A DNA stretch of 64,000 nucleotides from an uncultured virus (IMG/VR IMGVR_UViG_3300033121_001607) (Duplodnaviria > Heunggongvirae > Uroviricota > Caudoviricetes). The notes under the pieces are model-generated. The model saw only the letters and a list, made by a program, of their open reading frames with translations, was not told the origin of the DNA and did no database searches. Positions 1 through 64,000 of the stretch are shown one piece after another (position 1 is the first letter of the stretch; each line of letters starts with the position of its first letter). The stretch lies in IMG/VR virus record IMGVR_UViG_3300033121_001607, one strand, 5' to 3'. Position numbers and translations under genes: made by a program.

Positions 1-911
1 CTCATACCAGAAGTCATGTTCTCAAAGATATCCTTAGCGTCTATCTTGTCAGCAACCATAACTGTATTGAGAAGAAACTCTGGATGAGAACCGAACATCA
101 CAGACATCTCAAGAGCAGACTTAAGATAGAACTCATGATACGGGAAGTGCAATCTCTTTGGGTCATTGAGACAGCGGCTCGTACTCATACACATCAATAT
201 CTCTTGCGAGGAGCCATGTTCTTTCTTGCAATAATGGCAATCATTTGTGGCGATAATCGGAACATTCATCTCGTTGCCAAGCTTTATGATATCAGGAATA
301 ATAGCGGCTTCAGCCTCAATCCCATGATACATAACTTCTAAATGGAAATCTTCCTTGAAGATATCCTTAAAGAGGGCAACAGACTTCTTCGCCTGATCAT
401 AACGATCATGAAGCAGATTCGCATTGATAACACTACTGAGACATGCGGAATTGCATATCAAACCTTCGCTATGTTCAGCTAGAAGGTTGATATCAATTCT
501 CGGGTCAATGTATACGCCCTCCGTCCATGATTTCTGTGATAGAGAGCAAAGATTTTGCCAGCCTGCCCAATTCTTTGCGATAAGAACTAAGTGGCGATTA
601 CCTTTTCTTCCGTCAGGTTGACCCTTAGCGATTTTGCTGCCGTCTTTTTTCTCGCCTCTCAAATGACGGTCTTTAGATAAGTAAAACTCGCAACCGATAA
701 TAGGCTTTATGCCTTCTTTATTGCATTCTTGAGTAAACTTGACTGCTCCGCCCATATTACCGTGATCAGTTAATGCTAAAGCCTTAAACCCCATTTCCTT
801 AGCAGCTTTAGGAAACTGAGATATCTTATTCAGTCCGTCAAAGGAAGAATATTCGGAATGATTGTGCAAATGCACAAAATCGCTGTTGCTTATGATTTTT
901 GCCATAGTCAT
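1..911 (-). CDS. dnaE: DNA polymerase III alpha subunit, N-terminal PHP domain (runs off the left edge of the window)
   Basis: Not in the ORF track. My translation from ATG 911 (second in-frame ATG at 905) gives MTMAKIISNSDFVHLHNHSEYSSFDG...ALALTDHGNMGG...GIKPIIGCEFY...RHLVLIAKN...PRID...NSACL...IIATNDCHY...EFYLKS, the standard DnaE PHP motifs, with no stop before base 1. Confidence 0.95.
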   Translation of the reverse strand, partial: MTMAKIISNSDFVHLHNHSEYSSFDGLNKISQFPKAAKEMGFKALALTDHGNMGGAVKFTQECNKEGIKPIIGCEFYLSKDRHLRGEKKDGSKIAKGQPDGRKGNRHLVLIAKNWAGWQNLCSLSQKSWTEGVYIDPRIDINLLAEHSEGLICNSACLSSVINANLLHDRYDQAKKSVALFKDIFKEDFHLEVMYHGIEAEAAIIPDIIKLGNEMNVPIIATNDCHYCKKEHGSSQEILMCMSTSRCLNDPKRLHFPYHEFYLKSALEMSVMFGSHPEFLLNTVMVADKIDAKDIFENMTSGM

Positions 912-940
912 GTATCGACGCTACACGACTCAGATTTAGA
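912..940 (-). promoter_or_regulatory. Putative sigma28 (FliA/SigD/WhiG)-type promoter upstream of dnaE
   Basis: Minus strand reads TCTAAA-N15-GTCGATAC, against the sigma28 consensus TAAA-N15-GCCGATAA. ATG 905 follows 6 nt later and there is no Shine-Dalgarno sequence. Confidence 0.6.
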
Positions 941-948
941 AAGAAACA

Positions 949-1227
949 CTAACCGTGTTTCTTGGGATCAAATCGTTCTCGAATACCCTTTTCTTTATCA
1001 TGAACCCACTTAGGCCGTGTTTTCCTAATATGGTCACGAACATCGGAACATCTGTCCCAGGCTGGTTTGCTGTCTCTAATAGCTGGCGCACAAATAGCTC
1101 TACGGATTGGCTTGCCGCTTTCAGGGTCAACAGTAAGAGCGTCGGCTTTTATGCTTTGAAAAACCTCAAACGTCTCGCCTGTTGGTTCGCCTTCTTTATC
1201 CAGTATTTCGTATATGTAGGTCGGCAT
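949..1227 (-). CDS. FmdB-family zinc-ribbon-like regulatory protein (variant lacking the CxxC pairs)
   Basis: MPTYIYE...GETFEVFQSIKADALTVDPESGKPIRRAICAPAI matches the FmdB pattern MPxYxY...FE.xQ...DxL..CP..G....R.IS.P without the CxxC pairs. Confidence 0.75.
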   Translation of the reverse strand: MPTYIYEILDKEGEPTGETFEVFQSIKADALTVDPESGKPIRRAICAPAIRDSKPAWDRCSDVRDHIRKTRPKWVHDKEKGIRERFDPKKHG

Positions 1228-1448
1228 TAATTTTTACTATATCCTGCGCATTGAATAACAATGGAAGTAATAAAATTCTTTTTGTACACTTTCCATTCAA
1301 CTTGCCTGCCAAAGACAGTAATTCTTACAGGCTCAATTGGATTTGAACAATCTACTGTTTCGCAATCATTACATAACGGAGATACAACCCCAAGAGGCCC
1401 AACAGGAAGCCTATCAAGAGGAACAAGTTTGCACTTATACTGACTCAC
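1227..1448 (-). CDS. Small Cys-rich hypothetical protein
   Basis: 73 aa with CNDC..DC and QC; abuts or overlaps both neighbours. Confidence 0.7.
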   Translation of the reverse strand: MSQYKCKLVPLDRLPVGPLGVVSPLCNDCETVDCSNPIEPVRITVFGRQVEWKVYKKNFITSIVIQCAGYSKN

Positions 1449-2053
1449 TCGCTATCATCTCTCCTCTTAATTTTCTTTGTTACGTCTTGCGCTTTTTTGA
1501 GAGCAATTTGTCTTTCTTGCAAGATATTTCTTGCTTCTTCTTCAGTAAGTTCAGTTTGATCAGCCGCTGCTGACAGAGACACAGCCGGCGTAGCGCCATC
1601 AATCGCATTTTGAATATCATTCAGCCTTGCTTGCTCTTGACGGATTTGCTCTCTAACAGCCTCGGGATACTCAGATAAATCATCGCCATCATCTTGTTCT
1701 AAATTAACAATGGTTGGTCCATTTGTTATATTTTTGGGCTTAAATATTGGTCTTGAAGAAACCAATCTTGGTCTAGGCAAGGAAGAAGATTTTTGAGCAA
1801 CAGTTTTTTGCACCGGCAAAGAAGCTGAAACAGTTCGTTTGCCCTCAAGGACTCCTTGAGCAATCAAAAAATCGGTTATCTCAGCAAACATCCCAACGGG
1901 AAAGCTGATAGCGATTTCCCCATTTTCGTCTAAAACACCGATAGACATGCCGCAATCAGCGGACTCATAAAGCCTTAGCCAAATGGAGAAAACAGCGTCT
2001 CCATTGACATATTCGTATTCAAAATCTATCTTCTTATTTGACTTGATTGCCAT
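1445..2053 (-). CDS. Hypothetical protein
   Basis: 202-aa ORF in the co-directional gene array; overlaps its neighbours. Confidence 0.75.
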   Translation of the reverse strand: MAIKSNKKIDFEYEYVNGDAVFSIWLRLYESADCGMSIGVLDENGEIAISFPVGMFAEITDFLIAQGVLEGKRTVSASLPVQKTVAQKSSSLPRPRLVSSRPIFKPKNITNGPTIVNLEQDDGDDLSEYPEAVREQIRQEQARLNDIQNAIDGATPAVSLSAAADQTELTEEEARNILQERQIALKKAQDVTKKIKRRDDSE

Positions 2054-2249
2054 TACTATCTCCTAGAATCTTCTTCCTTAAGAACTGCCTTATCTGTCGC
2101 TGCTGTTGCGTCAATCGCTTCTTTATTTCCCTATATATGGGGGCTGGAATTTCGCTTTGTATAAACGTTCCGCATTTAGGACATACTGTTCCATATACAT
2201 TCGATCTTGCCCCCAAACTCGAAAAACAATGAGGACAGATAAAACTCAT
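2034..2249 (-). CDS. Zinc-ribbon protein with basic helical tail
   Basis: CPHC...CPKC pair followed by an Arg/Lys/Gln-rich helix; ATGA overlap with the upstream gene. Confidence 0.7.
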   Translation of the reverse strand: MSFICPHCFSSLGARSNVYGTVCPKCGTFIQSEIPAPIYREIKKRLTQQQRQIRQFLRKKILGDSNGNQVK

Positions 2250-2731
2250 TGCTCATCCTCGTCTAAAACAATATCGTCATTTTCGTCATCGTCGTTATCG
2301 TCTTTGTCAAACGATATCTCTTTTCTATAACCATACTTTTTATCAAGGTATTCTGAATCAACAATATAAGTTTCCCATTCTGATTTCCAAAAAGCCGGCC
2401 ATGAATCAACAACATGAGGCAATGGCTCAGGAGTTTTCCAGCCAAACTCATTACACCAATAAGTCAAACTCTTTATATCTGCATTATGAGCGTCTTTGCT
2501 TGAGGGGAGATATTCAGCTACATAAACTTTACCCGTATTGTAAAAATGACAAATAAGAATTGCGAAGCCAAAAGGGCTCATAATAGTAACTTTTGAACGG
2601 ACCATCCATTCGCCCTTATGACTCGCAACGCCAAGCTCTTCAGCGTCAGCAGCCATAATTTTGCAAACCTTTTCATAGTTACCGTTTGCTTCAAGTAAAG
2701 TTATATCAGAAAACTGAATCTCAAATTCCAT
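2246..2731 (-). CDS. Hypothetical protein with acidic C-terminal tail
   Basis: 161 aa ending DKDDNDDDENDDIVLDEDEQ; abuts the upstream methyltransferase stop. Confidence 0.75.
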   Translation of the reverse strand: MEFEIQFSDITLLEANGNYEKVCKIMAADAEELGVASHKGEWMVRSKVTIMSPFGFAILICHFYNTGKVYVAEYLPSSKDAHNADIKSLTYWCNEFGWKTPEPLPHVVDSWPAFWKSEWETYIVDSEYLDKKYGYRKEISFDKDDNDDDENDDIVLDEDEQ

Positions 2732-3580
2732 TCAACTAATCCTATTTTCTTCAACAGTATTTACCGTCTTTTTATTTTCCTCAATCCTTTTAGACCTTGG
2801 AATGTAATCGTCAAATATGTTAGAAACCGAAGATATTCTTTGCCTTGCATAAACAACATCGGATTCTGAGTTATCAATTCCAATATAGTTTCGACCAAGA
2901 ACTTTAGCCATTAACCCTGTTGTACCAGTCCCCATAAACGGATCGACAACCGTATTTCCTCTATAAGAAAATAACTTGATAACTCTCTTTGCTAACTCTT
3001 CAGGAAATGGCGCTGGATGCCCATTTAGATTTTGAGTTTCTGGCTGAATAAACCATGTAGAAAAAGTCCAGTTTTGGAATTCTTCATTTGTCATATCAGA
3101 AAGCTCGGGGTCTCCCTCAAGCTTCCAACTACCCTTAGACCAAACCATGATATACTCATGATTTCTTCTAATAGCTGGATTAGAACAAGACATATAAGAA
3201 CCAAAAGCAGTTGCCCTACCTGACCAGTTTTGCTTATACCAGCAAATCTCGGTTCTATACTTAAGACCTATTTCTCTACCTATATTAATCAAGTCTCCCG
3301 CAATGGGTCTCATATATTCTTCGTCGTCTTGTCTATTTCTAACCGAATCAATGTTGATTACAAGTCGCCCGCCGTCAACAAGTATTCTCTTGCATTCGAC
3401 AAATATCTTCTTTAGCCAATCAACATACACTTTATATGGATCGTCATCATTACGATTGCGATATCCTTCAAGCTGAATATTGTAAGGTGGAGAAGATAAA
3501 ACAAGATGAACACTCTCGTCAGGTATTTTTTTAAGACCGTCCAAAACATCGTCCAACATAATTGTGTTCAACAAACTCAT
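2732..3580 (-). CDS. DNA methyltransferase, N4-C/N6-A family, beta order (SPPY, probably m4C)
   Basis: Catalytic SSPPY near the N-terminus, then HPAPFPEEL and the SAM-binding motif VVDPFMGTGTT near the C-terminus. Confidence 0.92.
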   Translation of the reverse strand: MSLLNTIMLDDVLDGLKKIPDESVHLVLSSPPYNIQLEGYRNRNDDDPYKVYVDWLKKIFVECKRILVDGGRLVINIDSVRNRQDDEEYMRPIAGDLINIGREIGLKYRTEICWYKQNWSGRATAFGSYMSCSNPAIRRNHEYIMVWSKGSWKLEGDPELSDMTNEEFQNWTFSTWFIQPETQNLNGHPAPFPEELAKRVIKLFSYRGNTVVDPFMGTGTTGLMAKVLGRNYIGIDNSESDVVYARQRISSVSNIFDDYIPRSKRIEENKKTVNTVEENRIS

Positions 3581-3582
3581 GA

Positions 3583-4341
3583 TTACTCCGAGAATATATC
3601 TTTTACTACGTCTAGTCTTTGTTTTGCTAAAGCGATTGCTTCAGTGCTTTTATCGCTTCCAACAGGAAACCTCTTAGCCGCTAACGCTGCTTCTAAAAAA
3701 CTACCGCTACCGCAAAACGGATCTAAAACTCTGTCTCCAGGATTACTCCATATGGAAACCACTCTTTCCATAAGTTTAAGAGGCTTTTGAGTTGCATAGC
3801 CATTCTTTTCGGGCTCATTCCTGCATATGGCAGGAATATCAACCCACCAATCCTCAAGCAACTTACCCCTTTGCTCATAATGTTCCCAAGGGATTTTCTC
3901 TTTTGACCAAGCAGCGGCTCCGCCAACATTCATTTTTGTTTTGTAAGGAACTCTCGGTTGATTAAATGCATATTCTCCAAGACCGTACCATAAGATCGTA
4001 TGGTGCTTCCTAGGGAGCCATCTTTTAGCGCTTGCAGGGTTACTAAAACCCCATATGATTTCGTTCCTGAAATTATCCCTTCCAAAAATCTTGTCCATTG
4101 AAACTTTGACATAATGTATCGCTTTGTAATCCATATGAACTACAATATTTGAGTCCTTCTTCATTAGCTTCTTGATAGCATCTAGCCTATCAGTCATATA
4201 AGAAACAAACTCGTCGAAAGACGAACCAACTCCATAGTATTCGTCTTCAGATTCACAGCTATAAGGAGGATCTAGATACACTAAATCAACAGGCTCCGTT
4301 ACCAGCCCAAGACAATCGGTATTATGAAGCTCATATTTCAT
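3583..4341 (-). CDS. DNA methyltransferase, N6-A/N4-C family, beta order (DPPY)
   Basis: VDLVYLDPPY, FRNEIIW, YATQKPLKLMER and VLDPFCGSGS. Confidence 0.92.
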   Translation of the reverse strand: MKYELHNTDCLGLVTEPVDLVYLDPPYSCESEDEYYGVGSSFDEFVSYMTDRLDAIKKLMKKDSNIVVHMDYKAIHYVKVSMDKIFGRDNFRNEIIWGFSNPASAKRWLPRKHHTILWYGLGEYAFNQPRVPYKTKMNVGGAAAWSKEKIPWEHYEQRGKLLEDWWVDIPAICRNEPEKNGYATQKPLKLMERVVSIWSNPGDRVLDPFCGSGSFLEAALAAKRFPVGSDKSTEAIALAKQRLDVVKDIFSE

Positions 4342-4966
4342 TCTTCTTAGGACCTCTAAGCCTGTCTATCTCTTCTTGTTTCTTTTCAGCCATGTAAATC
4401 TCATATCTTGATTTTGTTCTTGCAGGAAGCCCCTTTACAAGCTTCTCTAGATCGTCCACCCTTTCAACAAGGATGTAGGAATCCACAACCTTGTAGACCT
4501 TTTCCGCTATCTCTAGATCTTTAAGATTGAAACCAACCTTTGACAAGAAGTTATACATATGATTACTTACAAATAGATCGGCAGCAATAATAGATTCCGC
4601 TTTATCAGTCTTTCCTCCGCTTTCTGAATATATAACCAGTTCCCTAACGATAGAATCAACAATATCGTCTAAGCTTATATTTAGACCTGACGATAATTTT
4701 TCTATACTTTCTCTAAGAGTTATCTGTTCATAAGCCGAGACTAGCTGTATAATATTGCCAGCGCTCTTACAGCCAAAACAGTAATAATCTTGTCCATTTG
4801 GTTTATCAAACACAAAGAATGACGGGGTGTTATCATTGACATGAGTAGGTAATGGGCAACGATATTTATATCTCTCAGCGTCATGGCTTTGCCATTGTAT
4901 CCCTTTTAGGGCAAGATAATCAGTTATCTTAATTGATCTTGAAATTGTATCTATTATAGCATTCAT
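4331..4966 (-). CDS. CHC2 zinc-finger protein (DnaG primase N-terminal domain only, no TOPRIM domain)
   Basis: CPLPTHVNDNTPSF...YYCFGCKSAGNIIQLV...ITLRESIEKL is the DnaG zinc-binding domain. The remaining ~110 aa look helical, with no EGxxD or DxD TOPRIM motif. Confidence 0.85.
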   Translation of the reverse strand: MNAIIDTISRSIKITDYLALKGIQWQSHDAERYKYRCPLPTHVNDNTPSFFVFDKPNGQDYYCFGCKSAGNIIQLVSAYEQITLRESIEKLSSGLNISLDDIVDSIVRELVIYSESGGKTDKAESIIAADLFVSNHMYNFLSKVGFNLKDLEIAEKVYKVVDSYILVERVDDLEKLVKGLPARTKSRYEIYMAEKKQEEIDRLRGPKKNEI

Positions 4967-4968
4967 AA

Positions 4969-6549
4969 TTAGTCAAAACCCAAATCGTTTACATTATTAA
5001 CAAGACCCTTTATTGTTTTCTTTACATCACCTTTGCTAAGCATAGGATTAGGCGCTTCTGGCTCAAAAGAAAGATCAAGATCGGGATTCTTTATTACAGC
5101 ATCTTCTGCTTTTTTAATCAAGTCGGACGCTTCTGGATCTCCAAAATCAAACGTCGCTTCAACGGTTGAATAAATTTTACCAATATGGGGATTAACTTCA
5201 AGATCTGCTTTTGACTTATCTTTGTACTGACCGAACATTGTTGAGCCATAACGAGATTTTACGCATACCAGGTAAAGCTTCTCTTTTGGTCTATCAGGAT
5301 GGGGAAACTGAACAAAAATATTATCAGCGTCAGCCGAAAAATCATGAGAACCTCTAAGAGCGTCTGAGCCAACAGTCTGCTTGCCGTCTTTCTGATTACG
5401 AAGCGACTTAATCGCCTCTCTGTTCAACTGAACAGCAGATAAAACAGAAAAGCCCATCTTCCTACCAAGCTGTCTAAGATCCTTGCACATCTGACCGTAC
5501 CAGCTATGCTCGGCAAGCCGCTGATACCAGGGTTCGGGACTTAGAATAGAGATATAGTCAATTACAACAAGTCTTGGTTTGAAGAAATGTTTTCTCTTCT
5601 CAAGTTCCGCTCTAATCTTTGATACGGTCATTCTTTCTTGAGCGTCAAGAATGGCAAACTTAGAACTTATTTTCTTGAACTCGTCACTAGCCTTCTTGAG
5701 CCTTTCTTTTTCTGGCGGCGAAAGCAAACTAGGTTTGCCAATTTTCTCAGAATGAACGTTTGCCTCTCTAGCCATAATTCTCTGCATCAATCTGGCCTTA
5801 GGCATTTCAAGAGAAACATAAAGAACGTCTTCTTGAGAATCTTTACAAACATTCAGAGCGATATTAATCATTGTTGCGGACTTAAATCCGCCAACGTCAG
5901 CAACGATAAGAGTTAGCGCGCCGATATCCAAACCCATTGGCATTGTCTCGTCAAAGGGCTTTATTCCAGTTTGGAGAACTTTCTTTGGATTCGTTATCTC
6001 ATTCTCTAGTTCCGCATACCAGTCGTCTCCGTATTCGGCAACAGTATCCCAAGAAGCAATTTTGCCGTCAATTGAGTTTGAGGTTAGTATGGTAAGCTCT
6101 TCTGTAAGAGAAGAAAGCGAACCCATCCAATCTTTGCCTTTATTGGCGCTAAACCTCTCTATGAGCTTAACAGACCTTTGACGAATAAAACTCTCTCTAA
6201 CTCTCCTGCACATAAGAGAAAAGTCAGTCGAGTCAGTCTTTTCAAAATTCTTTATACCAGTATATATGTCTTTTTCATTACCAACTGCAATTTTCTGACT
6301 CGAAACTTCGCTACCAGTCCATTTGTTATAATCGCCGTTTGCAACAGATTTCGATATGAAATCGTTGTAATACTCTTCAGTAAACGCTTGAGAATCTTGA
6401 TAAGATTGTTCTATCCCTCTAACAAAAGGCCTGTATTTCGCGTCAAAATATTCAATACCAATTTGCTCAGATAAAAAATCAGGTATAAACTCTTGTTTAT
6501 TGGCAACTATGTTGAGTAATTTTTGTTGAGCTTCTGCGTCTGTAATCAT
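4969..6549 (-). CDS. dnaB: Replicative DNA helicase, DnaB family
   Basis: QTGIKPFDE, Walker A IVADVGGFKS, YVSLEM, VVIDYI, SAVQLNR, DADNI and KSRYG. Start moved to ATG 6549 (MITDAE), which forms an ATGA overlap with the upstream stop. Confidence 0.92.
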   Translation of the reverse strand: MITDAEAQQKLLNIVANKQEFIPDFLSEQIGIEYFDAKYRPFVRGIEQSYQDSQAFTEEYYNDFISKSVANGDYNKWTGSEVSSQKIAVGNEKDIYTGIKNFEKTDSTDFSLMCRRVRESFIRQRSVKLIERFSANKGKDWMGSLSSLTEELTILTSNSIDGKIASWDTVAEYGDDWYAELENEITNPKKVLQTGIKPFDETMPMGLDIGALTLIVADVGGFKSATMINIALNVCKDSQEDVLYVSLEMPKARLMQRIMAREANVHSEKIGKPSLLSPPEKERLKKASDEFKKISSKFAILDAQERMTVSKIRAELEKRKHFFKPRLVVIDYISILSPEPWYQRLAEHSWYGQMCKDLRQLGRKMGFSVLSAVQLNREAIKSLRNQKDGKQTVGSDALRGSHDFSADADNIFVQFPHPDRPKEKLYLVCVKSRYGSTMFGQYKDKSKADLEVNPHIGKIYSTVEATFDFGDPEASDLIKKAEDAVIKNPDLDLSFEPEAPNPMLSKGDVKKTIKGLVNNVNDLGFD

Positions 6550-7406
6550 CCTTGCCCCCCAACCTTTATCAGCCATGTATTATTCGCAGAAATGATTTTC
6601 TGAAATGCATAACCCATAAACTTACTATAGTCCTGGGCCTCAACATCAAAATCACAAATCAGAATGGTTGGTAACTTATTTTCAAGTCTTGTTATCAAAA
6701 AGCTTTCAAATAAAGCGACAAAGGATTGATAGTTAAAATCAAGTTCGTTTGCAGGTAGAGTTATGTCGTCGATAACAAGCCAATCGCACTCTTTCAAATC
6801 ATTAGCTTTGTCTGTCTTTTGCTTTAGATCTTGCTTGAGAGTATGGAACGACACCATTGAATATGTATCTGCTCGATTAGAAGCATAGAGTCTTCTCCAT
6901 ATAGCTTCTTTAATAATAAGACTCGCAATAAGAGTCTTACCAGCAGGCAAAGAACGAGAAGAAGCTCCAAGTTTCAAACGAATAGCGTCTCCATGAATAA
7001 TAACATTATCGCCATCATTAAAACGGGCATCCATCTTAGAGGCTTTATTCATAGCCTCTCTAGTTGAAAGCCTAGCTATTTCTTCGCCGTCAAAAAGATA
7101 CTTACGAAGATCGTTTTGTATCCTAACTCGGTCTTCGTTACTCCAAACGGATTGAAGGTTCTTATTTTTGTCAACAACCATTCCGGTTAGATTTTGAATA
7201 CTTAGCTCTCTGTATTGCTCTGGTATTGTATATTCAATGTTGCCTTTGATTTCTGCAAGTTTCCTACAAAGGCAACCATTAGGCCTACTGCACTGGTCTG
7301 CTCCAATATAGTTTTTACAAAACGAAGAACTACTATTTGAATCTTCCCCTGCGGTTTGATACAAATAAAACCTATACTTGCGTATGATTGCAGTCAAATC
7401 AGACAT
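6546..7406 (-). CDS. DnaC/DnaI/IstB-like AAA+ ATPase, putative helicase loader
   Basis: N-terminal Cys cluster (C..C..CLC), IPEQY, Walker A ...AGKT, Walker B DWLVIDDI and RLENKLPTIL; lies directly upstream of dnaB. Confidence 0.75.
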   Translation of the reverse strand: MSDLTAIIRKYRFYLYQTAGEDSNSSSSFCKNYIGADQCSRPNGCLCRKLAEIKGNIEYTIPEQYRELSIQNLTGMVVDKNKNLQSVWSNEDRVRIQNDLRKYLFDGEEIARLSTREAMNKASKMDARFNDGDNVIIHGDAIRLKLGASSRSLPAGKTLIASLIIKEAIWRRLYASNRADTYSMVSFHTLKQDLKQKTDKANDLKECDWLVIDDITLPANELDFNYQSFVALFESFLITRLENKLPTILICDFDVEAQDYSKFMGYAFQKIISANNTWLIKVGGQG

Positions 7407-7412
7407 ATAATG

Positions 7413-7440
7413 TTCTCGACAAAAATAACCCAGCAGTTGC
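7413..7440 (-). promoter_or_regulatory. Possible second sigma28-like promoter, upstream of the loader gene
   Basis: Minus strand GCAAC-N15-GTCGAGAA, then exactly 6 nt to ATG 7406, the same geometry as at dnaE. The -35 match is weak and there is no clear SD. Confidence 0.4.
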
Positions 7441-7452
7441 AGGAAATCACAA

Positions 7453-8778
7453 TCAGCAAGCGCAAAGGATATTATTCAAAAAGATACCACAACTATCGTC
7501 GCACGTTATTGTAAACGTCTTTTCAACTGTAGTGGATTTTATGTTGCGGACTTTGATTCCAACAACAGAAGATTCAACAAGCTTTGATAGAGAAGAACTT
7601 TTGCTTTTCTTTTTAATATACTTGTTCAAATAAGTAGCCATATCATGATTCATAACAACATCGTCTTGTTCAAAAAGAGCAAGCTTCTCATACTTTTCAG
7701 CAGCCATGCCAATTTCTTCCTTGATATTTGAAAGAGATTTACCAAACTTATAACCCAAAAGATCAAAAGCAAAAATATGCTTATTTGTAAGTTTTGTCAT
7801 GAAATCATTAATTTTTATAGCAAGAGATTTGATTAAATAAGGTATAAAAGTGAAAAACGCTTCAATATGACCGCTATCAATAATTATGTAAGAAGAACCG
7901 GATTCAAAAGGCACTATTCCCATGATAAGCAAGCATTTGCAAAGTCTATCAGAAGAAACTTCACCGCCGCGATGTAGAGAAATACAAGGCTTACTATTCT
8001 CTTTGTCAATGAAACCAAAAGCATTGCTTGCATGAAAATATCCGGCAAGATAGTATGCTATAATCTCTTTATTTTGAGAAGCAACTTCTTTCAAGAAAGA
8101 ATCAATCAACATAGCAACAACTTTGTTTTTAGCCCTAACTAAATCCCCGACAATCTCTGGTTCAACAAGAAAATTTGAAGACATAAGATGAGCGAATATA
8201 TTATTCACAATCTCATTGTTAGTGCTAAAAAGGATATCACCATTCTCAAGATTATAGGTTCCTTTGCAATCAATAAGACCGGAAATAAATGCTAATCCAG
8301 TTATAAAGCTAATAGACATAGAAGCGTCTGCCTCATGAATCTTGCCTCCAACTCTTTGCTTTATAAGAGAGCCTTTCTTTTTCTTTGGAAAGACTTTTTC
8401 AATCTGGAAATTGCTCTCTCGAAAAGAAAGGAATTTCGGCATTAAAAGCAAATCCTCAGCAACAAGTTCGTCAACAGAAACCTTATTCAACTCTCCATTT
8501 TCATTGACATAAATCATGCAATCCTTGCGCAGTTCAAGGAAAGAACCAAAGCTCTGTATTCTTAATAACTTTGAAGGTTTCGTTTCAACACAAGACTGAA
8601 TTCGAACAGTCTTTGATTGCCAAGTCTCTTGATCAAAACCGACTACTTGTAAACTGCCATTTTTAAGAATATTTGGCAACTCGGAAACTCGATAACTGTT
8701 TCCATAGACATCGTGCAGAAAAGATTTCCCGCCAACGCCTACAATACTAGAGCTTATCTTGACTTGGCCTTTCGACAT
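7453..8778 (-). CDS. Free-standing, degenerate intein-like protein (HINT plus two LAGLIDADG motifs), no exteins
   Basis: N-terminal HINT-like region (GVGGKSFL...LQVVGFD...LLRIQ...SVDELVAEDLLLMPK), LAGLIDADG-like FISGLIDCKG and YLAGYFHASN, block-H-like LLIMGIVP, and a C-terminal block F/G-like KTFTITCDDSCGIFLNNILCAC followed by the stop. Confidence 0.8.
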   Translation of the reverse strand: MSKGQVKISSSIVGVGGKSFLHDVYGNSYRVSELPNILKNGSLQVVGFDQETWQSKTVRIQSCVETKPSKLLRIQSFGSFLELRKDCMIYVNENGELNKVSVDELVAEDLLLMPKFLSFRESNFQIEKVFPKKKKGSLIKQRVGGKIHEADASMSISFITGLAFISGLIDCKGTYNLENGDILFSTNNEIVNNIFAHLMSSNFLVEPEIVGDLVRAKNKVVAMLIDSFLKEVASQNKEIIAYYLAGYFHASNAFGFIDKENSKPCISLHRGGEVSSDRLCKCLLIMGIVPFESGSSYIIIDSGHIEAFFTFIPYLIKSLAIKINDFMTKLTNKHIFAFDLLGYKFGKSLSNIKEEIGMAAEKYEKLALFEQDDVVMNHDMATYLNKYIKKKSKSSSLSKLVESSVVGIKVRNIKSTTVEKTFTITCDDSCGIFLNNILCAC

Positions 8779-9283
8779 GAGCGTGTTCTCTTAGTGGTTT
8801 GAGTATTACAAAAACAATATTATCTGAAACCTTTAATTCGTCCCATTTTGCAACATCTCCAAGATCAGACACAGCCTTATTGAGAAGTTCTTTTGCATTC
8901 ACAATAAATGCATTCTCTCTTCCCTTTAATTCTATTCCAAATTTAACAAAACATTTCTTTTCTAGCATGGCTCTAATTTTTGTCTTTTTCACTTGAATAT
9001 CATGCTCTCCAGTTTTCAAGTGAAACATCATTTCTTTTGTTTCAATAGGCTTATTGTTGCTTTTTTTCTTTGAGGCTTCAAACTTAAGTTTACCAGCATC
9101 TGCGAATTTACAAATAGGGATACCCTTGTTATCTTTAGAAACCTGAACAAGATCAAAACCTTGTTCCTTCGCTTGGGAAATCGCAGATTTTTTATTAATT
9201 TCCCCCTTGCTAACTCCGTTCTCGTCAATAACAATTACAGAATAGCCATAAATCTCTTCGTTCACAAACATTCTGCCAATCAC
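8747..9283 (-). CDS. infC: Translation initiation factor IF-3
   Basis: VNEEI...VIDENG...AKEQGFDLVQVS...PICKFADAGKLKFE...KEMMF...GEHDIQVK...LKGRE covers both IF3 domains. The SD TAAGGAG is followed by CTT ATT GTG ATT, pointing to a non-AUG start. Confidence 0.92.
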   Translation of the reverse strand: MIGRMFVNEEIYGYSVIVIDENGVSKGEINKKSAISQAKEQGFDLVQVSKDNKGIPICKFADAGKLKFEASKKKSNNKPIETKEMMFHLKTGEHDIQVKKTKIRAMLEKKCFVKFGIELKGRENAFIVNAKELLNKAVSDLGDVAKWDELKVSDNIVFVILKPLREHAHVERPSQDKL

Positions 9284-9293
9284 AATAAGCTCC

Positions 9294-10163
9294 TTAATTC
9301 CTCAAAACGAAAGATATCTCGTTTATCGCTAAACTACTCAATAATGCATCCAATTGTGGATCATAATATTTTTCTGTATACGGAGACATCTTTTTTGTTA
9401 TATCTTTGATTCGATCAATAAATGCCGGTCCTGATTTTGCCGCGTCTTGATAAAAGCTTCGTATTACATCTGCGCTTTCTTTAGAAGATAAGCCTTTATT
9501 TGAAAGCAACCATGAAAAGCAAAAAACAATTCCATAGTTCATAAGAAATGCAACACCGCCAGAGTTATAATACTCTTCAATTTTTGATAGGTCAACTTTG
9601 TTTCCAAGAGCAACAGCTTGTACTTCTTTGTGTTTATTAAGACTTACAAACTTTTGCGAAGCTCTACGAGAACAAAAATCATACAAATCAAAATTCTCAA
9701 CATTCAATTCTTCTTCAACAAACCACTCTATGTATGTTTTTACTATTGAGTTTGACGGAGGGGCAGCTAGTCTTCTTTCAAGCTCTTCTTTGATTCGCTT
9801 TGTAAAACGAGCATGAATCGCCGGACCAATCGTAAGGGAAATTTTATCTCCAAGTCGCTTATCTTTCTTTACACAAAGATATCGAAGATAATTAAACATT
9901 GCTTTATCAGACCAAAGATCTGGATGAATAGTGTTAAAACCCTTTGAAGCCTTTATATCTTTCCATTTACAAACACCAGTTTTTTGTCCATTAGTTTTCT
10001 TGATAGAGGTTGGCCCGTCTACGATTTCAAGTTCGTCCTCTCCAATAATGTCAAGAAGACTATTTTTCTTCTTAGCTTTAGGACTGATTCCCTTATTGGC
10101 ATCTTTTTGACTTTGCGCAAGGATATCGCCCATAAAGTCTTTCGTTTCCGTTTCCGTTTGCAT
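9294..10163 (-). CDS. Hypothetical basic protein in the replication block
   Basis: Long ORF. The SD AGAGGT lies 7 nt before ATG 10163 (MQTETET), so the start was moved from 10196. Confidence 0.75.
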   Translation of the reverse strand: MQTETETKDFMGDILAQSQKDANKGISPKAKKKNSLLDIIGEDELEIVDGPTSIKKTNGQKTGVCKWKDIKASKGFNTIHPDLWSDKAMFNYLRYLCVKKDKRLGDKISLTIGPAIHARFTKRIKEELERRLAAPPSNSIVKTYIEWFVEEELNVENFDLYDFCSRRASQKFVSLNKHKEVQAVALGNKVDLSKIEEYYNSGGVAFLMNYGIVFCFSWLLSNKGLSSKESADVIRSFYQDAAKSGPAFIDRIKDITKKMSPYTEKYYDPQLDALLSSLAINEISFVLRN

Positions 10164-10167
10164 TTTC

Positions 10168-11286
10168 TTACCTCTTTTGGGCATTATTCTGACCAATAAT
10201 CAAGTATTCTACGCCTGATGAATTCTCGGCTGAACGATACTTATAATCATACTGCATCGTCTTAACTATTACGCTTTTTCTAAACTCACCTACTAACTCT
10301 TTAATCGTCTCAATTTCAGCCCAACTACTATCGTTGTAACTAATTGCTAAAATTGCATTTGGATCTAGACTATCTAACAACTGCCAAAAATGATCCTTAT
10401 AAGTTTTGGCTTTTGAAAAAGACTTTGAAGCCGCTTTTAGATATTTAATATCTTCGAAAGATTTTCTAGCTAAGTATTCTTCTAAAAACTGATACATGAA
10501 AGCATAATCGCTTTGCTGTCCGCCATATGGAGGATCAATATAAATAAGATCAAAACTGCGACCAACCATTTTACAAAAATCAAAAACATCATTATTAAAG
10601 AACATCGACGGAGGCCCTTCGCAAGGAAAATAAGAAGGCTTCATTGCCTGAAAATTCATTTCGCTATTATTGTTTCTCTGATGCTGCAAACGATGTTCAA
10701 GAGAAGCAATAATCTGCCCACTATTGAGCCGGCCGCCAACAAAACAATGAGACATAATAAATTGCATCATTGTTGAATGAGCAACACAAGCCCTAACATG
10801 ATCATTTGCAAAGCGCTCTTCTACATTTGTAAAATAACTATCTATAAAGATCGCTTCTTTATCAGTTAAACGAGAACCCGCATGTGTCTTTTCCATAAAG
10901 GAATCAGATTTTGAGTTCTTATTAGATATCAGGAATTTCCAATCTTCGTCGGAAATCTTGTAATTCCAACCTTGAGTCAAAGAAACCCCATTCATGTAAG
11001 AAGAGCGAAGTAGCTCATTAGAGTAGACTTCTTTACCAAACTTTTTGAAAAATGCCCCAACAACGGCAGATCCAGCAAATAGATCAAGCACCGAACTAAA
11101 AGAATCAAAAGGAACTTCATTATTTAGCTCGATGGCAATATCTGCCAAGATTTTGCGCTTATTACCGACATATGGGTTGTTCAAGATATTGAAATCAGAT
11201 TGAGTATTCAAAGCCTTTTCAACGAAAAGCTCTTCTTTGGTTTCAGCAAACAGATTTCCATACTGTTCTCGATTTTTACGAGCCAT
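10168..11286 (-). CDS. DNA adenine methyltransferase (D12/Dam-like, alpha order)
   Basis: NPYVGNKRKI and VLDLFAGSAVV (motif I) near the N-terminus, then DLIYIDPPY (motif IV), ISYND and EYLII. Confidence 0.9.
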   Translation of the reverse strand: MARKNREQYGNLFAETKEELFVEKALNTQSDFNILNNPYVGNKRKILADIAIELNNEVPFDSFSSVLDLFAGSAVVGAFFKKFGKEVYSNELLRSSYMNGVSLTQGWNYKISDEDWKFLISNKNSKSDSFMEKTHAGSRLTDKEAIFIDSYFTNVEERFANDHVRACVAHSTMMQFIMSHCFVGGRLNSGQIIASLEHRLQHQRNNNSEMNFQAMKPSYFPCEGPPSMFFNNDVFDFCKMVGRSFDLIYIDPPYGGQQSDYAFMYQFLEEYLARKSFEDIKYLKAASKSFSKAKTYKDHFWQLLDSLDPNAILAISYNDSSWAEIETIKELVGEFRKSVIVKTMQYDYKYRSAENSSGVEYLIIGQNNAQKR

Positions 11287-12822
11287 TTAGGTTGAACCTT
11301 TGAAATCTTTAATTACGAACTCTGGTTCGGTTTCGTAGATTCTCCGACGCGCTCTACTATGGGCAAGCATGTACTTCATATTATCGTGAAAATCAACAAC
11401 GTAAGCATCCTTTTTCACGAAGCCGGAAGTGGGATCTTCAAAAGTTCTGATTACACGCCCGATTCTTTGCAAAGCTCTGGTTTGAGACTTACCAGAACCC
11501 GCAAGAATAAGACCGTCAAGAGGCCTAACGTCAACTCCTTCGTCAAAGATTGATGTAGCAATAGTAACAGGAATCTTCTTTAATCTCATGTCGTCAATAT
11601 GAGTTTTACGAACTTTGTGACCCTTGCTACCATGAACAAAGAAACTATCAGGAATCATTGATTCCAAAAGCTCGCCATGCTCAATATGACGAACAAGAAT
11701 CAAAACGTGTCTACCCTCTTTGACCATGTTTTGCGCAATATTTCCGATTAACAGATTGCGTTCTTCATTCTGAACAATACCTTCTTTATAAGCTGTTGCA
11801 TAGTTGGTATCTTCGTCCATAGATTTTCGTGTATGAACAAAATAGATGGTTGGCTTAACTAGGATTCCCTTGCGGATAAGAAATGACGCATTAATTTCAT
11901 GAATAAGCTTACCAAAACAAGAATCAATAAGCAAGTCGTCGCCCATGTCTCGCCAAGGAGTTGCTGAGAGTCCAAAACGAAATCTAGCATTAACAGAATG
12001 GTCAGCCAAAACCTGACAGGTCTCAGCAGCCCAGTGTTGAACTTCGTCGCAGATGATTCCTTTCGCATTATGAATAAGAGATGCTATCGCTTCTCTCTTC
12101 TGCTGAAGTTCTTCTGAGATATCTTCTACCTCGTCTTCCTCGTCAAACTTATGATACTTTTCTCCAACCGCCCTAATTGCCGTCTGAACAGTGAGAACAT
12201 TTACGTCTTTAATATCAAACTTACCGCCGCCAATACTACCAACCTTAAGCGGACTCCCATTCTGAAGTAAGAACTTTTCTAACTCATCTTTTGCCTGTCT
12301 AAGCAAGTCGTTAGAAGTTACATAGAAAATAAAAGGAGCAGCGCTTAGCTTTTGGATAATACCAGCGCCTATCGCGGTTTTTCCGCCGCCTGTGGCAACC
12401 TTGATAATGCCTCGCTGCTGATTGACCGCTTTATCAATAACTTCCTGTTGATAGTCTCTAATTTGGAAAGAAGGGCTAGGGGTCAAAACGATATTGTTCG
12501 TCTTTGCTTCTGTTCGTTCGTCAACAGTTGCAACATCAACGCCATAAGCTCTGAAAAACTCAAGCGCTCTACTATATAAACCTGTTGGAAAATGAACACC
12601 ATCTTTCTTAAGAGAACACTTACAGTATTTCTTATTAAAGCATACTGTCGTAACATATCCGTCCCAATTTTTAGCGTTTTTACCTCGCCAAATTGCATTC
12701 GGATCTTTGTAACCAAGAGTTTTCTTGAACTCCTGATAAAGTTCTTTAGTCATCCTGCCAACAACAAACGTTGAAGAGTCCTGAACTCTTAGCGTAATAT
12801 ACGATTCAATTGATGAACTCAT
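11287..12822 (-). CDS. Superfamily 2 DExH helicase (UvsW/XPB/ResIII-like)
   Basis: RDYQ, ATGGGKT, ICDEVQH, GLSATP, IFDEGVD and QRIGRVIR; N-terminal WDG...FPTGL as in T4 UvsW-type phage helicases. Confidence 0.92.
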   Translation of the reverse strand: MSSSIESYITLRVQDSSTFVVGRMTKELYQEFKKTLGYKDPNAIWRGKNAKNWDGYVTTVCFNKKYCKCSLKKDGVHFPTGLYSRALEFFRAYGVDVATVDERTEAKTNNIVLTPSPSFQIRDYQQEVIDKAVNQQRGIIKVATGGGKTAIGAGIIQKLSAAPFIFYVTSNDLLRQAKDELEKFLLQNGSPLKVGSIGGGKFDIKDVNVLTVQTAIRAVGEKYHKFDEEDEVEDISEELQQKREAIASLIHNAKGIICDEVQHWAAETCQVLADHSVNARFRFGLSATPWRDMGDDLLIDSCFGKLIHEINASFLIRKGILVKPTIYFVHTRKSMDEDTNYATAYKEGIVQNEERNLLIGNIAQNMVKEGRHVLILVRHIEHGELLESMIPDSFFVHGSKGHKVRKTHIDDMRLKKIPVTIATSIFDEGVDVRPLDGLILAGSGKSQTRALQRIGRVIRTFEDPTSGFVKKDAYVVDFHDNMKYMLAHSRARRRIYETEPEFVIKDFKGST

Positions 12823-13043
12823 AACATTCCTGATTCGTTGGGTTTTGCGTCAGGCGAATCTACGCCAAGTTGGTAAATCTTGCTCGAAGGAAGTTTGTTC
12901 TTTCTCTTCAACTTATCTTCGATACGGTCAGGCTTGTCAAAAAGAGAAGACTGTCCAGAATCGTTTTCATCTGGAAAGGAGCCTGGCTGTCTCTTAAAAT
13001 CCGAAGACAGCTTTTGAAAACTATTTGTTTGGATTACTTTCAA
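12819..13043 (-). CDS. Small hypothetical protein
   Basis: 74 aa, TTG start with an AAAGGT SD; 4-nt overlap with the helicase start. Confidence 0.6.
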   Translation of the reverse strand: MKVIQTNSFQKLSSDFKRQPGSFPDENDSGQSSLFDKPDRIEDKLKRKNKLPSSKIYQLGVDSPDAKPNESGML

Positions 13044-13272
13044 CGTTAATACCTTTCGCCATCAAATACTGCAATCGCTCTCCTGCAACTGCCCAAAGGT
13101 TGTTAATGCTTTCTTTCGTTCCTGTAATCCTATAAAAAGCATCAATAAAATGACCGTTCCTCATTAGAGGCAAAGTATTCTCAAGATTTGAGTTTTGCTT
13201 TTGCATGGTAGCTACAACTTTTTTAAGGAATTCTATCTCTGACAAATCATTGTAATTTATTTCTTCAGGCAT
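13021..13272 (-). CDS. Small hypothetical helical protein
   Basis: 83 aa with a GGAG SD; co-directional with its neighbours. Confidence 0.7.
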   Translation of the reverse strand: MPEEINYNDLSEIEFLKKVVATMQKQNSNLENTLPLMRNGHFIDAFYRITGTKESINNLWAVAGERLQYLMAKGINVESNPNK

Positions 13273-13284
13273 AATTCTTCTCCA

Positions 13285-14328
13285 TTACCAAACTCTGGTC
13301 TTTGACAAAAGCTGTTGCAGCGTCAAGTTGGGGGACGTAACAAGCTCCTTACTCTGAACTCTAAGCAAAAGCTCAAAAGGAAGTTCGGACATTCCCCTTG
13401 CTCTTCTTTCGGATTCCACCTTTTCCCAGAGATCTTTGCTGAAATCTTTCAAACTCTCTGTAGTAGACCAATCCGGCCCTCTTACAGAATCAATCATTTT
13501 CTCAGTCAACCCTAAAAACCACCAATTACCTGCATATGGATTAGCGGATTGCGCTGTTTTCAGCTTGTCCATCTTTCTTAGACCAAGCGAAGCTTCTTCT
13601 AAATCTTTTGACTGACAAATAAGAGACAAAACTGCTAAGAAGTTTGCAACTTCTTCGTCTTCGCTAAAAGCAAGACCCAAGAAATCCGTTATTCGTTCTC
13701 TCATAAAGAAATTCGAAAACATTTCTCGAATCAAGGCCTCAGGAGAATCTCCTGATTTCATCATAATTCGCAAAGCTTCAACTAATAAAAAAGCAGAACG
13801 AACAGAATTCTTTTCTATGTCAAGATTAACAAATAAATAAGATTCGCCATTGTTGTCGGCCTGAACAACAACATCTAATTCATAAGATTTCTTGGCAACA
13901 ATCCTTATATTCTGCAATTTTAGACTTTTATATGGACAAAAGATGTTTTTTATTAACATCCAAACGGCATGAAACTGATCGAGTTTCATATTGACAACTT
14001 CGTTGTCGTCCTCATAAGACTTCCCGTATTGAGTTTTAAAATCCGCTAGCATTGAAATGAAATATCGCATTAGAGCATAGCGAGCGTCCATGCTACCTAT
14101 GTTCCTGCCGGAAACCGAACCAAGAGCATTTATGTAGACTGAATATATAGAAGCCATAGTATCCAAAACTGACTTGCCTTTACAAAGAACAATTTGACCA
14201 TCTCTCAAAGAGGGAGAATCAACTTCTTCAAAAATAACAGGCAAATCAACGAAATCACAGTCAAGCCTTTTGCATAAAATCTGCAAAGCCTTAGTAACAA
14301 GCAAATAATTACTGATTCTTAGTGTCAT
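13285..14328 (-). CDS. Hypothetical protein
   Basis: 347-aa ORF with no confidently recognised family. Confidence 0.8.
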   Translation of the reverse strand: MTLRISNYLLVTKALQILCKRLDCDFVDLPVIFEEVDSPSLRDGQIVLCKGKSVLDTMASIYSVYINALGSVSGRNIGSMDARYALMRYFISMLADFKTQYGKSYEDDNEVVNMKLDQFHAVWMLIKNIFCPYKSLKLQNIRIVAKKSYELDVVVQADNNGESYLFVNLDIEKNSVRSAFLLVEALRIMMKSGDSPEALIREMFSNFFMRERITDFLGLAFSEDEEVANFLAVLSLICQSKDLEEASLGLRKMDKLKTAQSANPYAGNWWFLGLTEKMIDSVRGPDWSTTESLKDFSKDLWEKVESERRARGMSELPFELLLRVQSKELVTSPNLTLQQLLSKTRVW

Positions 14329-14362
14329 ATCTCTGTATACAAACTTTTATGGCAAACCCCTT

Positions 14363-15559
14363 TTAATCTCTATTATACTTGAGGTTGACATTGTAGGTCC
14401 AAGTGATACCATGTCCGGGATGGACGCCAAAAAGCTTCTGCTCTGGCAGGTTTCCAGGCATATTATTACTTAAAGAATAAACATCTCCTCCAACAAATGA
14501 GCCATTTACAATAGCCTTACCGCTATGAGTTGTGAACTCGGAGGCGTTATGAAAGTGCCCCGCAATAGTGTAATCAGGAATAATTTTGGTCAAGCCTGCC
14601 ATTCTCTTTTCAAGCTCAAATACACCCTTAACCGGCGGGTCTTTAGATTTGACATCATCACCGTGAATCATGAGAAACTTATGCTTCTGTATTTCTTTGA
14701 TCATCCACCAAGATTTTGTTGAATGTATCTTGAGTCTAGGCTCATTGCGGAATTCTTGTTCAAGATTCTTATAACAAATGTAGTCAAAGTTTGCATATTT
14801 CTTCTCTGCACCACTCTGGGCAATACGTCCATGATTTCCGTAAATAGCATAGAACTCAACTTCTTGAAAAATACTAAGCATATAATGAACGAAGTTTGAA
14901 ATATGGTAACAACCAAGCGAGATTTGGTCCATAATTGGTGTATTTATCCAAACTGGAGACCATGCGCCTGCTGTATTAGCTCCATCAACAATATCTCCAA
15001 GAGACATAATATGAAGCTTGGGTATCCTATACAGGCTTGAATGTAGTTCGTAAATATTAGTTATTGCTTGCTTAAGATTTTCCAAACGTTGAATAAAAAT
15101 GTCTACATTATATTCAGATAATCCGCCTGTTTCTTCAAGCGTATGCTCATGGCCTATATGAAGATCGCTAAGGACGAGAACCATATGCTCGTCTGCTTTA
15201 CTAGTCTTTGGAGTAGGGGTATAAAGAGGCGGCGGAACAGCGGGGAGATTTCTAGCAGCTTGAGTAATCTTATCGCCAATGATGTCGGCGCTAAGCCTAA
15301 ACTTGTCCAAAGCCTTATTAACAAAAACCTGCTGTTTTACTGCGCCGGTCTCTATTTCCTCGCGCTTAGCGTCTACTTCCTCTTGATTATAGAAGCTGTA
15401 ACTTGTCCAATCGGTATCTCGATTGTACTTATTCTCCAAAGCCTTTACTGTTCTATCAAGCTTCTCGGCAATAACTTTATACGGAGTACCAAGCATTCTT
15501 TCCTTATAAAGGTATTCAAGTTCTTCTTCGGTCCATTTTCTAGTTTCAAAGTTTGACAT
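14363..15559 (-). CDS. Calcineurin-like metallophosphoesterase with N-terminal Myb/HTH-like domain
   Basis: RKWTEEE...IAEKLDRT (HTH), then SDLHIG, LGDIVDG, GNHGR, IHGD and AGHFH. Confidence 0.88.
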   Translation of the reverse strand: MSNFETRKWTEEELEYLYKERMLGTPYKVIAEKLDRTVKALENKYNRDTDWTSYSFYNQEEVDAKREEIETGAVKQQVFVNKALDKFRLSADIIGDKITQAARNLPAVPPPLYTPTPKTSKADEHMVLVLSDLHIGHEHTLEETGGLSEYNVDIFIQRLENLKQAITNIYELHSSLYRIPKLHIMSLGDIVDGANTAGAWSPVWINTPIMDQISLGCYHISNFVHYMLSIFQEVEFYAIYGNHGRIAQSGAEKKYANFDYICYKNLEQEFRNEPRLKIHSTKSWWMIKEIQKHKFLMIHGDDVKSKDPPVKGVFELEKRMAGLTKIIPDYTIAGHFHNASEFTTHSGKAIVNGSFVGGDVYSLSNNMPGNLPEQKLFGVHPGHGITWTYNVNLKYNRD

Positions 15560-16271
15560 CTTTCATCCTTTTCTTAAGGGCAGACATTACAGCATTGTGA
15601 TCGGCTAGCTGCATTGTTTTATTTTTTCTAGTCATGCCGCATGGATTCACTCTGTACTTGATCAGATAATCTTGCAAGTTTGCAAACTTCTTGCCGCACA
15701 AACTCGCTCTGCACCAAAAGTCTAAATCATGCGCATACTTAATTTTATTATCAGGGGAATAACCTCCAACCTCTCTGTAGCCCGATAGTCTGTACATAGA
15801 ACTTGGATTGATAATCGGACATTTTGATTGAAGCATAAGCATTCTCACGATTTCTTTGTGAGAAGCTGGAGGAAAATCCCAATCTCCAATAAAATTTCCC
15901 AATAAATCAATCTTTTTAGCCCTACCTCCAACACAAAAAATATCAGGATTTTCTTCAAGATAGTTGAACTGTAACTCAAGACGATTTGACATGCTTACGT
16001 CATCGGCGTCATGAATCGCAATATACTCTGTAATAGCTAAATCTATCGCCTCTTTAGACCTGGCTAAAACTCCCCTATTTTCTTGATAATCAACAAAGCG
16101 TATTCTTGGATCAGTAAAAGACTTAATTATTTCTGAGGTTCCGTCTGTAGAGCCATCATTGATAATAATGAACTCAAAATCTGAAAACGATTGCCCCAAA
16201 ATAGACAAGATAGACTCTTTTATGAGTCTTTCGCAGTTGTAAGCAGGAGTTATAACACTTATCCTAGCCAT
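15546..16271 (-). CDS. Glycosyltransferase family 2
   Basis: ISVITPAYN, IINDGSTD, IAIHDADD and HDLDFW. Confidence 0.93.
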   Translation of the reverse strand: MARISVITPAYNCERLIKESILSILGQSFSDFEFIIINDGSTDGTSEIIKSFTDPRIRFVDYQENRGVLARSKEAIDLAITEYIAIHDADDVSMSNRLELQFNYLEENPDIFCVGGRAKKIDLLGNFIGDWDFPPASHKEIVRMLMLQSKCPIINPSSMYRLSGYREVGGYSPDNKIKYAHDLDFWCRASLCGKKFANLQDYLIKYRVNPCGMTRKNKTMQLADHNAVMSALKKRMKDVKL

Positions 16272-17386
16272 GTTTTCTTTGAATTGAAAAAATCACTATA
16301 TTTCTCTCTAATCTCATTCCAATTATAATCGGCAAGAACATTTTGATATCCGTCTTTGCCCAGCGAATCTGCAAGAGACTTATCAGAAAGAAGCTCATCT
16401 ATATGCTTCTCAAAAGCCAAAGAAACAGAGGCGTCAAACTTTTTCATCTCTCTCGGCCCCAACGCTGAATCAACACAAAAACCACCCTTCAAATCAGCAA
16501 CATGACCAACGTTCAAAGCAATCCACGGTCTCTTAGCAGCCATTGCCTCTAAAAGAACTATCGGCCCACACTCTTGTTGAGACGGAAAAATAAAGACATC
16601 GCTTGCAAAATAAGACTGAACAACATGAGATCTTGGAATATCGTTCAAAAACCTTACAGGAAGCCCTCGACATTGATGAGTAATCATTTCTCTCAGTCTA
16701 TTACCCGGCTGAAAAGCAAGCGTTGAAGATATGAAGACAAATGTAAAATCCTTGCGCTTCTTATTTAGTTTAGCTATGATTGGAGTCAAAAATTCCTGGC
16801 CCTTTCCAGGGAAAAAATTAGAAACACAAAGCAGCATTCTTTCCGTGTTTATACCATAATGAGATTTGAAGTCAAAATCGGACTTAACAAACTCATTCAT
16901 ATCAACCGAGTTATGAATTATTCTAACAGGAATTCCCCAGTCTTTACAAGTCTTAGCATCAATATAAGACTCGGCATGGGCTAAGACCTTGAAATGCTTA
17001 TAATTGCGTCTAAAAAGCTCAGCAGAGGCCTTATGCTGGGGCAATTCCGATCTCATTCTATTCATTCCAACAAGAGCAATGCTTTTATCAGAGTTGATTT
17101 TCTCAAGGTTCTTCAGTATAGCTGGCCACATAAAGAACCAATCGCTGTAAACCATAATATGATCAGCGGCCTCAGAAATAAGAAGCTCCATAAATTGTTG
17201 TTCATTCAAAGAGCCAACAGGAACAACTTTGACGCCATTGTGATATGCAGAATAAGAACCATGTTGGCAAAATACAGTACACAAATTGCCTTTAGAAGCA
17301 ATATATTCGGTTATCTGTTGAACTATTCGCTCGGCTCCACCTGTATGAAAAGGTTGAGCAAAATTTGTACAAACGATAAGTTTCAT
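16259..17386 (-). CDS. Glycosyltransferase family 4 (GT-B)
   Basis: GGAER, IHNSVD, KGQE and DVFIFPSQQECGPIVLLEAMA (EX7E motif). Confidence 0.92.
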   Translation of the reverse strand: MKLIVCTNFAQPFHTGGAERIVQQITEYIASKGNLCTVFCQHGSYSAYHNGVKVVPVGSLNEQQFMELLISEAADHIMVYSDWFFMWPAILKNLEKINSDKSIALVGMNRMRSELPQHKASAELFRRNYKHFKVLAHAESYIDAKTCKDWGIPVRIIHNSVDMNEFVKSDFDFKSHYGINTERMLLCVSNFFPGKGQEFLTPIIAKLNKKRKDFTFVFISSTLAFQPGNRLREMITHQCRGLPVRFLNDIPRSHVVQSYFASDVFIFPSQQECGPIVLLEAMAAKRPWIALNVGHVADLKGGFCVDSALGPREMKKFDASVSLAFEKHIDELLSDKSLADSLGKDGYQNVLADYNWNEIREKYSDFFNSKKTWLG

Positions 17387-17387
17387 A

Positions 17388-18098
17388 TTATCTCATTGGC
17401 AAAAATGTCTTACCAGCCCATTTCTTCTTAAACTTATCGTAACTCTGCGTAAAAAACTTCATCCTATCCTTATCTTTACCCAAGGTCTGATGAGGTAAGT
17501 GGTCTATTTTTGCTAGATTATTCCAGCCTATTTTGAAACCAGCCTCTCTTGCTCTAAAATTGAAATCAGGATCTTCAAAATAAGCAGGATTAAACTGCTC
17601 GTCAAAAAGACCTAGCCTATCAACAACTTCTTTCTTTACCATCATTCCACCGCAACCAACATATGTATATGGGTCGCCTTTTTTCTTGCAGTTGTGCCTT
17701 GGCATAAAGCTCGAATCCATAAGCCAAGCGTCCGCTCCAACCAAATCATAACTACCGCTTTCCATAAACTCATGATACTGCTCAAGCCATCCCGCTCGAA
17801 CAAATTGGTCATTATCAAGAAAGCACAAAAGTTCTGTTGGGTCAGATTGATAAAGAGCGTAACCCATGTTACGCCCGCCAATAACCCCAAGATTCCGATC
17901 GTTTATAACAAGAGTGTGTCTCTCAAACATAGAGAGAGCGTCCGTCAAATACTCTTTTGTTCCGTCCGTAGAACCGTTGTCAATCATAATAAGATTGAAA
18001 GCAGAAGGCTCCGTGTATTTGAAAAGTAGCTCTATAAATTTCTCCGTCACGGCCTTGCCGTTATAGGAGAGAACTACTACGGTTACTTGCTTCGTCAT
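17388..18098 (-). CDS. Glycosyltransferase family 2
   Basis: VVVLSYN, IDNGSTD, GRNMG, FLDND and LFDEQFNPAYFEDPDFNFR. Confidence 0.93.
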   Translation of the reverse strand: MTKQVTVVVLSYNGKAVTEKFIELLFKYTEPSAFNLIMIDNGSTDGTKEYLTDALSMFERHTLVINDRNLGVIGGRNMGYALYQSDPTELLCFLDNDQFVRAGWLEQYHEFMESGSYDLVGADAWLMDSSFMPRHNCKKKGDPYTYVGCGGMMVKKEVVDRLGLFDEQFNPAYFEDPDFNFRAREAGFKIGWNNLAKIDHLPHQTLGKDKDRMKFFTQSYDKFKKKWAGKTFLPMR

Positions 18099-18099
18099 T

Positions 18100-18303
18100 T
18101 TACATTCGGTTTACTTTATCAAGCTTCAAAAGATCAGCGTCAGAAATCTCGCCTGTCTGGCAAAACTTCTTGATTTTGTCCAAAGAAACACCAGACATCT
18201 GCGCTATTACTTCGCAGTCATTACCCATAAAAGACAGTTCTTGTCTCATGGCTTCTTTAGATTGCAATAAATTCAGCTTCTTTACAGTTTTCTTCTTCGC
18301 CAT
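18100..18303 (-). CDS. Small Cro/XRE-like HTH protein
   Basis: EVIAQMSGVSLDKIKKF...ISDADLLKL; strong AGGAGG SD. Confidence 0.6.
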   Translation of the reverse strand: MAKKKTVKKLNLLQSKEAMRQELSFMGNDCEVIAQMSGVSLDKIKKFCQTGEISDADLLKLDKVNRM

Positions 18304-18311
18304 ATACCCTC

Positions 18312-21300
18312 CTATACTATTTCAACAGTATTCGATTGGGTTGCCGTACCTACGCTAATGCCGTCAAACGGGATTACTTCGGCTTTCCATCTCTGACCAG
18401 AAGCAGTATTCACAGCCGGAACAATTCGAACATTCTGCAAAGAAGAAACCTCTTCAAATGTAGATGAACCACTCAAAGCCCTAAACCATCTAATTGAACT
18501 CTGGTCATTCTGAGTGCTTCCCTGCTGCTGAGATTCAGCATCAACATAGGTATACGTCAACTGTAAAGCAGACGCAGAAGAAGCGGTTGGACTCGGCGAC
18601 ACGGTTACGTTTCTAACCGTAGGAGGATCGTTCTCTACGGAAACGGCAGCGCTTGTTACTGGATTTCCAATAATATTTTGAGAAGCAGGAAGTATTGTAA
18701 CTTCAAGAACATTACCAATAGCAATACCAACAATGTTATTCTTGACTTCACCAGGTATAATTTCGTTATTGGATATTCCACCAACCGTAATACCAAGGTC
18801 TCCTCTCTTGAACTCAACTCCGTTGACATACCAAATAATCTGAGAGCTAGTATTACCGTCGCCGTCTTGGAAGTATGCAAAATCAGCAAACGCCCTTGTC
18901 GTTGTTGTTACAGTATCTTGTACTGTTCCGTCGTTCTTCTTCCCCTTGATTGTTATAGTTGTTATGAATGGAGGAGCCTCTATTGCAGTAACAGAAGGGG
19001 AGCGTACAACATCGCTAAACAAAATTCCATCGCTAGCCTTAATCGTCGCATAAACAACATCTCCAACCTTCAATATACTTTCTCCCTTTTCTCTTGCATA
19101 TTGCTCATAACTTGTTCCAGCAGGAACATTTTCAGGTCTAAATGACAAAGCATAAACCCATATTGGATCATTAATGTCATTGATGTTATTCCAAGTTCTT
19201 AGGTTGCGCAAGTATTCTATTTCAACTCCATTGATATACCAGCGTATAATGGTTTGGTCTGTATCCTCGCTTCTCTGATTAATGTCAAAATACTTGTAAG
19301 ACAAGCTAATCGACTGATAAATCGTTAGCGTACTTGGGGCAACTCTAAAGCTAGTAATAGTTGGAGGCCTCTGCGACAATGGAGGCGGCAAGAAAACATT
19401 AGTGTTGTACATATACGCAACACCGTCTATCTCAACAGGATTGTAAGAATCCATATTGAGTATTCTAACCCCAAGCCTTAGATTTCCTGAATTCTCTATT
19501 GAAACAGAGAATGGCCCGAGTTGCTTAGAAGAGAATACAACAAGTCCTTCTTTAGGATAAAGTTCATATCCGTCAGAAGCAATAGCTTCTCCGTCTTTAT
19601 CGAGAATAGCTACTCTTGAAGTAACGTCCCATTTACCATATCTGGCCTTCCACATAAAACCATTAATATTGTCAAGAGGTTCATTAAGAGTTGTATCCTG
19701 CTCTTGATTGTAACGAATAGGTATGAATATTTTTCCATATCTATCCGAAGCAGGTTGAGCGCCGCTATAATAATCAGACCAGTTATAGGAAGAACTTGTT
19801 GTCGCTCCAACCTGTATGGTGCTAAGATCGGGCTTATTGGCAGATACCGCAACGGCTATTTGCTGAGGGCTAAAATCAGTTGTTTCTGGTTTCAAGTATA
19901 TAAAGCTTTCAGTTGGTACGCTATACTTGATATTGATAGCGGTTAGAGCGGGAACTCCGGGCGTTGGAACAAGATCATATTCGTTCTCTATATAAGAACT
20001 CAATCCGCTCAAAAGCGTAACCTTAAACTTGATGTATCTAGCATTGACATTTACAAGCGATATTTCTGTATTAGGATTGAACGAGTCGCTGTAATCAGAA
20101 TAGTTAAAGCCGTCTTCGCTTGTTGCCATCTTCCAGCCGCCGTCCGTATTTGGGTATAGCTCATAATCCAGAGATACGGTATTGATAATGCTATTCTTAT
20201 TCAAGTCAATAATGCACTCATATAGTCCCCAACCGATTGAGCCTTCTACTCGACCCAATGAGTTGTTCAATATCTCATCAATATAAGCGGCGTCTAAAAT
20301 AGTCTGGCTTTGTCCGCCAGTCTGGTTGGCAATAGCGTCTAGGGAGTCTGTGTCTGTTCGACTTACCAATGCTGATAAAGTTACAGGGAAAACAACAGAG
20401 AAGTTATTGATAACAACAGGAACCTTACCAAAACCGTCAATTGCTTGAACGTCCTGTATCGCAGTATCAGATGTATTAATTGAAAGATTCTCTTCGTTAT
20501 CCGTATTGACGTAAATAACCTTAGCATATTGATCGAGATCTTCGTCAAGCATGATTGCTGCGTTTTTAACAAGAGCATCATAGAGCGGCGAAGCTCCAAA
20601 AGGAATTTCGTTTCTAAGCCTTGTTAGACCCTTAGCCATGTCCTCGAATTCTCCGTTCTCAACATGAACGATAATCTGAGGTATCCATTCAATATCGCTG
20701 AAATATTGTACCTCAGGACTTTCTAGCTGAGGGGTTTGCGGAGGATTAAGATCAAAAACCGGGTTATCGTTCTCTTTTAGAGATTGGTCAATGGGTTGAT
20801 TATTTTCAGAATCCCTTCCTGGATTGTAGTTATTTTCATTGGAACTTTGTTCAACAGCTTGGCTTCCTTCAACGCTTCGGCATCCTTCGAATTCTTGGAT
20901 ATTTCCACTACTAGAAGATCCTCCCGAATTGTCATTACCTGAATCTGGTGAAGAATCAGTCGAACCGCCCGTTGTGTTATTCGTTATAGAATCTTCATTG
21001 TCTTTGATATCTATTACTGTTTGACCGTAATAGAAGTCGTCAATAACCGTTATACGAACTTTAATGGCATAAGGATTTCTAACTTCACCTTCCTTAATAA
21101 GAAGAGTATTATTGCCTTCATTTCCGCCCTCGCCAGCAACAGTGTCCTGTATGCCAAGCTTCTCTTTAATCTCAGATATTTTCTTCAAAATATCATCCGC
21201 TCTTGGGAGCATAATGGTAGACGCAACGCCGTTGTAAATGTAAAAATCATTTGAACTAAAGACAACAGGATAAACAAGAGCGTCTCTAATCGCTTGATTA

Positions 21301-24300
21301 TCAGATTGTTGCTGAGATTGGTCCCCGCCGGTGACTTTATTTTCTATTTGCGAATTCGGGAATAAAAGCACACCTTGAACCAGGACTCTAACTCCTTTAT
21401 TTGGATGCTCTCCTACATCATTAAGCAACTCTATTGAAACGGTTGCTGATTGTTTACCATCAAGACGAATATAAGAAGGGCTTACTCTTGCTTTAATTTG
21501 CAGGAATCCGGCTGGACGACCGCTTGTAAGGCCTCCGCAAGAATAAACATATCTCCAGTTATCGCTAGAACAACCAAATGCTGTCTTAGCTATAGGCATT
21601 CTTTCGCCTTCAGCATATGAATATACAGGAGAACTCTCAGTAATTATATCAAGAATATTAAGAACTTGAGATTTATCGCTTGTCCCGCCCAAAAAATAGT
21701 GCTGGTCTAAAATGCTAACACAAGATCCTCTATATCTGGGAGAGGGGATTTGCCTGTAGATATAGTCGTCAAGTACAATTTCAAGCGTATCTAAATCTAT
21801 TTCAAATGAGTCTGTAATAAACTGTAAAGGCTGTTCGCCTGTTTCCTCATTTTTCTCGCCCGGTATTGCTCCGCCAACAACATGAATCTTTGCCTGATCT
21901 GCTTCTACAAATGCAAATGGAGAAACCCTGCTGTAAAGAATCAAATCTTCATCAACAAACTGATTACTCCAACTCCATGTTAGAGTCTCAAAATCGAAAA
22001 CCAAAACTCTATCATTAACGGCGTCAATGCTGCCTCTAGTCCCTATCTTTCTTATACCTCCAATAATATATGCTTTACCATTTGAAACGACGCAAGCGCC
22101 TAAAGCAACTCCATATGTATTTTGGTCGAATACAGGCATTGGAGAGAGTTCTTCCCAGGTATTATTATCAATGTCGTATCTTTCAACCGAACTAGAAATT
22201 ACAAGTTCTGTTCCATTAGCCGTTATACCCCCAAAAACATATATATAACCATAATCCTGAACTGCCATATGATAAAATCTTGGCGTATTCATTGACTTCT
22301 TAATATGCCATTTATCCTCGCCAATATCATACATCTCATTATAAGACAAAATGGATTTGCCATTAAGACCGCCTATAGCGAATAATCTTTCACCATAAGC
22401 GTCAAAGTCCCAGCTTGTCGTCAAGCAACCTCTTGGATAGTTCATGGAAGCTTTTGCTGCCCACTCATTAGTGTAAGTATCATAAACATCAAGGGTAGCG
22501 CTAAAGACGTTGCTAATTTCACCTTCTGGTTTATCCTCAGGGCCTTCCTCTTTTGGCTGAGAGGGATCATACTTGATGCTAACACAACAAGTCATACTGC
22601 GTTCAACGTCGCCCCTCTTATCATAATTTGTTTCTGCTTGAACTTGAGCTTCAAAAGCCGACTCAGGACCAAAAGGAGCAACAAAGAACGACGCAAAACT
22701 TCTAACATCACCTTCAGGATTTAATATTGAATCATTGAGTTTTTCTGTAAAAATTGTATCATTTTGTAATATGATCTTTTCTGCATTCTTACCGCCAATA
22801 GTTAAGAAAACAGGAGTTCCATTAGGAACAGGACGAGCTTTGAATGTTACTTCAAGAACAAACTCATGAACAGCAACTCCGTCGCAAAGAAGCTTCTCAA
22901 CAGACTGTCCATTTCTTCTTATGTCAACAACAGATATATCAAGAGGCTCTTTCAAATCAATAGTTGTTGGAGGGATACCCGTCTTTAGATCGCCACCGCC
23001 GCGAAGATACCTTGTTTCTCCATTAAAATTGATAGTCGTTCTACCATCAATAACGGATAGTCCTTCTTTCTTAATTAAACCTGGTGGAACTTCTATACAA
23101 TCGCAAGAATTCGAAGACTGATTAGGATCTCCATTATCATTCCCTGAACCCGAATCAGGCTGAGGTCTTCCTACAAACTTGTTTATTCTCAAGTAGAAAG
23201 TTGTTGTTTCACCAGACTGAACGAGAGGAATTTGCGCAAAGCCTTCAGATTGATTTGCATTATTAACAATATACTCTTCTATGTCTTCATCATAAACAAC
23301 TTCTAAGTTATCACCATATAGTATTTCAAAACTATCACCAGATTCTATTTCGACTATCTGTCCATTATCAAGAACAAAGATCGGTCTATTAGCGTTCTCT
23401 GCGCATTGTCTGAAACAATCAGCCGTAGAGCCAACAGTTATATTTGGATCATGATAAACGGTGCAGCGAACAAGACTATATCCATCAGCATAAAGCGTGT
23501 TTACATATTGAGGCATGTCCATGAGAAATCTTGAACCAAAACCTCTTCCTCCAAAATTAGCGGGATAGATAATGGCCGGTCTTTCTTCAAAAGCGCTAAG
23601 GCCGTCATAAACAATCGAAGCCTTGATGGCGTAAAGCTCAGGAAGATAGACAATATTGCCTGGGCATGGTATATAGAGTTCCCATGTAACTCCGCAAGCA
23701 GGACCAAAGAAGATTTTTCTTGCCATACCACCTTTTGTATAAGAAAAAACACCCGGTCCCGATGGTACATTATCTGTTGAATAGAATGGTCTATCCTTGG
23801 CGTTTCTTCCTTTTCTTAGATTCCAACGAACAATTTGCTGATCAGTAACGGGAATTTTTCTTGGTTTATCAATATTGGGGCTATCTGGATCAATGAGATA
23901 AATATTAGCCATCTGTTCAGAAACATCAATACAGTTTGATTCTGGCGGCTCTATCGTTGTTTCAACTCTTAAAATATTCTCGAAGACTATATACATCTTC
24001 TTGCGAGCATAATAACCATTAAAACCAACCTTTGTAAAGAGCATTATTGCTTGAGGAGTTTTTGGAACGCGAAGAGGGATGTCCGTGTATGTAACTTGCC
24101 TTGTTGTTCCATCATTCAATCTCTGCAATCCAATTCTAAGAGGGATCGAAGTCGCAGGAGGCTGAACTGATCGGCTTCGCCTCGTTGAAAATGTTGGAAC
24201 AAATGGTTCTTTTTCATTTGAACCACCTGTTTGAGAACACGGATTACTTCCTGATGATTTATCAGGATCGCATTGAGGATCAGAAGCTTCAAAAACTGCA

Positions 24301-27300
24301 ACACCACAGTTTCCTCCGTCAGGTAATGCCTGTCCTCTATAAGTAACAACAACTCTAGCCATAAAAGGCCTTGAACGGCGAATCCAACAGCCATTAAACT
24401 CAGCAAACTTATCAGGATCAAAAAGAAGACCACCAGAAGATATAAACTCCTGATCATCAAGAGGAACGGTTTGTTTACACAATATTTTAACTATATCACC
24501 ACTACCAGAAGCCTGATTATCTGGTAAAGGAGCGGTTGTTGAGACAGCGGATCTTCTTCTCTTAGATTTTCTTCGAGTTCCAGAACTTGTTATAGTTCCA
24601 AAATTTGCAGCATTATCACCTATATTAACAAGCTCCATAGCAAATGGATTTCTCATTTCTATAGTTACAGGCAATGATTCAAATTGGAAAGCATTCTCAG
24701 AAGGATTATCCCTATTAGGAATTCCATACGAAACATTTATCTGAGCAGAAAGAGAATTTATAGCAGAAAGTATATCAAGATCAGGTGTCATTCTAAACAC
24801 ACCTCTTATGAGACCGTTTCCGATAACCGTAGAAGAAAGAACATAACAATCTTTTGCTTCTGGAATTAAAGCGGTTGTACCAACAACGTCACCAAATACG
24901 TCTTCTGCAAGTTGTGCAGAATCAACGTTTGCTTTAACAGAAAACTTAATTTTACTTGCATCGGAAATAGGAGCGCCATATTCGTCTGTTATTTCAGCAT
25001 ACAAGGCGACTCGCTGATCAAACCACGCTTCAATCTCTTTCTGAAATTTAACAGGAGCGTCCCAGCCAAGACTTATCGCGTTTTCATTAACAACTTCATA
25101 TCTAAATTGCTTAACTTCAAGAAGCGGTATTCCTTCTTCGTCTGCGTCATCGAGGGGAACTGCTGAAACATAAACGGGATCAGACAAATTGCCATATCTA
25201 TCTGCGGCAACAATCGCATAGTAATTTACAATCTCATTTTCAAGATTTCTGTCAACAAATTCTATTTGACTTGGATTCCCGCTAAAAACCAATAATGCAG
25301 AAAAACTAACCCCATCGTCATTATTAATGATTGGCGGACCCGTATCAGACCAATAGACAAAAACTTGCTCAACAATGCTGTTATTAATTGCATTCCATGT
25401 CAAATATGTCTTATGATTACCCGCTCTAATCTGAACATTTTCAACAGCCCCAATAAAAGGCGTTGTTATGGCCTCGTTTCTATCGTCTTTACTCTTAAAA
25501 GCAGGAATCTTAATAGACAAAATAGGAGAATCAGAATCTAAACTAAAATTTCCTATAATATTTTGTGAATAAATACGAAAATTGTAAATTCTATCATGAA
25601 CATAATCAAAAGGAAGCGTTACAACAAAATCACCTGGCGCTGAATCTGTTTCGTAAACCAAATCTCCGTCTTCCTCATTTGAGGGTTTTTCTCCAAAGCC
25701 TTCAAAAACAAGAACAGGTTCGCCAAAGGAACCGTCGCTATTTACAGGTGTTTGATAAGAAAACATACCAACACCGGCTTCGGCTTTTCTTATAACACGA
25801 ACCTTGCCTCCCTCAAAATTATAATCATCAGGTACGGAGTATTTAACAGCAACGATTCTATCTCCATTATCCAATACCTTATCAGAAACTCTTTCATAAC
25901 GAACTGCGGCAGACGCAATATAATTTGCAGATCGAATAGTATCATGAACGCTTATTTCAGTAAGCTTACCAAAGAAATGAGAGGCTTTTCCTCCAAGATA
26001 TATATGCATTGGCTCTTGGCTGTAATAACCCAAAGCCGTCAAAGAACCGCCGCCAGCTTCAACTCCATTAACATAGAACGTCGCAGTAAGAGCCAAGAAA
26101 TCAACAGTAACAGCAACGTGACTCCATGCATTCGCTGTCAAAGCGATATTGGAAGAAGCGAATGTTAGATCGTCAAATGTAAAGAATAATGTTCCGTCAG
26201 TATTTGTTCCAAACCTAAACGACATCTTATCTAAAGAGTTGGTCTCTCTAGATATAATGCTTCTCTTATCTAAGAAATTAAAAGGATACGCCCAGGCCAT
26301 GAAGGTGTATTTTGTCTTAATGAACTTACCTTCTTCGTCGTACCCTAAAAGCTTAGTATCAACTCCGTCGAATCTAATACCACTAATGCCGCTTGGAACA
26401 TCATTATTGTTGAGCCAAACAACATCTTCGCTTGAAGACAAAAGAACAGGATTGTCGCTAAAATCATATGCAAATGTTCCTGTTGATTCATTAAGATGCC
26501 AAAGTCCAATGGTATTAGAATCTCTTTTAGCACCTGAACCCGTAATTGTTCTATAAGTAAAACCGCCAACTCCATGAGGATAAATCTTGACTCTAGGAGA
26601 AGCCTTCAAGAACCTACCATTGCTGAAAGTGCCATTTGAATCAAAAGTATATGCGGCGTAGTAGTATTGTTCGTTTTCTTCAAGTTCGTCGTCAAATGCT
26701 CTTTCGACAAAACCTTCCGTAACTATATCGCCGTCAAGAGGCCCTGTAGGATAAGCCCCAAGCTTTCTAATAATTCGAACACCAGCGTAACCGCTTTCCT
26801 GATCCGCGAAAAAGGCAGAAGCAACATCTGCTGTATTATTTGTATTTATCTGATCAGTCTCTACGACTGCAAAGAAATTCAACTTAATAGGAGTAGATCC
26901 AAGACTTAGGAGATTATACTTAACTTCACCGGGATAGGTCGCTTCAAGCCTATCAATCATCCGTCTTGTTATCTCGTGTCTTAGTCCGCCGCTATCATTC
27001 CAGCTAAGAGAACCGCTTTGATCCATAACAATAGAAACTAATCTATCGGGAAGATTCAAGGCAACCTTATTTGTAGCTGAATCAATATCAACTATCTTGG
27101 TTTGTAAAAATACAGGCTCTAGATCGTCTATGTCAAACTTTTGAACAACTTTTGCTGCAACAGCCGACGCTGGAACAATCAACTTACAAGCGTTCTCGTC
27201 TATAGAATCTCTAAAAGAGTAAAATCTAATAGCGTAATTTCTGGTACAATCAAGATTCCAAATTTTTAAAGATGAATCATATGATAGAGAGCAAGAAACG

Positions 27301-28088
27301 TTGTAAGGATCGAAAATGGGCTCTTCATTTTCAGCATAGTCCCAAATAAGATACAAATTATCGCTTGAACCAGAAACGAAAAGAGCAGCCGCATAATGTA
27401 AGGTGAAGCTAATAGAAGAATTTCCAGGCAAAGGGTCTAAAGCAAAATTGTACCAATTGTCGTCTTTGATTTCTTCTATTGTTGTTTTGTAGTTATATAT
27501 TGGAAGCGAATCGCCAGGAGATATATTATCATCGATTTCATACATTCTAAAATGCAAAGTCAAAAACTTGCTCTGATACTCTATAGAATCAGGCATTGTT
27601 TCAGAAGAACTTATAATTACAGAATCTATATAAGATTGCTGTGTTTTGGGCTTTATAGATAATTCAAACTTCTTGTTATCCTTAATAACTATTGTAGCAG
27701 AAACCCAAGACCACAGACCAGGAGTCACTGTTGCTGTGTTATCAGAACTTGTAAAACCATCAACAAATAATTCATAAGAAAACTGAGAAACATCCGTTTG
27801 AGTTCTAACTCTAAGAAAGACGGTATACTTGCCGGCCTTAGTTGCCGTAACAGGATAAGATAGAACAGGATATGACGGCGTTCCAATGGCTTGAGAAATA
27901 GCCATAGAGCCTGAACCATAAGAACCATCTACAACAATATCGAATATCGCCGATGGATCGCCTTGCTCAAGTCTCGAAAAGTTAGAGGCATCAAATGCCG
28001 CAAAACCGTCTTCCGGCACTAAGAAAGAAGCCGAAGAATCGGTCTTGCCAACGGTTCGAATAAAAACAGAAGCTTTGGTGAGTATCAT
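18312..28088 (-). CDS. Giant 3258-aa multidomain putative virion protein (split vWA, FN3-like, LamG, Kelch propeller, Ig-like repeats)
   Basis: MIDAS motif DQSGS; LamG (GLWHLNE...FDG...TFMAW...WSHVAVT...FYVNG) at ~25920-26520; six Kelch-like GG blades at ~21525-22500; second vWA half GASPLYDAL...NTDNEEN...IANQTGG; three C-terminal Ig-like repeats; no signal peptide. Confidence 0.85.
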   Translation of the reverse strand: MILTKASVFIRTVGKTDSSASFLVPEDGFAAFDASNFSRLEQGDPSAIFDIVVDGSYGSGSMAISQAIGTPSYPVLSYPVTATKAGKYTVFLRVRTQTDVSQFSYELFVDGFTSSDNTATVTPGLWSWVSATIVIKDNKKFELSIKPKTQQSYIDSVIISSSETMPDSIEYQSKFLTLHFRMYEIDDNISPGDSLPIYNYKTTIEEIKDDNWYNFALDPLPGNSSISFTLHYAAALFVSGSSDNLYLIWDYAENEEPIFDPYNVSCSLSYDSSLKIWNLDCTRNYAIRFYSFRDSIDENACKLIVPASAVAAKVVQKFDIDDLEPVFLQTKIVDIDSATNKVALNLPDRLVSIVMDQSGSLSWNDSGGLRHEITRRMIDRLEATYPGEVKYNLLSLGSTPIKLNFFAVVETDQINTNNTADVASAFFADQESGYAGVRIIRKLGAYPTGPLDGDIVTEGFVERAFDDELEENEQYYYAAYTFDSNGTFSNGRFLKASPRVKIYPHGVGGFTYRTITGSGAKRDSNTIGLWHLNESTGTFAYDFSDNPVLLSSSEDVVWLNNNDVPSGISGIRFDGVDTKLLGYDEEGKFIKTKYTFMAWAYPFNFLDKRSIISRETNSLDKMSFRFGTNTDGTLFFTFDDLTFASSNIALTANAWSHVAVTVDFLALTATFYVNGVEAGGGSLTALGYYSQEPMHIYLGGKASHFFGKLTEISVHDTIRSANYIASAAVRYERVSDKVLDNGDRIVAVKYSVPDDYNFEGGKVRVIRKAEAGVGMFSYQTPVNSDGSFGEPVLVFEGFGEKPSNEEDGDLVYETDSAPGDFVVTLPFDYVHDRIYNFRIYSQNIIGNFSLDSDSPILSIKIPAFKSKDDRNEAITTPFIGAVENVQIRAGNHKTYLTWNAINNSIVEQVFVYWSDTGPPIINNDDGVSFSALLVFSGNPSQIEFVDRNLENEIVNYYAIVAADRYGNLSDPVYVSAVPLDDADEEGIPLLEVKQFRYEVVNENAISLGWDAPVKFQKEIEAWFDQRVALYAEITDEYGAPISDASKIKFSVKANVDSAQLAEDVFGDVVGTTALIPEAKDCYVLSSTVIGNGLIRGVFRMTPDLDILSAINSLSAQINVSYGIPNRDNPSENAFQFESLPVTIEMRNPFAMELVNIGDNAANFGTITSSGTRRKSKRRRSAVSTTAPLPDNQASGSGDIVKILCKQTVPLDDQEFISSGGLLFDPDKFAEFNGCWIRRSRPFMARVVVTYRGQALPDGGNCGVAVFEASDPQCDPDKSSGSNPCSQTGGSNEKEPFVPTFSTRRSRSVQPPATSIPLRIGLQRLNDGTTRQVTYTDIPLRVPKTPQAIMLFTKVGFNGYYARKKMYIVFENILRVETTIEPPESNCIDVSEQMANIYLIDPDSPNIDKPRKIPVTDQQIVRWNLRKGRNAKDRPFYSTDNVPSGPGVFSYTKGGMARKIFFGPACGVTWELYIPCPGNIVYLPELYAIKASIVYDGLSAFEERPAIIYPANFGGRGFGSRFLMDMPQYVNTLYADGYSLVRCTVYHDPNITVGSTADCFRQCAENANRPIFVLDNGQIVEIESGDSFEILYGDNLEVVYDEDIEEYIVNNANQSEGFAQIPLVQSGETTTFYLRINKFVGRPQPDSGSGNDNGDPNQSSNSCDCIEVPPGLIKKEGLSVIDGRTTINFNGETRYLRGGGDLKTGIPPTTIDLKEPLDISVVDIRRNGQSVEKLLCDGVAVHEFVLEVTFKARPVPNGTPVFLTIGGKNAEKIILQNDTIFTEKLNDSILNPEGDVRSFASFFVAPFGPESAFEAQVQAETNYDKRGDVERSMTCCVSIKYDPSQPKEEGPEDKPEGEISNVFSATLDVYDTYTNEWAAKASMNYPRGCLTTSWDFDAYGERLFAIGGLNGKSILSYNEMYDIGEDKWHIKKSMNTPRFYHMAVQDYGYIYVFGGITANGTELVISSSVERYDIDNNTWEELSPMPVFDQNTYGVALGACVVSNGKAYIIGGIRKIGTRGSIDAVNDRVLVFDFETLTWSWSNQFVDEDLILYSRVSPFAFVEADQAKIHVVGGAIPGEKNEETGEQPLQFITDSFEIDLDTLEIVLDDYIYRQIPSPRYRGSCVSILDQHYFLGGTSDKSQVLNILDIITESSPVYSYAEGERMPIAKTAFGCSSDNWRYVYSCGGLTSGRPAGFLQIKARVSPSYIRLDGKQSATVSIELLNDVGEHPNKGVRVLVQGVLLFPNSQIENKVTGGDQSQQQSDNQAIRDALVYPVVFSSNDFYIYNGVASTIMLPRADDILKKISEIKEKLGIQDTVAGEGGNEGNNTLLIKEGEVRNPYAIKVRITVIDDFYYGQTVIDIKDNEDSITNNTTGGSTDSSPDSGNDNSGGSSSSGNIQEFEGCRSVEGSQAVEQSSNENNYNPGRDSENNQPIDQSLKENDNPVFDLNPPQTPQLESPEVQYFSDIEWIPQIIVHVENGEFEDMAKGLTRLRNEIPFGASPLYDALVKNAAIMLDEDLDQYAKVIYVNTDNEENLSINTSDTAIQDVQAIDGFGKVPVVINNFSVVFPVTLSALVSRTDTDSLDAIANQTGGQSQTILDAAYIDEILNNSLGRVEGSIGWGLYECIIDLNKNSIINTVSLDYELYPNTDGGWKMATSEDGFNYSDYSDSFNPNTEISLVNVNARYIKFKVTLLSGLSSYIENEYDLVPTPGVPALTAINIKYSVPTESFIYLKPETTDFSPQQIAVAVSANKPDLSTIQVGATTSSSYNWSDYYSGAQPASDRYGKIFIPIRYNQEQDTTLNEPLDNINGFMWKARYGKWDVTSRVAILDKDGEAIASDGYELYPKEGLVVFSSKQLGPFSVSIENSGNLRLGVRILNMDSYNPVEIDGVAYMYNTNVFLPPPLSQRPPTITSFRVAPSTLTIYQSISLSYKYFDINQRSEDTDQTIIRWYINGVEIEYLRNLRTWNNINDINDPIWVYALSFRPENVPAGTSYEQYAREKGESILKVGDVVYATIKASDGILFSDVVRSPSVTAIEAPPFITTITIKGKKNDGTVQDTVTTTTRAFADFAYFQDGDGNTSSQIIWYVNGVEFKRGDLGITVGGISNNEIIPGEVKNNIVGIAIGNVLEVTILPASQNIIGNPVTSAAVSVENDPPTVRNVTVSPSPTASSASALQLTYTYVDAESQQQGSTQNDQSSIRWFRALSGSSTFEEVSSLQNVRIVPAVNTASGQRWKAEVIPFDGISVGTATQSNTVEIV

Positions 28089-29761
28089 GTATATATACTT
28101 ATTTGTTTCTTAAAGACATTATCGTACCAATCCTTAACTTCAATCAGTACGTCACTCCAGAACGAGGTCGTAGGAGCGTCCCAAGCTCCTTCCCAAACGC
28201 CAAAATTCCTAATGCCTATTGATATTGCATACTTAATAGTTTCGACCCAAACCTTTCTAAACTGCACTGTATTTGCATCGTTTGTATTGTAGGAAGAGGA
28301 AACTGAGCTTTGAGTAGAGCCGTCATTTCGAACACTCCAGGCAGAAAACCAAGGACACATAGGGTTATCCGCTCCTCCCGCAACAACGCCATTATAAAGC
28401 CCTCTTCTCATGTGCTGCATTCTAAACCAATTCCAATCTGAAAAATCAGCAGGATAATAATTAGAAAAGTCATACGTCATATAGTTTCTAAAAGTTGATA
28501 ATCTAGGATCTATTGTTGAAAAATATTGATTATAATAGTTGCTAAGATCTTCAGAAACATAAATAGAAAAATCAGATTGATCAAAACATCGCATACTAGC
28601 TGATTGCATCCAATTGGTAAGAGTTGGCATATTGTCAAAAATAGCATAACCATTCATTGCTCTAAGATTTGTATTTTGAACTCCAATTCTTGTTGTTTTA
28701 TGATATTTAGTGTAAAGACTTTGTTGCGCATTTGAAAATACCATATTTGGGAAATATTGCAAAGCGGGTTCGCAAGAGCTTTTCCATATGCAATAATCTC
28801 TAGAAGTAGTATATAAAACCGAAGCTCTCCAAAAACCCTCAAAAGCCTTTGGTGTTCTTATATATCCATCAGTAGCAAAATCAAGACAAGGCCAATCGCC
28901 TCCGTCTCTGTGATTTGCTTGATTCCAAAACTGTTGAAAAGTTCTTTGACCATCAACTAAAAAATCGGCGTCTGACGAACGAGAATCTTGCAAACAACAG
29001 TTTATGTAACCAATATCATTAATATCAAACTGATCCACACAAGCAAGTTCAGCATGAGTTCCTGATATTGGATAAACAGCGACTCCTGGATAAAAATCTA
29101 GCCCAGTTGATTCAACATTAAAGTTGCAAAAATACGGATCTTTATACCCTATACTGGAAAGGCCAAGTTTGAGTTTTGTCCAAAACTCAGTATCCCAGTC
29201 GCGGTTATTATCTATACCATTTTTTGACCACATACCATAGTTCAAACCATTTAATATAGAAGGTCTTTCTTCTGGTCTGTTCATGAACAAAAATGTATTA
29301 AAACCGTCTGGTGTTCCATCAAGATCAGGAGGGGAACTAGGCGGATATCCCCATGTAAAGTTTCTAATTGAATACTCAAAATCGGCTCTTCCAACAGAGC
29401 GCATTTGAGAGTTTACATAAGGAATAATTTCTTGACAAACTTGATTAACAAAATAATCAACATTTCTTACAGCGATTCCGGAGTCTCTTGGATTATATCT
29501 AATATGAGGCATAACCCAAGGATGACTCCACAGAGGTTGATCCTGAACGTCTGGCCCCTGCAAGGCCCCAGTAAATACGTTTTTCTCAAAAGCTTCTTCA
29601 AAAAGGAAATAAGGTTCTCTATCAAACTGAGGACGACCAATTGGTAAACTTAGATCAGGAACAAAGTCAGGAAGTTCAGCCCAGTTTCTTTTTGATTGGA
29701 AACCAGAACCAGCCCTAACTATCTGTCCTTTCCCGCTAGGTTTTCTTCCTATATATTCCAT
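28085..29761 (-). CDS. Aromatic-rich hypothetical protein, possible glycoside-hydrolase-like TIM barrel
   Basis: 558 aa, W/Y/F-rich, with segments NFNVE, EPALQYFPNMVFSN, PWF and AISIGIRNFGVW resembling barrel strands. The ORF is solid; the function is tentative. Confidence 0.6.
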   Translation of the reverse strand: MEYIGRKPSGKGQIVRAGSGFQSKRNWAELPDFVPDLSLPIGRPQFDREPYFLFEEAFEKNVFTGALQGPDVQDQPLWSHPWVMPHIRYNPRDSGIAVRNVDYFVNQVCQEIIPYVNSQMRSVGRADFEYSIRNFTWGYPPSSPPDLDGTPDGFNTFLFMNRPEERPSILNGLNYGMWSKNGIDNNRDWDTEFWTKLKLGLSSIGYKDPYFCNFNVESTGLDFYPGVAVYPISGTHAELACVDQFDINDIGYINCCLQDSRSSDADFLVDGQRTFQQFWNQANHRDGGDWPCLDFATDGYIRTPKAFEGFWRASVLYTTSRDYCIWKSSCEPALQYFPNMVFSNAQQSLYTKYHKTTRIGVQNTNLRAMNGYAIFDNMPTLTNWMQSASMRCFDQSDFSIYVSEDLSNYYNQYFSTIDPRLSTFRNYMTYDFSNYYPADFSDWNWFRMQHMRRGLYNGVVAGGADNPMCPWFSAWSVRNDGSTQSSVSSSYNTNDANTVQFRKVWVETIKYAISIGIRNFGVWEGAWDAPTTSFWSDVLIEVKDWYDNVFKKQISIYT

Positions 29762-29818
29762 ATTTAACTCTTTGTTTTATAACGACGGGGATATTAGTAA
29801 TAATCTATTTTGTCCCTA

Positions 29819-32800
29819 TTAGTTAATTGTTGAACCTGTAGCAAGCTTTCTAATAAAGCTCTCGGAGGCCAATTTAAAGTAAGCGTTCCCAAAGAGCCAT
29901 ATGTCTGAATTAATTATCAAAACCTTATGTATAGTTGGAAGTTTTGAAGTTGTATAAACTAAAAAATCATCGGTATAAACAACATAACGACCGTCAGATA
30001 GCCCTATTAGCGATTTAGTAAAATCAGAATCAATATCATTAACGCCAATAGCGGCGGAATCTTCAATATCTCCAAGAATGTCAAGAAGTTGCAACGAAAG
30101 ATTTCCGCTATAGAAGGAACCTCCGTCTTGGAAAAGACCTTTTGTTGTTCCAAATAACATTTGAGAACGATGCTTTTGAAGTTTATTAACAATTTGATTA
30201 TTTACAACACCAACCCTAATCCAGTTAAATCCATCAGTTGAATAATAACTCTCTCCATTATCAGAAACAGCCATTGCGGCGTCAGGGGAAGACATAACGT
30301 TTACGGGTAGAGAAGTTGAAACAACTTTTGTCCATGTTGATGAAGAATTCTTTCTTGCATAAACGCCATCTTCTGCCCCAACAACAAGATTACTTCCAAA
30401 TATACTTATAAAACTATGCAGTTTCTTTGGTAAGCCAGAAGCAGAATCTTTGGTTATCTTCTGCGTATTTACATCAAAGAAATACAGTTTAGATTCATCG
30501 AGAATGTAGACTGTATTTTGATATTTTCTGATATCCTTAACCAAAAGGGTTCTATCAGATTTAAAAGAAAGTCTATTTACTTCCTTTGTTACTGTATTTA
30601 TTGTTAAAACTCCTCCATAACCGCCAACAAATACAGAACCAAGTTCAGGAATACTTAGTACAGCGTTAGCGCATGGCAGCGACAAATTTCTGTTATTAAG
30701 ATCCGCAAATATCTCATAATCAACGGTTGAGTTTTCTTTATCATACCAATCAGAATTGCATGGAATACAATATTTCGCTTGATAAGGCGGAGCGACGGAG
30801 CTTTGCAATCCTGGACTAATTCTTTCGCCAGCAATACCTCCAGACAATATGTTAGAATGATGAACTTGGCTCAAATGAGACGGAGCCCCGGAGTTTATCC
30901 ATTCAAAAGTATCCTCTATAGTCCAGTGAGGCATTCCAACATTCATCAAAGAAGGATTAACTATATCAACCTCGACTCTATTGTATTTAGCAAGAGCCTT
31001 AGGTAGTTCGATAACTCCGTCAACGGAATTCGCTACTGCAACGATCTCGAAGCCTGAATAGTCTTCTGGAAACTGGTCCCCAACACCGCCCGAAGGAACG
31101 TTTTTATATCTCTGAACACCAAACCCTTCTACCTCATCCCTTTTTTCAGTTCCTCCTAAAGAGACAATACCATACTTGCCATACAAAGCAATAAAAGAAG
31201 AACTGCCTAACAAATCACCACCAACACCAAACGATATCGGAGGTGGAGGATCAATATCTATATTGTATGTAAAGTTTCTTTGTTCTATAAACCTTGAAAC
31301 AGGATACCAATTTTGCTGCATATCTCCCGTTACCGAAACGGCGTCATTATGAGTGTAAACAGTTGCCCACCAGATAGCCCCATGACATCCGCTCATATAC
31401 AAAGATCTATATGTAAAATCAGATATGTTTGAGTTTACATATCCGCTGGCTCGAAGATAGCCATTCCATATAAACGGATAAAGCGGTTTATTAGCTATTC
31501 TTGCAATATCATGAAAATTCCTAATGGACATTAAATAAAAGATTCTTTGTTGTATTGGATCGGCTTGTTTTCTTCCTGCTTGAGAGTAATACAAATTAGA
31601 ATCGTAATTAACCGTTCTATCCCAAAGATACATTGCTGGCGAAATAAAATCAAACGATTGAATCCATTCCTTCCAATAATAAATTTCCAAATCTCTTAAC
31701 GAGTTTGCTACGTCAGGATTCTGAGAACCAAAATCCAAACCGTCTACAGACCATATTCCGCGAGTTGGGATCGCTCCAAAAAAGCCTATCTTTTGAACAT
31801 TTGGTCTTAGCTGTCTAATAACATCATTTAGCTCATTTATCCAAACAATCCAACGCTCTGCCCATTTCTTCTGCAAATAATCGTCTTGCTGTTCAATAGT
31901 CTTACCGGAAGACCATCCTGGCTCTGATTGATCAACAGCCCAAATCCACCAATCCCTCAATGTTCTTGCTGATAAACCAGAAGACGGGGATGAGCGAATA
32001 AGCGTTGAACTTGCATACTGACTCATCATTGAAAGACCGTTTCCAACCTGAACGGCAACTTGAGTGTCTGAGGTGTTATAGGCTTTTAATTCAAAATTAT
32101 GAAAAATACTCCCAGTAAATGCAGACGGTATATATGGAACCCCACCAGACCTACCAAGGCCGGTTATGTTTTGATCTAAAGTTGCTTTTGCTTTATCAAG
32201 TTTATCTTGTTGAAATAACCAAAGCAGCGAGTCTCCTGATCCTGAAACAAAATCATTTGTAATGCCAGAAACAGGAATCCAAGAATGCTGACTTCCGCTT
32301 GGTAATGTCCAGTCATAATAAGCATCAAACTGATACAGTCCTATCATTTCTGATATATTTGGAACATTTGAACTATAGGTTATATGAATATCTTTTGGTA
32401 AACAAACCTTTCTGCCTCCAAGTAGCGAATCTCCAGTTTGGCATATTGAAGAACTCCCGCTAAGAGCAAATACAGAAGAATATGTCACAAACGATTCTTT
32501 CCAACTTAGTTTATTTGGAAGAAGGCACTCTCTTCTAACAATATAATCAATTGTAATTGGAACTGCTTGATGTTTGCTTTCAATATACTGAACATAATTT
32601 TCATATGCAGTATTTGTTGTCGATGTCGGTCCATAATCGGCATACCAAGAGGCAATTGGCATATACACCCAAGGATCTAATCCAGAAAATAACAAATCAA
32701 GAAACCAATCCCTTCCGCCTTTAGAATAGTCTTTGGTTAAAAACTCTGACCTGTCAACATATCCAGGAGCAACATAAAGGTACAGGGAATTATCATTCCT

Positions 32801-34213
32801 TGCGCCAGATGCCATAGAGACAGACGGATAAGACGCTCTCCATCCTTGAAGATACTGAGCAATATATGGACTCGTTATATTTTCTGGCAAACCAAGAAGA
32901 GACAATCCGCTAACAGATTTCAATCCACCCTCAAAGAAATTATCAGTTTCAAACTGATCATGAAGAGCCTCGTCTTCTTGAAAATCAACGGCTGCCTCGC
33001 TAAAATCGCCAAGATTAACTTTATTCAATGTATTATCAGCGGCAAAAATAACTCTAAACTGATTCTCTTCCTCCCATTCTTTAATTTCAGCAAGAGAGTT
33101 TCTTAGAGACTGTGGAAGATTGGTAAAGAACGCAGGATTTTCTCCTTGGTCAGTATTTCCCCAGCCAGCAATATTTAAATACATAACAGCTTGATAACCA
33201 TATGTTTTTAGCAATGAAACATCAACTGTTGAATTAAGAAGTTCTCTCCATCCGCTTACTGTTTGAGGATTGATATATTCTTGTCCTGGTAAAGGAAGGC
33301 GACCTTGTAAACTCTGCTTGTCTTGTTTGCTAAAAAGATAGTATCTTCTTTGATTGTCTTTTGCGGCAAAATACGCTTTTGGAGCATTAGGGCCTGCGAG
33401 ATTGACGCCATATATTCTTCCGCTAATTCTCGGTCCAACATTAGCATCTGAATGATTGGCCCAGAACCAAACAAAATAAGGTTCATAAGATCTTAGAGCG
33501 GCTGTTTTTCTATAAGAAGCACTACCGCTATATAAGGTAAAAGAGTTATAATCTTCATATCTCAGCCAAACTTTCCAGGTTCTCGTTTCTCCCGCTTCAA
33601 ACTTATCGATTATGCCCTTATCTGTATTTACATTACCTTCTATTCTAAAATAAGCTTTAAGAGTTGAAGAATCAAAATCTCCATAAATCTTAAATGGATA
33701 TGGATAATTGGTCGAAACGCTTGTCATTTGACAAGCAAAATTTGGTAATCCTGTCTTCCAGTTTTCAATAGCTAAACAAGGAGCAAACCAATTAGCGCTA
33801 TATATGGCGTTTGGATTTCCAAACTTATCTGTTAGTGGATTTTTAACCGCTGGATAACTAATGGTCTCAGGCCTCATTCCGTATGAATCATGATTCATAT
33901 AATTAAGAACATGCCTATAATAAGAATTTGATCCCGCACCAGTCCAATTGGGATGATACATTCCTGAATTAATGCGAATAAATGGAGCGGATTGCTGAAT
34001 TTGAGTTTTATTCTTAACTGTAATAGTTAGGTTTATGCCTCTTGATTCAACAAGTTCTCTATTGACATTAACTTCCCAAGCCGCTCCGTTATTTATAAGC
34101 GCAGCACCACTAGAGCTATCTCTTACAATAGAAGAATCGTAATCATTTGGATCAAACCATACAAACTTCTGACTATTAGGGCTACCGGCTTCTCTTGGCG
34201 AAAACAATGACAT
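29819..34213 (-). CDS. 1464-aa protein with a GH56 (hyaluronidase)-like domain and a C-terminal beta-propeller
   Basis: FTGSIFHNFE...LRPNVQKIGFFGAIP...FDFISPAMYL...PLYPFIW...SGCHGAIWW; C-terminal blades LVVGAEDGVY, YYSTDGFNW and LFGTTKGLF. Confidence 0.7.
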   Translation of the reverse strand: MSLFSPREAGSPNSQKFVWFDPNDYDSSIVRDSSSGAALINNGAAWEVNVNRELVESRGINLTITVKNKTQIQQSAPFIRINSGMYHPNWTGAGSNSYYRHVLNYMNHDSYGMRPETISYPAVKNPLTDKFGNPNAIYSANWFAPCLAIENWKTGLPNFACQMTSVSTNYPYPFKIYGDFDSSTLKAYFRIEGNVNTDKGIIDKFEAGETRTWKVWLRYEDYNSFTLYSGSASYRKTAALRSYEPYFVWFWANHSDANVGPRISGRIYGVNLAGPNAPKAYFAAKDNQRRYYLFSKQDKQSLQGRLPLPGQEYINPQTVSGWRELLNSTVDVSLLKTYGYQAVMYLNIAGWGNTDQGENPAFFTNLPQSLRNSLAEIKEWEEENQFRVIFAADNTLNKVNLGDFSEAAVDFQEDEALHDQFETDNFFEGGLKSVSGLSLLGLPENITSPYIAQYLQGWRASYPSVSMASGARNDNSLYLYVAPGYVDRSEFLTKDYSKGGRDWFLDLLFSGLDPWVYMPIASWYADYGPTSTTNTAYENYVQYIESKHQAVPITIDYIVRRECLLPNKLSWKESFVTYSSVFALSGSSSICQTGDSLLGGRKVCLPKDIHITYSSNVPNISEMIGLYQFDAYYDWTLPSGSQHSWIPVSGITNDFVSGSGDSLLWLFQQDKLDKAKATLDQNITGLGRSGGVPYIPSAFTGSIFHNFELKAYNTSDTQVAVQVGNGLSMMSQYASSTLIRSSPSSGLSARTLRDWWIWAVDQSEPGWSSGKTIEQQDDYLQKKWAERWIVWINELNDVIRQLRPNVQKIGFFGAIPTRGIWSVDGLDFGSQNPDVANSLRDLEIYYWKEWIQSFDFISPAMYLWDRTVNYDSNLYYSQAGRKQADPIQQRIFYLMSIRNFHDIARIANKPLYPFIWNGYLRASGYVNSNISDFTYRSLYMSGCHGAIWWATVYTHNDAVSVTGDMQQNWYPVSRFIEQRNFTYNIDIDPPPPISFGVGGDLLGSSSFIALYGKYGIVSLGGTEKRDEVEGFGVQRYKNVPSGGVGDQFPEDYSGFEIVAVANSVDGVIELPKALAKYNRVEVDIVNPSLMNVGMPHWTIEDTFEWINSGAPSHLSQVHHSNILSGGIAGERISPGLQSSVAPPYQAKYCIPCNSDWYDKENSTVDYEIFADLNNRNLSLPCANAVLSIPELGSVFVGGYGGVLTINTVTKEVNRLSFKSDRTLLVKDIRKYQNTVYILDESKLYFFDVNTQKITKDSASGLPKKLHSFISIFGSNLVVGAEDGVYARKNSSSTWTKVVSTSLPVNVMSSPDAAMAVSDNGESYYSTDGFNWIRVGVVNNQIVNKLQKHRSQMLFGTTKGLFQDGGSFYSGNLSLQLLDILGDIEDSAAIGVNDIDSDFTKSLIGLSDGRYVVYTDDFLVYTTSKLPTIHKVLIINSDIWLFGNAYFKLASESFIRKLATGSTIN

Positions 34214-34215
34214 GC

Positions 34216-37200
34216 TTAACCTCCGCCTCCGCTACCTGTTCCTGAAGTAATATCGTCGTTAGGCGCGGAAAATGCACCGCCAACAGACCCTCCGCCTCCA
34301 TTAGATCCAAGATCGCCTGCGCCTCCAATAAGAGATTCCGGCAAGACGCCATCAACATTTAGCTCGCTACCAAAAGAGCCGATATTTGAAGACGTAGAAT
34401 TATCCGTATCTCTTGCCCAATCTTTGTAAGAACCAAAGCTGCCAAAAACAGCCTTATTAACCAACTCGGTTGGGTTCAGAAGAATAACTCTAAAAGGAGG
34501 AACAGCAAACGGTTGTTCGCTCGTTGTGCCATCAGCATTTGTTACTTGAACAACTCTTGCGCCCTCATAAATCTGGGACAAAAATCTTTCTATACCATAC
34601 AAAGTCGAAGCAACATTGTCCTTTGAAAAACCCGTAAGAGCGGTTATTTGTCCGTCTGAATTTCTTTCAACAGCAAGTAAACTGGTTCTGCTATCCTCAA
34701 ATTTAGTCTTAGCCAAATCAGCGCCAGCCTTATGAGCGTTCCTGTCGTTATAAGCTGGCAAAACAAGAGAGGAGATATCAACTGCTGGTTTTTCTGAAAT
34801 ACTCACCTTATTCATCCTCTTACCGTCAATAAACAGAGAGACGGCAGATATATAGTTTGTATCGGCCCATCCGCCATACCTGGCCTTATATCTCTTATAC
34901 TGATTTGCAACAGTAATAACTGAGTTGAGTTTTTGCTTAACATCAAAACATACAAATTTTCTAAATCTATCTTGACTCGTACTAAATCTATATCCTATAA
35001 ACTGTTTTTCGCCATTTACATAAACTGTTGGTATAATTTCACTTTTATTTTCCCAATGCAAAGATAGCCTACCAGGCCTATCCGATATAAAAAGCTTATC
35101 CTCGGAACCAACAAAAAGTTTATTATCTATAATATCAAGAGACGTTGCTGGCAATATCTCGTTATTTACTCTAAGCTGAGAAAAAGCTTGCTCAAAAGCA
35201 ACAACGAGGTCTGTGTAAATGTCGCTATCAGAAATAGTTGCCATCAAGCCAGAATCGGTTGTTATGTAAATCCTATCATTCCATATAACCATCTTTCTTG
35301 ATATCAAAGAATTTTCCATAACTCCAATACGTTCAAAGAACTGAGAGGCAGGAGACTTCCTCCATAGCATATAATCCGTTATCGCAAATAAGTATCCATT
35401 TGAAGAAGCAAAAGCGAATATGGGTCTTTGTTCGGTAAACTCATCACTAAAAGTCCAAACAACACCGCTGTTATATGTTTCAAAAATACCAAGCTCATTA
35501 CTAACGATAATTCTTGACCTATCCTCGTCTCTAAGCATAACATACGCTTCAGTGCTTCTCGGCCCAAAAATGGGAGTTTGCTGGAAGAAGAATGAGCCTT
35601 GCCCAATATCTCTTCTTAGTTTATAAACACCTAAGTCGCTACTGCAAAAAACATTTCCATCTTCATCTTCGCAAATGTCTCGAATAATCTTTGCGTTTTC
35701 CACGCCGGCAACCTCGGTCCATATACTAAAATCACCAGCCTGTCCGCCTCTGCCAAACAATATACCTCTATTTGTTGCTGCAAAATATGTTTGATATCTC
35801 TTCGAGTAGAAGAATTTAATAACAGGGGTTATTGTTTCAAATCTTTTGTCCCAAGAAACCCCAAAATCTTCGCTTGTATAAATGCCATCGCTCGTTCCTG
35901 CAATCAAAACATCAGAATCTCCATACGCTTGCATTATGCAATAGAAAACAATTCCGTCTCCAAGATCTTCTTCCCCGTCAACAGGGGCGTAACGATAGCC
36001 GTCATCAACAGTCAAAGTTTTTATCTGAACAGGCTCAAGCCTTTCCTTAATTCTTCCGCCATGATTTATAGAAGGAATCTGAGCTTTTTCAAACACCCCA
36101 ACACCAACCTGCTGAGCGCTAACCCCATTAATCCTACTCTTAGGCAGAATATTCTGAACCTCTTCAAGATTAGAAAACTTAACTTCAACTGTTGGCGGCT
36201 CAGAAAAAGGAAAAACTTGCTCTGTTAACTCAAAGCCTGTTGCAGCAAGACGAACCTCAAAAGTCAAAGACCCTTCAATCTTATTGAGAGAGAACAAAAC
36301 GCCATAACTTGAAGCTTCTTCACCATTTAGATAAACCGAATAAACCGTTGTTTCCGAAATATCAGTTTCGGTAGTATATGTTTGATTATCCGAAGTTTCC
36401 CAATCAGAAACAGTAATAACGTCGCTAAGATTTATTCTTCTATCATTTTCTTCGTCTATATATTCGTGTTTATGAACAGCAAGCCTGTTTACAGTTTCAG
36501 TTCTTACTGGATCTTCGAGTTTGGCTATATTTCTAACACCAGAAAAATCAAACTCCGAAACTCCATTTTTGGTTACAACCTTACCTAACAAAATTGCATT
36601 ACTAACTTGTATATTACTTTCAGTAACAAACAAATCAGCTTCATTCCTGAACTTACGAACAATATAGTATGTTTTTCCTGTTTTTATCAAAGCATTGGCG
36701 TCAACGTAATAAGTAACAGCAGGCAAAACTGTTGATATAAGTTGAAAAGAAAACTTATTACCTATAGATCTGTATATCTCATAGCCATCAAATTGTCCCG
36801 TTGTTGGCTGCCATGTTAGTTGAACATTTTGTCCATTCAAAGAATAAGATAAAGCCTCCGGTGGATTCAACGTTGTTGAAGACGTTGGCCTCAAAGTAAT
36901 AAGAGCATAGTTAATATAACTATCATCAATTGGATTCAAAGATTCTTGACCAAACAAATCAACCGTTGTTACAAAATAGATATAGGTTGTTTCATTTTCA
37001 ACTTCATAATCCGTATACGAAAATGTTGTTGCAGAAACAGTCTCAATCAAAGAAAAATCACCAGGCTCAATTGAAACAGTATCAAAAGCCCTATAAACTC
37101 GATATCCGGCAACGGCCTCAGTTGGAGCAGCGCTCCATTGAATTGTATTCTGTTTATCTGCTGCAAAACCTATTTGCTGTCTTGGAGGAGGGGGCTTGGG

Positions 37201-38811
37201 AAGATCAACAAAATCAGCAAAATCAAACGAAATCGTTCTTGTCTGGCTTTGATTACCAAACTCATCAACACAGTATATATCAAAACGATATCTATTATTC
37301 GCCAATGCATAAGACGAACTTAAACTATAAATAGTAGAACGACCAACATTGAGTTGATTAATTATAATAGTATCCGTAAGAGTTCCCAAATCTGTTCTTG
37401 TTATAGAAAGAACATTATGATTAAATATTGACTGAGAATTCTCCCATCTCAAAACAAGACTTCTATCAGGTTTATCCGTTACAAAGAGAGATTGAACCGC
37501 TTCTGGTGCTTGAAAAGTTCTAGTAAAATGACGAACCTTTTTACCCAAACTACGAACTCCATTAGCGTCAACATTTCTAACTGTAACATAATACAATGTT
37601 CTGGACTCTATGGATTTATAAAATGTTTGGCCGCTATTCTTGTAAGGAAAAATCTCAATTGAACGATACGGAATACCCGCAAGGGTTGGAATCCAATCCG
37701 AAGTTACAACTGTTCCGTCTGACCTATACTCTTCTATCAATATTTCGGCAGCGCCGGTAAAGTTCAAATACGGATCTGTATAAGAAATCCAAGATATATT
37801 GATACCGTTCGTTGACGCTCCTGAATCAGAAGCATAATCAGCAATTTCAACCTGAACAACATCAGGCGGGCCGTCTAGTTCAATAGGCAAACCAAGCCTT
37901 GTAACTCCCTCAGATTCAATATCCCAACGAGTAACTGCTTTCAAAACAATAAGATACCTTTGGCCGTTCTCAAGACCATCAATACTAATATCAACTTTGG
38001 AAGAATCAACCTCATATACGGATTGTTCCCCTGTTGGCATCCTTTCTTCATTTACCGGAGTTATGTAAACTCTGTATGCAAAAACACTTCCATATGGAGC
38101 GGAATTCCAAGAAATATGAACAACATTGTTTGAATTATCAATTTTAACATTACTTGGATTAGCAGGAACGCTTAGATCCTTTTCGGTTATAACAAGAAGA
38201 GGTGTTGAAAAAGAACTTGCATTTCCGCTAAAATCATATGCTTTTACTTTGTAATAATATATTGAATTTTCTTCTAGATCTGTATCGCTAAACTCATTAG
38301 AGGATATTTCTGAAACAATAGAATACGAAATATTATCTCTACTTCTATATATTTCGTAAACATCAAAATCAGCTTCTGAACTAGCTGCCCAAGTTATTGT
38401 TACAGAATCAATCGACTTTGTAACAACATAAAGACCTAATGGTTGAGCAGGAGGAGTTGAATCGGTATAATCAATCGAAATAAAATTAGAAAAGGCGCTA
38501 ATCTGACCAATAACGCCAGGCCTCATTCTCATCCACACATATACAGTGCTATTATCAAGTAATGATTTCTTATAATCTCCAAACGTTCTAACAATATATC
38601 TGTCAATCATCCCCCAGCCGCTCGAAACATTTAAGGTCAAAGAAGACGGAGTTGATAAATCCCAGCCTTCTATAATACCAGGACCAACAAGGTCAGAGAT
38701 AAAGGCCATATGCGAATCTATACTCGTAAATCTGCGGGTATCTACAATTTCAGAGTAGATATCACCAGTTATAAATGCTTCAAGTCCGAAATGTGGTGTT
38801 CTAACAGGCAT
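34216..38811 (-). CDS. 1531-aa putative tail/fibre protein with FN3 repeats and a BNR-type propeller
   Basis: N-terminal RTPHFGL...GPGIIEGW resembling phage fibre attachment ends; several FN3 repeats (YEIYRS...YYYKVKAYDFSGNAS); Asp-box YTSEDFGVSW; Gly-rich C-terminal tail. Confidence 0.8.
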   Translation of the reverse strand: MPVRTPHFGLEAFITGDIYSEIVDTRRFTSIDSHMAFISDLVGPGIIEGWDLSTPSSLTLNVSSGWGMIDRYIVRTFGDYKKSLLDNSTVYVWMRMRPGVIGQISAFSNFISIDYTDSTPPAQPLGLYVVTKSIDSVTITWAASSEADFDVYEIYRSRDNISYSIVSEISSNEFSDTDLEENSIYYYKVKAYDFSGNASSFSTPLLVITEKDLSVPANPSNVKIDNSNNVVHISWNSAPYGSVFAYRVYITPVNEERMPTGEQSVYEVDSSKVDISIDGLENGQRYLIVLKAVTRWDIESEGVTRLGLPIELDGPPDVVQVEIADYASDSGASTNGINISWISYTDPYLNFTGAAEILIEEYRSDGTVVTSDWIPTLAGIPYRSIEIFPYKNSGQTFYKSIESRTLYYVTVRNVDANGVRSLGKKVRHFTRTFQAPEAVQSLFVTDKPDRSLVLRWENSQSIFNHNVLSITRTDLGTLTDTIIINQLNVGRSTIYSLSSSYALANNRYRFDIYCVDEFGNQSQTRTISFDFADFVDLPKPPPPRQQIGFAADKQNTIQWSAAPTEAVAGYRVYRAFDTVSIEPGDFSLIETVSATTFSYTDYEVENETTYIYFVTTVDLFGQESLNPIDDSYINYALITLRPTSSTTLNPPEALSYSLNGQNVQLTWQPTTGQFDGYEIYRSIGNKFSFQLISTVLPAVTYYVDANALIKTGKTYYIVRKFRNEADLFVTESNIQVSNAILLGKVVTKNGVSEFDFSGVRNIAKLEDPVRTETVNRLAVHKHEYIDEENDRRINLSDVITVSDWETSDNQTYTTETDISETTVYSVYLNGEEASSYGVLFSLNKIEGSLTFEVRLAATGFELTEQVFPFSEPPTVEVKFSNLEEVQNILPKSRINGVSAQQVGVGVFEKAQIPSINHGGRIKERLEPVQIKTLTVDDGYRYAPVDGEEDLGDGIVFYCIMQAYGDSDVLIAGTSDGIYTSEDFGVSWDKRFETITPVIKFFYSKRYQTYFAATNRGILFGRGGQAGDFSIWTEVAGVENAKIIRDICEDEDGNVFCSSDLGVYKLRRDIGQGSFFFQQTPIFGPRSTEAYVMLRDEDRSRIIVSNELGIFETYNSGVVWTFSDEFTEQRPIFAFASSNGYLFAITDYMLWRKSPASQFFERIGVMENSLISRKMVIWNDRIYITTDSGLMATISDSDIYTDLVVAFEQAFSQLRVNNEILPATSLDIIDNKLFVGSEDKLFISDRPGRLSLHWENKSEIIPTVYVNGEKQFIGYRFSTSQDRFRKFVCFDVKQKLNSVITVANQYKRYKARYGGWADTNYISAVSLFIDGKRMNKVSISEKPAVDISSLVLPAYNDRNAHKAGADLAKTKFEDSRTSLLAVERNSDGQITALTGFSKDNVASTLYGIERFLSQIYEGARVVQVTNADGTTSEQPFAVPPFRVILLNPTELVNKAVFGSFGSYKDWARDTDNSTSSNIGSFGSELNVDGVLPESLIGGAGDLGSNGGGGSVGGAFSAPNDDITSGTGSGGGG

Positions 38812-41800
38812 TTAGATCTTAACTCTCATACTAACAAACTCATTATTTTCAAGTTCAAACATAATAGAAAAATTCTTTACTACGGGAACGTCGGCATATG
38901 AACCGCAATAAACCTGAGAAGCAGTATCATTCGCCTTAAAGGTAAACGAGTTACTATTATTTTCAAAAACTTCTCCATTAAAAACGTCTATAGACAAGTA
39001 ATAAATCTTAGCTGCATCAATATTTGAAAGCAAAGGTGTATAGTTTATCGTCGTTGTTTGACCAGGATTTAGCGTCTTGCCCGAAACGGCCAAAGAAGAC
39101 TCGTCCGCGAACCAATTGGCGATGTCATTTCCGCTAAACGCTGTATGCTTAAGATCTGTTCTTTCAGGATCATTATAGAATCTTACTCTGAAATGATAAG
39201 TCTCAATATTAGCCGTTATGTTGGTAAAGTCAAAACTTATTGTATCAACATAAGTTGTTCCGCATGATTGTATAAATGAATAATTATCATAAACAGTCAA
39301 GGTTTCAACTTCGTTAGTCATCTCTATTTTAACATAGTAATATGTATTACATCGAAGAGGGGTATTTCCTATTGGAGTAAAGGACATTGACGTAGTATCA
39401 TTTGATGGTAAAACAACCCCACCAGTTGGGAATATATCGCCATCGGAGCTAAAGCCAACGTAAGAATCGCTACTATCAGCATAGTAAACAAGACTTGTCA
39501 ATCCTGGATCTTCGTAGAAACTAACTTTGAAATTACAAGTTCTTTCAAGATTATCTTCATTCTTGAATGACCATTCAACAGCGTTCAGCAAAAGGGGCAA
39601 TCCATACGGACTATACTCTTCTGGAACAAGACCAGAAGCTTCCGCCTTTGTTGGAGTAATAAGTCTTACACCCACTCTAAGGCCGCTACCAATCTGAGAA
39701 TCGTCGGTTGTGAAAATTCTATTCTCGTCAACTATTTGATACTCTGCAAAATCGGTAGAGTTGTTCGTGTTGATACCAAAAACAACGTCGGCGGAAACTG
39801 GGAGCAATTTAGTTGAAGTCACTATTCCGCTCTTAACTCTACTTGGAAGCACAAAGTTTGTGGTAAAGAAGTGAGTTGAATCGCTAGAAATACTCTTGAT
39901 TATAACATTTCTCAAAGACGGGCTCAGTCCTCTAATTCTACTCTTCATAACAACCTTGAACTGTATAAACTGACCAGTCAAGAATGATATATCAGAACTC
40001 TGATCTTTTCCGTCAATAGAAAACTCAAAAGCCTTATCAAGCAACTCGTCCTTCGTTGCGGCTGTCTTAACATAAATAGTAATGCTTGTATTATCCGGTA
40101 TAGTTGCGTCCCACGATATCTTATCCCAAGCAACAAGATTATTTGTTCCGTTAAAGATTTCGCTAAAATATTCGCCGCTCTCTTCTTCAACTATATCAGC
40201 CGAATAGAACCTATCATTTCCTTCTCTTATTGCAACTGAATTTCCAAACTCGTCTATCTTAAGAACTCTGTTGCGATTAATAAATGATGCAAGATCAGAT
40301 ATGGAAATCTCGTCAAAGAGATTCTCATTGAGAGTTGACTGAGTATCGTCAGTATAAAGATTGGTTTCATTGCCAGCCCTGTCAATGAGCTTCAAGTAAA
40401 CTCTCTTGACATTTTCAGCCCTTCCAATCTTGTAGATGTAAGAGTCAGAAACAAACCAAACGGCGCTATCAAGACCGCCAATAACGTCTCGAACTTGCTC
40501 ATTATGGGTATACTTTGCATTCCATACATTGTCCAATGCGTAAACAGTATTACCTATAGCTGCATAAAGCTTGTCAGAAATAGTCCTGATAGAATGAACC
40601 GCTGAAGGAACGGTCTTAAAGGAGTGAACAAAAGGAGAATCAGGGACTTTAGATCTCTTAATCTGACCATTCGCTGACATTCCAGCAAATATGTATCCTT
40701 GTCCGTTGACAGAAGCCTTACCGATACTCAAAACGTTTCTATCAGCATTGACATCAACAATTTGCTGAGTACGATTCTTTGGATCAAGCTTATATATGCG
40801 ACCCTCATATCCTGTTGCCGCATAAAGTTCTCTATCCGATTCAACAAGAGAATATATAGCTCCACTTATGTTTCTAAATACTTCGGTTGTTGTGGTTCCG
40901 TCAAAAGAATACAAAGCTCCGTAGCCCCCGCCACCGCCGCCAAAGTAAAGAACTTCATCAAAGATAACAGCGCAATAAGCGTGAGTGTTAGAAGGAAGAG
41001 TTCGAAGCAAATCAAACTTCATGGTTGACGGATTCATAACCCATAGCTTTCCAGAGCCATTAGGGCTACCAGTTCCGGCATATATTCTGCCCTGATACTC
41101 AATAAGAAATTCAACAGAAGCGCTTGGATTCGCAACACCGCCAACAACATCTAATGTATCTATAAGATCCCATGTCTGATCAATACCATTGTAACGATAA
41201 ACATTGGCTGGCTCGGCTGTTCCCGCCATCATTGCTTGATTTCCGCCAACAGGCTGATAGCTTAGCAGTCTACGTCCCTTGCCGCTTTTAAAGGTAAACT
41301 GTCTACTTACGCTATCAAATATTTCTCCAATATTATGCAATAAAAATCTTGTAAAAACAATAGGCTCTAATGGTGTTTCTCCATCTGAAGTGAAATTGGT
41401 AAAATTAGAAACAACCATCTTATCAATACCGGAAACGTCGTCAAATACGCCTTCTGTATCATCTTCGAGAGGCGATACGTTTACCTCAAATACACTTCTT
41501 TCTCTTCTTGTTCCAAGAGTAATTTTTCCTCTTGGCGGAGTTCTATCAAGAATGATTTTATCAAATGGAAGGTCGCTAATGGAATCGTTTATCTGAAGAG
41601 TGTTTATGTCGCCTCCAGTTAATGCAAAAATACTTCCGCTTGACGATACAAGCTTCTCTAGTCTTGTTGCCTTATTGCCAAGAGCGATTTGCTGCGCTTT
41701 ATTTTGAGCAAAAGTTCCAATCTTTTCAATATCAAAACGAACATTAACTTTAATGATATCTGTTTCTGAAATAGGATAGTTAAATCTCAACAGTTTATCA

Positions 41801-44800
41801 TTAGGAGAAAACGAGTATCCTCTGGTTATTTTATTACCATTCAAAATAATTTCATATACCGTATTCTTGGAAATTATTCTATCATCAAGACCAACGACTC
41901 GGAATGTCTGCAAATCATCGTTTCTCTTTGGAGAAACAGAATTTAGAGTAAAATCTGAACTTCTAAACTTAGTTATTTCTGTTCTTTCGGTTGTAAATGA
42001 TTCTTCTGTAAATGTTATTTGGAATAAATTATAGCTAGAAGCTATCCACAAAATATTAGGGTTTTTCCATCTAATAGCTTTTGCATTTACAAAAATAGGG
42101 AGATTCACTTCGCCAACACCAGTCTGTATTGCAGAAGCAGGCGGAGCATTGGTGTTATCGAAATTTAATGAAGAGATTCCGACACCGATCATTTTATTTA
42201 TACCCGCCGTTGTGGCTATATACCTAATAGCTGTATTGCGAATTGCTATATCATTAATTTTGTTAGAATTAAGACCGTTTGCTGTAGTAAAGACAGAAAT
42301 TTCTCCGCCATTATAACGAATAAGTCCTTCTTCAGAACCAATCCAAGCAACATTTGAGGCGTCAATCTTTACTGTTGTAATTTTATTGGTTGGCAATCCC
42401 GAATTCTGATCAACCTTGATTATGTCATCATCAGAAACTACAATAGTTCTTGAAGTTGTTGCATTTTCTTTTGTCAAAACAAAATTTGAATATATATCAT
42501 TTAGCCTGACAATATACAATCCTTCATCAGAAGCAATATACAAGTTGTTAAGCCCGTCAATATCAACACAAACAGGTCTCGCTGGTAAGTTTCCAGAAAG
42601 TTTGAAAAAATAAGAATGATCAGTGCTTGCGTAAATCCCGCTAGAAGTTGATAAAAACATATTGGCTTTTTTATCAAAAGAAATAGAGTTTACAGAAAGA
42701 CCCTTGATATTATAGTTATCAGAATCAAGTAGGTAAGCCTTGCTTGCGTCTCTATCATAATACATCAAGCCTGTTGACGTTCCAAGCCAAGAATCTCCGT
42801 TATTATTACTTGCAACAGCTAAAACCTCAGTCTTTGGCATATTGGTTGTTGCAGAAGAAACCAAGCTTATATTGAATGGATTTACAGCGTCCGACAAATA
42901 ATATCTAAAATTACCAATAACAAATCTACAAGCCAAATTGTCTGAAAAATCTCCAAACCTAAGTTCTTTCCTATTCAAATCACCGTCAAGCCTTCGCTCG
43001 CCAAAAACAGTTGTTTCATGATCAGAAGCGTTATAATCAGGAACAAAACTGAAGTCATAAATCAAATCTCTTACTTGGCTAAAAACGTCATTATTATGCA
43101 ATATTTCTCTTGGATTTGAAACTTGCAAGTTTTCAAAAAGAATATGCAAGTTACCGCTAAACTTAGAAGGTATATTAGGTCTAAAGACTTCTTTAGGCAA
43201 TCCAAAATCAAAATCGACATCAAACGACGTAACATAAGGAGAGGGCTTGTCTTGATTACTGCTATACCAAACTTGCGAAGAGGCGTCCCACTTTAGCATC
43301 GCAATAGACGGGCTTTTCAAGCTAACGTCGCTTGCTCTTGCTACATATGGGTCATAAGGAGAAACAATTTTTTCCTGTTGCTTTTCGAATACAACATAAA
43401 TATCTCCTGTAGCAGAATCAAGTCCCGCTTTAGGATGAGTGGAGTCGTACTCTCCGGTTGTAAGCTGCAAAACAGATTTTGCAAAAACCAATCTAGGGTT
43501 GATTTGTCTTCCAAAAAGCTGTATGTTATAATCAACAGTATCTTGCCAAACAACAAAAACTTGGCCTTTCAAGTCAATACAAATGGTAGAATTATCTGCT
43601 CGTACAGAGCCTGTACCAGAAACAGAAAAATCAAAGCCTCCTTGAGCCGCAGAATTCCACTTCTTTTGTCCGTCATCATAAACGGCCATTTTAATAGAAG
43701 AAGAACCATTCCTTTCAAAAGCCGTCCAAGACATATACAAAGAAGTATTATTGGAAATAATAGCAGGTCTTTTTGCTCCAACAGCTTCGCTTGTAACTTG
43801 AATATCCTGTTTACCAAAAACATCGCTTTCCCATTGCCCATTTGACGAATTCCTACGGCAATAGAAAATCTGAGGCTGAGAAGCTCTATGATCTTCCCAA
43901 ACAACATGGGCATTGTTCTTGTTATCAATAGTAATCTTTGGAGCAAATGAATCATACAAATTCGAAGTAAGCAAATACGGCTCAGACCATCCGTTTGAGT
44001 TCTTTATTATAACAGCAATATCTGTGTAATCAGATCTTGTTGTTTCATAAACAACATAAATATTGCCATAGCCGTCAACGGCTATATCGGGATTAGACGA
44101 GCTAAAATTATCAGATACAATAAGTTCCGGTTCTGACCATTCGGTATTAGCATTATAATAGCTATAGTAAAGTTGTCTTCTATTAACCCCTTTGCCATCG
44201 TCATGCCACACCGCATGAGTCTTTCCTGTAGAGTCAAAGAACACGGACGGTCTAGCAGCGTTTCCTTGATTGGTTGCAGAGAGCTTTATTGTTGTTTCAG
44301 CAATTAATTTATAAGACTGATCGCTTGCCTTCTTTCCATAAAGCTTAATTCTTGTTTTCTTTCCAATTAATCTATAATCAGTCAACTCAGTCGTATCATA
44401 TAAGAATGATCTTTCTGCGCCTTCAAATATAATTTCTTGAGGCAAGAACCATATGTTTTCACTACACAATCCGTCATTAACATAAAGGCCTGTTCCTTTT
44501 GGTTTACCCGTATTAGACGGCGTATCGCTATCTTCAAAATCGTCTATTCTAAAGCTAAAATCGATTGTCCATCCGGTGGAATTATCGACCCTCTCAAACC
44601 AAGGCGTACCCTTTTTCCTATGACAGTAGAACCATTTACCAGTAGAGTATGTTCCATATGGGTTTGGATTATAAGTATCTGTAACTTGATAATTGCCTCT
44701 AAGCGTCAAGCTAGGGAATAATGCGGTTCTTGAAATAGCGTCCAATCTAGTCGCTGATTGAGAAGCAATAGAAATATCATTTGCAAAAACATCAAAGAAA

Positions 44801-47091
44801 AGAGAGAAGAAATAGTTAGTTGACAAAGATGCTTCTTTTATTTCATCAACAACCTGAGAAACGCTTTTATTAACAAGATCTGTTGTAAACGCAACAGTAT
44901 TTGTTCCTGCAAGGTATATTGTCAATACATTATTGAGAACTTCAATTTCAAACTCATAACTAAAAATTGAATCGTAAAGAGATATAAAAGAAATAGCTTC
45001 TGTATTAATGGTCGAAAATATCTCAACAGTGTTTGAGGATAAGTCTGATTGTTTAGCAGAAATTGTTGTATCAACAACAAGGCCTTCTTCAATATAACTT
45101 GCTGCATCAAAGGTTGTAGTTTTAACAAGTTCCCACAAGTTAATCGCAGGATCAAAGCCTGCTATGAAAATAGAATCGCTATCATATTTTGGTATAAAAT
45201 AACCGTCGAAAAAACTCGCGCCATAGCCATGTCCTATATAGAGAATACCTTCGTCAGGCGACAAGGCAATAGAATTGATCTTTGTGTCAAAAATATCAAC
45301 GTTCTCTGTGGCTGCAAGAAAAGGCTGTTCCGTTTCTATAATCTTATAAACAATCCCGCTCTCTGTTGGATTGATTGGATTTGCAGCAACAAGCACATTA
45401 CCTTCATGTTCTGTAATATCCGCAAGAGACATCCCAGTAAAATCAACGAATCTCTCAAGCCTTATATCTGAATAAACAGAAGAACCAGGTTCGAATGCCC
45501 CGTCAACATTATATACAACTTTCTTAATAAATCCAACGGCCTCAGAACCACCATTGGAGCCGATCTCAATAAACCTGTCCGAAGCAGATTCCTTGAACTC
45601 GCCGGTTCCGTCTATAATAAGGCTATTCTGTAAATAGATTTTAATATCATTAGCCTTGGCCGTAACAATAAGATTTCTAGGAACAGTCATATCAACATCA
45701 AAAACTTTGACATTAGACTTGCCGAGCATAAGCTGACACTTGGTCTCATAGAATCTTATTTCCGCGAATCTAGAACCGTCCGCAAAAGATATTCTTTGAT
45801 AACCTTCGCCCGAAACGCTCAAAGACGCCTCAAATGTCCAACCTTTAGAATTGCTAACTTCTCTTTCCCATAGATTTCCGGCAACTCTAAAACTAGAAGT
45901 TTCATAGTTTTCAAACAAATCATTCTGATCGCTTGACGAAACAGACACATAATAATCAATTCCTCTTCTAACAATATTATCAGGTATAGTAAACTTGTTA
46001 TCATAAGTTTCTATTATATTCGTATAAACATTGTCAGAAACAGGCGCTGTTCCTATCTTTATTTTAGCATATCTACTAGACCTATCATATGGAGAAATAA
46101 CATCCCATTCAAGAGTTGGGTTTACGCTATTAACATTTAGGTTATTCACAAGACCGTCAACTCTTAGATTGACTACTCTAAATCCTGCGTCTCTAATGAT
46201 AATAGTTTTTGAAGAAACTGTTTCTCCTATAAATATGCCATCGCTAGGAGTTACGGTAAAAAATACTTCATCATTGGGCTTTAGGCCCAGTCTTACAAAC
46301 TTTTCATCATTAGCTTCGCTAACAAGTTCATTGTTGATATACCATCTTATCTGGCTCTTATCTTGAACAAGTAAGGTTTTAGTATTAGAGTCATTTACGA
46401 CATAATTTGCTTCAAGTATATCATTGACATTGGGATTAATTGGAAGAATCTTTAGCGATTCTGTAACAGGGGGCAGCTTCTCGATCCTAACAGCCTTTGC
46501 TGTTATTGTTGGACCCTTTTCCAAATTATCTACAGGCGTAATTTCGCAATACCAAGAATCGCCATATCTAAGATACTCTTTGGATATTTTTTGATAATTG
46601 TCAAACTGATCGTAATGAACACCATTTCTAATCCATCTGGTCTTTACTGTTATAGACTCAGACGATAAGCCCAAACTAAGCTCTAAATCAGTTTGTTCAG
46701 ACGGTGACTCGGGTGTTATATTTGCGTAAGTCAAAAAGGGCAAACGATTAACAATGAAAACGAAACGAACCCACTCGCTTTCTTCGTTTGTTGTATCTTT
46801 TACTCTTATTTGTCCATAATACTTCTGTCCTCGCTGCAAAAACTTAGGCTTAAATCTCCAATACTGAGATTTATCTCTTGCATAAGGTTGGCTTAAGACA
46901 TCTGGAATATAACTACTTGTTCCCCAATTTATATTATGAGTTCCTATGCGTATTTCATAAGAAAGTTGTTTGATAGACGGGGTTGTTGTCTGTATATCCC
47001 AATTGATTGTAATAATATCAAGAGGCACTTCTATCGAAGCGTCCTGTATATTTGTATTATTTATTTTTACCTGTGTTATTGAAATGGACAT
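38812..47091 (-). CDS. Giant 2759-aa multidomain putative virion protein (Ig-like, several beta-propellers, Reg_prop-like repeats)
   Basis: Ig-like repeats (IRWYINN...VTPSDG), propeller blades (HAVWHDD, YVVYE, HVVWED), GLPTNKITTVKID..NVAWIGSEEGL and GLNSNKINDIAI repeats, two C-terminal FxVxFYxDP modules; no signal peptide. Confidence 0.82.
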   Translation of the reverse strand: MSISITQVKINNTNIQDASIEVPLDIITINWDIQTTTPSIKQLSYEIRIGTHNINWGTSSYIPDVLSQPYARDKSQYWRFKPKFLQRGQKYYGQIRVKDTTNEESEWVRFVFIVNRLPFLTYANITPESPSEQTDLELSLGLSSESITVKTRWIRNGVHYDQFDNYQKISKEYLRYGDSWYCEITPVDNLEKGPTITAKAVRIEKLPPVTESLKILPINPNVNDILEANYVVNDSNTKTLLVQDKSQIRWYINNELVSEANDEKFVRLGLKPNDEVFFTVTPSDGIFIGETVSSKTIIIRDAGFRVVNLRVDGLVNNLNVNSVNPTLEWDVISPYDRSSRYAKIKIGTAPVSDNVYTNIIETYDNKFTIPDNIVRRGIDYYVSVSSSDQNDLFENYETSSFRVAGNLWEREVSNSKGWTFEASLSVSGEGYQRISFADGSRFAEIRFYETKCQLMLGKSNVKVFDVDMTVPRNLIVTAKANDIKIYLQNSLIIDGTGEFKESASDRFIEIGSNGGSEAVGFIKKVVYNVDGAFEPGSSVYSDIRLERFVDFTGMSLADITEHEGNVLVAANPINPTESGIVYKIIETEQPFLAATENVDIFDTKINSIALSPDEGILYIGHGYGASFFDGYFIPKYDSDSIFIAGFDPAINLWELVKTTTFDAASYIEEGLVVDTTISAKQSDLSSNTVEIFSTINTEAISFISLYDSIFSYEFEIEVLNNVLTIYLAGTNTVAFTTDLVNKSVSQVVDEIKEASLSTNYFFSLFFDVFANDISIASQSATRLDAISRTALFPSLTLRGNYQVTDTYNPNPYGTYSTGKWFYCHRKKGTPWFERVDNSTGWTIDFSFRIDDFEDSDTPSNTGKPKGTGLYVNDGLCSENIWFLPQEIIFEGAERSFLYDTTELTDYRLIGKKTRIKLYGKKASDQSYKLIAETTIKLSATNQGNAARPSVFFDSTGKTHAVWHDDGKGVNRRQLYYSYYNANTEWSEPELIVSDNFSSSNPDIAVDGYGNIYVVYETTRSDYTDIAVIIKNSNGWSEPYLLTSNLYDSFAPKITIDNKNNAHVVWEDHRASQPQIFYCRRNSSNGQWESDVFGKQDIQVTSEAVGAKRPAIISNNTSLYMSWTAFERNGSSSIKMAVYDDGQKKWNSAAQGGFDFSVSGTGSVRADNSTICIDLKGQVFVVWQDTVDYNIQLFGRQINPRLVFAKSVLQLTTGEYDSTHPKAGLDSATGDIYVVFEKQQEKIVSPYDPYVARASDVSLKSPSIAMLKWDASSQVWYSSNQDKPSPYVTSFDVDFDFGLPKEVFRPNIPSKFSGNLHILFENLQVSNPREILHNNDVFSQVRDLIYDFSFVPDYNASDHETTVFGERRLDGDLNRKELRFGDFSDNLACRFVIGNFRYYLSDAVNPFNISLVSSATTNMPKTEVLAVASNNNGDSWLGTSTGLMYYDRDASKAYLLDSDNYNIKGLSVNSISFDKKANMFLSTSSGIYASTDHSYFFKLSGNLPARPVCVDIDGLNNLYIASDEGLYIVRLNDIYSNFVLTKENATTSRTIVVSDDDIIKVDQNSGLPTNKITTVKIDASNVAWIGSEEGLIRYNGGEISVFTTANGLNSNKINDIAIRNTAIRYIATTAGINKMIGVGISSLNFDNTNAPPASAIQTGVGEVNLPIFVNAKAIRWKNPNILWIASSYNLFQITFTEESFTTERTEITKFRSSDFTLNSVSPKRNDDLQTFRVVGLDDRIISKNTVYEIILNGNKITRGYSFSPNDKLLRFNYPISETDIIKVNVRFDIEKIGTFAQNKAQQIALGNKATRLEKLVSSSGSIFALTGGDINTLQINDSISDLPFDKIILDRTPPRGKITLGTRRERSVFEVNVSPLEDDTEGVFDDVSGIDKMVVSNFTNFTSDGETPLEPIVFTRFLLHNIGEIFDSVSRQFTFKSGKGRRLLSYQPVGGNQAMMAGTAEPANVYRYNGIDQTWDLIDTLDVVGGVANPSASVEFLIEYQGRIYAGTGSPNGSGKLWVMNPSTMKFDLLRTLPSNTHAYCAVIFDEVLYFGGGGGGYGALYSFDGTTTTEVFRNISGAIYSLVESDRELYAATGYEGRIYKLDPKNRTQQIVDVNADRNVLSIGKASVNGQGYIFAGMSANGQIKRSKVPDSPFVHSFKTVPSAVHSIRTISDKLYAAIGNTVYALDNVWNAKYTHNEQVRDVIGGLDSAVWFVSDSYIYKIGRAENVKRVYLKLIDRAGNETNLYTDDTQSTLNENLFDEISISDLASFINRNRVLKIDEFGNSVAIREGNDRFYSADIVEEESGEYFSEIFNGTNNLVAWDKISWDATIPDNTSITIYVKTAATKDELLDKAFEFSIDGKDQSSDISFLTGQFIQFKVVMKSRIRGLSPSLRNVIIKSISSDSTHFFTTNFVLPSRVKSGIVTSTKLLPVSADVVFGINTNNSTDFAEYQIVDENRIFTTDDSQIGSGLRVGVRLITPTKAEASGLVPEEYSPYGLPLLLNAVEWSFKNEDNLERTCNFKVSFYEDPGLTSLVYYADSSDSYVGFSSDGDIFPTGGVVLPSNDTTSMSFTPIGNTPLRCNTYYYVKIEMTNEVETLTVYDNYSFIQSCGTTYVDTISFDFTNITANIETYHFRVRFYNDPERTDLKHTAFSGNDIANWFADESSLAVSGKTLNPGQTTTINYTPLLSNIDAAKIYYLSIDVFNGEVFENNSNSFTFKANDTASQVYCGSYADVPVVKNFSIMFELENNEFVSMRVKI

Positions 47092-47096
47092 CTAGC

Positions 47097-48164
47097 TCAT
47101 ATCCTAACTGATGACTTGTAAAGCTTTAGTGATCCATCCTGAGTATCAACAATGGAATTGGAACCAAAAAAATTCTTCTTCACAAACTTAACTTCGTCTT
47201 TATTGGCAAAATCTCTTCTAACCTGCCACATAGTTCTATCGCCACGAAACAAGGCTCCGTCGTTTCTGCCTGCATAAAAATTCTTTCCATTGCTCAAAAC
47301 AGAGGTCACTCCAAGAGCGGTTGGATCATCGCAAGCAAAACAGTTATTAACAATCTCCTTGTATATAAGAGACTTGTCTATAACATACTCAACTCCAAGA
47401 TTTATGGCATTTGCTATGGTTTTTGCATCAACAATGTACTTCCCTATAAAAACAAGTTCATCAAGAAATCCGGCATTATCCCTCAAAAGAGAACTATATC
47501 CAATGGCTGATTTGTTAATGCTAAAGTAAGTTGAGCTTGTATTTATATTCAACGGAATTGACAAACCATCCTCGGAGAAAAGGTTAGCTTTAACTCCATT
47601 TATGTAAACATCAAGCCTTCTTCCGGGGCCATAATAAGCAATCCAAAAATGGTGGAGTTTACCAGTCTCATATCTTTCTGTTTCAACGGCAACTTGCCTT
47701 TTGTCTCCTCCTGTTAGAAGGATTTTCATAACATTAAAACCGTCTTCTCTACTCTCTTCATATATAACAAAAGTACCATTACTTGATGTTACATAACCAG
47801 TCGAACTTGTATACAAAAACTCAGACTTATCAAACAGCGCCATCCTGTAGTAAACATTGAGATTGGTAAGAGGGCTTACTGTTGGAGAAATCCAAAAAGG
47901 CCTTAGCCAAAAACCCATTGAAAACTCTGTATTATTACTGAGCAATAGCGGAAGAGACATTGACGATTTCGGTCGCATCCTAAGACCATTGCCGTTCTCC
48001 GCTCTCTCTATAAAAGGAAACCTATCGCCAAACAACTGCAAGGTTTGCTCGCTAATCTCGTCAATAATGGGAGCAGATTCAAATTTCATAAAAAACTTAA
48101 CATTATCTCCAATAAGGAGCCTGTTATAGTCTTTTGATAGTATATTGAGATTAACGGTTTCCAT
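47097..48164 (-). CDS. LamG/concanavalin-like domain protein
   Basis: EFSMGFWLRP...LHHFWIAY...LDVYING...GFLDELVF. Start moved to ATG 48164 (SD AAGGTG). Confidence 0.8.
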   Translation of the reverse strand: METVNLNILSKDYNRLLIGDNVKFFMKFESAPIIDEISEQTLQLFGDRFPFIERAENGNGLRMRPKSSMSLPLLLSNNTEFSMGFWLRPFWISPTVSPLTNLNVYYRMALFDKSEFLYTSSTGYVTSSNGTFVIYEESREDGFNVMKILLTGGDKRQVAVETERYETGKLHHFWIAYYGPGRRLDVYINGVKANLFSEDGLSIPLNINTSSTYFSINKSAIGYSSLLRDNAGFLDELVFIGKYIVDAKTIANAINLGVEYVIDKSLIYKEIVNNCFACDDPTALGVTSVLSNGKNFYAGRNDGALFRGDRTMWQVRRDFANKDEVKFVKKNFFGSNSIVDTQDGSLKLYKSSVRI

Positions 48165-48165
48165 A

Positions 48166-49581
48166 TTACACCTTACTGTAAATAACACTTAGAGAAAATC
48201 TATTATTCAAAAACTCGTCATTTGATTCAGAAATAGCCCGTTCAATCCAAACATAAACAACCTCATTTGATTTCAAATCTTTACCGCTTATTCTGTTGTT
48301 TTGTATATTAATTGAAACCGCTGTTGCTTCGCTGTTGGCGTCAAAAAACTCAGAAATACGAGGGCTGCTTGGGGCTCTCATTCCTGATTTTGTTCTATGC
48401 GAAGGAGCCGTATCTATATAAAACTGATCGCCAATCGAAATAGAATTTGGCAATCTTTCGTCAACTTCTATTGTCCCACTGCTTGTTACAAAAGATTTAA
48501 CAAGTCTTTTTTGACCAACATTATTACCTGAAACAAAAACAATAGGAGCCGCTACAAAATGATTATCTTCGTAAACTCCAGCCAAATCAGCAACAGCAAA
48601 TGCTGTTATACCAGTGGACGTAGAAGTTCCGGAATAATAATCGCTACTTGGAGCCTCTATAGCAAGTCTAATAGTAGCTAAGTTATTTCTACTATTTATC
48701 TTAAAGAAAACCTTCATATCTTTAGCAATATCCTGAGTATGTTTGTTTTTAATAGCAATACATCTATACTGCTTTCTCTCAGGACTAAAATTCAAATCAA
48801 AAAAATCATTCTTCAATATCTCTCGAACAATAGAGCCCTTTGAATGGCTTCTCAACGGAGTATTATATGCATTCCTTTCCGCTATATAACCAACATTGCT
48901 AGACCATTTACTAATTCTTATGATTTCTTCATTTATCTGAACATATTCGCTTTTTTGTAAATCAACTATAGAAAAACCATCACTTATGGATTTATCGAGA
49001 TAGAGTATTTTATCATATATTGAAACAGAAGACAACAAAGTTACTCCTCTATAAAGCTCATTTGTGCTAACATAGCCACCCAAAGATTGAGTATAATTAT
49101 TTTGTAAAGATACAGGCTCCGCGCTTGTTAGGTTATATGTTATATCAGTTGATAACGTCGAAAATGTTGAATTAATATTTATTGTTTCTGCGGAAAAATA
49201 AGCCCAAGTTCCAGAAACTAATGTAAAAGCAGTATCTTTAAGAAGCATGGAAGATAAGTAATCAAAAGAATTAACAGATTCTGCAAAAATTTCAACATAA
49301 GTATTTAATGATTTTACCAACTCTGATATTGGCTGCCCGGTCAGCGGGATCTGAATAAGAGTTGACTCGGTTCCTGAAGGATCAATAAAAACTCCTGCCA
49401 AAACCTTAATATCTTCAACAGTTAAAACGCAAAACTTTGCAGAAACAAATGGAGTTACCGAATTTTCGCTTTTTACAAACTGTATTCTCAATGCAGAATC
49501 GTCAACCAACTCATAAAGGGCCTTATCCGTTGAAGTCAAATTATAAGTACCTGAAATCGTTTTTTGAGAAAACAAACTCAT
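48166..49581 (-). CDS. Hypothetical putative virion protein
   Basis: 471 aa with SLGGYVS, QINEEIIRI, YRCIAIKN and YVWIER, beta-rich segments typical of large-phage structural proteins. Confidence 0.7.
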   Translation of the reverse strand: MSLFSQKTISGTYNLTSTDKALYELVDDSALRIQFVKSENSVTPFVSAKFCVLTVEDIKVLAGVFIDPSGTESTLIQIPLTGQPISELVKSLNTYVEIFAESVNSFDYLSSMLLKDTAFTLVSGTWAYFSAETININSTFSTLSTDITYNLTSAEPVSLQNNYTQSLGGYVSTNELYRGVTLLSSVSIYDKILYLDKSISDGFSIVDLQKSEYVQINEEIIRISKWSSNVGYIAERNAYNTPLRSHSKGSIVREILKNDFFDLNFSPERKQYRCIAIKNKHTQDIAKDMKVFFKINSRNNLATIRLAIEAPSSDYYSGTSTSTGITAFAVADLAGVYEDNHFVAAPIVFVSGNNVGQKRLVKSFVTSSGTIEVDERLPNSISIGDQFYIDTAPSHRTKSGMRAPSSPRISEFFDANSEATAVSINIQNNRISGKDLKSNEVVYVWIERAISESNDEFLNNRFSLSVIYSKV

Positions 49582-51140
49582 ACAATAACCTCTAAAAATA
49601 ATTGCCCATCATAGATATATATCTTCTTAGAATTCCTAGGAATAATATAAAGCAATGAATTATCTGAATACAACCTGTACAATTGAGATCCAAAATTCTT
49701 CATATATGTCACATCTGTTCCGTCGTAATAATAAAGACTTCCATTCTTACATCCAAAAAACAACTTATCCCCAAACTGGTGCATCGCCAAAACTTCAGAA
49801 TCAATTTCGCTTAGACTAAAAGCCTCTTCTAACACAAAACCCGTCCATCTATAAATCAAGGCGGTGCTATCGCTTGTTTGAACCGAGACATACAGTATAT
49901 CGCCATAAGTGGTCAAGCAATTAATCTGCTCATTAACGTATGTAACAAATGAACTATTAGGGTCAAACTTGTAAATAGAAGGTTGAGGGCCATTCTTGGC
50001 AAGCCAAACAATATCCGAATTTTGCGAAACAATGTCAGCAATATCGTCATTATCAATTTCGAACAAAACTCTAAAATTTCTTGTTTCAGAACTAGTCCTA
50101 TTAGCGCCAAAATCTTGAAACTTAACTTTTAGTATCTTTACCCCATCATTTTCTGTTAATGTCCAATACTTTACATTGGCGAATGACTCCGGGGGACCAA
50201 CTATATCGTTTTCAGCTTCCTCTATAAACTGCATAGAATGTACGCCTGTAGCTTCGTCATAAGCGTACATTTTAACAGAAACATTCTCATCTCTTGTAAA
50301 CTGTTCAGAATCATTAATTTGTACATAACCACTCGGCGGCTTTGTATCTATCAAGAAAAAACCTTCTTGAATAATAGATACGTCTCTAATGTTTATTTCC
50401 TGAGATTTATTTCCATCGTCATCGGCAAGATAAATAGTCAAAACATAATCATCAGAAGGCGGCAACAAAGAAGTGTTCCAAACTATAGGGCCTGACCCAA
50501 CCGGCATTCTTTGCACAACAGGGGTGTAGGGAATCTGAGCCTTCAACGAACTGAAATAAATATAATACTTAGCTCTTTGAACAAAACTATTCATAATGCC
50601 AGAATCATCAAAGATGAATCTAACCGCTGAACCGTATCTGGCTCCAGGAATAGGAGAAAGAACTGTTGGAGTAACAGGTTGTGATTTTCTTATTGAGAAA
50701 GAAGCGGCGGAAATAGACATGGTACTTCTTTCTCCTCTGCTATTAACACCCCTGATACCAACTCTAACGTTCTGACTCTTAATACTATTTCCAACCTTCC
50801 ATAAAAACTTACCGATTCCAGAAGGAACAGAGGCAATCATTTTCCAATCTGGCTCTGTCATGTAATCATAATTTTCTGTAAAATAAATCTCATACCAAAC
50901 TTCCAAATTATCTGTGGACGGGGGAGAGGGTTCTTTCCACAAAACTTCTATTTCTCTTGTTAGAATATCTTCGCCGCCATTTGGGTAAATGAGCGTTGGT
51001 CTATTAATGGCGTTTTGCGGTCCAGACGTTAGAATGGTTGGAATGGAAGGAGGCGTTGATTGAGCCACTATCTTCCATTCAAAATTCAAATCGAATGTAT
51101 CAGGAACCGACCATGTATATGTTACAGATAAATTTGACAA
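49578..51140 (-). CDS. Ig/FN3-like plus beta-propeller protein
   Basis: TTG start with a GGAG SD; YPNGGE.., DTKPPSGYVQIN...DEATGV...KVKFQDFGAN, then propeller blades (KLFFGCKNGSLYYYDG). Confidence 0.75.
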   Translation of the reverse strand: MSNLSVTYTWSVPDTFDLNFEWKIVAQSTPPSIPTILTSGPQNAINRPTLIYPNGGEDILTREIEVLWKEPSPPSTDNLEVWYEIYFTENYDYMTEPDWKMIASVPSGIGKFLWKVGNSIKSQNVRVGIRGVNSRGERSTMSISAASFSIRKSQPVTPTVLSPIPGARYGSAVRFIFDDSGIMNSFVQRAKYYIYFSSLKAQIPYTPVVQRMPVGSGPIVWNTSLLPPSDDYVLTIYLADDDGNKSQEINIRDVSIIQEGFFLIDTKPPSGYVQINDSEQFTRDENVSVKMYAYDEATGVHSMQFIEEAENDIVGPPESFANVKYWTLTENDGVKILKVKFQDFGANRTSSETRNFRVLFEIDNDDIADIVSQNSDIVWLAKNGPQPSIYKFDPNSSFVTYVNEQINCLTTYGDILYVSVQTSDSTALIYRWTGFVLEEAFSLSEIDSEVLAMHQFGDKLFFGCKNGSLYYYDGTDVTYMKNFGSQLYRLYSDNSLLYIIPRNSKKIYIYDGQLFLEVIV

Positions 51141-51171
51141 TTACGCATCTCCATTTGAAGAGATTGGAACA

Positions 51172-52779
51172 TTAAGGGGTTGTTGGAGGAACATATACAG
51201 AACCTTCTTCATAATCAATAGAAAGAACCCCTTCTTTCAAACCAACTTCTGAAGTTTCAAATCCTACAGAAAAAGTTACAGCATTGCCATTGTTAGGTAT
51301 AAGTATATAAGGAAGAGAAGGCAATCCTAATACTGACATATCAGAAGAAGACGAAGTAATAGAGTTTATAATTAAGCTTTTATATATACCTGAGTTTTTC
51401 AAAACAAAATATCTCAACAATGAACGATCCCTTTCAACGGTTCCAAAATCAGTTTCTTGTCCGTTAACAAGAACCGAGTTTGCAGATCCTGAAGAGAATC
51501 CTTCGCTAAACTCAATTTTAGACTGTTGTAAGACGGCATAAGTAAAAGTAAAATTGTAAACCGAGTTAGTGCTACTATTCGAAACGATTTGAACACTAAC
51601 AGATTTATTGCCCTGAGTATTGGTTGACAAGTTGATATTTATATTACCATAGCTAGAAGGAGATATAGAGCTTCCAGCCCCAATAGAGCCTGAAGATAAT
51701 CCTCCGCTTCCGCTTACAGTAAGTGATGATATAATCAAATTGCTCGTTCCAGTGTTATTTATTTTAATTGTTATAATACTTGTTACGTTTATAGGGAACG
51801 ACGAGATAGATAAAGATGCATTATTGCTTATTGAAGCGTTATTATAAACAGGACTTATTATTGAAACATCATTTGGTAAAGACGAAGTGGCTGTAAAGGA
51901 TAAATAGAACTCAAATTCTTCAATTAAGGCATCGCTTAAAATTGTTATTGAATCCAAATTTAAACCTGGAGTCGCTGTCCCATATGCAAAATTATTTTCA
52001 TAATAGGACTGGCTATCTATTTCGATAGAATTCGAAGGCCACGGATTCGATTCAAATGTTATGAGTCCTTCTTTAGATTGTATTCCATTTGATTCTATTA
52101 TTACTCTCTGTTCCCCGGCATTATATATTGAAAACTTGCTCAAAGCTTGATTTCCAACCTCTGTATTCTGTAAAAAAATAGAATTTCCATATTCCAAAAA
52201 AAGCCCATCATCAGTTCTAATAAGCAAATAACCAACTCCGGTCCCATTCACAATTTCAATTTCAATTTGATAAACTTTTATTCCAATTTCTTCTTCTTCT
52301 TTATTTTCAGCATCAAAAGACATAACAAATTGAAACTTTTCGTTCTTCAATTGTTCTTCTGTAGGAATATTTTCAGTATAAAAAGACACAACTGCAACCT
52401 TGATTACTTCGTTATCTTCTCCTGTTGCAACGCCGTCAACTGTTTGAGAATTAAGTCCAAGATCTTCGCCGTCAACTGCTAAATAGGATTGCAAAGATAT
52501 TGAAGGATTAGTTTCAGGTTTACATGATAAAGAGTATTTGACTTTTACTTTAAAAACCGCAACTACAGGAGATTCTTGTATAAACTCGCTAATCTCTAGA
52601 AAATTGAATCTATAAGCAACACTCTCTGTTGCAAAGCCAGCTTCGGAACTGATTATGCTTCCCCATACAGAATTAGAAGGATTATAACCAAGGCTGTCTA
52701 CTATATTAGACCAAGGTTTATCTCCTCCTGTTTCTAAAATAGTCAAATCATTTGAATACGAATTGTAATTGGTCGTCAT
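51172..52779 (-). CDS. Protein with three ASH/choice-of-anchor-D-like Ig domains
   Basis: Repeats FSIYNAG, IKINNTGTSNLIISS and FVLKNSG..SLIINSI, each followed by a GxK/N-type strand; Ser-rich. Confidence 0.75.
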   Translation of the reverse strand: MTTNYNSYSNDLTILETGGDKPWSNIVDSLGYNPSNSVWGSIISSEAGFATESVAYRFNFLEISEFIQESPVVAVFKVKVKYSLSCKPETNPSISLQSYLAVDGEDLGLNSQTVDGVATGEDNEVIKVAVVSFYTENIPTEEQLKNEKFQFVMSFDAENKEEEEIGIKVYQIEIEIVNGTGVGYLLIRTDDGLFLEYGNSIFLQNTEVGNQALSKFSIYNAGEQRVIIESNGIQSKEGLITFESNPWPSNSIEIDSQSYYENNFAYGTATPGLNLDSITILSDALIEEFEFYLSFTATSSLPNDVSIISPVYNNASISNNASLSISSFPINVTSIITIKINNTGTSNLIISSLTVSGSGGLSSGSIGAGSSISPSSYGNININLSTNTQGNKSVSVQIVSNSSTNSVYNFTFTYAVLQQSKIEFSEGFSSGSANSVLVNGQETDFGTVERDRSLLRYFVLKNSGIYKSLIINSITSSSSDMSVLGLPSLPYILIPNNGNAVTFSVGFETSEVGLKEGVLSIDYEEGSVYVPPTTP

Positions 52780-52790
52780 AAATCAAATCC

Positions 52791-53888
52791 TTACGCAGAA
52801 ACTTCCCACTGTATTCTTAGAGACGCGTTTCTCTTGCCTAAAACCGAAGAATCAAATCTAGTTATAAACTGAACTGAATTACCGTTTTTAGGTTCCAGAA
52901 CAAAAGGAAGAGAAGGTAAACCAACAAAAACAGCATTCCCGTCAACAAGTATGTTTGTTACTCTAATACCATAAGAAATACCACCATTCTCAAGCGTAAT
53001 AGTCTTGTTAATTATACTCTTATAATTAAAAGAACCCAGACTAACCGTATCGCCGTCAAACACTTCATTAGAAGATTGTTTAACTTCTAAACTAAAAGAC
53101 TTGGCGATCTCATATAAAACAGTAAACACAAATGGGTTTTCATCAGGATCATTTGACGTAATAACAACAACAAATGATTTTTGGCCCAAAGAAGCTGTAT
53201 CCAAAGAGACAGTAAGCGTTACATTAGAATTGAAAGACAAACCAATTTCTGAAGATTCTGAAGGATCATCAACAACGGTCTCGTCTCCTTGTATGGAGGT
53301 TACACTGATACCCCCTTGAGGGATAGTCAATGTAGGAATAGCATAATTATATATTTGAAAACTTACAAGGCCTACGCTTTCTTGAGCGAATTTGCCAACA
53401 TTAATAGATGATTGTTGTTGAATAGCATTTGAATCATATAATAAAGATATATCAGGATTTAAAACAGAAGGGGCCGTAATCGAAAAGAAAAATGTATACT
53501 CAAACTCCGAATCAATTGAGTCATTAGATAAAACAGTAACATTTAAACTCTTATTACCAACAGAAGAAGTATCTATATTTATATAAACAAAAACTCCCTC
53601 TTGAGGCAATATGTCATAAGGCAACTCGATAATCTTTTCTTCATCTACATAATAAACATTTCCGTCTTTTTTGAAACCAAATATTTTCTCAAGATTTCCA
53701 GATCCTTCAACTTTTACGCCGTCTGACGGTAAAAAGACAGTATTTCCAGAATCTTTATTAAAGATAAAAAGATAAAAAGAAAAACTTGTATTTTGAACAA
53801 ATGAGCCTAAAGAAAGGCTTCCTTTATCAGAAATATTTTCGCCTTCAATCGAGGGACCAAAAATGTATTTTAATATGCCACTTGCCAT
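52791..53888 (-). CDS. Protein with three ASH/choice-of-anchor-D-like Ig domains
   Basis: Repeats DTSSVGNKS..V.SND, DTASLGQKS..ITSNDPDENPF and DSSVLGKRN; AAGGAG SD. Confidence 0.78.
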   Translation of the reverse strand: MASGILKYIFGPSIEGENISDKGSLSLGSFVQNTSFSFYLFIFNKDSGNTVFLPSDGVKVEGSGNLEKIFGFKKDGNVYYVDEEKIIELPYDILPQEGVFVYINIDTSSVGNKSLNVTVLSNDSIDSEFEYTFFFSITAPSVLNPDISLLYDSNAIQQQSSINVGKFAQESVGLVSFQIYNYAIPTLTIPQGGISVTSIQGDETVVDDPSESSEIGLSFNSNVTLTVSLDTASLGQKSFVVVITSNDPDENPFVFTVLYEIAKSFSLEVKQSSNEVFDGDTVSLGSFNYKSIINKTITLENGGISYGIRVTNILVDGNAVFVGLPSLPFVLEPKNGNSVQFITRFDSSVLGKRNASLRIQWEVSA

Positions 53889-53920
53889 TCAAAACTCCTT
53901 AACTCAATATCGTCTTATTA

Positions 53921-56900
53921 TCAACCGCCCGACTGCCCGCCTGAACCTCCGTCATTTGAGCCTCCATTACCGCCAGCCGTATTGCCCTCATAACCGCTAT
54001 TATTATTTATAGGTCCAGGTCCGCCACCGAACCAATCCGAAGACTCATCTATACCAAACTTTCTTGTCTTATAATAATCAGGATTACCAAAAGAACCCTT
54101 TGCATCGCTATTAGTATACTTCTCTCTAAAAACAGTAAAGTTATTAAAAATTGATACGTCCTGATCAAGCGTTCTATTGGTTGTTAAAGACGTAGACCTT
54201 GTTATGGAATCAGAGGAACCGCACTGCCCAGGTACGTCAAGCATTATAATGCCAATGCCGTCAATATTTATAATGCCATCATCTGCAAATACACTAAAAG
54301 ATCCCCTATATACACCGTCTCTTATTTTTTCAACAACAATACCAGTTTGATCATTAATGCCTTGCTGATAAACATTCATAATAATGTTCGACGAAAGCCC
54401 TAGTCTTTCAACGGATTTTAATCTTTCTAATAAGGCAATCTTCTGTTTGTCTCTAAACTCAATTCTAGCATATATTGTAGAAACTTCAGTTATATCATCA
54501 GATATCGAAGAAAGGTTGCTATCGTCTATGGCGCTTTCGGTCTTTGATTTACTTACAACAGGATAGTTTTTAAACTTAGGAACTGGTTGTGAAAAATCTT
54601 CATCAAAGAACAAATCTATCTTATACTCAAACGCATCATACAGCGCCATAAAATCAACACAAAACGATTCCGTCTTACCAAAAAATGTTAAGACCTCGCA
54701 ACAAATTCTTTTAACACCATTACCAGAAGACGCAACCCAAGGAGCTATAAATCTATTTCTTTCGACAAAGTATGCTCTGAAGAAATCTCTCTCAGTAGGA
54801 GTTGCTGCCGTATCCTTCTGAGTTTGTTCTGGAAGATCAGGACCAATAGGAATCCATTCAGACCAATCCTCGTCAGTTTCATTTCTAAGTCTATATGCAT
54901 AAGTGCCGGGAACGCCAACTATATCAAGTTCAACAAAACAATCCGCTACAACTGGTATAGGAGTATTGACATCAAGATATGTTGAGTACGCAACGCTTCC
55001 TGAGGCTATTCTGATCTTCTGATATTGATCGACCGTCCTATCTGGTGCCCCGCCAACAACAAAAAAGGAGGGATCGGTTTCGTCCGTAAACATACAAGGC
55101 AAAATCAAATCTCTATTCTTTGCGTTAAACTTACAGCCCAAACTGCATGATTGATTGTAAACTTTCTTTCCGTCATGAAGAGTTAGGTTGATATTCTGGA
55201 ATGGATCAACAAAAACAGAAGCGTCATACAAATATTTTTCAGTTTCAGAGAAATACGTCAATCTTCTATCATAGCCGCCCTGACCAGAACACTGAAAGCT
55301 ATCATTCTCGGCATCATAAAGGGCCATAAAATAATCAGGAGAAGACGGAGACTGGCTATTAAGCAATCTTGCGTATCTAAAATCCTGCCATATAACATAG
55401 AATATGTCATTTTCTGTTAAAGATATCTTCGGGAAAAGACAGTTGCCGTCTACAAGAGAGATTCTAAAATCTTCAAAACCCTGACCGCTTGAAAGCCAAT
55501 TTTGGGAATCATAATCAGTCTTCCAAAAATCAGAGGCAGTCTTTTCGCAAGGACACAAAAGCTCGTATTCCGACTCAACAAAGAAACTACCATTCCTATA
55601 GCTTTCAATAACGACTCTATACGGAATACCGCAAAGCAATGGCTGTCGAACAACATTCGAAGGAGTTAGGGTCGTCTTTGTTTGCGACTCATAAAACTCA
55701 AAAGGCAATATTTCTGGAGAATAAATAACGCTTATAGATTGGCCAGGTTCTACGCTAATGCCATTTGAAGGGAATGAAGAAGACGACGAAAACCAATTAA
55801 GAGTGTCTATTTTTGTGAATGAAGACATAACAAGATTTGTCTTTTCAGGATCGGCATAAAAACTTACTCTAAAATGAATATCTTCAGCAATATCTGAGTT
55901 ATTTGAAAACGAACAACTTACGTCGCATCGAGAAGACTGTTTTGATGGACAATAGTAAACGAATTGATTCTCTCCAACAACCGAAGCGCTATCAAACAGA
56001 ATAACTCTTATCTGATCTATAACAGGGTTTGTATACAAGAACAAATCAAGCGTCTTTCTATCTGCCGAAACAGTAATGGTATCGTTATTTTCAACACCCG
56101 CGCCACCGCCTCCTGGATAAGTAACACCAGGATGACCAAATATTGAATTTGTGAGGCCAAGCCTAGAGCCTGAAATAAATAAAGCCAATATTGGAGAGTT
56201 GAACTTAACTTTTGCGGTTACGTTTCCTTCTGAGCCTTCAGGGTCAAAATGCAGCAAAATGCTTCTTATCTTTTGTCCAACTTCAACACCTGGCAACTCA
56301 GCTAAAGAACCAGCAAAAGAAACGCCGCTATATCCGCCTACATTAAGAGAAGCCAAATCCTGAGCAGCAATCTCAACCGGAGACTCGTCCTCAAACTCAA
56401 GAATCGCTCTAATTTCATTTGACTTCTCAAGTCTACCTGTCTTCAAATTAAGACCCGAATATGGTCGCAAAATAGCAACATTCTGTGACGCAACAACGTC
56501 AATAATGTTCGAGTTGATTTCATATTCGACAACGGCATATAAAACTCTTCCAGTTATATCATCTTCGTTAGACGGAGTATAAGAAACAAGATATTGTGTT
56601 TCGTCAATAGCTGATAAGCCATTATAAGATATTTGTTTATTATCGATTCTCCATCCGTTTATAGATTCTTTAGAAGATATTCTCTTGTACAAAACAGAGT
56701 AATCTTTGTCTTCATAAAAACTAATATTGAAATGAAATAGATTTGTTTCTGGGGCAAGAAATGTAAACTCAACAGCGCAATTAAGTTGGCTAATTGGCAA
56801 AACATCGGTATCATAATAAGGATCTATAGAAGAATTCCATTTGTATAAGAACTCGTCAACTTCGTCTTGTTTACAACGATCAACAAGCATCTGGTCAGGA

Positions 56901-59900
56901 ACTTTAGATATAGCTGCATAGATTTGGTATTTACCATTTCTAGCATCTTGCCATGCAATAAGTCTTCTACCAACTCCGTCTACACAAACTGACGGATTAA
57001 CGCTATTGCTTTTTGAGTCAGATATCTTTGTATCAAACCTAAATGGATTATTTCTAAGCCTTGAACCGCTATAGTAAACATTCCAATAACCGTCTCTATT
57101 TGACTGCCAAGCAACATGGATTTTGTCTATTTTGTCTACAAAAAGATCCGCGCTCTTGTTCTGGTAACTATTAGAAAGCGTTATCGGTATTTGAGTAAAG
57201 TTATTCGTTACATTAAGACTATAGTTCAAATCAAACTCAGGCTGGTCAACGAGCAGACTTTCTGCTGTTGTAAAAGAGTCAAGCTCGTCATTTAGATCTT
57301 CTTCCGCTATAATCATTACCGCGTCCACTTGAGGACCGTACTGAACGTCTCTTCCGTCGTTGAACTGGTTAGACGCATTTTCAAGCTTTATGGTTGTGGT
57401 CGTCGAAGTTGCAACAAAACTCATAGAAACGGTTTTCCAGTTCATTGAAGAAGGGCCTGTTGCGTTTATTGTAGTAGAGAAAGTTTTTGATGTTGTTCCA
57501 AGAGTTGCTTTGACTTTTTTGGTAACAGAGCTTCCTTGAATATAACTTTCTGGCTGATTTGCTAGGTCAAAGAAAACCCAATACTTCTTTCCAATAGTTG
57601 TTGCGAAAGAACTTGTTATAAATCCTTTTTGAACTGTTGGCGAAGATACTCCAGTAAGCTCCATCCAACTCATTCTATCAGAAGCGCTAAAACCAATTTC
57701 TGTATTCAAAACAACCGTTGGTGTTCTTCTATACAAAGCGCCATAACCGACCGTCCATCCAGTTACAGATTCATAACCGTCATACAAAGGCAATGAATCC
57801 TGGTAAGGCATAACCGTTTCTTCAAACGAGCCATTTGAAAGTATGTTTTTGACAACATCTGGAACAACCATCTGAGCCACGTCTCTCTCAAACTCGCTAA
57901 AATCAATATATGAAGAATCAAGAACTAGAGTATGAGGACTTATGGACAAATTGGCAAAAATCTGCTTTACATTCCCGCTCTCATACATATTGCCTTTATA
58001 AGGAGTTGATTCGTTAATTGAAAAACCAGATCCAGGCGGAATGCCCAAAGCAATATCAAACTTCCTAACTTGATCAGAAAAATCAGCCAAAAAACTAGAA
58101 GCACAAACAATCTTGTTATCTAAAGAAACAACAATATTTCCATAATATCTATATTCATTAGCAAAAGCTTCTCTATCTCTTTTCATAACACCATTGATAT
58201 GATCACTTCCGGTTTTGGCGTAGTGGACGGCAATCTTAACTTTTTCAGCGCTTGAAAAATCAACATATCCATCAAGCAATCTTTTAATGAGATATGTCTT
58301 TTTGGCAACTTGGCCTGTTGATTCATTTTCACACGTAGCTAGCAATAGGGCAAGCTTATATCTGCCAGTATTTAGCTCATATTCTATTTCGTTTGTAAAA
58401 CCTTCGCAATCAGATAACTCAAGTTCATTTCTTTCGCAAAACTGAGCAAATGTTTCTGTGTTCTTAGCCTTGAATCTAATCTTTTCTGGAATAATAGCAA
58501 GCATCCAGTGTTTTACATTTGCCGGATTAGCAAGAGACGTTCTTTCGTCATACGCCGTATACACAAGAGATTGCTTATGAGGAACATCATCAACAACCGC
58601 TCCTCCGCTATTTATCTCTATACTTGAACTATCAAGCTTAAAAGCTCCGCATACTGGTATGAAATTTTCATAGAAAGCTTCATAAGAGTCTATAGTGTAA
58701 AGATTCTTATTCTTAGAATATTTATAATTACCTGATGGGGAAAACTCGCTCTTCCATTCTGCAAATTTTGCTTCTATCTCCTTATCCGTAAGAACACCTG
58801 TTGATAAATAGGGCATCCAAAGATCAAAAGAAAGTTGATAACTAAGTTGGGCAAAATTTGCGGGAAAATCATTTCCAAACTCGTCTTTAGAAAGAGAATA
58901 ATAAGCCATAGCAGTATCTTTAGAACAGTCTCCCTCTATGGCAATATAGCTTTTATCATAAACAGAAACCTTACCGTCATTTGCTATCATTCTAGAAAAC
59001 GGATTTTGAAGCTTTACTGATGGCTCGGTAATAGAATACAAATCAACATTTGCTCCTGAAAGAATATTCTTATCAAGAATAGACATCAAAATCTGATTAT
59101 TAACCGGCTTTGCAGAAGGACCAAGAACAGAGTAATACAACTGCGTTGGACCAATCCTATCTGACTCCCAAACAATGTGCAAGTTTCCAACGCTATCGCA
59201 TTTTATCTTAGCATTCTTATTTTCGCCAAGTTGAGTTAGTTGTTTCCATTGACTATTCTCAACAGATTGACCAACTCTGAATGAATAATAAAATAACTGA
59301 TAAACACCGTCAACAGGAGCTTGACAAACAATGTAGGCTATCTCTTCTCCTGTGTCTTCAATCTTTCTGGAAGTTATAACAGGATAAGCGCAGCTTACTT
59401 CTCTGTTGAATATATCATAAACATAAGGTAGGGGATTGACTTCAATTAAATCATTTTCTTGAAGCTCTTTTGTTGAGTCAACAACGACAAACTTTTGACA
59501 GTATATGCTTTCGTAAATATTTGGACCAATATCATTGTTGAATCCATCAGGAACTTCTATTCTTATGAGATTATTTACCATGTCCCTGCTAGATATTTCA
59601 TGAGACTGATAACCAATCTTAGGCGTCAAGAAAACAACAGTATCGCCTGAATCCTTTATCGCAGAAGAATCTACTAGTAGCTCAAGAGTCTTGTTACTCT
59701 TTAGCTGAACCTCAAGCGTTCCGCTACCAACATAAACATCCGATCTAATAGTAAATCTCGTGTCAGATTTGATCTCTATAAAATCACCCTGGTCAACAGC
59801 TTTGATTGAGTAAAACCTACAATTTAGATCGTTGTTGACTAGTTCAGTAAATGAAGTTATAAGTTCAGAAAGAGTCCCCAAAATAGTTGTATACTGTATT

Positions 59901-61069
59901 TCAAAAACAGTTCCGTCATCTATTCTAAATGTAATACCATACTTCTGGTCAACAGCAACTCCGGACGGAGTTACTGTATGGTAAAATTTCGGTGGCTTAA
60001 GAATAGAGCCGTCTCTAACAGGATTACCATTGTACTTCAAAGAACTTGGCAAATTAGCAATAAATACCCTGCTAGAAAGAGTCGGGAAGGCGCTCGCATC
60101 GCTCTCAAAGGTTTCTTGAGAACTAAAAACAACGAGGCCAGAGCCGTTAGACAGCAATGTGGAAGAAGTTGAATTGTAAATTCTGCATACAGAATCATTA
60201 TCTACAGGATACACCTCTTTTAACTCGGAGCAAAATCCTATCTTTGAATTGTAAAACTTTGATTCGTCATCAAATATAGACATTGAACCTACAACTGCGC
60301 CGTCAATACAGAAATCATCAAGTTTTTCAAGGTTCAATCCCTGACCTGGTATTGGATCAAGAATTGCGCATTCAGGAGTTTCTGGATCATTAGTTGCCTG
60401 AAGAGCCCTCATCTCTTCAGGAACAAAATGAATAAAAGAACCAGAATCATACACCTCTGCATGCTTGTCAGCGGGTTTTGAGTACCTAATAGGGAATTTT
60501 TGCAATGCGACTGAAGAAGCGGAAGACCCGGTTAAAATATCTATAGCTCTAAACGAAATAGAACCTTCTCCGCTATAGTTTGACTTAATAACAAACTTTT
60601 TATCATTTATGATAACATGAAGATTTGAGTTTGGCTGAGTATTAACTCTAATTGTCGCCTTCTCTTGTAAACCGATAAAAGGCGGGTATACCGAAATTCT
60701 GTCTCCAGTGTTTTTCGTTTTTGAACTTTGAACTTGAAAAGCAAATGCCGCAATATCTGACAATCTCCAAGCGCCTGACTCTGATTTTTCTTCTATATTT
60801 GCATAAACAGAAATAACGCTTGCGGTATCGGCCTCAGAAAGAGCAAGATCAATTCTGCCTGTAACTTCCGCTACAGAACTAATAATGATTTTGTCACCAA
60901 CGACGCTTCCGCTAGACAGAGTATTGGGTTTCAATACCCTACCAAATGTGGCGTTTTCAAACCCAATTCGATAAGTCTTTGAAGAAATAAGGCCAGAAAT
61001 GACAAAAGCAATAGCCTTTGTTTCTGCTATTGGAGCGCTGAAGGGTTGTAATTTAATTTTAGCGGACAC
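53921..61069 (-). CDS. Giant 2382-aa multidomain putative virion protein (dispersed propeller blades, DUF642-like domain, FxV/IxFYxD modules)
   Basis: GTG start; blades LHIVWESDR, IHVAWQSNR, LIAWQDAR and YVIWQDFR; NILSNGSFE...YGPQVDAV (DUF642-like) at ~57310-57850; Gly-rich tail. Confidence 0.82.
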   Translation of the reverse strand: MSAKIKLQPFSAPIAETKAIAFVISGLISSKTYRIGFENATFGRVLKPNTLSSGSVVGDKIIISSVAEVTGRIDLALSEADTASVISVYANIEEKSESGAWRLSDIAAFAFQVQSSKTKNTGDRISVYPPFIGLQEKATIRVNTQPNSNLHVIINDKKFVIKSNYSGEGSISFRAIDILTGSSASSVALQKFPIRYSKPADKHAEVYDSGSFIHFVPEEMRALQATNDPETPECAILDPIPGQGLNLEKLDDFCIDGAVVGSMSIFDDESKFYNSKIGFCSELKEVYPVDNDSVCRIYNSTSSTLLSNGSGLVVFSSQETFESDASAFPTLSSRVFIANLPSSLKYNGNPVRDGSILKPPKFYHTVTPSGVAVDQKYGITFRIDDGTVFEIQYTTILGTLSELITSFTELVNNDLNCRFYSIKAVDQGDFIEIKSDTRFTIRSDVYVGSGTLEVQLKSNKTLELLVDSSAIKDSGDTVVFLTPKIGYQSHEISSRDMVNNLIRIEVPDGFNNDIGPNIYESIYCQKFVVVDSTKELQENDLIEVNPLPYVYDIFNREVSCAYPVITSRKIEDTGEEIAYIVCQAPVDGVYQLFYYSFRVGQSVENSQWKQLTQLGENKNAKIKCDSVGNLHIVWESDRIGPTQLYYSVLGPSAKPVNNQILMSILDKNILSGANVDLYSITEPSVKLQNPFSRMIANDGKVSVYDKSYIAIEGDCSKDTAMAYYSLSKDEFGNDFPANFAQLSYQLSFDLWMPYLSTGVLTDKEIEAKFAEWKSEFSPSGNYKYSKNKNLYTIDSYEAFYENFIPVCGAFKLDSSSIEINSGGAVVDDVPHKQSLVYTAYDERTSLANPANVKHWMLAIIPEKIRFKAKNTETFAQFCERNELELSDCEGFTNEIEYELNTGRYKLALLLATCENESTGQVAKKTYLIKRLLDGYVDFSSAEKVKIAVHYAKTGSDHINGVMKRDREAFANEYRYYGNIVVSLDNKIVCASSFLADFSDQVRKFDIALGIPPGSGFSINESTPYKGNMYESGNVKQIFANLSISPHTLVLDSSYIDFSEFERDVAQMVVPDVVKNILSNGSFEETVMPYQDSLPLYDGYESVTGWTVGYGALYRRTPTVVLNTEIGFSASDRMSWMELTGVSSPTVQKGFITSSFATTIGKKYWVFFDLANQPESYIQGSSVTKKVKATLGTTSKTFSTTINATGPSSMNWKTVSMSFVATSTTTTIKLENASNQFNDGRDVQYGPQVDAVMIIAEEDLNDELDSFTTAESLLVDQPEFDLNYSLNVTNNFTQIPITLSNSYQNKSADLFVDKIDKIHVAWQSNRDGYWNVYYSGSRLRNNPFRFDTKISDSKSNSVNPSVCVDGVGRRLIAWQDARNGKYQIYAAISKVPDQMLVDRCKQDEVDEFLYKWNSSIDPYYDTDVLPISQLNCAVEFTFLAPETNLFHFNISFYEDKDYSVLYKRISSKESINGWRIDNKQISYNGLSAIDETQYLVSYTPSNEDDITGRVLYAVVEYEINSNIIDVVASQNVAILRPYSGLNLKTGRLEKSNEIRAILEFEDESPVEIAAQDLASLNVGGYSGVSFAGSLAELPGVEVGQKIRSILLHFDPEGSEGNVTAKVKFNSPILALFISGSRLGLTNSIFGHPGVTYPGGGGAGVENNDTITVSADRKTLDLFLYTNPVIDQIRVILFDSASVVGENQFVYYCPSKQSSRCDVSCSFSNNSDIAEDIHFRVSFYADPEKTNLVMSSFTKIDTLNWFSSSSSFPSNGISVEPGQSISVIYSPEILPFEFYESQTKTTLTPSNVVRQPLLCGIPYRVVIESYRNGSFFVESEYELLCPCEKTASDFWKTDYDSQNWLSSGQGFEDFRISLVDGNCLFPKISLTENDIFYVIWQDFRYARLLNSQSPSSPDYFMALYDAENDSFQCSGQGGYDRRLTYFSETEKYLYDASVFVDPFQNINLTLHDGKKVYNQSCSLGCKFNAKNRDLILPCMFTDETDPSFFVVGGAPDRTVDQYQKIRIASGSVAYSTYLDVNTPIPVVADCFVELDIVGVPGTYAYRLRNETDEDWSEWIPIGPDLPEQTQKDTAATPTERDFFRAYFVERNRFIAPWVASSGNGVKRICCEVLTFFGKTESFCVDFMALYDAFEYKIDLFFDEDFSQPVPKFKNYPVVSKSKTESAIDDSNLSSISDDITEVSTIYARIEFRDKQKIALLERLKSVERLGLSSNIIMNVYQQGINDQTGIVVEKIRDGVYRGSFSVFADDGIINIDGIGIIMLDVPGQCGSSDSITRSTSLTTNRTLDQDVSIFNNFTVFREKYTNSDAKGSFGNPDYYKTRKFGIDESSDWFGGGPGPINNNSGYEGNTAGGNGGSNDGGSGGQSGG

Positions 61070-62165
61070 GGTAAATGTTCTCCATTATCTTTCCAAAAGC
61101 ATCGGCAGCAACTTTGTATGTAAAGTTATTATGAACATACTCATACGCTTTATCTGCTTTATTCTTAGCCTCGTCTTGATTTGAATAAACCTTTCTCATA
61201 GCGTCCTGAACCGACTGAATCGTTATTCGAGGCCATTTCTTATTGGAAAACTGAATGATGTTATCCATATTAGAATGAAGCATAAAACCCGAAGGTTCGA
61301 TAAGGGTGCATCTATCCTCCGAAGCGTAGTCCTGACATCCTGAAAAATTTGTTATAATGATTGGCACTTTAATAGCCATACATTGCAATCCAGGAAGGCC
61401 AAACCCTTCGCCTAAAGTTGGCATAACTAAACAATTGGCTGACTTATAGAAGGACGGTAAATAGGAATCGTCGAATATTCTTCTTTCAAACAAAATGGGA
61501 GCAAATTCCTTCTTTAAGCCAAGAGTTATCTTAATTTTTGCAACTTCCTGAGTTGCGAGTTGGGTCTTGTCTGTTTTTATGATAAGTTGAACATTATCAG
61601 AAGACGAGAACTCTCTACAAAAAGCCTCAATAAGTTCTTGCCATCCTTTTCTTTTCTTCCATGTTCCGGCAAACAAAAAAGTATATCTTTCGTGTTTATC
61701 AAGGGGCATTACGTCTTTATGCCAATTTTCTTTATTAAATGAATGGGGTAAATAAAACATTGGTTTACGAATACCCGCATGCGCGAATATCTTGTAATTG
61801 AACAACGAAGGACAAACGATAGCGTCAAGTCTATTGAGGAGTTCAATCCATTTTTCTGGAGGTTCAAATGTTTCAAAAGTTGCAAATCCAATAGATTTAT
61901 AAGCTCTTGGTATCCTCATCTGCATAGGAGGAATACAGTGGTAAACCTGCGTAGCTCTTGGGTTTGGTAATTTTCTAAACAAAGGATCAAGTATAGACAA
62001 GGATTTTTTACTAAACGACTGCTTGGAAAGACTGCCGTTCAGTGGCACTATTCTAATATCATACTGTTTAGTTTCAAGAAGAGCCGAAACAACGTCAAAC
62101 GTTGCTTGCCCGTATCCTGTTTCGTTGAAAAATCCTATCCACTCAATTGGAATCATTGGGGTCAT
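61059..62165 (-). CDS. Glycosyltransferase family 4 (GT-B), embedded among the structural-like genes
   Basis: TGYG, TFET, IVCPS.FN, RKGW and YKSANCLVMPTLGEGFGLPGLQCMA. Confidence 0.92.
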   Translation of the reverse strand: MTPMIPIEWIGFFNETGYGQATFDVVSALLETKQYDIRIVPLNGSLSKQSFSKKSLSILDPLFRKLPNPRATQVYHCIPPMQMRIPRAYKSIGFATFETFEPPEKWIELLNRLDAIVCPSLFNYKIFAHAGIRKPMFYLPHSFNKENWHKDVMPLDKHERYTFLFAGTWKKRKGWQELIEAFCREFSSSDNVQLIIKTDKTQLATQEVAKIKITLGLKKEFAPILFERRIFDDSYLPSFYKSANCLVMPTLGEGFGLPGLQCMAIKVPIIITNFSGCQDYASEDRCTLIEPSGFMLHSNMDNIIQFSNKKWPRITIQSVQDAMRKVYSNQDEAKNKADKAYEYVHNNFTYKVAADAFGKIMENIYRVR

Positions 62166-64000
62166 GTGCTAACAACAACATCGCCCGTAAACTTAGCCCT
62201 TACATCGTTTACTTTGCTGAAAAGGCCTCCGCTTACCTGCCAAACAATGTTACCGTCAGAATCAACCTTAATTATTCTGCCTGCGTTTCCAATAAACGAT
62301 GTTTCTGCGATAACAACATTAGTATTGTCGTCCAAAACAGCGTCTGAAGGATAAGCGTTATCAGAAGCAAAATACTCAAAACTAATAGACTTATCTCTTC
62401 TGCTCAAAACGATTGTCTTACCTCTATAGTTTGCCAACTTTCTTATGGCTTGTTGTTCATAAGTTTCAACGCCATCGCCGCCGTCAGGAGCCGGTAACGG
62501 ATCTGATTCTTTAACCAAACCACTCACAAGAATTTTTTCAGAGTCTATTTCATAGACTGATCCCAAAGTAAAATCTGAGAACGTAAGAACATTATAACTA
62601 AAAACAACCTCTTCATTATCGAAGTTTATTTCGACTAAGGAAGGAGACTCCTGAGGTGCGTCTACCCCATTACTGTCGTCGGCTGCAACAATGTTCAATA
62701 TAAGAGTATTGGTCGTTGTTGCTATTGTTTCGCCCGTATCCGTCTGTATATAAACAGCAGTAAAGACCAACTGCCATGTTCTTATTTGAGTATCATTAGG
62801 AGAGTTTAGGCTAACTGTTGCGACATTTCCTGGTAAAGGAGCTTCAAAGCTAACGATATCCTGTATTGCAGCAGGAACGTTTCTTTCCCAACGAAGCTCA
62901 AACCCGTCACCAGGAGGATCAACCTCAACCGTAAATGTTGTACTATCTCCAACCTTTAATGTAAGATTTGTAGTTGTACCAGTATCAAGTTCTTCCTCTT
63001 CTATCTTAGAATTACAAATCATCCAAGTTCCGCTGTTTGTTACATTTGCAAAGACAGGTCTCTTAACGTCATTCATATAAACAAAATCGCCTATAAAGAC
63101 CAAAAGGCCTCTATTCGTGATAAGTCGTCTTGCGCTATCAGGATAAACAAATGGAGTTGGCAAAAACCCAGAAAGAAGGTCTACATATACGTCAAAATTA
63201 GGATCTTGAAGCTGCTCTACCTTGTCGTTTGTAATGCTTATTTCAAGCAACTTAGGGCTCTTACCGGAGTCAAGAATCTTGTCTTGCTCGCCAAAAAGGA
63301 TACTTGCAGAACCTATCCAGAGCCTTATCTTTGTTATATCAACTTTGGTAGAATCAATATCTTGACTAAAAGCAATAGTTAAAACACCCTTTCTTTGGTT
63401 GTAAACGGCAGTAAGAGGATAGAACGAAGAGGAATCGCTAACATTGTGCCCTCCAACGCCTCTAACAAACTCACCGACAGGAGTTACTTCTATAACTCTG
63501 TCGTTTTTTGTGTCTGCAATAATGAAGTTTCTAGTCTCAAGCCTGTAAACGGAGAATGGATTATTAAATCCTGGTGAAAAATCTGGCGAAGCTATATCAA
63601 TCGCCTGCTGCGGAGATAACAACGTTCTGAACAAAAGACCCCTGAAACCATAAACAGCCGTTCCTTCAGGATCGTTTTCGTTAACGCCATTTTGATAAAT
63701 GTAGTATATGTCGCCTACTGAAATAGGTTCTTGCAAAACAATCTTTGAGTATAGAGGATTAAACTCGTCAACAGTCTGCTTCTGATTAACATAAGAACCC
63801 CTATCCCAATCCTGAGCAGTAGATATAGTAAAACCAGTTATATTAGAACTAACAACAAGTTGTAGTTCAAGACTTTGCAAAGTCGGCGTAAAAGTTCTAT
63901 CTGGATTAGAAACCAAAACGACTTCTATCTCTGCGTCAGTTCCATAAAGAGAAAATACATCTCCCGATCTTAGAACAGGAGTGTAGATCGCTCTATTGAG
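62162..64000 (-). CDS. C-terminal part of a large NHL-like propeller/Ig protein (start lies beyond the right edge)
   Basis: The frame stays open from the ORF-track TTG at 63916 to base 64000 (LNRAIYTPVLRSGDVFSLYGTDAEIEVV). Blades FNNPFSVYRL..NFIIADTKNDRVIEV and YPSDAV....NVVIAE...GRIIKVDSDGNIVWQ. Confidence 0.82.
   Translation of the reverse strand, partial: LNRAIYTPVLRSGDVFSLYGTDAEIEVVLVSNPDRTFTPTLQSLELQLVVSSNITGFTISTAQDWDRGSYVNQKQTVDEFNPLYSKIVLQEPISVGDIYYIYQNGVNENDPEGTAVYGFRGLLFRTLLSPQQAIDIASPDFSPGFNNPFSVYRLETRNFIIADTKNDRVIEVTPVGEFVRGVGGHNVSDSSSFYPLTAVYNQRKGVLTIAFSQDIDSTKVDITKIRLWIGSASILFGEQDKILDSGKSPKLLEISITNDKVEQLQDPNFDVYVDLLSGFLPTPFVYPDSARRLITNRGLLVFIGDFVYMNDVKRPVFANVTNSGTWMICNSKIEEEELDTGTTTNLTLKVGDSTTFTVEVDPPGDGFELRWERNVPAAIQDIVSFEAPLPGNVATVSLNSPNDTQIRTWQLVFTAVYIQTDTGETIATTTNTLILNIVAADDSNGVDAPQESPSLVEINFDNEEVVFSYNVLTFSDFTLGSVYEIDSEKILVSGLVKESDPLPAPDGGDGVETYEQQAIRKLANYRGKTIVLSRRDKSISFEYFASDNAYPSDAVLDDNTNVVIAETSFIGNAGRIIKVDSDGNIVWQVSGGLFSKVNDVRAKFTGDVVVST

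Follow-up and report, generated by a model that had tools for sequence, protein, structure and literature searches.

We describe a gene of an uncultured member of the Caudoviricetes, here called X, that encodes a free-standing homologue of a whole intein. It has lost the catalytic residues for both splicing and DNA cleavage, and it is maintained intact, by purifying selection, at a conserved position among replication genes. We lean, modestly, towards reading X as the inactive descendant of an AAA+ ATPase intein that retains the full intein fold under selection and probably acts as a non-catalytic nucleic-acid binder. "Domesticated intein", a possibility raised in the first-pass annotation, is a fair reading, because X is an intact intein homologue standing alone, its catalytic residues are lost, and both purifying selection and conserved synteny are seen. 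The roles suggested along with that name have fared less well: no target for a decoy was found, and the evidence for DNA binding is mixed.

Locus, fold and ancestry of X

The window analysed is the whole 64,000-nucleotide stretch of IMG/VR record IMGVR_UViG_3300033121_001607 (Table 1). From its ATG start the X ORF runs for 441 amino acids with zero internal stops, uninterrupted as first described. It is flanked by genes for IF3 and a helicase loader, not by the halves of an ATPase, and family matches identify the same infC, loader, DnaB and primase neighbours that had been named from the sequence. The 3' end of the IF3 gene overlaps the start of X by 32 nt, and the two are probably co-expressed through this overlap. 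A frameshift fusion of IF3 and X was considered and rejected, the 41-nt in-frame overlap, inspected by eye, being without a canonical slippery heptamer. Near X there is no excess of promoter-like sites (11 versus 12.4 in shuffles) or terminator-like sites (2 versus 2.2). The X sequence is found in RNA libraries, where such presence is no proof of transcription.

Table 1. Coordinates of X, its parts and its neighbours in the window.
Feature	Position	Strand	Details
Gene X, 441-aa extein-less intein homologue, stop codon included	7453..8778	-	ORF, homology, fold
Leader, residues 1-13	8740..8778	-	probably left over from the end of the AAA+ N-extein, with one residue fewer
Hint N-terminal half, residues 14-125	8404..8739	-	Gly14 at Cys1 site; R84/C87 at block B Thr/His; dN/dS 0.077
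Linker, residues 126-154	8317..8403	-	
LAGLIDADG domain, two-lobed, residues 155-336	7771..8316	-	motif 1 8260-8280, motif 2 8023-8046; acidic residue absent from both
Helical accessory domain, residues 337-402	7573..7770	-	located where inteins have the ACD; weak resemblance to lambda repressor/Xre
Hint C-terminal half, residues 403-441	7456..7572	-	T423 at block F Asp, C430 at block F His, A440-C441 at His-Asn
TGA stop at the +1 extein position	7453..7455	-	TGA in 4/4 loci
Spacer between X and loader gene, 46 nt, conserved	7407..7452	-	
IF3 (infC-like) phage gene	8747..9283	-	PF05198 + PF00707
Helicase loader, DnaC-like	6546..7406	-	phrog_50
Helicase, DnaB-like	4969..6576	-	PF03796
Primase zinc-ribbon protein	4331..4966	-	PF01807

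The AlphaFold model of X is confident throughout (pLDDT 91.0, pTM 0.91), and in it X is predicted to fold as a complete three-part intein, with Hint, LAGLIDADG and accessory domains. Its best structural match is the TliVMA intein (Foldseek E 4e-15; Z 29.4, rmsd 3.4, 375 residues aligned over model residues 13-441), and whole inteins align to the model at Z 23-29. Mini-inteins superpose over 136-142 residues (Z 17-19, rmsd 1.5-2.1), which identifies the Hint fold, while I-DmoI aligns with model residues 156-325 (Z 15.6, Foldseek probability 1.0), which identifies the two-lobed LAGLIDADG fold. The model thus contains the Hint domain and the two LAGLIDADG subdomains that the first-pass annotation had predicted.

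Searches with the single X sequence against Pfam, PHROGs and PDB were sub-threshold or empty (Intein_splicing E 0.0063, LAGLIDADG_3 E 0.14), and tblastn against 50,697 phage records returned no match. Because these single-sequence family searches stay below threshold, homology is drawn from relatives, a profile and the fold. X aligns end to end, with 37% identity (E 2e-87), to canonical inteins known from other metagenomic proteins, where they interrupt a Cdc48-like AAA+ ATPase immediately ahead of Walker B; taken with the fold, this bears out the early description of X as matching a full bifunctional intein over its entire length. There are 19 relatives at E <= 0.001, of which 11 are embedded in AAA+ ATPases with canonical AP|C junctions, nine of these also having an [HK]N|C junction at the C-terminal side. 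When a profile made from the free-standing proteins only was searched against PDB, 20 sequences matched, 17 of them named inteins and three short chains named after intein hosts, and the matches to solved inteins span both Hint halves. Scans of viral contigs with the deeper free-standing relatives P0008, P0012 and P0019, and of genome contigs with P0017, gave no match.

Residues were assigned by aligning X in register with nine embedded inteins cut out of their hosts. The Cys1 position is Gly14, invariant in the family (7/7), with no Cys, Ser or Thr at residue 1 of the intein. The block B motif T..(D/N)H has become R84..C87 (Q, H or R and C, S or V in the orthologues), the block F Asp and His are T423 and C430, and the terminal His-Asn is A440-C441, followed immediately by the stop, which leaves no +1 nucleophile. 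In this register the substitutions first noticed in blocks A, B and F and at the terminal His-Asn are all upheld, as are the leader of about 13 residues and the stop placed exactly at +1. The alternative nucleophile that the available text of Tori & Perler (2011, PMC3196547) gives for class 3 inteins, a Cys at block F position 4, is also absent, this site being T423 in X and Asn in P0007. Splicing should no longer be possible for X, which lacks a C-extein as well as the residue-1 nucleophile, the block B His, the block F Asp and the terminal Asn. GVGGKS was considered as a P-loop and rejected, its Lys being Asn or Cys in orthologues. A metal site formed by the Cys cluster at the dead splicing site was rejected too, since C430 alone is invariant, whereas each of C87, C426, C439 and C441 is replaced in one or more orthologues.

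The acidic residues that end the LAGLIDADG motifs are metal ligands essential to these endonucleases, for which PhoVMA provides an example. In X, motif 1 is GLIDCKG, with Lys172 at position 8, and motif 2 is AGYFHASN, with His at position 6 and Ser251 at position 8. Both motifs are invariant, so that Lys172 and Ser251 replace the acidic ligands in 7/7 proteins and the loss originally read from GLIDCKG and GYFHASN applies to the whole family. With both motif-end acidic residues gone, X would be incapable of DNA cleavage of the canonical two-metal kind. These residues are already missing from P0009 and P0010, sister inteins that are still embedded.

X does not have the organization of an in-frame host insertion: it has a 13-aa leader and a +1 stop, and no extein similarity was found in the 64-kb window. 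Exteins were lost at least twice within the AAA+ ATPase intein family, as shown by a tree together with an AU test (p 8e-15). The leader is probably a relic of the ATPase N-extein, judging from its similarity to that sequence: the observed score was reached by 0-6 of 2000 shuffles in five close orthologues and by 72 of 2000 in P0006, although the leader orthologues belong to one lineage and are therefore effectively one observation. The window and the records of two relatives yielded no host-ATPase orthologue; in the latter a 994-aa host query matched only X. A PF00004 search found two distant AAA proteins in the relatives' records; with 24-29% identity over ~200 residues and no motif resembling the insertion site, these are paralogues and not the host gene.

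We propose that the ancestor of X was a class-1 LAGLIDADG intein that interrupted a phage Cdc48-like AAA+ ATPase shortly before its Walker B motif. The two exteins would have been lost, with about a dozen N-extein residues remaining as the leader and the +1 Cys codon replaced by a stop codon. Purifying selection keeps X at a constant site within the replication/early gene block, where it most likely now serves as a non-catalytic binding protein, an ordinary phage gene.

Conservation and possible ligand

Six orthologues of X, 435-441 aa long and down to 48% identical, were found, and none of the seven family members has a frameshift or stop. Synteny around X is identical in the four genomes for which DNA is available (4/4). 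Over the six pairs from these genomes (dS 0.73-1.18), dN/dS is 0.055-0.133 with a mean of 0.096, compared with 0.083 for IF3; by domain it ranges from 0.05 to 0.16, the C-terminal Hint half having 0.102. X is thus intact, not decaying, and under purifying selection, and the orthologues and dN/dS that the first-pass annotation had proposed as a check agree with it. Purifying selection would also be expected of an element that is still selfish. The annotation had also raised an assembly error as a possible refutation, which is contradicted by the IF3-X-loader order shared by four assemblies from different collections and by contigs from other runs and studies that bridge both X junctions with no indels or joints.

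The domains of X differ in what they suggest about binding. The LAGLIDADG domain is mildly acidic (pI 5.9, net charge -3; pI 5.3-6.4 in orthologues), unlike that of the sole relative with an intact DGDG motif, which has a net charge of +22; this acidity argues against DNA binding through the saddle. In this it resembles the domain of PhoVMA, which is described in the available text of Beyer et al. (2022, PMC8966425) as having a decayed endonuclease domain of pI 5.45 that keeps its fold and does not bind DNA. The accessory domain of X is basic (pI 8.2, with orthologues reaching 9.7) and has the lowest dN/dS of all domains (0.050). For residues 337-402 the best Foldseek match is non-significant (E 1.4), and 22 of the 23 matches listed bind DNA, almost all of them being lambda-repressor/Xre-type proteins. 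The VIA comparison of this domain is likewise non-significant for an HTH (best Z 4.0), and Pfam HTH_3, run on six accessory segments, reached E 0.055 and 0.072 in two embedded relatives only, with nothing in that of X itself. Within the first-pass description of the sequence, the HTH-like segment is thus the one element that stays tentative. According to the same text, the equivalent domain in TliVMA and PI-TkoII is HTH-like, and its deletion lowered DNA binding (PMC8966425).

DNA binding by X is plausible on these mixed grounds, given an accessory domain that is basic, bears a weak likeness to an HTH and is under the strongest constraint. Most probably the ligand would be a nucleic acid, which the basic accessory domain would contact while the LAGLIDADG core served as scaffold. 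The idea that X acts as a decoy protecting intein target sites is unsupported, because neither the window nor a 334-kb relative yielded an orthologue of the host ATPase or a copy of its insertion-site motif. In one relative a live intein sits in the helicase three genes away, despite the presence of X.

Alternative explanations

X could still be a selfish homing gene of the WHO type, sitting downstream of IF3 and co-converting this neighbour by means of an active site outside the canonical kind or with the help of a partner nuclease, which we regard as improbable. WHO elements, in the available text of Coughlan et al. (2020, PMC7282813), are extein-less and lie downstream of a gene whose 3' end they replace. 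Between L001 and L002, two relatives that are otherwise near-identical, a divergent tract extends from ~185 nt before IF3 to the 3' end of X, with 93-100% identity in the flanks, 88-90% in IF3 and 82-84% in X, and X has a dS of 0.73 against 0.05-0.19 in flanking genes. This hints at allele exchange, and recurrent extein loss in this intein family and the colonization of the lineage by live inteins are also in keeping with a selfish X. The tract, however, spans all of IF3 and not its 3' end alone. Both catalytic acidic residues are replaced, the replacements are invariant, the LAGLIDADG domain is acidic, and the acidic residues were already missing from the embedded sisters. Moreover, X is single-copy and intact in 4/4 genomes, without pseudogenes, tandem copies or duplicated IF3 fragments. 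A loader-protein scan for empty IF3-loader junctions returned only two contigs that were already known. Exaptation as a protein-binding module, with the Hint fold or the LAGLIDADG saddle docking a replisome or translation partner, is unlikely, if slightly less so; in its favour are the acidity of the LAGLIDADG domain, Hint halves as constrained as the rest of the protein, conserved substitutions at the former splicing site that include the invariant C430, and tight linkage to IF3 and the loader. Against it, the most constrained part of X is the basic accessory domain, which contributes to DNA contacts in related inteins, as described in the available text of PMC8966425.

The remaining explanations are far less probable. 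Were X an artefact, it would be a true intein that misassembly, gene miscalls or an alternative genetic code had stripped of its exteins. This reading draws only on the general expectation that contigs from metagenomes may be chimeric; with four assemblies in the same order, bridging contigs, flanks that are not ATPase halves and table-11 ORFs as long as 3258 aa, we give it almost no credence. Catalytically dead LAGLIDADG proteins can serve as intron maturases, and this precedent would allow X to be a maturase-like RNA chaperone of a phage intron. We find this very unlikely, as the 64-kb window gave no Rfam match that reached gathering score, positions 1-15000 gave none even at E <= 0.1, and tRNA genes were absent. 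There is similarly little chance that X is a decaying remnant awaiting deletion, like the pseudogene Arth_1007, in which, from the available text of PMC3196547, 66 aa of extein are left and splicing is abolished. The loss of all catalytic residues fits such a remnant, but a dN/dS of ~0.1 at a dS of ~0.9 contradicts it, as do full length in 7/7 proteins down to 48% identity, the lack of frameshifts and stops, and a model that is confident throughout.

Relation to known systems

The usual view of inteins is that of parasites which go on homing or else decay and vanish. To our knowledge, accepted cases of an intein turning into a host gene are very few, and the textbook one, yeast HO, has kept its nuclease. 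X, if exapted, goes beyond HO, because the splicing and nuclease chemistries have both been discarded and the entire fold is still selected. Like X, HO and WHO are intein-derived, extein-less independent genes; the WHO genes lie directly downstream of a host gene and HO is domesticated (Coughlan et al. 2020, PMC7282813). In the same text, available in part, they differ from X in having an active LAGLIDADG endonuclease and a C-terminal zinc finger with Cys-X-X-Cys repeats, and in having no motif G (PMC7282813). X is viral, has neither the zinc finger nor the acidic residues of the endonuclease, and ends at the last intein residue, with a mutated motif G region that is still recognizable.

The closest comparison is with the canonical inteins of phage Cdc48-like AAA+ ATPases (P0009, P0010 and nine others), which are homologous to X over the whole length and have the same domain order. 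Unlike X, they are in frame with their hosts and keep Cys1, the block B His, the block F Asp, the terminal Asn and the +1 Cys; the penultimate His is also kept, except in P0023 (Lys-Asn). The order of Hint-N, HEN, accessory domain and Hint-C is likewise found in TliVMA and PhoVMA, which in the available text are splicing-competent and reside inside VMA (Beyer et al. 2022, PMC8966425). Arth_1007 of Arthrobacter sp. FB24 resembles X as a non-splicing intein of phage origin with almost no extein and no block B His; as far as the available text goes, it is a single locus read as a pseudogene, and it retained endonuclease aspartates, which the authors mutated (Tori & Perler 2011, PMC3196547). X, in contrast, belongs to a conserved family with purifying selection and fixed synteny. 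WhiA shares with X a two-lobed LAGLIDADG scaffold without catalytic residues that has been reused as a non-nuclease, and its structures (3hyi, 8dy9) align with model residues 155-336 at Z 16.4-16.9. WhiA, however, has no Hint domain, and its HTH is a separate C-terminal domain outside the structural match; the Pfam WhiA family has no match in X at E <= 1. We found no description of a conserved extein-less phage intein in the full-text literature outside subscription journals, and a preprint on actinobacteriophage inteins, in its available part, deals with unusual endonucleases and not with extein loss.

One annotation source labels such genes "intein/homing endonuclease", a pipeline label that misstates the capabilities of genes like X. 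In our judgement it is an evenly balanced question whether large uncultivated phages have exapted a whole bifunctional intein as a non-enzymatic protein of the replication/early module, by extein loss that occurred at least twice from one AAA+ family; this would make X the first viral or prokaryotic counterpart of HO. X and its relatives provide a dated series in which the course of exaptation can be studied and which runs from an embedded live intein, through an embedded intein with a dead nuclease, to a free-standing protein that is doubly dead. A complete intein scaffold is under selection in a virus without its host protein and, it would seem, without either of its activities, apparently having arisen more than once from the same ancestor, and what uses the intein fold may have besides splicing and cutting can be tested directly with one small protein.

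Homology and predicted fold of gene X

Gene X is an unbroken ORF of 441 codons with an ATG start, and belongs to a co-directional run that encodes a PHP-domain protein, two DNA methylases, a primase zinc-ribbon protein, DnaB, a DnaC-like loader, X, IF3, a 300-aa ORF, a D12-type methylase and a ResIII/SNF2-type helicase. Past the helicase end come glycosyltransferases and giant ORFs, the longest of 3258 aa; the giant ORFs probably encode proteins of the virion or for host recognition, in what would be a large phage. The phage carries its own translation initiation factor, IF3, whose gene end overlaps the start of X by 32 nt in all four genomes available as DNA (the window, two IMG/VR contigs and one metagenome contig). 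The 46-nt spacer that sets X apart from the loader is well conserved across these genomes despite an X dS of ~0.9, and may contain a signal for translation or transcription. The phage is remote from all isolates: its DnaB is closest to those of Akkermansia phages, at only 28% identity, and a tblastn search of 50,697 phage records gives no match to X.

Features of the X locus and of related contigs (window coordinates unless a contig is named)
Feature	Location	Strand	Details
Gene X	7453–8778	−	
X–loader spacer	7407–7452		46–47 nt in four genomes
Cysteines of X, residues 87, 426, 430, 439, 441	7456–8520		include former block B His, block F His and terminal Asn positions
IF3 gene	8747–9283	−	IF3_N 4e-16, IF3_C 9e-14; phrog_9787
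Three DNA methyltransferase genes (two N6_N4_Mtase, one D12-class)	2732–4341 and 10168–11286	−	≤9 kb from replication block
Intein-free helicase allele	11287–12822	−	511 aa; also in L002 and L006
Giant ORFs of 3258, 2759 and 2382 aa	18312–28088, 38812–47091, 53921–61069	−	Kelch, Laminin_G_3, fn3, Ig-like or DUF642 domains; several glycosyltransferases alongside
Mosaic tract, IF3 and X	~7500–9480 (~5284–7283 in L001/L002)		right edge at X 3′ end
ResIII/SNF2-type helicase with live intein	L001:571–3492	+	973 aa; P-loop, GGGK/C...HN/T
UvrD-like helicase with live intein	L005:181–3129	+	P-loop, GSGK/C...HN/T

As a single sequence, X scores below curated cut-offs throughout (Pfam Intein_splicing E 0.0063, LAGLIDADG_3 E 0.14, PI-PkoII E 0.21). 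Searched exhaustively with phmmer, 1.84 billion representatives yield 19 relatives at E ≤ 0.001: 11 embedded in longer proteins, six free-standing (440–478 aa) and two short (P0011, 281 aa, running one residue past the end of the intein, and P0020, 243 aa). The hosts of the embedded relatives are PF00004 AAA ATPases closest to Cdc48/p97, and the embedded segments clear the Intein_splicing cut-off (E 8e-22 to 1e-30). The canonical AP/C N-terminal junction is found in 11 of 11; in nine the C-terminal junction is present too, with Cys and the Walker B sequence after it, and the remaining two stop short of it. The top embedded relatives, P0009 (E 2e-87) and P0010 (E 2e-82), share 37% identity with X. 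A profile made solely from 14 free-standing or fragmentary proteins matches 20 PDB sequences, comprising 17 named inteins and three short chains named after intein host proteins.

The first-pass annotation had aligned X by eye, end to end, with a full bifunctional intein. Alignment in register with the embedded inteins bears this out from residue 14 through the last residue, as does the fold. An AlphaFold model (25-row alignment; pLDDT 91.0, pTM 0.91), expected to show HINT plus two LAGLIDADG domains, ranks whole bifunctional inteins first in Foldseek (TliVMA 4e-15, PI-PkoII 1.8e-14, PI-PfuI 5e-13, then PI-SceI), with I-DmoI and WhiA below them. TliVMA superposes with Z 29.4 and rmsd 3.4 Å over 375 residues (VIA-align), model residues 13–441 matching chain residues 0–429. 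Mini-inteins fit the Hint half at 1.5–2.1 Å, while similarity to WhiA and I-DmoI is limited to residues 155–336.

The substitutions proposed by eye are likewise all present in the register alignment. Cys1 is replaced by Gly14, the block B Thr and His by R84 and C87, the block F Asp and His by T423 and C430, and the terminal His-Asn by A440-C441, with a stop codon at +1. The motif-end acidic residue is missing from both LAGLIDADG motifs (GLIDCKG and AGYFHASN). Splicing would be impossible, since X has neither a C-extein nor a nucleophile, and the alternative class 3 nucleophile (Cys at block F position 4) is missing too; DNA cleavage by the canonical mechanism would be very unlikely. Among the splicing-site cysteines only C430 is invariant, and a metal or disulfide site is conceivable, if unsupported.

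Maintenance of the gene and the local mosaic

Six orthologues of 435–441 aa share 48–81% identity with X and conserve its substituted catalytic positions, in keeping with the earlier claim of a gene kept intact without frameshift or internal stop. Gene order from the helicase to past DnaB is identical in four of four genomes. Across their six pairs, dN/dS (Nei–Gojobori) is 0.055–0.133 (mean 0.096; dS 0.73–1.18), as against 0.083 for IF3, 0.046 for DnaB and 0.012 for the loader. All domains are constrained (Hint-N 0.077, LAGLIDADG 0.118, accessory 0.050, Hint-C 0.102). Contigs of other sequencing studies span the loader–X junction, and others the X–IF3 overlap, with no indels or joints. X is thus maintained, not decaying, and these data exclude, within their reach, both an assembly error and a pseudogene. 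The X stretch is also present in four metatranscriptome libraries of one study, which is no proof of transcription.

Between contigs L001 and L002 the flanks are 93–100% identical, whereas a tract from ~185 nt upstream of IF3 to the X 3′ end is 82–90% identical, with an X dS of 0.73 versus 0.05–0.19 in flanking genes; this IF3–X tract is a recombination mosaic. It recalls the yeast WHO elements, described as extein-less, intein-derived genes that directly follow a host gene and replace its 3′ end (Coughlan et al. 2020, PMC7282813), and X could be a selfish element of this kind. We consider this unlikely, as WHO homing requires an active endonuclease, while the motif-end acidic residues of X are missing, and leaves behind tandem copies, pseudogenes and fragments of genes, of which the four genomes show none.

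Origin of X and live inteins among its relatives

A maximum-likelihood tree of 22 rows unites X with nine further free-standing proteins (97/96), and the sister of this clade is the embedded pair P0009 and P0010 (100/100). Another free-standing group (P0016, P0019, P0017) is placed among other embedded inteins; the starred branches require at least two state changes, and a single clade of all free-standing rows is rejected (AU test p 8e-15, lnL difference 159). We infer that the extein was lost independently at least twice, because regain of every catalytic residue and of the exact insertion site is implausible. Nuclease loss probably came before liberation from the host, since P0009 and P0010 already lack the LAGLIDADG acidic residues. 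The 13-residue leader of the close family of X resembles the ATPase N-extein end, one residue shorter; its score is matched by 0–6 of 2000 composition-preserving shuffles in five close orthologues and by 72 of 2000 in P0006, effectively one observation because the six proteins are one lineage. The same test gives no signal in other free-standing lineages. The stop is TGA at all four loci, a single substitution from a Cys codon, which is compatible with, though it cannot prove, a nonsense change at the +1 Cys. No host ATPase orthologue was found in the window or in two incomplete records of relatives, 334 kb and 101 kb long (66% and 13% complete by CheckV estimate), which contain only distant AAA paralogues (24–29% identity over ~200 residues) that lack the insertion-site motif.

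Inteins have heavily colonised this lineage. Three genes from X, the L001 helicase carries a canonical live intein with intact LAGLIDADG aspartates (LAGLIDADG_3 6e-14, Intein_splicing 2e-10); with the intein-free alleles, this makes a presence/absence polymorphism of the homing type. The record to which L001 belongs has a second live intein, in L005, also with intact LAGLIDADG motifs, and the 334-kb relative adds an Intein_splicing match that passes the cut-off, in a 1015-aa ORF, and two weaker matches. The P0010 and P0023 ATPase records open inside a second mini-intein-like segment ending HN/CGKS at Walker A, so some hosts carry two inteins, one at Walker A and another ahead of Walker B; P0010 has two Intein_splicing stretches in Pfam. 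P0023 alone in the family has a DGDG motif together with a strongly basic LAGLIDADG domain (net +22), and ends Lys-Asn, not His-Asn; it is the likeliest of these inteins to be a homing endonuclease that is still active. P0013 retains a single acidic residue, in motif 1, but its LAGLIDADG domain is acidic.

Possible role and comparison with known systems

Residues 337–402 of X sit between the endonuclease domain and Hint-C, the position described for an intein accessory domain. This domain is reported as HTH-like in TliVMA and PI-TkoII, and its removal from TliVMA as reducing DNA binding (Beyer et al. 2022, PMC8966425). In X it is the domain of lowest dN/dS, and in the close family it is basic (pI 8.2–9.7). 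Modelled alone (pLDDT 77), it has no significant Foldseek match (best E 1.4), with 22 of 23 listed rows being DNA-binding proteins, nearly all of lambda-repressor/Xre type; the best VIA Z, 4.0, is under the tool's reliability bar, and the only Pfam HTH_3 hits come from two embedded relatives (E 0.055 and 0.072). The LAGLIDADG domain of X is acidic (pI 5.9, net −3), unlike that of P0023 and like the PhoVMA domain, which is described as decayed and not binding DNA (Beyer et al. 2022, PMC8966425); this acidity counts against DNA binding through the saddle. Taken together, these features lead us, with moderate confidence, to regard X as a non-catalytic binding protein, its ligand most likely nucleic acid held through the accessory domain, with a protein-binding role as a serious rival.

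In full-text literature searches we found no phage described as having a conserved extein-less intein. The nearest printed case, Arth_1007, is presented as a single locus judged a pseudogene by its authors (Tori & Perler 2011, PMC3196547), whereas X has conserved orthologues. On defining features X belongs neither to the inteins (it lacks exteins and the catalytic set) nor to the LAGLIDADG endonucleases (it lacks the acidic residues), WhiA (it has a Hint domain) or the HO/WHO proteins (it lacks the zinc finger and the nuclease residues). X would work like a domesticated derivative of intein/endonuclease elements.

Follow-up and report, generated by a model that had tools for sequence, protein, structure and literature searches.

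An apparently virus-specific IF3 paralogue in a huge-phage clade, with replacements at codon- and tRNA-inspecting residues

A 64,000-nucleotide stretch of viral DNA (hereafter the window) encodes, on the minus strand at 8747..9283, a two-domain infC-like product that, judged by its sequence relationships, is a virus-specific IF3 paralogue in the replication-gene module of a huge-phage clade found on contigs of 100-500 kb. In bacteria, the choice of start site and of initiator tRNA is policed chiefly by IF3. The clade appears to offer a form of it, natural and maintained by selection, that has kept its ribosome-binding core but has every inspecting side chain replaced at once. The favoured reading, plausible and given a probability of about 45%, is a functional paralogue whose inspection of codon and initiator tRNA would be relaxed or re-specified.

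Identity and fold of the phage protein

The initial annotation had called 8747..9283 a phage IF3, and profile searches bear this out. The ORF starts with GTG and specifies 178 aa; its product scores 94.7 bits against the NCBIfam infC model TIGR00168 (cut-off 60) and hits PHROG 9787, annotated 'translation initiation factor', at 1.7e-20. Both Pfam domains exceed their cut-offs: IF3_N (PF05198) covers residues 7-75 (9059..9265, minus strand; E 4.1e-16, 59.3 bits, cut-off 26.9) and IF3_C (PF00707), the 30S-binding domain, covers residues 80-163 (8795..9046, minus strand; E 9.1e-14, 51.6 bits, cut-off 34.8). Around residues 70-81 lies the interdomain linker (9041..9076, minus strand), marked by a gap of 4 residues in the HMMER alignment. 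The C-terminal tail, residues 164-178 (8747..8794, minus strand), is predicted to be disordered, with pLDDT below 50 for 167-178, and the last 32 nt of the gene (8747-8778) overlap the start of the next one.

An AF2 model of the protein has a mean pLDDT of 83.2, with both domains at about 90 and the linker at 56. Its best Foldseek match is T. thermophilus IF3 (5lmn_X, TM 0.75/0.79); taken singly, the N-terminal domain matches 1tif (TMt 0.82, rmsd 1.6) and the C-terminal domain 1tig (TMt 0.88, rmsd 1.6). Model and matches together show the two alpha/beta domains and linker of IF3 architecture.

The core of the C-terminal domain is retained. D95 and K99 correspond to E. coli D106 and K110, which are described as residues for 30S binding (PMC3401457, PMC7145577), a K110L IF3 being reported to fail in it (PMC7145577). 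Both are invariant in alignment A1, which omits the partial P0011, P0028 with its internal deletion and P0029, a fragment of 144 aa. G121-R122-E123, equivalent to E. coli G132-R133-E134, is likewise kept.

Clade membership, genomic context and selection

About 29 close relatives share 60-99% identity with the window IF3, and they lie on IMG/VR viral contigs of 101-494 kb; for P0001, whose IF3 is 99% identical, the longest contig listed is 141 kb. Clustered at 50% identity, the clade forms a single group at 317 bits, and the next group of full-length proteins scores 184 bits (a 186-aa fragment that belongs to the clade itself scores 236 bits). It is monophyletic with support of 0.99 and nested among IF3s that do not carry R25, one of them encoded on a viral contig of 488 kb. 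In the three nearest ESM Atlas clusters, Viruses make up 47-70%. Against TIGR00168 the window protein reaches 94.7 bits, compared with 179-244 in 61 of 61 Spirochaetota genomes and 285 for E. coli.

Genomic neighbourhood analysis provides further evidence. The gene order helicase, Dam methylase, orf300, IF3, orf441, loader and DnaB recurs in all five relatives compared. Directly upstream of IF3 in each of them is orf300 (9294..10196, minus strand; 29-89% identity), a gene without functional assignment that gave no match to Pfam or PHROG. Downstream, orf441 (7453..8778, minus strand; 36-82% identity, 5/5 relatives) has only sub-threshold matches to Intein_splicing (16.8 bits, cut-off 35.8), LAGLIDADG_3 (E 0.14) and PI-PkoII (E 0.21). 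No L35 or L20 gene of an infC-rpmI-rplT context was found in the flanks within the window, where phage replication genes stand instead. In the five relatives no L20 gene was found next to IF3, and rpmI/rplT lie near only 2 of 80 viral IF3 loci (L069, L087); L20 is nearby in 29 of 30 Spirochaetota infC loci.

Translation signals are also shared. The GTG start codon (9281..9283, minus strand) occupies the same place in the window and at loci L003, L006, L004/L005 and L007; the ATG at codon 5 of the window gene is absent from L003 and L006. A Shine-Dalgarno sequence, AAGGAG (9290..9295, minus strand), stands 6 nt before the GTG and overlaps the TAA stop of orf300 (9294-9296), and (A/G)AGGAG lies 6-7 nt upstream of the IF3 start in 5/5 relatives. 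An SD-like 5-mer precedes 9 of the 32 genes in the window, this one included. The AUU start of E. coli infC serves autoregulation of IF3. The first codon of that gene is ATT in NC_000913.3; an AUU-type start, typical of cellular infC, was not found for the phage gene, where the nearby ATT is only 3 nt from the Shine-Dalgarno sequence.

Between the window IF3 and its relatives, dN/dS is 0.056-0.157 (8 of 10 pairs with estimable dS), a range that indicates strong purifying selection. Host infC on a misassembled contig, a gene-calling error or a decaying pseudogene can be given next to no credence as explanations: the artefact reading is refuted by the missing rpmI/rplT genes, the replication-gene flanks and synteny on 5 viral contigs, and decay by an intact frame with dN/dS of 0.06-0.16. 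Relatives, dN/dS, synteny and the conserved GTG and Shine-Dalgarno sequence all mark the window gene, at the sequence level, as a functional IF3 homologue.

Contigs from four metatranscriptomic runs of one study span orf441, IF3 and orf300. They cover all 30 bins evenly and carry no transcript ends, strand or level; since DNA carry-over is possible and the cover is even, they do not prove transcription. The window helicase has only weak matches among cultured phages, to Akkermansia phages at 28% identity, and a scan of the genome collection for a host gave one partial, unrelated match (G001).

Substitutions at residues that inspect codon and tRNA

By phmmer against the PDB, window residues 7-163 aligned to residues 15-176 of E. 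coli IF3 (8jsg_A) interrupted by a single gap of 4 residues in the linker; infC of NC_000913.3 served to check the E. coli numbering. The initial annotation had listed R25I, Y70A, Y75F, R99-P100 to HL, Y107I, R131K and a linker about 4 aa shorter, and these seven items are real, because the HMMER alignment to E. coli IF3 reproduces each. In the N-terminal domain R25 becomes I17, Y70 becomes A63 and Y75 becomes F68 (DAGKLKFE against E. coli DYGKFLYE), with S25 and K59 at the positions of Q33 and R66; in the C-terminal domain R99-P100 becomes H88-L89, Y107 becomes I96 and R131 becomes K120. From K72 to E95 the linker measures 19 residues against 23 in E. coli. Further changes had not been listed: R20 to Y, R112 to T, R116 to A, R129 to E118, F130 to L119 and G167-R168 to D154-N155. 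The RFRGR motif (129-133) thereby reads ELKGR (118-122) in the window and E/Q, L, K, G, R across the clade.

These states are held in common. The clade (n=29) has I or V at position 25 (I in 20/29, V in 8/29), A, V, L or I at 70, H at 99, L or I at 100, E or Q at 129, K at 131 and N, D or T at 168. Fixation across 29 members argues, on the alignments, that the substitutions are not random decay.

Several of the positions have published roles. R25 is described as invariant in its authors' alignment and as contacting the tRNA elbow, and R25A IF3 as not restoring discrimination of start codon or of the three G:C pairs (3GC) of the initiator (PMC9723500). R131 is reported to contact mRNA positions +2, +3 and +4 within an RFRGR motif highly conserved in bacteria; exchanging this motif for the mitochondrial KKGK in E. 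coli IF3 relaxed discrimination against non-AUG codons and relieved inhibition of leaderless mRNA, and in mycoplasma IF3s residue 131 is P, F or Y (PMC11775629). In T. thermophilus IF3, Arg91 is described as hydrogen-bonding A+1, Arg123 as contacting U+2 and +4, and the hairpin residue Arg159 as adjoining the anticodon stem-loop (PMC5037330). By alignment, Arg91 and Arg123 are E. coli R99 and R131; the numbering offset suggests that Arg159 is R168.

A working mechanism can be proposed on this basis. The phage IF3 would bind the host 30S at platform and P site as host IF3 does, and would supply anti-association and initiation-complex functions during infection. In solved complexes, the side chains at the replaced positions touch the tRNA elbow (R25, here I), the start codon together with the +4 base (R99 and R131, here H and K) and the anticodon stem-loop (R168, here N). 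Since the contacting side chains are replaced, inspection of codon and initiator tRNA would most likely be less stringent or differently specific, and phage messages or a phage tRNA would thereby be favoured at initiation. Contacts may also have been rebuilt, given that R131K and Y75F are conservative and that a lysine, K90, has newly appeared next to H88-L89.

The same pattern of loss and retention could serve a different end. A protein that binds the 30S and displaces host IF3, but cannot itself properly inspect tRNA and codon or leave in time, would remodel or throttle host translation or block an IF3-dependent process such as release of RbfA from new 30S subunits. This is improbable, although the 30S-binding residues are conserved and the tRNA- and mRNA-facing arginines lost, and although the strong Shine-Dalgarno sequence and the position in the replication module would allow high, possibly early, expression. 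IF3 is reported to release RbfA from the 30S, with Y75N defective in release (PMC7145577). A pure inhibitor needs no intact N-terminal domain and linker, yet the N-terminal domain has a modelled pLDDT of about 90 and equals the C-terminal one in conservation, and the phage itself relies on good initiation by host ribosomes.

Single changes are common, their combination is not

Taken one at a time, many of the changes are unremarkable. F75 occurs in 27/30 Spirochaetota IF3s, in 37 of 64 rplT-adjacent metagenomic infC genes and in 5me0_Y, a Geobacillus-type IF3 with F75, S99, F107 and K131 whose N-terminal domain has the same sequence as 1TIF, the fragment from B. stearothermophilus. The Y107 of E. 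coli is itself a minority state: of 149 representatives, 67 have L at this position and 26 have I. K131 is present in 5/30 Spirochaetota and 5me0_Y, and position 99 is non-Arg in 12/30 Spirochaetota (Arg itself being absent in 14/30) and in 5me0_Y; L at position 25 occurs in 4/30 Spirochaetota, and V at position 100 in T. thermophilus. Y75F, Y107I, R131K and a non-Arg residue at 99 thus look, from these alignments, like ordinary variation of cellular IF3s that are presumably fully functional. The shorter linker is ordinary too, its 19 residues falling inside the natural 18-25 of 179 IF3s.

The claim of divergence at fidelity residues therefore stands in part: the positions have published fidelity roles, but 4 of the 7 changes are normal cellular variation. 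Changes at Y75, R99 and R131 had further been cited as relaxing fidelity; the published alleles are drastic (Y75N, R131P), whereas Y75F and R131K are conservative. Wild-type cellular IF3s often carry F75 and K131, which leaves position 25 as the only site that resembles a known loss-of-fidelity allele. R25 is present in 64/64 rplT-linked and 26/30 Spirochaetota IF3s, and R131 in 64/64 and 23/30.

The combination is another matter. All seven changes (25, aromatic-70, 99, 100, 129, 131 and 168) are found in 29/29 clade members, a count that includes P0011, P0028 and P0029 and scores the gaps of P0028 as changed. Elsewhere they occur together in 2/149 other representatives, in 0/76 other viral IF3 loci (maximum 6), in 0/30 Spirochaetota (maximum 3) and in 0/64 rplT-linked metagenomic infC genes (maximum 1). 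At least three of the seven are seen in 30/76 other viral IF3s against 2/94 cellular ones, so that viral IF3s in general drift likewise. The cellular baseline of 94 consists of two lineages: the 30 Spirochaetota, sampled as the phylum of the chance match G001, and the 64 rplT-linked genes, a Proteobacteria-biased sample because the best 80 loci by likeness to E. coli L20 were kept. The host's own IF3 could share the clade's residues.

These counts also bear on a plainer explanation, that the phage merely tops up IF3: a factor of normal fidelity that raises or maintains IF3 activity (supply of free 30S, fast turnover of complexes) under host shut-off or high protein demand, its substitutions being lineage drift with compensation. 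This is a serious possibility, somewhat short of even odds. It accords with the commonness of 4 of the 7 listed changes in cellular IF3s, with the retained 30S-binding core and with the many viral IF3s that are nearly canonical (28/76 other viral IF3s with 0-1 of the seven changes). It accounts less well for a seven-fold combination, including a charge reversal at 129 and loss of the hairpin Arg, that is fixed under purifying selection and absent from the 94 cellular IF3s, or for the report that in E. coli the R25A change by itself impairs fidelity (PMC9723500).

Start codons and leaderless initiation in the window

The initial annotation had cited non-ATG starts and putative leaderless replication genes in favour of a retuned factor. 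Neither argument survives. GTG and TTG are reported to be accepted as start codons by normal IF3 (PMC9723500); among the window's 32 ORFs only 3 are without an ATG alternative and no ATT start was found, so that the suggested count of non-AUG and SD-less starts reveals no excess of odd start codons. The cited start at 13043 is TTG, the first codon of a 74-aa ORF in the gap upstream of the helicase, where an overlapping 83-aa ATG ORF at 13272, with GGAG upstream, is at least as plausible.

An SD-like 4-mer precedes 18/32 window genes, compared with 13% of random positions. This four-fold enrichment is also why a Bacteroidota host, first suspected from sparse Shine-Dalgarno sequences, was dropped as unsupported. 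Sigma-70-like sites in the window are at the level of shuffled sequence (50 against 51.0 +/- 6.9), and the promoter scan found no site placed to begin a transcript at a start codon. The window genes are all co-directional and tightly packed; together with the SD enrichment and the want of a promoter excess, this means that nothing indicates leaderless mRNAs. As far as their sequences tell, the window genes show no sign of needing relaxed initiation, and such ordinary start codons and SD use again agree with a simple top-up of IF3.

Translation kit and initiator-like tRNA of the relatives

Relatives of 257-494 kb bear 41, 27 and 72 tRNA matches, the translation kit of a huge phage; no tRNA was found in the 64-kb window. 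Peptide deformylase is encoded in 4/5 relatives, and IF1 and bS21 in 0/5 (records 13-98% complete). With 27-72 tRNAs and a deformylase, the relatives can be read as carrying a general capacity kit, and huge phages are reported commonly to bear IF1 or IF3 plus tRNAs (PMC7162821), which would suit a top-up role.

Two relatives, in addition, encode an initiator-like tRNA without the full 3GC (G064 3715-3790; G066 158282-158356). It retains G30:C40, with variant 29:41 and 31:39 pairs, and keeps the formylation signals, namely a mismatch at 1:72, the conserved pairs 2:71 and 3:70 and A73 as discriminator. What the phage tRNA does not have would be the flanking G:C pairs by which host IF3 and ribosome license initiators. 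A private initiation channel can be imagined from this, in which the phage IF3, its elbow, start-codon and anticodon-stem contacts gone, has co-evolved with a phage initiator tRNA that host IF3 rejects and phage IF3 admits, ribosomes with phage IF3 preferentially starting with phage components. Given the drift of viral IF3s in general, loosened inspection may on this reading be a recurrent phage strategy; we regard the reading as rather unlikely.

Overall, the joint seven-residue change unseen in 94 cellular IF3s and the degenerate-3GC tRNA of relatives support, by comparative sequence evidence, a factor with retuned inspection. The initial proposal of retuned start-site selection keeps these two lines of support, and loses those drawn from start codons and leaderless context. 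Should the rules prove relaxed or altered, the clade would show directly that a virus can reprogramme the fidelity of translation, and would be a useful reagent for dissecting IF3 contacts and possibly a tool for non-canonical initiation in vitro. If the phage IF3 instead acts like host IF3, the 'fidelity residues' would tolerate replacement far better than one would expect from E. coli genetics.

Comparison with known systems

The window protein resembles bacterial IF3 (E. coli, the T. thermophilus 5LMN series, B. stearothermophilus 1TIF/1TIG) in the D-x-G-K end of its N-terminal domain, in D106, K110 and G132-R133-E134, in Foldseek TM values of 0.75-0.88 to solved IF3s and in exceeding the equivalog cut-off. 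It differs in its score (94.7 bits against 179-285 for cellular proteins), in the replacement of R25, Y70, R99, P100, R129, F130, R131 and R168, and in having neither the basic N-terminal tail nor the infC-rpmI-rplT operon, with a GTG start and strong Shine-Dalgarno sequence. Among the E. coli fidelity mutants infC362 (Y75N), R131P and R25A/Q33A/R66A, positions 25, 75 and 131 are also changed here, but to I, F and K rather than A, N and P.

Phage copies of IF3 have been catalogued since at least 2020 (PMC7162821), and a literature search on phage IF3 found genomic mentions only and no functional study. The IF3s described for huge and jumbo phages (PMC7162821; Rak2-like 121Q gp47; Sinorhizobium phage Phosso) are likewise stand-alone, in very large genomes with many tRNAs. 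Some other phage clades also alter positions 70, 99, 100 and 131, as 121Q (L012) does with L at 70, N at 99, F at 100 and S at 131. The window IF3 is nevertheless only 26-34% identical to any phage-collection record and forms its own 50% cluster; among the groups examined, its clade alone shows all seven changes, and R25, lost there, is retained in 121Q, in Phosso and in the phages of 636 kb and 735 kb.

Mammalian mitochondrial IF-3mt offers a parallel in its codon-facing motif, which has lost arginines there (KKGK for RFRGR, as described in PMC11775629) as in the window (ELKGR). The window protein keeps the motif length and last Arg, is without the mitochondrial type of extension at the N and C termini and, with a Foldseek TM of only 0.50-0.56, falls outside the mitochondrial lineage. 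Mycoplasmas are reported to combine an altered residue 131 with an initiator tRNA that has no full 3GC, its 29:41 and 31:39 pairs being variant, but keeps G30:C40 (PMC11775629, PMC5389676). The relatives of the window phage show this pattern too. The mycoplasma case is a cellular system in which the uS9 tail is also changed, whereas here variant tRNA and variant IF3 would both be phage-borne and might act together on host ribosomes.

Identity and genomic context of the phage IF3

The IF3 gene is an intact ORF of 178 codons on the minus strand (8747-9283) with a GTG start. Its product matches both Pfam domains, IF3_N over residues 7-75 (E 4.1e-16) and IF3_C over residues 80-163 (E 9.1e-14), as well as the PHROG 'translation initiation factor' family, and scores 94.7 bits on the NCBIfam equivalog TIGR00168 infC (cut-off 60). 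On that model, cellular IF3s score 179-244 bits in 61/61 genomes of one bacterial phylum, and the E. coli protein 285 bits. An AlphaFold2 model generated with 27 relatives as input has a mean pLDDT of 83.2; the value is near 90 in both domains and 56 in the linker, and the final 12 residues are disordered. Solved IF3s rank first in Foldseek searches with this model (T. thermophilus 5lmn_X, TM 0.75/0.79; 1TIG C-domain, TMt 0.88; 1TIF N-domain, TMt 0.82). The GTG follows an (A/G)AGGAG at a distance of 6-7 nt in the window and in 5/5 relatives; because the window's downstream ATG is absent in two relatives, GTG is fixed as the start.

A word-indexed search recovered a clade of 29 proteins 60-99% identical to the window IF3, some on contigs of up to 505 kb, and five relatives are found in IMG/VR, on viral contigs 101-494 kb long. 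All five share the gene order helicase, Dam methylase, orf300, IF3, orf441, helicase loader, DnaB, and the rest of the window carries phage replication, methylase, glycosyltransferase and giant-protein genes, on a single strand throughout. Neither rpmI nor rplT was found 3' of the window IF3, and they are present at only 2/80 other viral IF3 loci. Pairwise dN/dS is 0.056-0.157 (8/10 pairs with unsaturated dS). When 1.84 billion representatives were scanned in full with HMMER, the clade fell into a single 50% cluster (317 bits); the best full-length cluster outside it reached 184 bits, and P0011, a 186-aa fragment of the clade itself, 236 bits. A FastTree phylogeny of 287 IF3s recovers the clade (support 0.99), nested in a group of R25-less IF3s that includes one locus on a 488-kb viral contig, and viruses make up 47-70% of the three nearest clusters in the ESM Atlas. 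The window encodes a genuine phage IF3 that is under selection.

The neighboring genes have features of their own. orf300 (9294-10196, minus strand) has no family match and always lies directly 5' of IF3; its TAA stop overlaps the IF3 Shine-Dalgarno (SD) sequence, and a 6-nt deletion variant at 10143 appears in RNA-library contigs from 4/4 runs. orf441 (7453-8778, minus strand) begins 32 nt inside the 3' end of the IF3 gene and is its fixed neighbor in 5/5 relatives, at 36-82% identity. Its matches are all sub-threshold (Intein_splicing, 16.8 bits against a cut-off of 35.8; LAGLIDADG_3, E 0.14; PI-PkoII endonuclease, E 0.21); it is possibly a free-standing protein of intein or homing-endonuclease type that has become domesticated. 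The replication module has three minus-strand DNA methyltransferase genes within 9 kb of it (2732-3580, 3583-4341 and 10168-11286): two are of the N6_N4_Mtase type and the third is Dam-like, of the D12 class. A minus-strand run of giant ORFs (18312-61069; 3258, 1464, 1531, 2759 and 2382 aa), with Kelch, Laminin_G_3, fn3, Rha78A-like Ig, BNR and DUF642 domains and interspersed glycosyltransferases, probably encodes huge surface or fibre proteins.

Substitutions at tRNA- and codon-facing residues

The initial annotation proposed that changes at fidelity residues may retune start-site selection. A HMMER alignment of the window protein to E. coli IF3 (PDB 8jsg_A; E. coli sequence from infC of NC_000913.3) reproduced every listed change: R25 to I17, Y70 to A63, Y75 to F68, R99-P100 to H88-L89, Y107 to I96, R131 to K120, and a linker with a 4-residue gap (K72 to E95, 19 residues vs 23). 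Changes beyond that list are R129 to E118 and F130 to L119 (RFRGR to ELKGR), the hairpin tip G167-R168 to D154-N155, R20 to Y12, R112 to T and R116 to A. Retained are D62-x-G64-K65 (E. coli 69-72), D95 (D106), K99 (K110) and G121-R122-E123 (132-134), all invariant in the clade alignment.

Published work assigns roles to many of these positions. R25, Q33 and R66 contact the initiator-tRNA elbow, and R25 is invariant in the alignment of PMC9723500; in that study both R25A and the R25/Q33/R66 triple mutant fail to restore discrimination against AUU/AUA starts and 3GC-mutant initiator tRNA. In T. thermophilus 30S complexes, Arg91 hydrogen-bonds A+1, Arg123 is in contact with U+2 and the +4 base, hairpin Arg159 sits beside the anticodon stem-loop, and Tyr75 touches the platform (PMC5037330). 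Alignment of solved IF3s equates Arg91 and Arg123 with E. coli R99 and R131; from the numbering offset, we infer that Arg159 corresponds to R168. The RFRGR motif is termed highly conserved in PMC11775629, where substitution of the mitochondrial KKGK makes IF3 less strict against non-AUG starts and less inhibitory to leaderless mRNA, as does R131P. For ribosome binding, K110L abolishes 30S association, and Y75N still binds but disfavours the extended conformation (PMC7145577). Judged by alignment, the phage IF3 retains the predicted requirements for sitting on the 30S subunit, and the arginines reported to touch tRNA or mRNA are all replaced except R133.

Rarity of the combination

The substitutions were compared with five sets: (a) 149 other representatives from the HMMER scan, biased to clade-like sequences; (b) 76 non-redundant viral IF3 loci outside the clade, seeded from R25-less sequences and mostly found with a pattern that fixes residues 65-74; (c) 30 IF3s from the phylum of a chance match titled 'Spirochaetes bacterium', 29 with L20 nearby; (d) 64 metagenomic infC genes reached through neighboring rplT, unbiased for IF3 sequence but Proteobacteria-like; and (e) solved model proteins. 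F75 occurs in 27/30 (c), 37/64 (d) and 5me0_Y, whose N-domain is identical in our alignment to 1TIF, the B. stearothermophilus protein per PMC3401457. Position 107 in (a) is L in 67, I in 26 and Y in 23 of 149, making Y a minority state. K131 is found in 32/149 (a), 29/76 (b), 5/30 (c), 0/64 (d) and 5me0_Y; residue 99 is non-Arg in 14/30 (c) and 1/64 (d), and S in 5me0_Y; and a 19-residue linker lies inside the observed range of 18-25. Cellular IF3s often show such states, so that four of the seven listed changes, as well as the linker, carry little information, and the argument from Y75, R99, R131, Y107 and linker length is weak.

Other positions are more restricted. Residue 25 is neither R nor K in 58/149 (a), 23/76 (b), 4/30 (c) and 0/64 (d); residue 70 is non-aromatic in 10/149 (a), 0/30 (c) and 2/64 (d); residue 100 is non-Pro in 0/30 (c) and 1/64 (d), and V in T. 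thermophilus; and residue 168 is neither R nor K in 0/94 cellular IF3s. Counted jointly over positions 25, 70, 99, 100, 129, 131 and 168, all seven are changed in 29/29 clade members, 2/149 of the clade-biased set (a), 0/76 (b, maximum 6), 0/30 Spirochaetota (c, maximum 3) and 0/64 rplT-linked infC (d, maximum 1). At least three are changed in 30/76 viral IF3s vs 2/94 cellular ones, so that viral IF3s as a group appear to lean the same way as the clade, with the cellular baselines being two narrow ones and (b) seeded from R25-less sequences.

A separate case is L087, a 23.9-kb IMG/VR contig labelled 'viral', which carries a bacterial-type infC-rpmI-rplT operon. Its IF3 has H-L at 99-100, like the window's, and the pair therefore occurs in a cellular-type operon.

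Start codons and the leaderless proposal

The initial annotation also saw support in non-ATG starts and putative leaderless replication genes; the data below support neither leaderless genes nor an odd set of start codons. The first start is non-ATG in 6/32 window ORFs, and only three (IF3 GTG 9283, TTG 51140 and GTG 61069) offer no ATG within 60 codons as an alternative; the 32 include no ATT start. Normal IF3 accepts GTG and TTG. SD-like 4-mers precede 18/32 starts vs 13.3% of random positions, and SD-like 5-mers 9/32 vs 4.0%. Sigma-70-like sites number 50 vs 51.0 +/- 6.9 in shuffles, and none of those scanned is positioned to begin a transcript at a start codon. Window genes are co-directional, and many overlap or abut. 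Contigs from RNA libraries (four metatranscriptomic runs, one study), which cannot show transcript ends and may include DNA carry-over, span the whole 20-kb stretch, and X1 (7707-10360) and X2 (7486-10553) bridge orf441, IF3 and orf300. An ordinary IF3 top-up, for which a normal start repertoire and a conserved ribosome-binding scaffold would be unremarkable, is a plausible rival explanation, ranked below altered inspection in view of the clade-fixed residue losses.

In the gap upstream of the helicase (12823-13284, minus strand) lie two overlapping small candidate ORFs, one of 83 aa from ATG 13272 with a 5' GGAG and one of 74 aa from TTG 13043, the start chosen in the initial annotation.

Candidate initiator tRNAs in the relatives

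A tRNA search of the 64-kb window found none; the 333-kb, 370-kb and 494-kb relatives gave 41, 27 and 72 matches. In the 333-kb relative, ARAGORN predicts 42 tRNAs within the first 31 kb; two of these have a CAU anticodon and one is a CUA suppressor. An initiator-like tRNA-Met(CAU) in this genome (G064, locus L153, 3715-3790, minus strand) combines a U1.U72 mismatch, G2:C71, C3:G70 and A73 with an anticodon stem of G:C at 29:41, G:C at 30:40 and U.G at 31:39. Its syntenic orthologue in the 494-kb relative (G066, locus L156, 1499-1576, plus strand) has C1.U72, G2:C71, C3:G70 and A73, with A:U, G:C and C.A at the same stem positions. The tRNA-model scores are low (37.8 and 28.6 bits, the latter below the gathering score of 29), and both D-arms are weak. 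The E. coli initiator carries G2:C71 and C3:G70 with A73.

According to PMC5389676, the formylase relies chiefly on a 1:72 mismatch combined with the 2:71 and 3:70 pairs, and the three G:C pairs that initiators carry at 29:41, 30:40 and 31:39 license the IF3-linked step. Of these, G30 is indispensable, and mycoplasmas and alpha-proteobacteria have natural variants. The clade thus appears to encode a candidate initiator-type tRNA with intact formylation signals and G30:C40, but without the G:C pairs on either side. A factor lacking R25, R131 and R168, as this IF3 does, would be expected to tolerate such a degenerate-3GC tRNA.

Peptide deformylase is present in 4/5 relatives; IF1 and bS21, searched in the five, were found in none. 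In the 333-kb relative the deformylase match (G064:C1:299564-300904) falls in two pieces on opposite strands, with a TAA inside one; the other carriers have a single intact copy of 157-166 aa. The CUA tRNA (L153, 12932-13011, minus strand), an amber suppressor labelled 'Pyl' by ARAGORN, lies inside the 42-tRNA array. TAG is rare among window stops (3/31; TAA 16, TGA 12), and no recoding is visible in the window, where all large ORFs are open under code 11.

Proposed altered inspection and comparison with known IF3s

Replacement of all the residues that face tRNA or codon is fixed in the clade, whose ribosome-binding scaffold is conserved, and relatives carry the degenerate initiator-like tRNA. 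On these sequence comparisons altered start-site and initiator inspection is the leading hypothesis, with a probability of roughly 45%. Mycoplasmas offer a cellular parallel: their residue 131 is P, F or Y, and their initiator tRNAs are variant (PMC11775629). Phage IF3 genes are already known (PMC7162821), and the clade's IF3 is a variant among them. Unlike the window protein, the IF3s of the Rak2-like jumbo phages Escherichia phage 121Q (L012) and Yersinia phage fHe-Yen9-03 (L013) retain R25; they change C65, Y70 (to L), G71 (to N), R99-P100 (to N-F or S-F) and R131 (to S or Q). They represent an independent phage clade altered at positions that overlap those of the window IF3.

Follow-up and report, generated by a model that had tools for sequence, protein, structure and literature searches.

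The gene P0001, in a stretch of DNA from an uncultured virus of the Caudoviricetes (IMG/VR record IMGVR_UViG_3300033121_001607; its 64,000 nucleotides are hereafter the window), raises the question of whether two stretches of one chain, encoded about 6.2 kb apart, are the parted halves of a single vWA domain and, if so, what such an arrangement would do. The ORF list and its translation place the gene on the minus strand at 18312..28088, with a product of 3,258 amino acids, and every vWA motif quoted in the initial annotation falls within this one ORF. Depending on the boundaries chosen, 2,044-2,090 residues separate the two pieces. Full-length relatives number 29 (2,400-3,333 aa), relatives occur at 26 loci in viral contigs, and a C-piece profile searched against 1.84 billion representatives showed that at least 189 clusters at 50% identity carry the second, C-terminal piece. 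The best 150 of these 189 profile matches included no ordinary continuous vWA protein; all belonged to the same family. A phage collection gave no near DNA match to the window and, at the protein level, one unrelated-looking match covering 11% of the query, while residues 2460-3258 had no usable match in the ESM Atlas.

The N-terminal piece (N-piece) corresponds to the first quarter of a vWA domain, with strand 1 bearing the DxSxS motif, helix 1 and strand 2 located by Pfam VWA_2 and predicted contacts at residues ~347-397 (26898..27050, minus strand). It contains LVSIVMDQSGSLSWND (residues 350-365, 26994-27041) and ends with VKYNLLSLG (residues 389-397, 26898-26924). Its match to VWA_2 spans profile positions 3-52 of 107 with an E-value of 0.0057 and a score of 17.7 bits, against a cut-off of 27 bits; across the family, VWA_2 matched 22 of 23 N-pieces and VWA matched 12 of 23, the best VWA_2 E-value being 1.9e-7. 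A profile of the N-piece gave 11 weak matches in the PDB (E 0.02-1.6), several of which are vWA proteins (PTMP1, CLCA-like, CobT and ITIH4). Strand 2 leads into the insert through an exit segment, STPIKLNFFAVVETDQIN (residues 398-415; 26844..26897, minus strand), which is conserved in family alignment A3 and would serve as a neck; the predicted interface reaches residue 403, and the segment falls below pLDDT 50 if folded without the C-piece. Nothing nearby completes the fold, as had been proposed: residues 300-545 modelled alone with AlphaFold2 reached a pLDDT of 61.8 and a pTM of 0.31, with residues 394-433 below pLDDT 50, and the N-piece is directly followed only by an all-β (FN3-like) domain at residues ~436-496 (26601..26783, minus strand), whose four strands were modelled at pLDDT 75-85 without α/β alternation.

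The remaining three quarters of the domain, at residues ~2470-2612, comprise strand 3, helices 2-3, strand 4, helix 4, strand 5, helix 5, strand 6 and the last helix. AlphaFold2, VIA-align and the VWA_2 matches of relatives delimit this C-piece to residues 2460-2615 (20244..20711, minus strand). The initial annotation had located its motifs correctly, namely LTRLRNEIPFGASPLYDAL (residues 2488-2506, 20571-20627), KVIYVNTDNEEN (2523-2534), VPVVINNF (2556-2563) and LDAIANQTGGQS (2583-2594, 20307-20342), but its span of 20260-20650 starts about 20 residues too late; WIPQIIVHV, at residues 2470-2478, forms the sheet's third strand, and the C-part therefore covers 20244-20711. Modelled alone, the C-piece reached a pLDDT of 76.8 and a pTM of 0.73, with a helix-helix-strand-helix-strand-helix-strand-helix succession. 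By VIA-align the model superposed on vWA-fold chains with Z-scores of 11.8-9.7 and an rmsd of 2.4-3.1 over 120-136 residues, matching only the final ~130-135 residues of vWA domains of known structure and leaving their first ~45-50 residues uncovered (for example, residues 46-185 of 190 in the CD11b I-domain 8ce9_A and 974-1108 in the vWF A3 domain 1atz). The window's own C-piece had no Pfam VWA or VWA_2 match, no vWA chain was matched when it was compared with PDB sequences as a single sequence or as a 22-row profile, and Foldseek returned no row at E ≤ 0.001 for the model (best 2.4e-3). The C-piece, too, is not completed by local sequence, since a low-complexity linker precedes it.

A MIDAS consists of D-x-S-x-S followed by a T or S and a later D, as defined in two sources (bioRxiv 10.1101/2023.10.19.562135; PMC12607857), and P0001 has this pattern, divided between the two pieces. 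The codons of D356, S358 and S360 (27009..27023, minus strand) lie in the N-piece; those of S2500, in a G-A-S motif at the place of the MIDAS threonine (20589..20591, minus strand), and of D2530, the last MIDAS residue, in a T-D-N motif after strand 4 (20499..20501, minus strand), lie in the C-piece. All five residues are invariant in alignment A1 (30 of 30). More widely in the family, D356 is kept in 96 of 97 N-parts, and S358 and S360 are each serine in 95 and threonine in one; among 178 C-parts, S2500 is serine in 174 and threonine in three, and D2530 is present in 176, the other two being gaps. In 50-residue bins, the N-piece (0.70) and the C-piece (0.78) are among the best conserved parts of the protein, 0.78 being its highest value. 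These five residues may bind a divalent metal, and the site may bind a ligand.

Several observations bear on whether the pieces form one domain. The halves cover the VWA_2 profile in complement, with the window's N-piece at positions 3-52 and relatives' C-pieces at positions 53-106 (L022, 53-106; L027, 56-106), and this two-piece vWA pattern is, at the level of sequence, well beyond chance. Scanned whole, P0001 gave no vWA match in Pfam at E up to 1; a split domain cannot score as one stretch. As two chains, the halves were predicted to co-fold in each of three runs (ipSAE 0.79, 0.65 and 0.80), with at least 88% of contacts in common and a partner pLDDT of at least 66; the best of three controls had an ipSAE of 0.00. 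Of 157 solved complexes, 116 attain the mark used, as do 2 of 215 mismatched pairs, with the caveat that halves of a known fold may pass through their likeness to solved structures. The predicted contacts run parallel between 350-354 and 2523-2528 and antiparallel between 391-395 and 2473-2476, giving the vWA sheet order 3-2-1-4; together with the alignment of the C-piece model, these predictions agree with a Rossmann-like α/β fold whose six-stranded sheet runs 3-2-1-4-5-6 with strand 3 antiparallel. Complementary profile parts, fold alignment and co-fold prediction together support the proposal that each stretch is part of a single vWA fold and is incomplete by itself. No second vWA half was detected within the insert; the family HMMs matched once each per protein (domain E 0.01) and Pfam gave none.

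The insert itself, at residues 416-2459 (~2,044 aa; 20712..26843, minus strand), is conserved as protein throughout, and the predicted contacts and the alignment place the break at the strand B-C hairpin of the vWA fold. FN3-like, LamG and Kelch domains had been reported between the halves, and all three recur here, LamG and Kelch by Pfam and the FN3-like domain by the AlphaFold model. Laminin_G_3, a concanavalin-like lectin domain, occupies residues 592-725 (25914..26315, minus strand; E 7.7e-16, 59 bits), and the Pfam-matched part of the Kelch β-propeller occupies residues 1861-2042 (21963..22508, minus strand; Kelch_1 E 1.4e-24, with related Kelch families). Undefined β-rich regions and an Ig-like region make up further parts, and a low-complexity linker at residues 2366-2455 (20724..20993, minus strand; 81% S/G/N/D/E/Q/P/T), poorly conserved and gap-rich in alignment A1, leads back to the C-piece. 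An intein was considered and rejected, as Pfam matches up to E 1 included neither Hint nor intein families and the insert consists of conserved LamG, Kelch and β domains. Among 97 relatives with both pieces in one chain, the gap measures 1,455-2,888 residues; the shorter inserts at the same site that had been suggested as a check did not appear below 1,455 residues, and natural two-gene versions were found instead.

In two separate clades, represented by eight viral and ten metagenome loci, the pieces lie on adjacent gene products; a stop codon with a new start ATG interrupts the insert, at a different point in each clade. The first is seen in 8 of the 26 viral loci, where the N-piece and C-piece occupy adjacent ORFs in different frames: tblastn pieces stop at residue 2198 and resume at 2207 in another frame, at the Kelch/Ig-like boundary (residues ~2198-2207; 21468..21497 in the window, minus strand), and an ATG follows 2-10 nt after the stop in six of the eight. 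The second break place, just before the Kelch propeller, is marked by the N-termini of 12 C-only proteins, which align at residues ~1730-1810 (22659..22901, minus strand); 10 of 17 metagenome loci examined have a stop and an ATG there, overlapping or up to 7 nt apart. The motifs are kept in both pieces at the split loci, and at L050 and L057 a GGAGG precedes the downstream ATG. Stop-codon recoding and programmed frameshifting were both rejected as accounts of the splits: the stops comprise TAA, TAG and TGA, the frame changes in both directions, and the downstream ORF opens with an ATG of its own and a conserved N-terminus. A third class of C-only proteins, of ~1,070-1,096 aa (seven representatives), was not seen in any genomic context. 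Scanning the viral contigs with P0034 gave no match, with P0124 only a fused relative, and with A5 only fused loci already known.

As to the setting, P0001 would be a giant lectin-rich multidomain protein, probably surface-exposed or fibre-like, from an uncultured phage of about 0.5 Mb, and it may serve as a fibre or adhesin. Its assignment to the adsorption apparatus in the initial annotation found no support: no tail, baseplate or capsid family was detected in the window, nor does anything there mark P0001 as belonging to the virion, and the sheath profile PF04984 matched none of four related records. Over the full length of P0001, Pfam matches at E up to 1 included no pilin or PilY1 family either.

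We consider it probable that the two pieces make one discontinuous vWA/MIDAS domain, folding only together and acting as a permanent joint with a ligand-binding MIDAS. The chain would make strand 1 (DxSxS), helix 1 and strand 2, leave at the B-C hairpin on the MIDAS face, pass through about 2,050 residues of FN3-like, LamG, β-rich, Kelch and Ig-like domains and a flexible linker of ~90 residues, and come back to contribute strand 3 and the remaining elements of the domain. The metal site would then draw on both pieces, with D356, S358 and S360 from the first and S2500 and D2530 from the second. Since the pieces are halves of one fold and are predicted to co-fold, the very large loop proposed earlier is best described as a predicted chain excursion whose ends meet in the vWA domain, which would form a permanent joint at its base. 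The N-piece gives central strands of the sheet, and the pieces are thus expected to fold as an obligate unit. The same joint would tie two separate gene products in the two other clades, and because the pieces lie about 2,050 residues apart in P0001 and on separate neighbouring proteins in these relatives, the domain probably holds together regions of a giant fibre-like protein that are far apart or encoded separately. The conserved MIDAS most likely binds a ligand carboxylate, belonging to a host surface component or to another virion protein.

Other readings of the two stretches can be weighed against the same evidence. That they are not one domain, and are a relic or a chance likeness in which each packs against its neighbours or another partner, might be argued from the sub-threshold Pfam score in the window and from the lack of a PDB sequence match for the C-piece; against it stand the complementary profile coverage, a fold match at Z 11.8 confined to the missing three quarters, and a co-fold score of 0.79, where the best control had 0.00. 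Near-invariance of the five MIDAS positions moreover extends down to about 22-25% identity, and each piece is always accompanied by the other, on the same chain or from the neighbouring gene, so that we regard this as the least probable reading, and very improbable indeed.

The initial annotation raised the possibility of a cation- or receptor-triggered switch, in which the halves would associate reversibly and metal or receptor contact would close or open the loop and trigger adsorption. The strict conservation of MIDAS residues shared between the halves speaks for it, as does the fact that in vWA and I-domains the last helix moves when the MIDAS binds its ligand. However, the N-piece contributes central strands 1 and 2 and folds poorly alone, so opening the clasp would mean unfolding the domain, which argues for a permanent joint and not a reversible switch; neither the families in the window nor the sheath profile places the protein in the adsorption apparatus. 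A switch is thus unsupported and, in our estimate, improbable. A domain swap even in the fused protein, whereby a molecule's C-piece receives its missing part from the N-piece of a second molecule and the vWA domain becomes a polymerisation or oligomerisation joint connecting giant subunits head to tail or in rings, is unlikely but deserves more weight: the two split clades imply that pairing in trans is viable and has been kept over long divergence, and the flexible linker before the C-piece would reach a neighbouring chain. Within one chain, on the other hand, local concentration favours pairing in cis, and the co-fold prediction cannot tell cis from trans.

A joint within the chain can be set beside several known systems. 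Canonical MIDAS-type vWA domains and integrin α I-domains (PF00092, PF13519), such as the CD11b I-domain (1jlm, 8ce9), vWF A3 (1atz), ITIH1 (6fpy) and ANTXR2, share the fold of the C-piece model, by the Z-scores given above, and the DxSxS...S/T...D metal-site pattern. They are continuous over about 190 residues, whereas here the opening ~50 residues are found some 2,050 residues ahead of the remainder, or on another protein; most MIDAS sites have threonine at the fourth position where P0001 has serine, and neither piece of P0001 reaches the Pfam cut-off. We placed the break in the B-C hairpin by the strand naming of CD11b. Integrin β insertions, the specificity-determining loop among them, are short loops of tens of residues, whereas the P0001 insert is about 2,050 residues of folded domains. 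PMC1538996 describes two large insertions in the integrin β A (I-like) domain, of which one lies in the B-C loop; this is the same hairpin, beside the MIDAS. The comparison concerns the place of insertion only, and apart from the shared fold the two are not related in sequence.

Nested domains also interrupt the vWA domains of two bacterial adhesins, CpaL, a TadG-like minor pilin of Caulobacter Tad pili, and PilY1 of Pseudomonas aeruginosa. The inserts there measure about 180 residues or are described as "small", lie elsewhere in the fold (in PilY1, between strand 1 and helix 1) and belong to one chain, whereas the insert of P0001 is ten times the size of its host domain and divided between two genes in two clades; TadG, CpaL and PilY1 are pilus-tip adhesins, whereas P0001 is set in a phage genome. 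In split inteins such as DnaE, two polypeptides carry incomplete parts of one fold that must meet; here there is no splicing, the fold is vWA, and the outcome is presumed to be a stable, non-covalent joint. Our literature searches turned up no account of the P0001 family, nor of any vWA domain split across two proteins. For jumbo phages, the available portion of PMC7824862 mentions only MoxR-vWA and TerF vWA proteins.

The result carries a lesson for annotation, in that profile searches miss the vWA domain of the full-length protein entirely. Domain insertions are common, usually with a guest close in size to the host domain that accepts it. In P0001, a vWA domain of ~190 residues carries a guest ten times larger and, in two clades, the domain comes from two gene products. 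If the halves co-fold, the vWA fold would be usable as a non-covalent joint, and the halves would be a candidate natural split-protein pair for engineering. We see about an even chance that they form a natural fragment-complementation joint, in which ~50 and ~140 residues on two polypeptides fold together and share one metal site. No natural split vWA heterodimeriser would have preceded it, and it would supply a split-protein pair ready for use and possibly dependent on metal. Such a joint may let giant phages, whose fission was seen here at two different sites, divide and reunite the largest of their structural genes at will. Co-folding halves would, in addition, offer a handle for understanding how phage proteins of 3,000 residues come together.

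The giant protein P0001 (3,258 residues by the ORF list and its translation; minus strand, 18312-28088) carries, in a single ORF, all of the vWA motifs that the initial annotation had quoted. By motif search, the DxSxS strand falls at residues 350-365 and VKYNLLSLG at 389-397, in an N-terminal piece (N-piece, residues ~347-397), while LTRLRNEIPFGASPLYDAL (2488-2506), KVIYVNTDNEEN (2523-2534), VPVVINNF (2556-2563) and LDAIANQTGGQS (2583-2594) fall in a C-terminal piece (C-piece, 2460-2615). On the entire protein, Pfam matched Kelch families (1861-2042) and Laminin_G_3 (592-725) and nothing else; vWA families were absent even with E values up to 1 allowed. Searched alone, the N-piece aligned to positions 3-52 of the 107 positions of Pfam VWA_2 (E 0.0057; 17.7 bits, below the 27-bit cut-off), and VWA_2 was matched by 22 of 23 family N-pieces (best E 1.9e-7) and VWA by 12 of 23. 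The C-piece of P0001 alone had no Pfam match; two of 22 family C-pieces matched VWA_2, at positions 53-106 (locus L022, E 0.001) and 56-106 (locus L027, E 0.0046), and two others gave faint matches to the vWA-like families DUF1194 and Ku_N. Between them, the two pieces thus account for the two halves of a single profile.

A model of the C-piece alone, built from a 22-row alignment, had a pLDDT of 76.8, a pTM of 0.73 and a predicted element order of helix, helix, strand, helix, strand, helix, strand, helix. The top Foldseek ranks were ITIH1, TFIIH subunits, vWF A3, NorD, TEM8 and integrin I-domains, at E values of only 2.4e-3 to 5e-2. Comparison with Foldseek's 1,000 best chains by VIA-align yielded Z of at least 8 in 118 of them; the best 50 of these 118 had Z of 11.8-9.7, rmsd of 2.2-3.1 and 120-136 aligned residues, with vWF A domains, integrin I-domains, ITIH1 and ANTXR2 among their titles. 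The structure matches also include TFIIH p44/p34 and ArnB chains, which we take to be vWA folds. Residues 10/11-156 of the model align to the last part of their targets (46-185 of 190 in 8ce9_A, 53-197 of 197 in 5hj2_C and 974-1108 in 1atz), and in the best 50 of the 118 chains the first ~45-50 target residues are left uncovered, a part that would correspond to what the N-piece supplies.

As the initial annotation had proposed, the halves were co-folded as two chains, residues 336-415 and 2460-2615, in three runs and three controls, using A1, an alignment of 30 rows with 30-93% identity to P0001. The predicted complex had ipSAE values of 0.79, 0.65 and 0.80, compared with 0.00 in the best of the three controls, with at least 88% of contacts common to the runs and a partner pLDDT of at least 66. 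The co-fold mark is passed by 116 of 157 solved complexes and 2 of 215 mismatched pairs, counts that are only rough with an alignment of one's own, and a pass can also stem from likeness to solved structures. The vWA sheet has the strand order 3-2-1-4, with strand 3 the only antiparallel one; the lowest-error predicted contacts, parallel between 350-354 and 2523-2528 and antiparallel between 391-395 and 2476-2473, are those of this arrangement. The complementary profile parts, the C-piece fold and the co-fold prediction together indicate that the two stretches are halves of one vWA domain, and the structural half of the earlier interpretation is supported by this predictive and comparative evidence.

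The C-piece strand at 2470-2478 sits where strand 3 (beta C) belongs, so the break falls in the beta B-beta C hairpin, before strand 3 and not after it as the initial boundaries had implied. Topology would place this hairpin on the MIDAS face. Insertions at this site have precedent, since the integrin beta A-domain carries a large one in its B-C loop (PMC1538996). Conserved segments after strand 2 (398-415) and before strand 3 (2462-2469), both partly in the predicted interface, may form a neck. A model of residues 300-545 from a 23-row alignment was poor (pLDDT 61.8, pTM 0.31); in it helix 1 is predicted, 394-433 fall below a pLDDT of 50 and a four-stranded all-beta domain follows at 436-496. 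The 90 residues before the C-piece form a low-complexity run (81% S/G/N/D/E/Q/P/T), and the family HMMs of the N-piece and C-piece have one match each per protein. Together these observations rule out local completion of either half and bear out the initial view that neither part is complete alone.

Both pieces are well conserved. A word-index search retrieved 29 relatives of 2,400-3,333 residues, and the invariant columns of A1 include D356, S358, G359, S360, G2498, S2500, K2523, D2530, T2590 and G2592, with the halves spaced 1,895-2,314 residues apart in all 30 rows. Conservation along the protein is highest in bin 2551-2600 (0.78), and bin 351-400 (0.70) also ranks near the top. Against 1.84 billion representatives, the C-piece profile found 189 proteins at E of 0.001 or less (113 at 1e-10 and 58 at 1e-30), of which the best 150 were listed. 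In a set of 178 proteins, every member chosen through its C-piece, 97 have both pieces in one chain and 81 the C-piece only. The initial annotation had suggested looking for homologues with shorter inserts; the gaps in the 97 one-chain proteins span 1,455-2,888 residues, with none shorter. The MIDAS positions are nearly invariant: D at D356 in 96 of 97 N-pieces, S at S358 and at S360 in 95 each (T in one each), S at S2500 in 174 of 178 C-pieces (T in three) and D at D2530 in 176, the remainder at every position being gaps in truncated sequences.

The two halves also occur in separate genes. Among 26 viral-contig loci, 16 keep the pieces together in one ORF, two are cut by the contig end and eight are split. 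In these eight (L021, L022, L024-L028 and L031), the first split clade, an upstream ORF of 1,922-2,081 residues carries the N-piece and matches P0001 ~273-2198, and a downstream ORF of 975-1,060 residues in another frame carries the C-piece and matches ~2207-3257, placing the break between the Kelch propeller and an Ig-like region. At six of the eight junctions an ATG lies 2-10 nt beyond the stop and opens a conserved N-terminus (M..EYK..KLDGKQS); in L021 there is an overlapping GTG only. In L028 (16943-17128), an ATG directly follows the upstream stop, and a further in-frame stop, which could be a sequencing error or mark a broken copy, precedes 17129, with the tblastn match running through. 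All eight split loci cluster together in a 22-row tree, rooted at midpoint only, with support of 90/81 and as a single group in 94% of 200 bootstrap trees. Their clustering, and the length of the branches inside the cluster, indicate that the split was inherited and maintained.

A second class comprises 12 C-only representatives of 1,419-1,534 residues with a common N-terminus, M.IWAQIGD, which start at P0001 ~1730-1810, ahead of the Kelch propeller. A metagenome scan with their alignment returned 28 loci, of which 17 (L047-L063) were examined. Ten of the 17 are split, with the N-piece at ~197-313 of an upstream ORF of 1,217-1,307 residues and the C-piece in the ORF that follows, which has 1,421-1,541 residues in the eight complete cases; L056 and L058 end inside this ORF, leaving 1,126 and 1,040 residues. 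At all ten junctions stop and ATG overlap or lie at most 7 nt apart, and the N-pieces retain D(Q/H)SGS. Five contigs stop short of the expected N-piece place, and the other two loci, L062 and L063, join the pieces and the upstream giant gene in single ORFs of 4,658 and 4,421 residues. These fusions (563-14536 and 1037-14299, respectively) have the N-piece near residue 2,000, a layout shared by representatives of 4,625-5,031 residues. A third C-only class, of seven representatives of ~1,070-1,096 residues, is known from proteins alone. Recoding or frameshifting at the splits is unlikely, given the use of all three stop codons, changes of frame in both directions and a start of its own for each downstream ORF.

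Residues 1-261 of P0001 (window 27305-28088) correspond to a separate 287-residue ORF in locus L020 (9938-10798), and throughout the first split clade the N-terminal ~260 residues are the C-terminal part of a 518-676-residue upstream ORF, making this a third cut-and-join place of the family. P0032, a 1,264-residue NCBI MAG protein labelled as coming from a Candidatus Competibacteraceae bacterium, has LamG, directly followed by Kelch and then the C-piece, without an N-piece and with an unrelated Ser/Ala-rich C-terminal tail; it probably represents an incomplete gene prediction from a phage contig that was binned with a bacterium.

The window has a phage-type neighbourhood, with PHROG matches to DNA polymerase, primase, DnaB-like helicase, helicase loader, exonuclease and several DNA methyltransferases, the last including two adjacent phrog_67 members (2732-4341) and a third methyltransferase further on (10168-11286). 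An ORF at 8747-9283 belongs to PHROG 9787, annotated as translation initiation factor (E 1.7e-20). No close relative turned up in the deposited phage collection. Related viral contigs extend to 498-548 kb, and the records behind L017, L009 and L022 measure 494-548 kb; a contig of 498,568 bp carries direct terminal repeats, with a completeness rating of 100%, and IMG/VR lists one of these three records as a provirus. A series of very long ORFs (1,464, 1,531, 2,759 and 2,382 residues) at 29819-61069 has no PHROG family, and the Pfam matches of the giant neighbours are limited to FN3, Ig_Rha78A_N, BNR_4 (weak) and DUF642. Four glycosyltransferase genes of GT2 and GT4 types together flank the giant-ORF block (15546-18098 and 61059-62165), and the giant proteins may be glycosylated.

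In the arrangement that we propose, the N-piece would contribute the pair of strands at the centre of the sheet, the C-piece everything else in the fold, with a predicted metal site made from both pieces jointly. Neither piece would be stable as a domain alone, consistent with the poor fold of residues 300-545, so both would have to co-fold. In P0001 the joint would tie together the start and end of a ~2,050-residue excursion, and in the split clades the same joint would hold two gene products together. We therefore read the vWA domain as a permanent joint with a working MIDAS, which would bind a ligand carboxylate. Pairing of the halves between chains, in the fused form included, is a real alternative. 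A reversible switch triggered by cation or receptor, as initially proposed, is the least likely reading, because the vWA sheet would have to come apart, and we find no support for it. Nor is a place in the adsorption apparatus supported; the Pfam sheath profile PF04984 had no match in any related viral record searched, including those behind L017, L009 and L022. For the protein carrying this proposed joint, the lectin-type domains (LamG and Kelch in P0001; discoidin and other jelly-roll families in the precomputed Pfam lists of relatives), the giant neighbours and the flanking glycosyltransferases suggest a role as a surface fibre or adhesin.

Other vWA domains with nested inserts are already in print. 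In CpaL, vWA sequence flanks a beta-rich region (204-384), with MIDAS residues on both sides (PMC12607857), and in PilY1 a small domain is inserted after strand 1, ahead of helix 1 (PMC11525922); the integrin beta A-domains are likewise interrupted. Unlike these, the P0001 family has an insert ten times its host domain, and in its split clades the domain is shared by two polypeptides. No published account of either feature was found in the main texts searched, PMC7824862 included. It is the scale of the insert, together with a vWA domain split across two gene products, independently at two sites, that sets this family apart.
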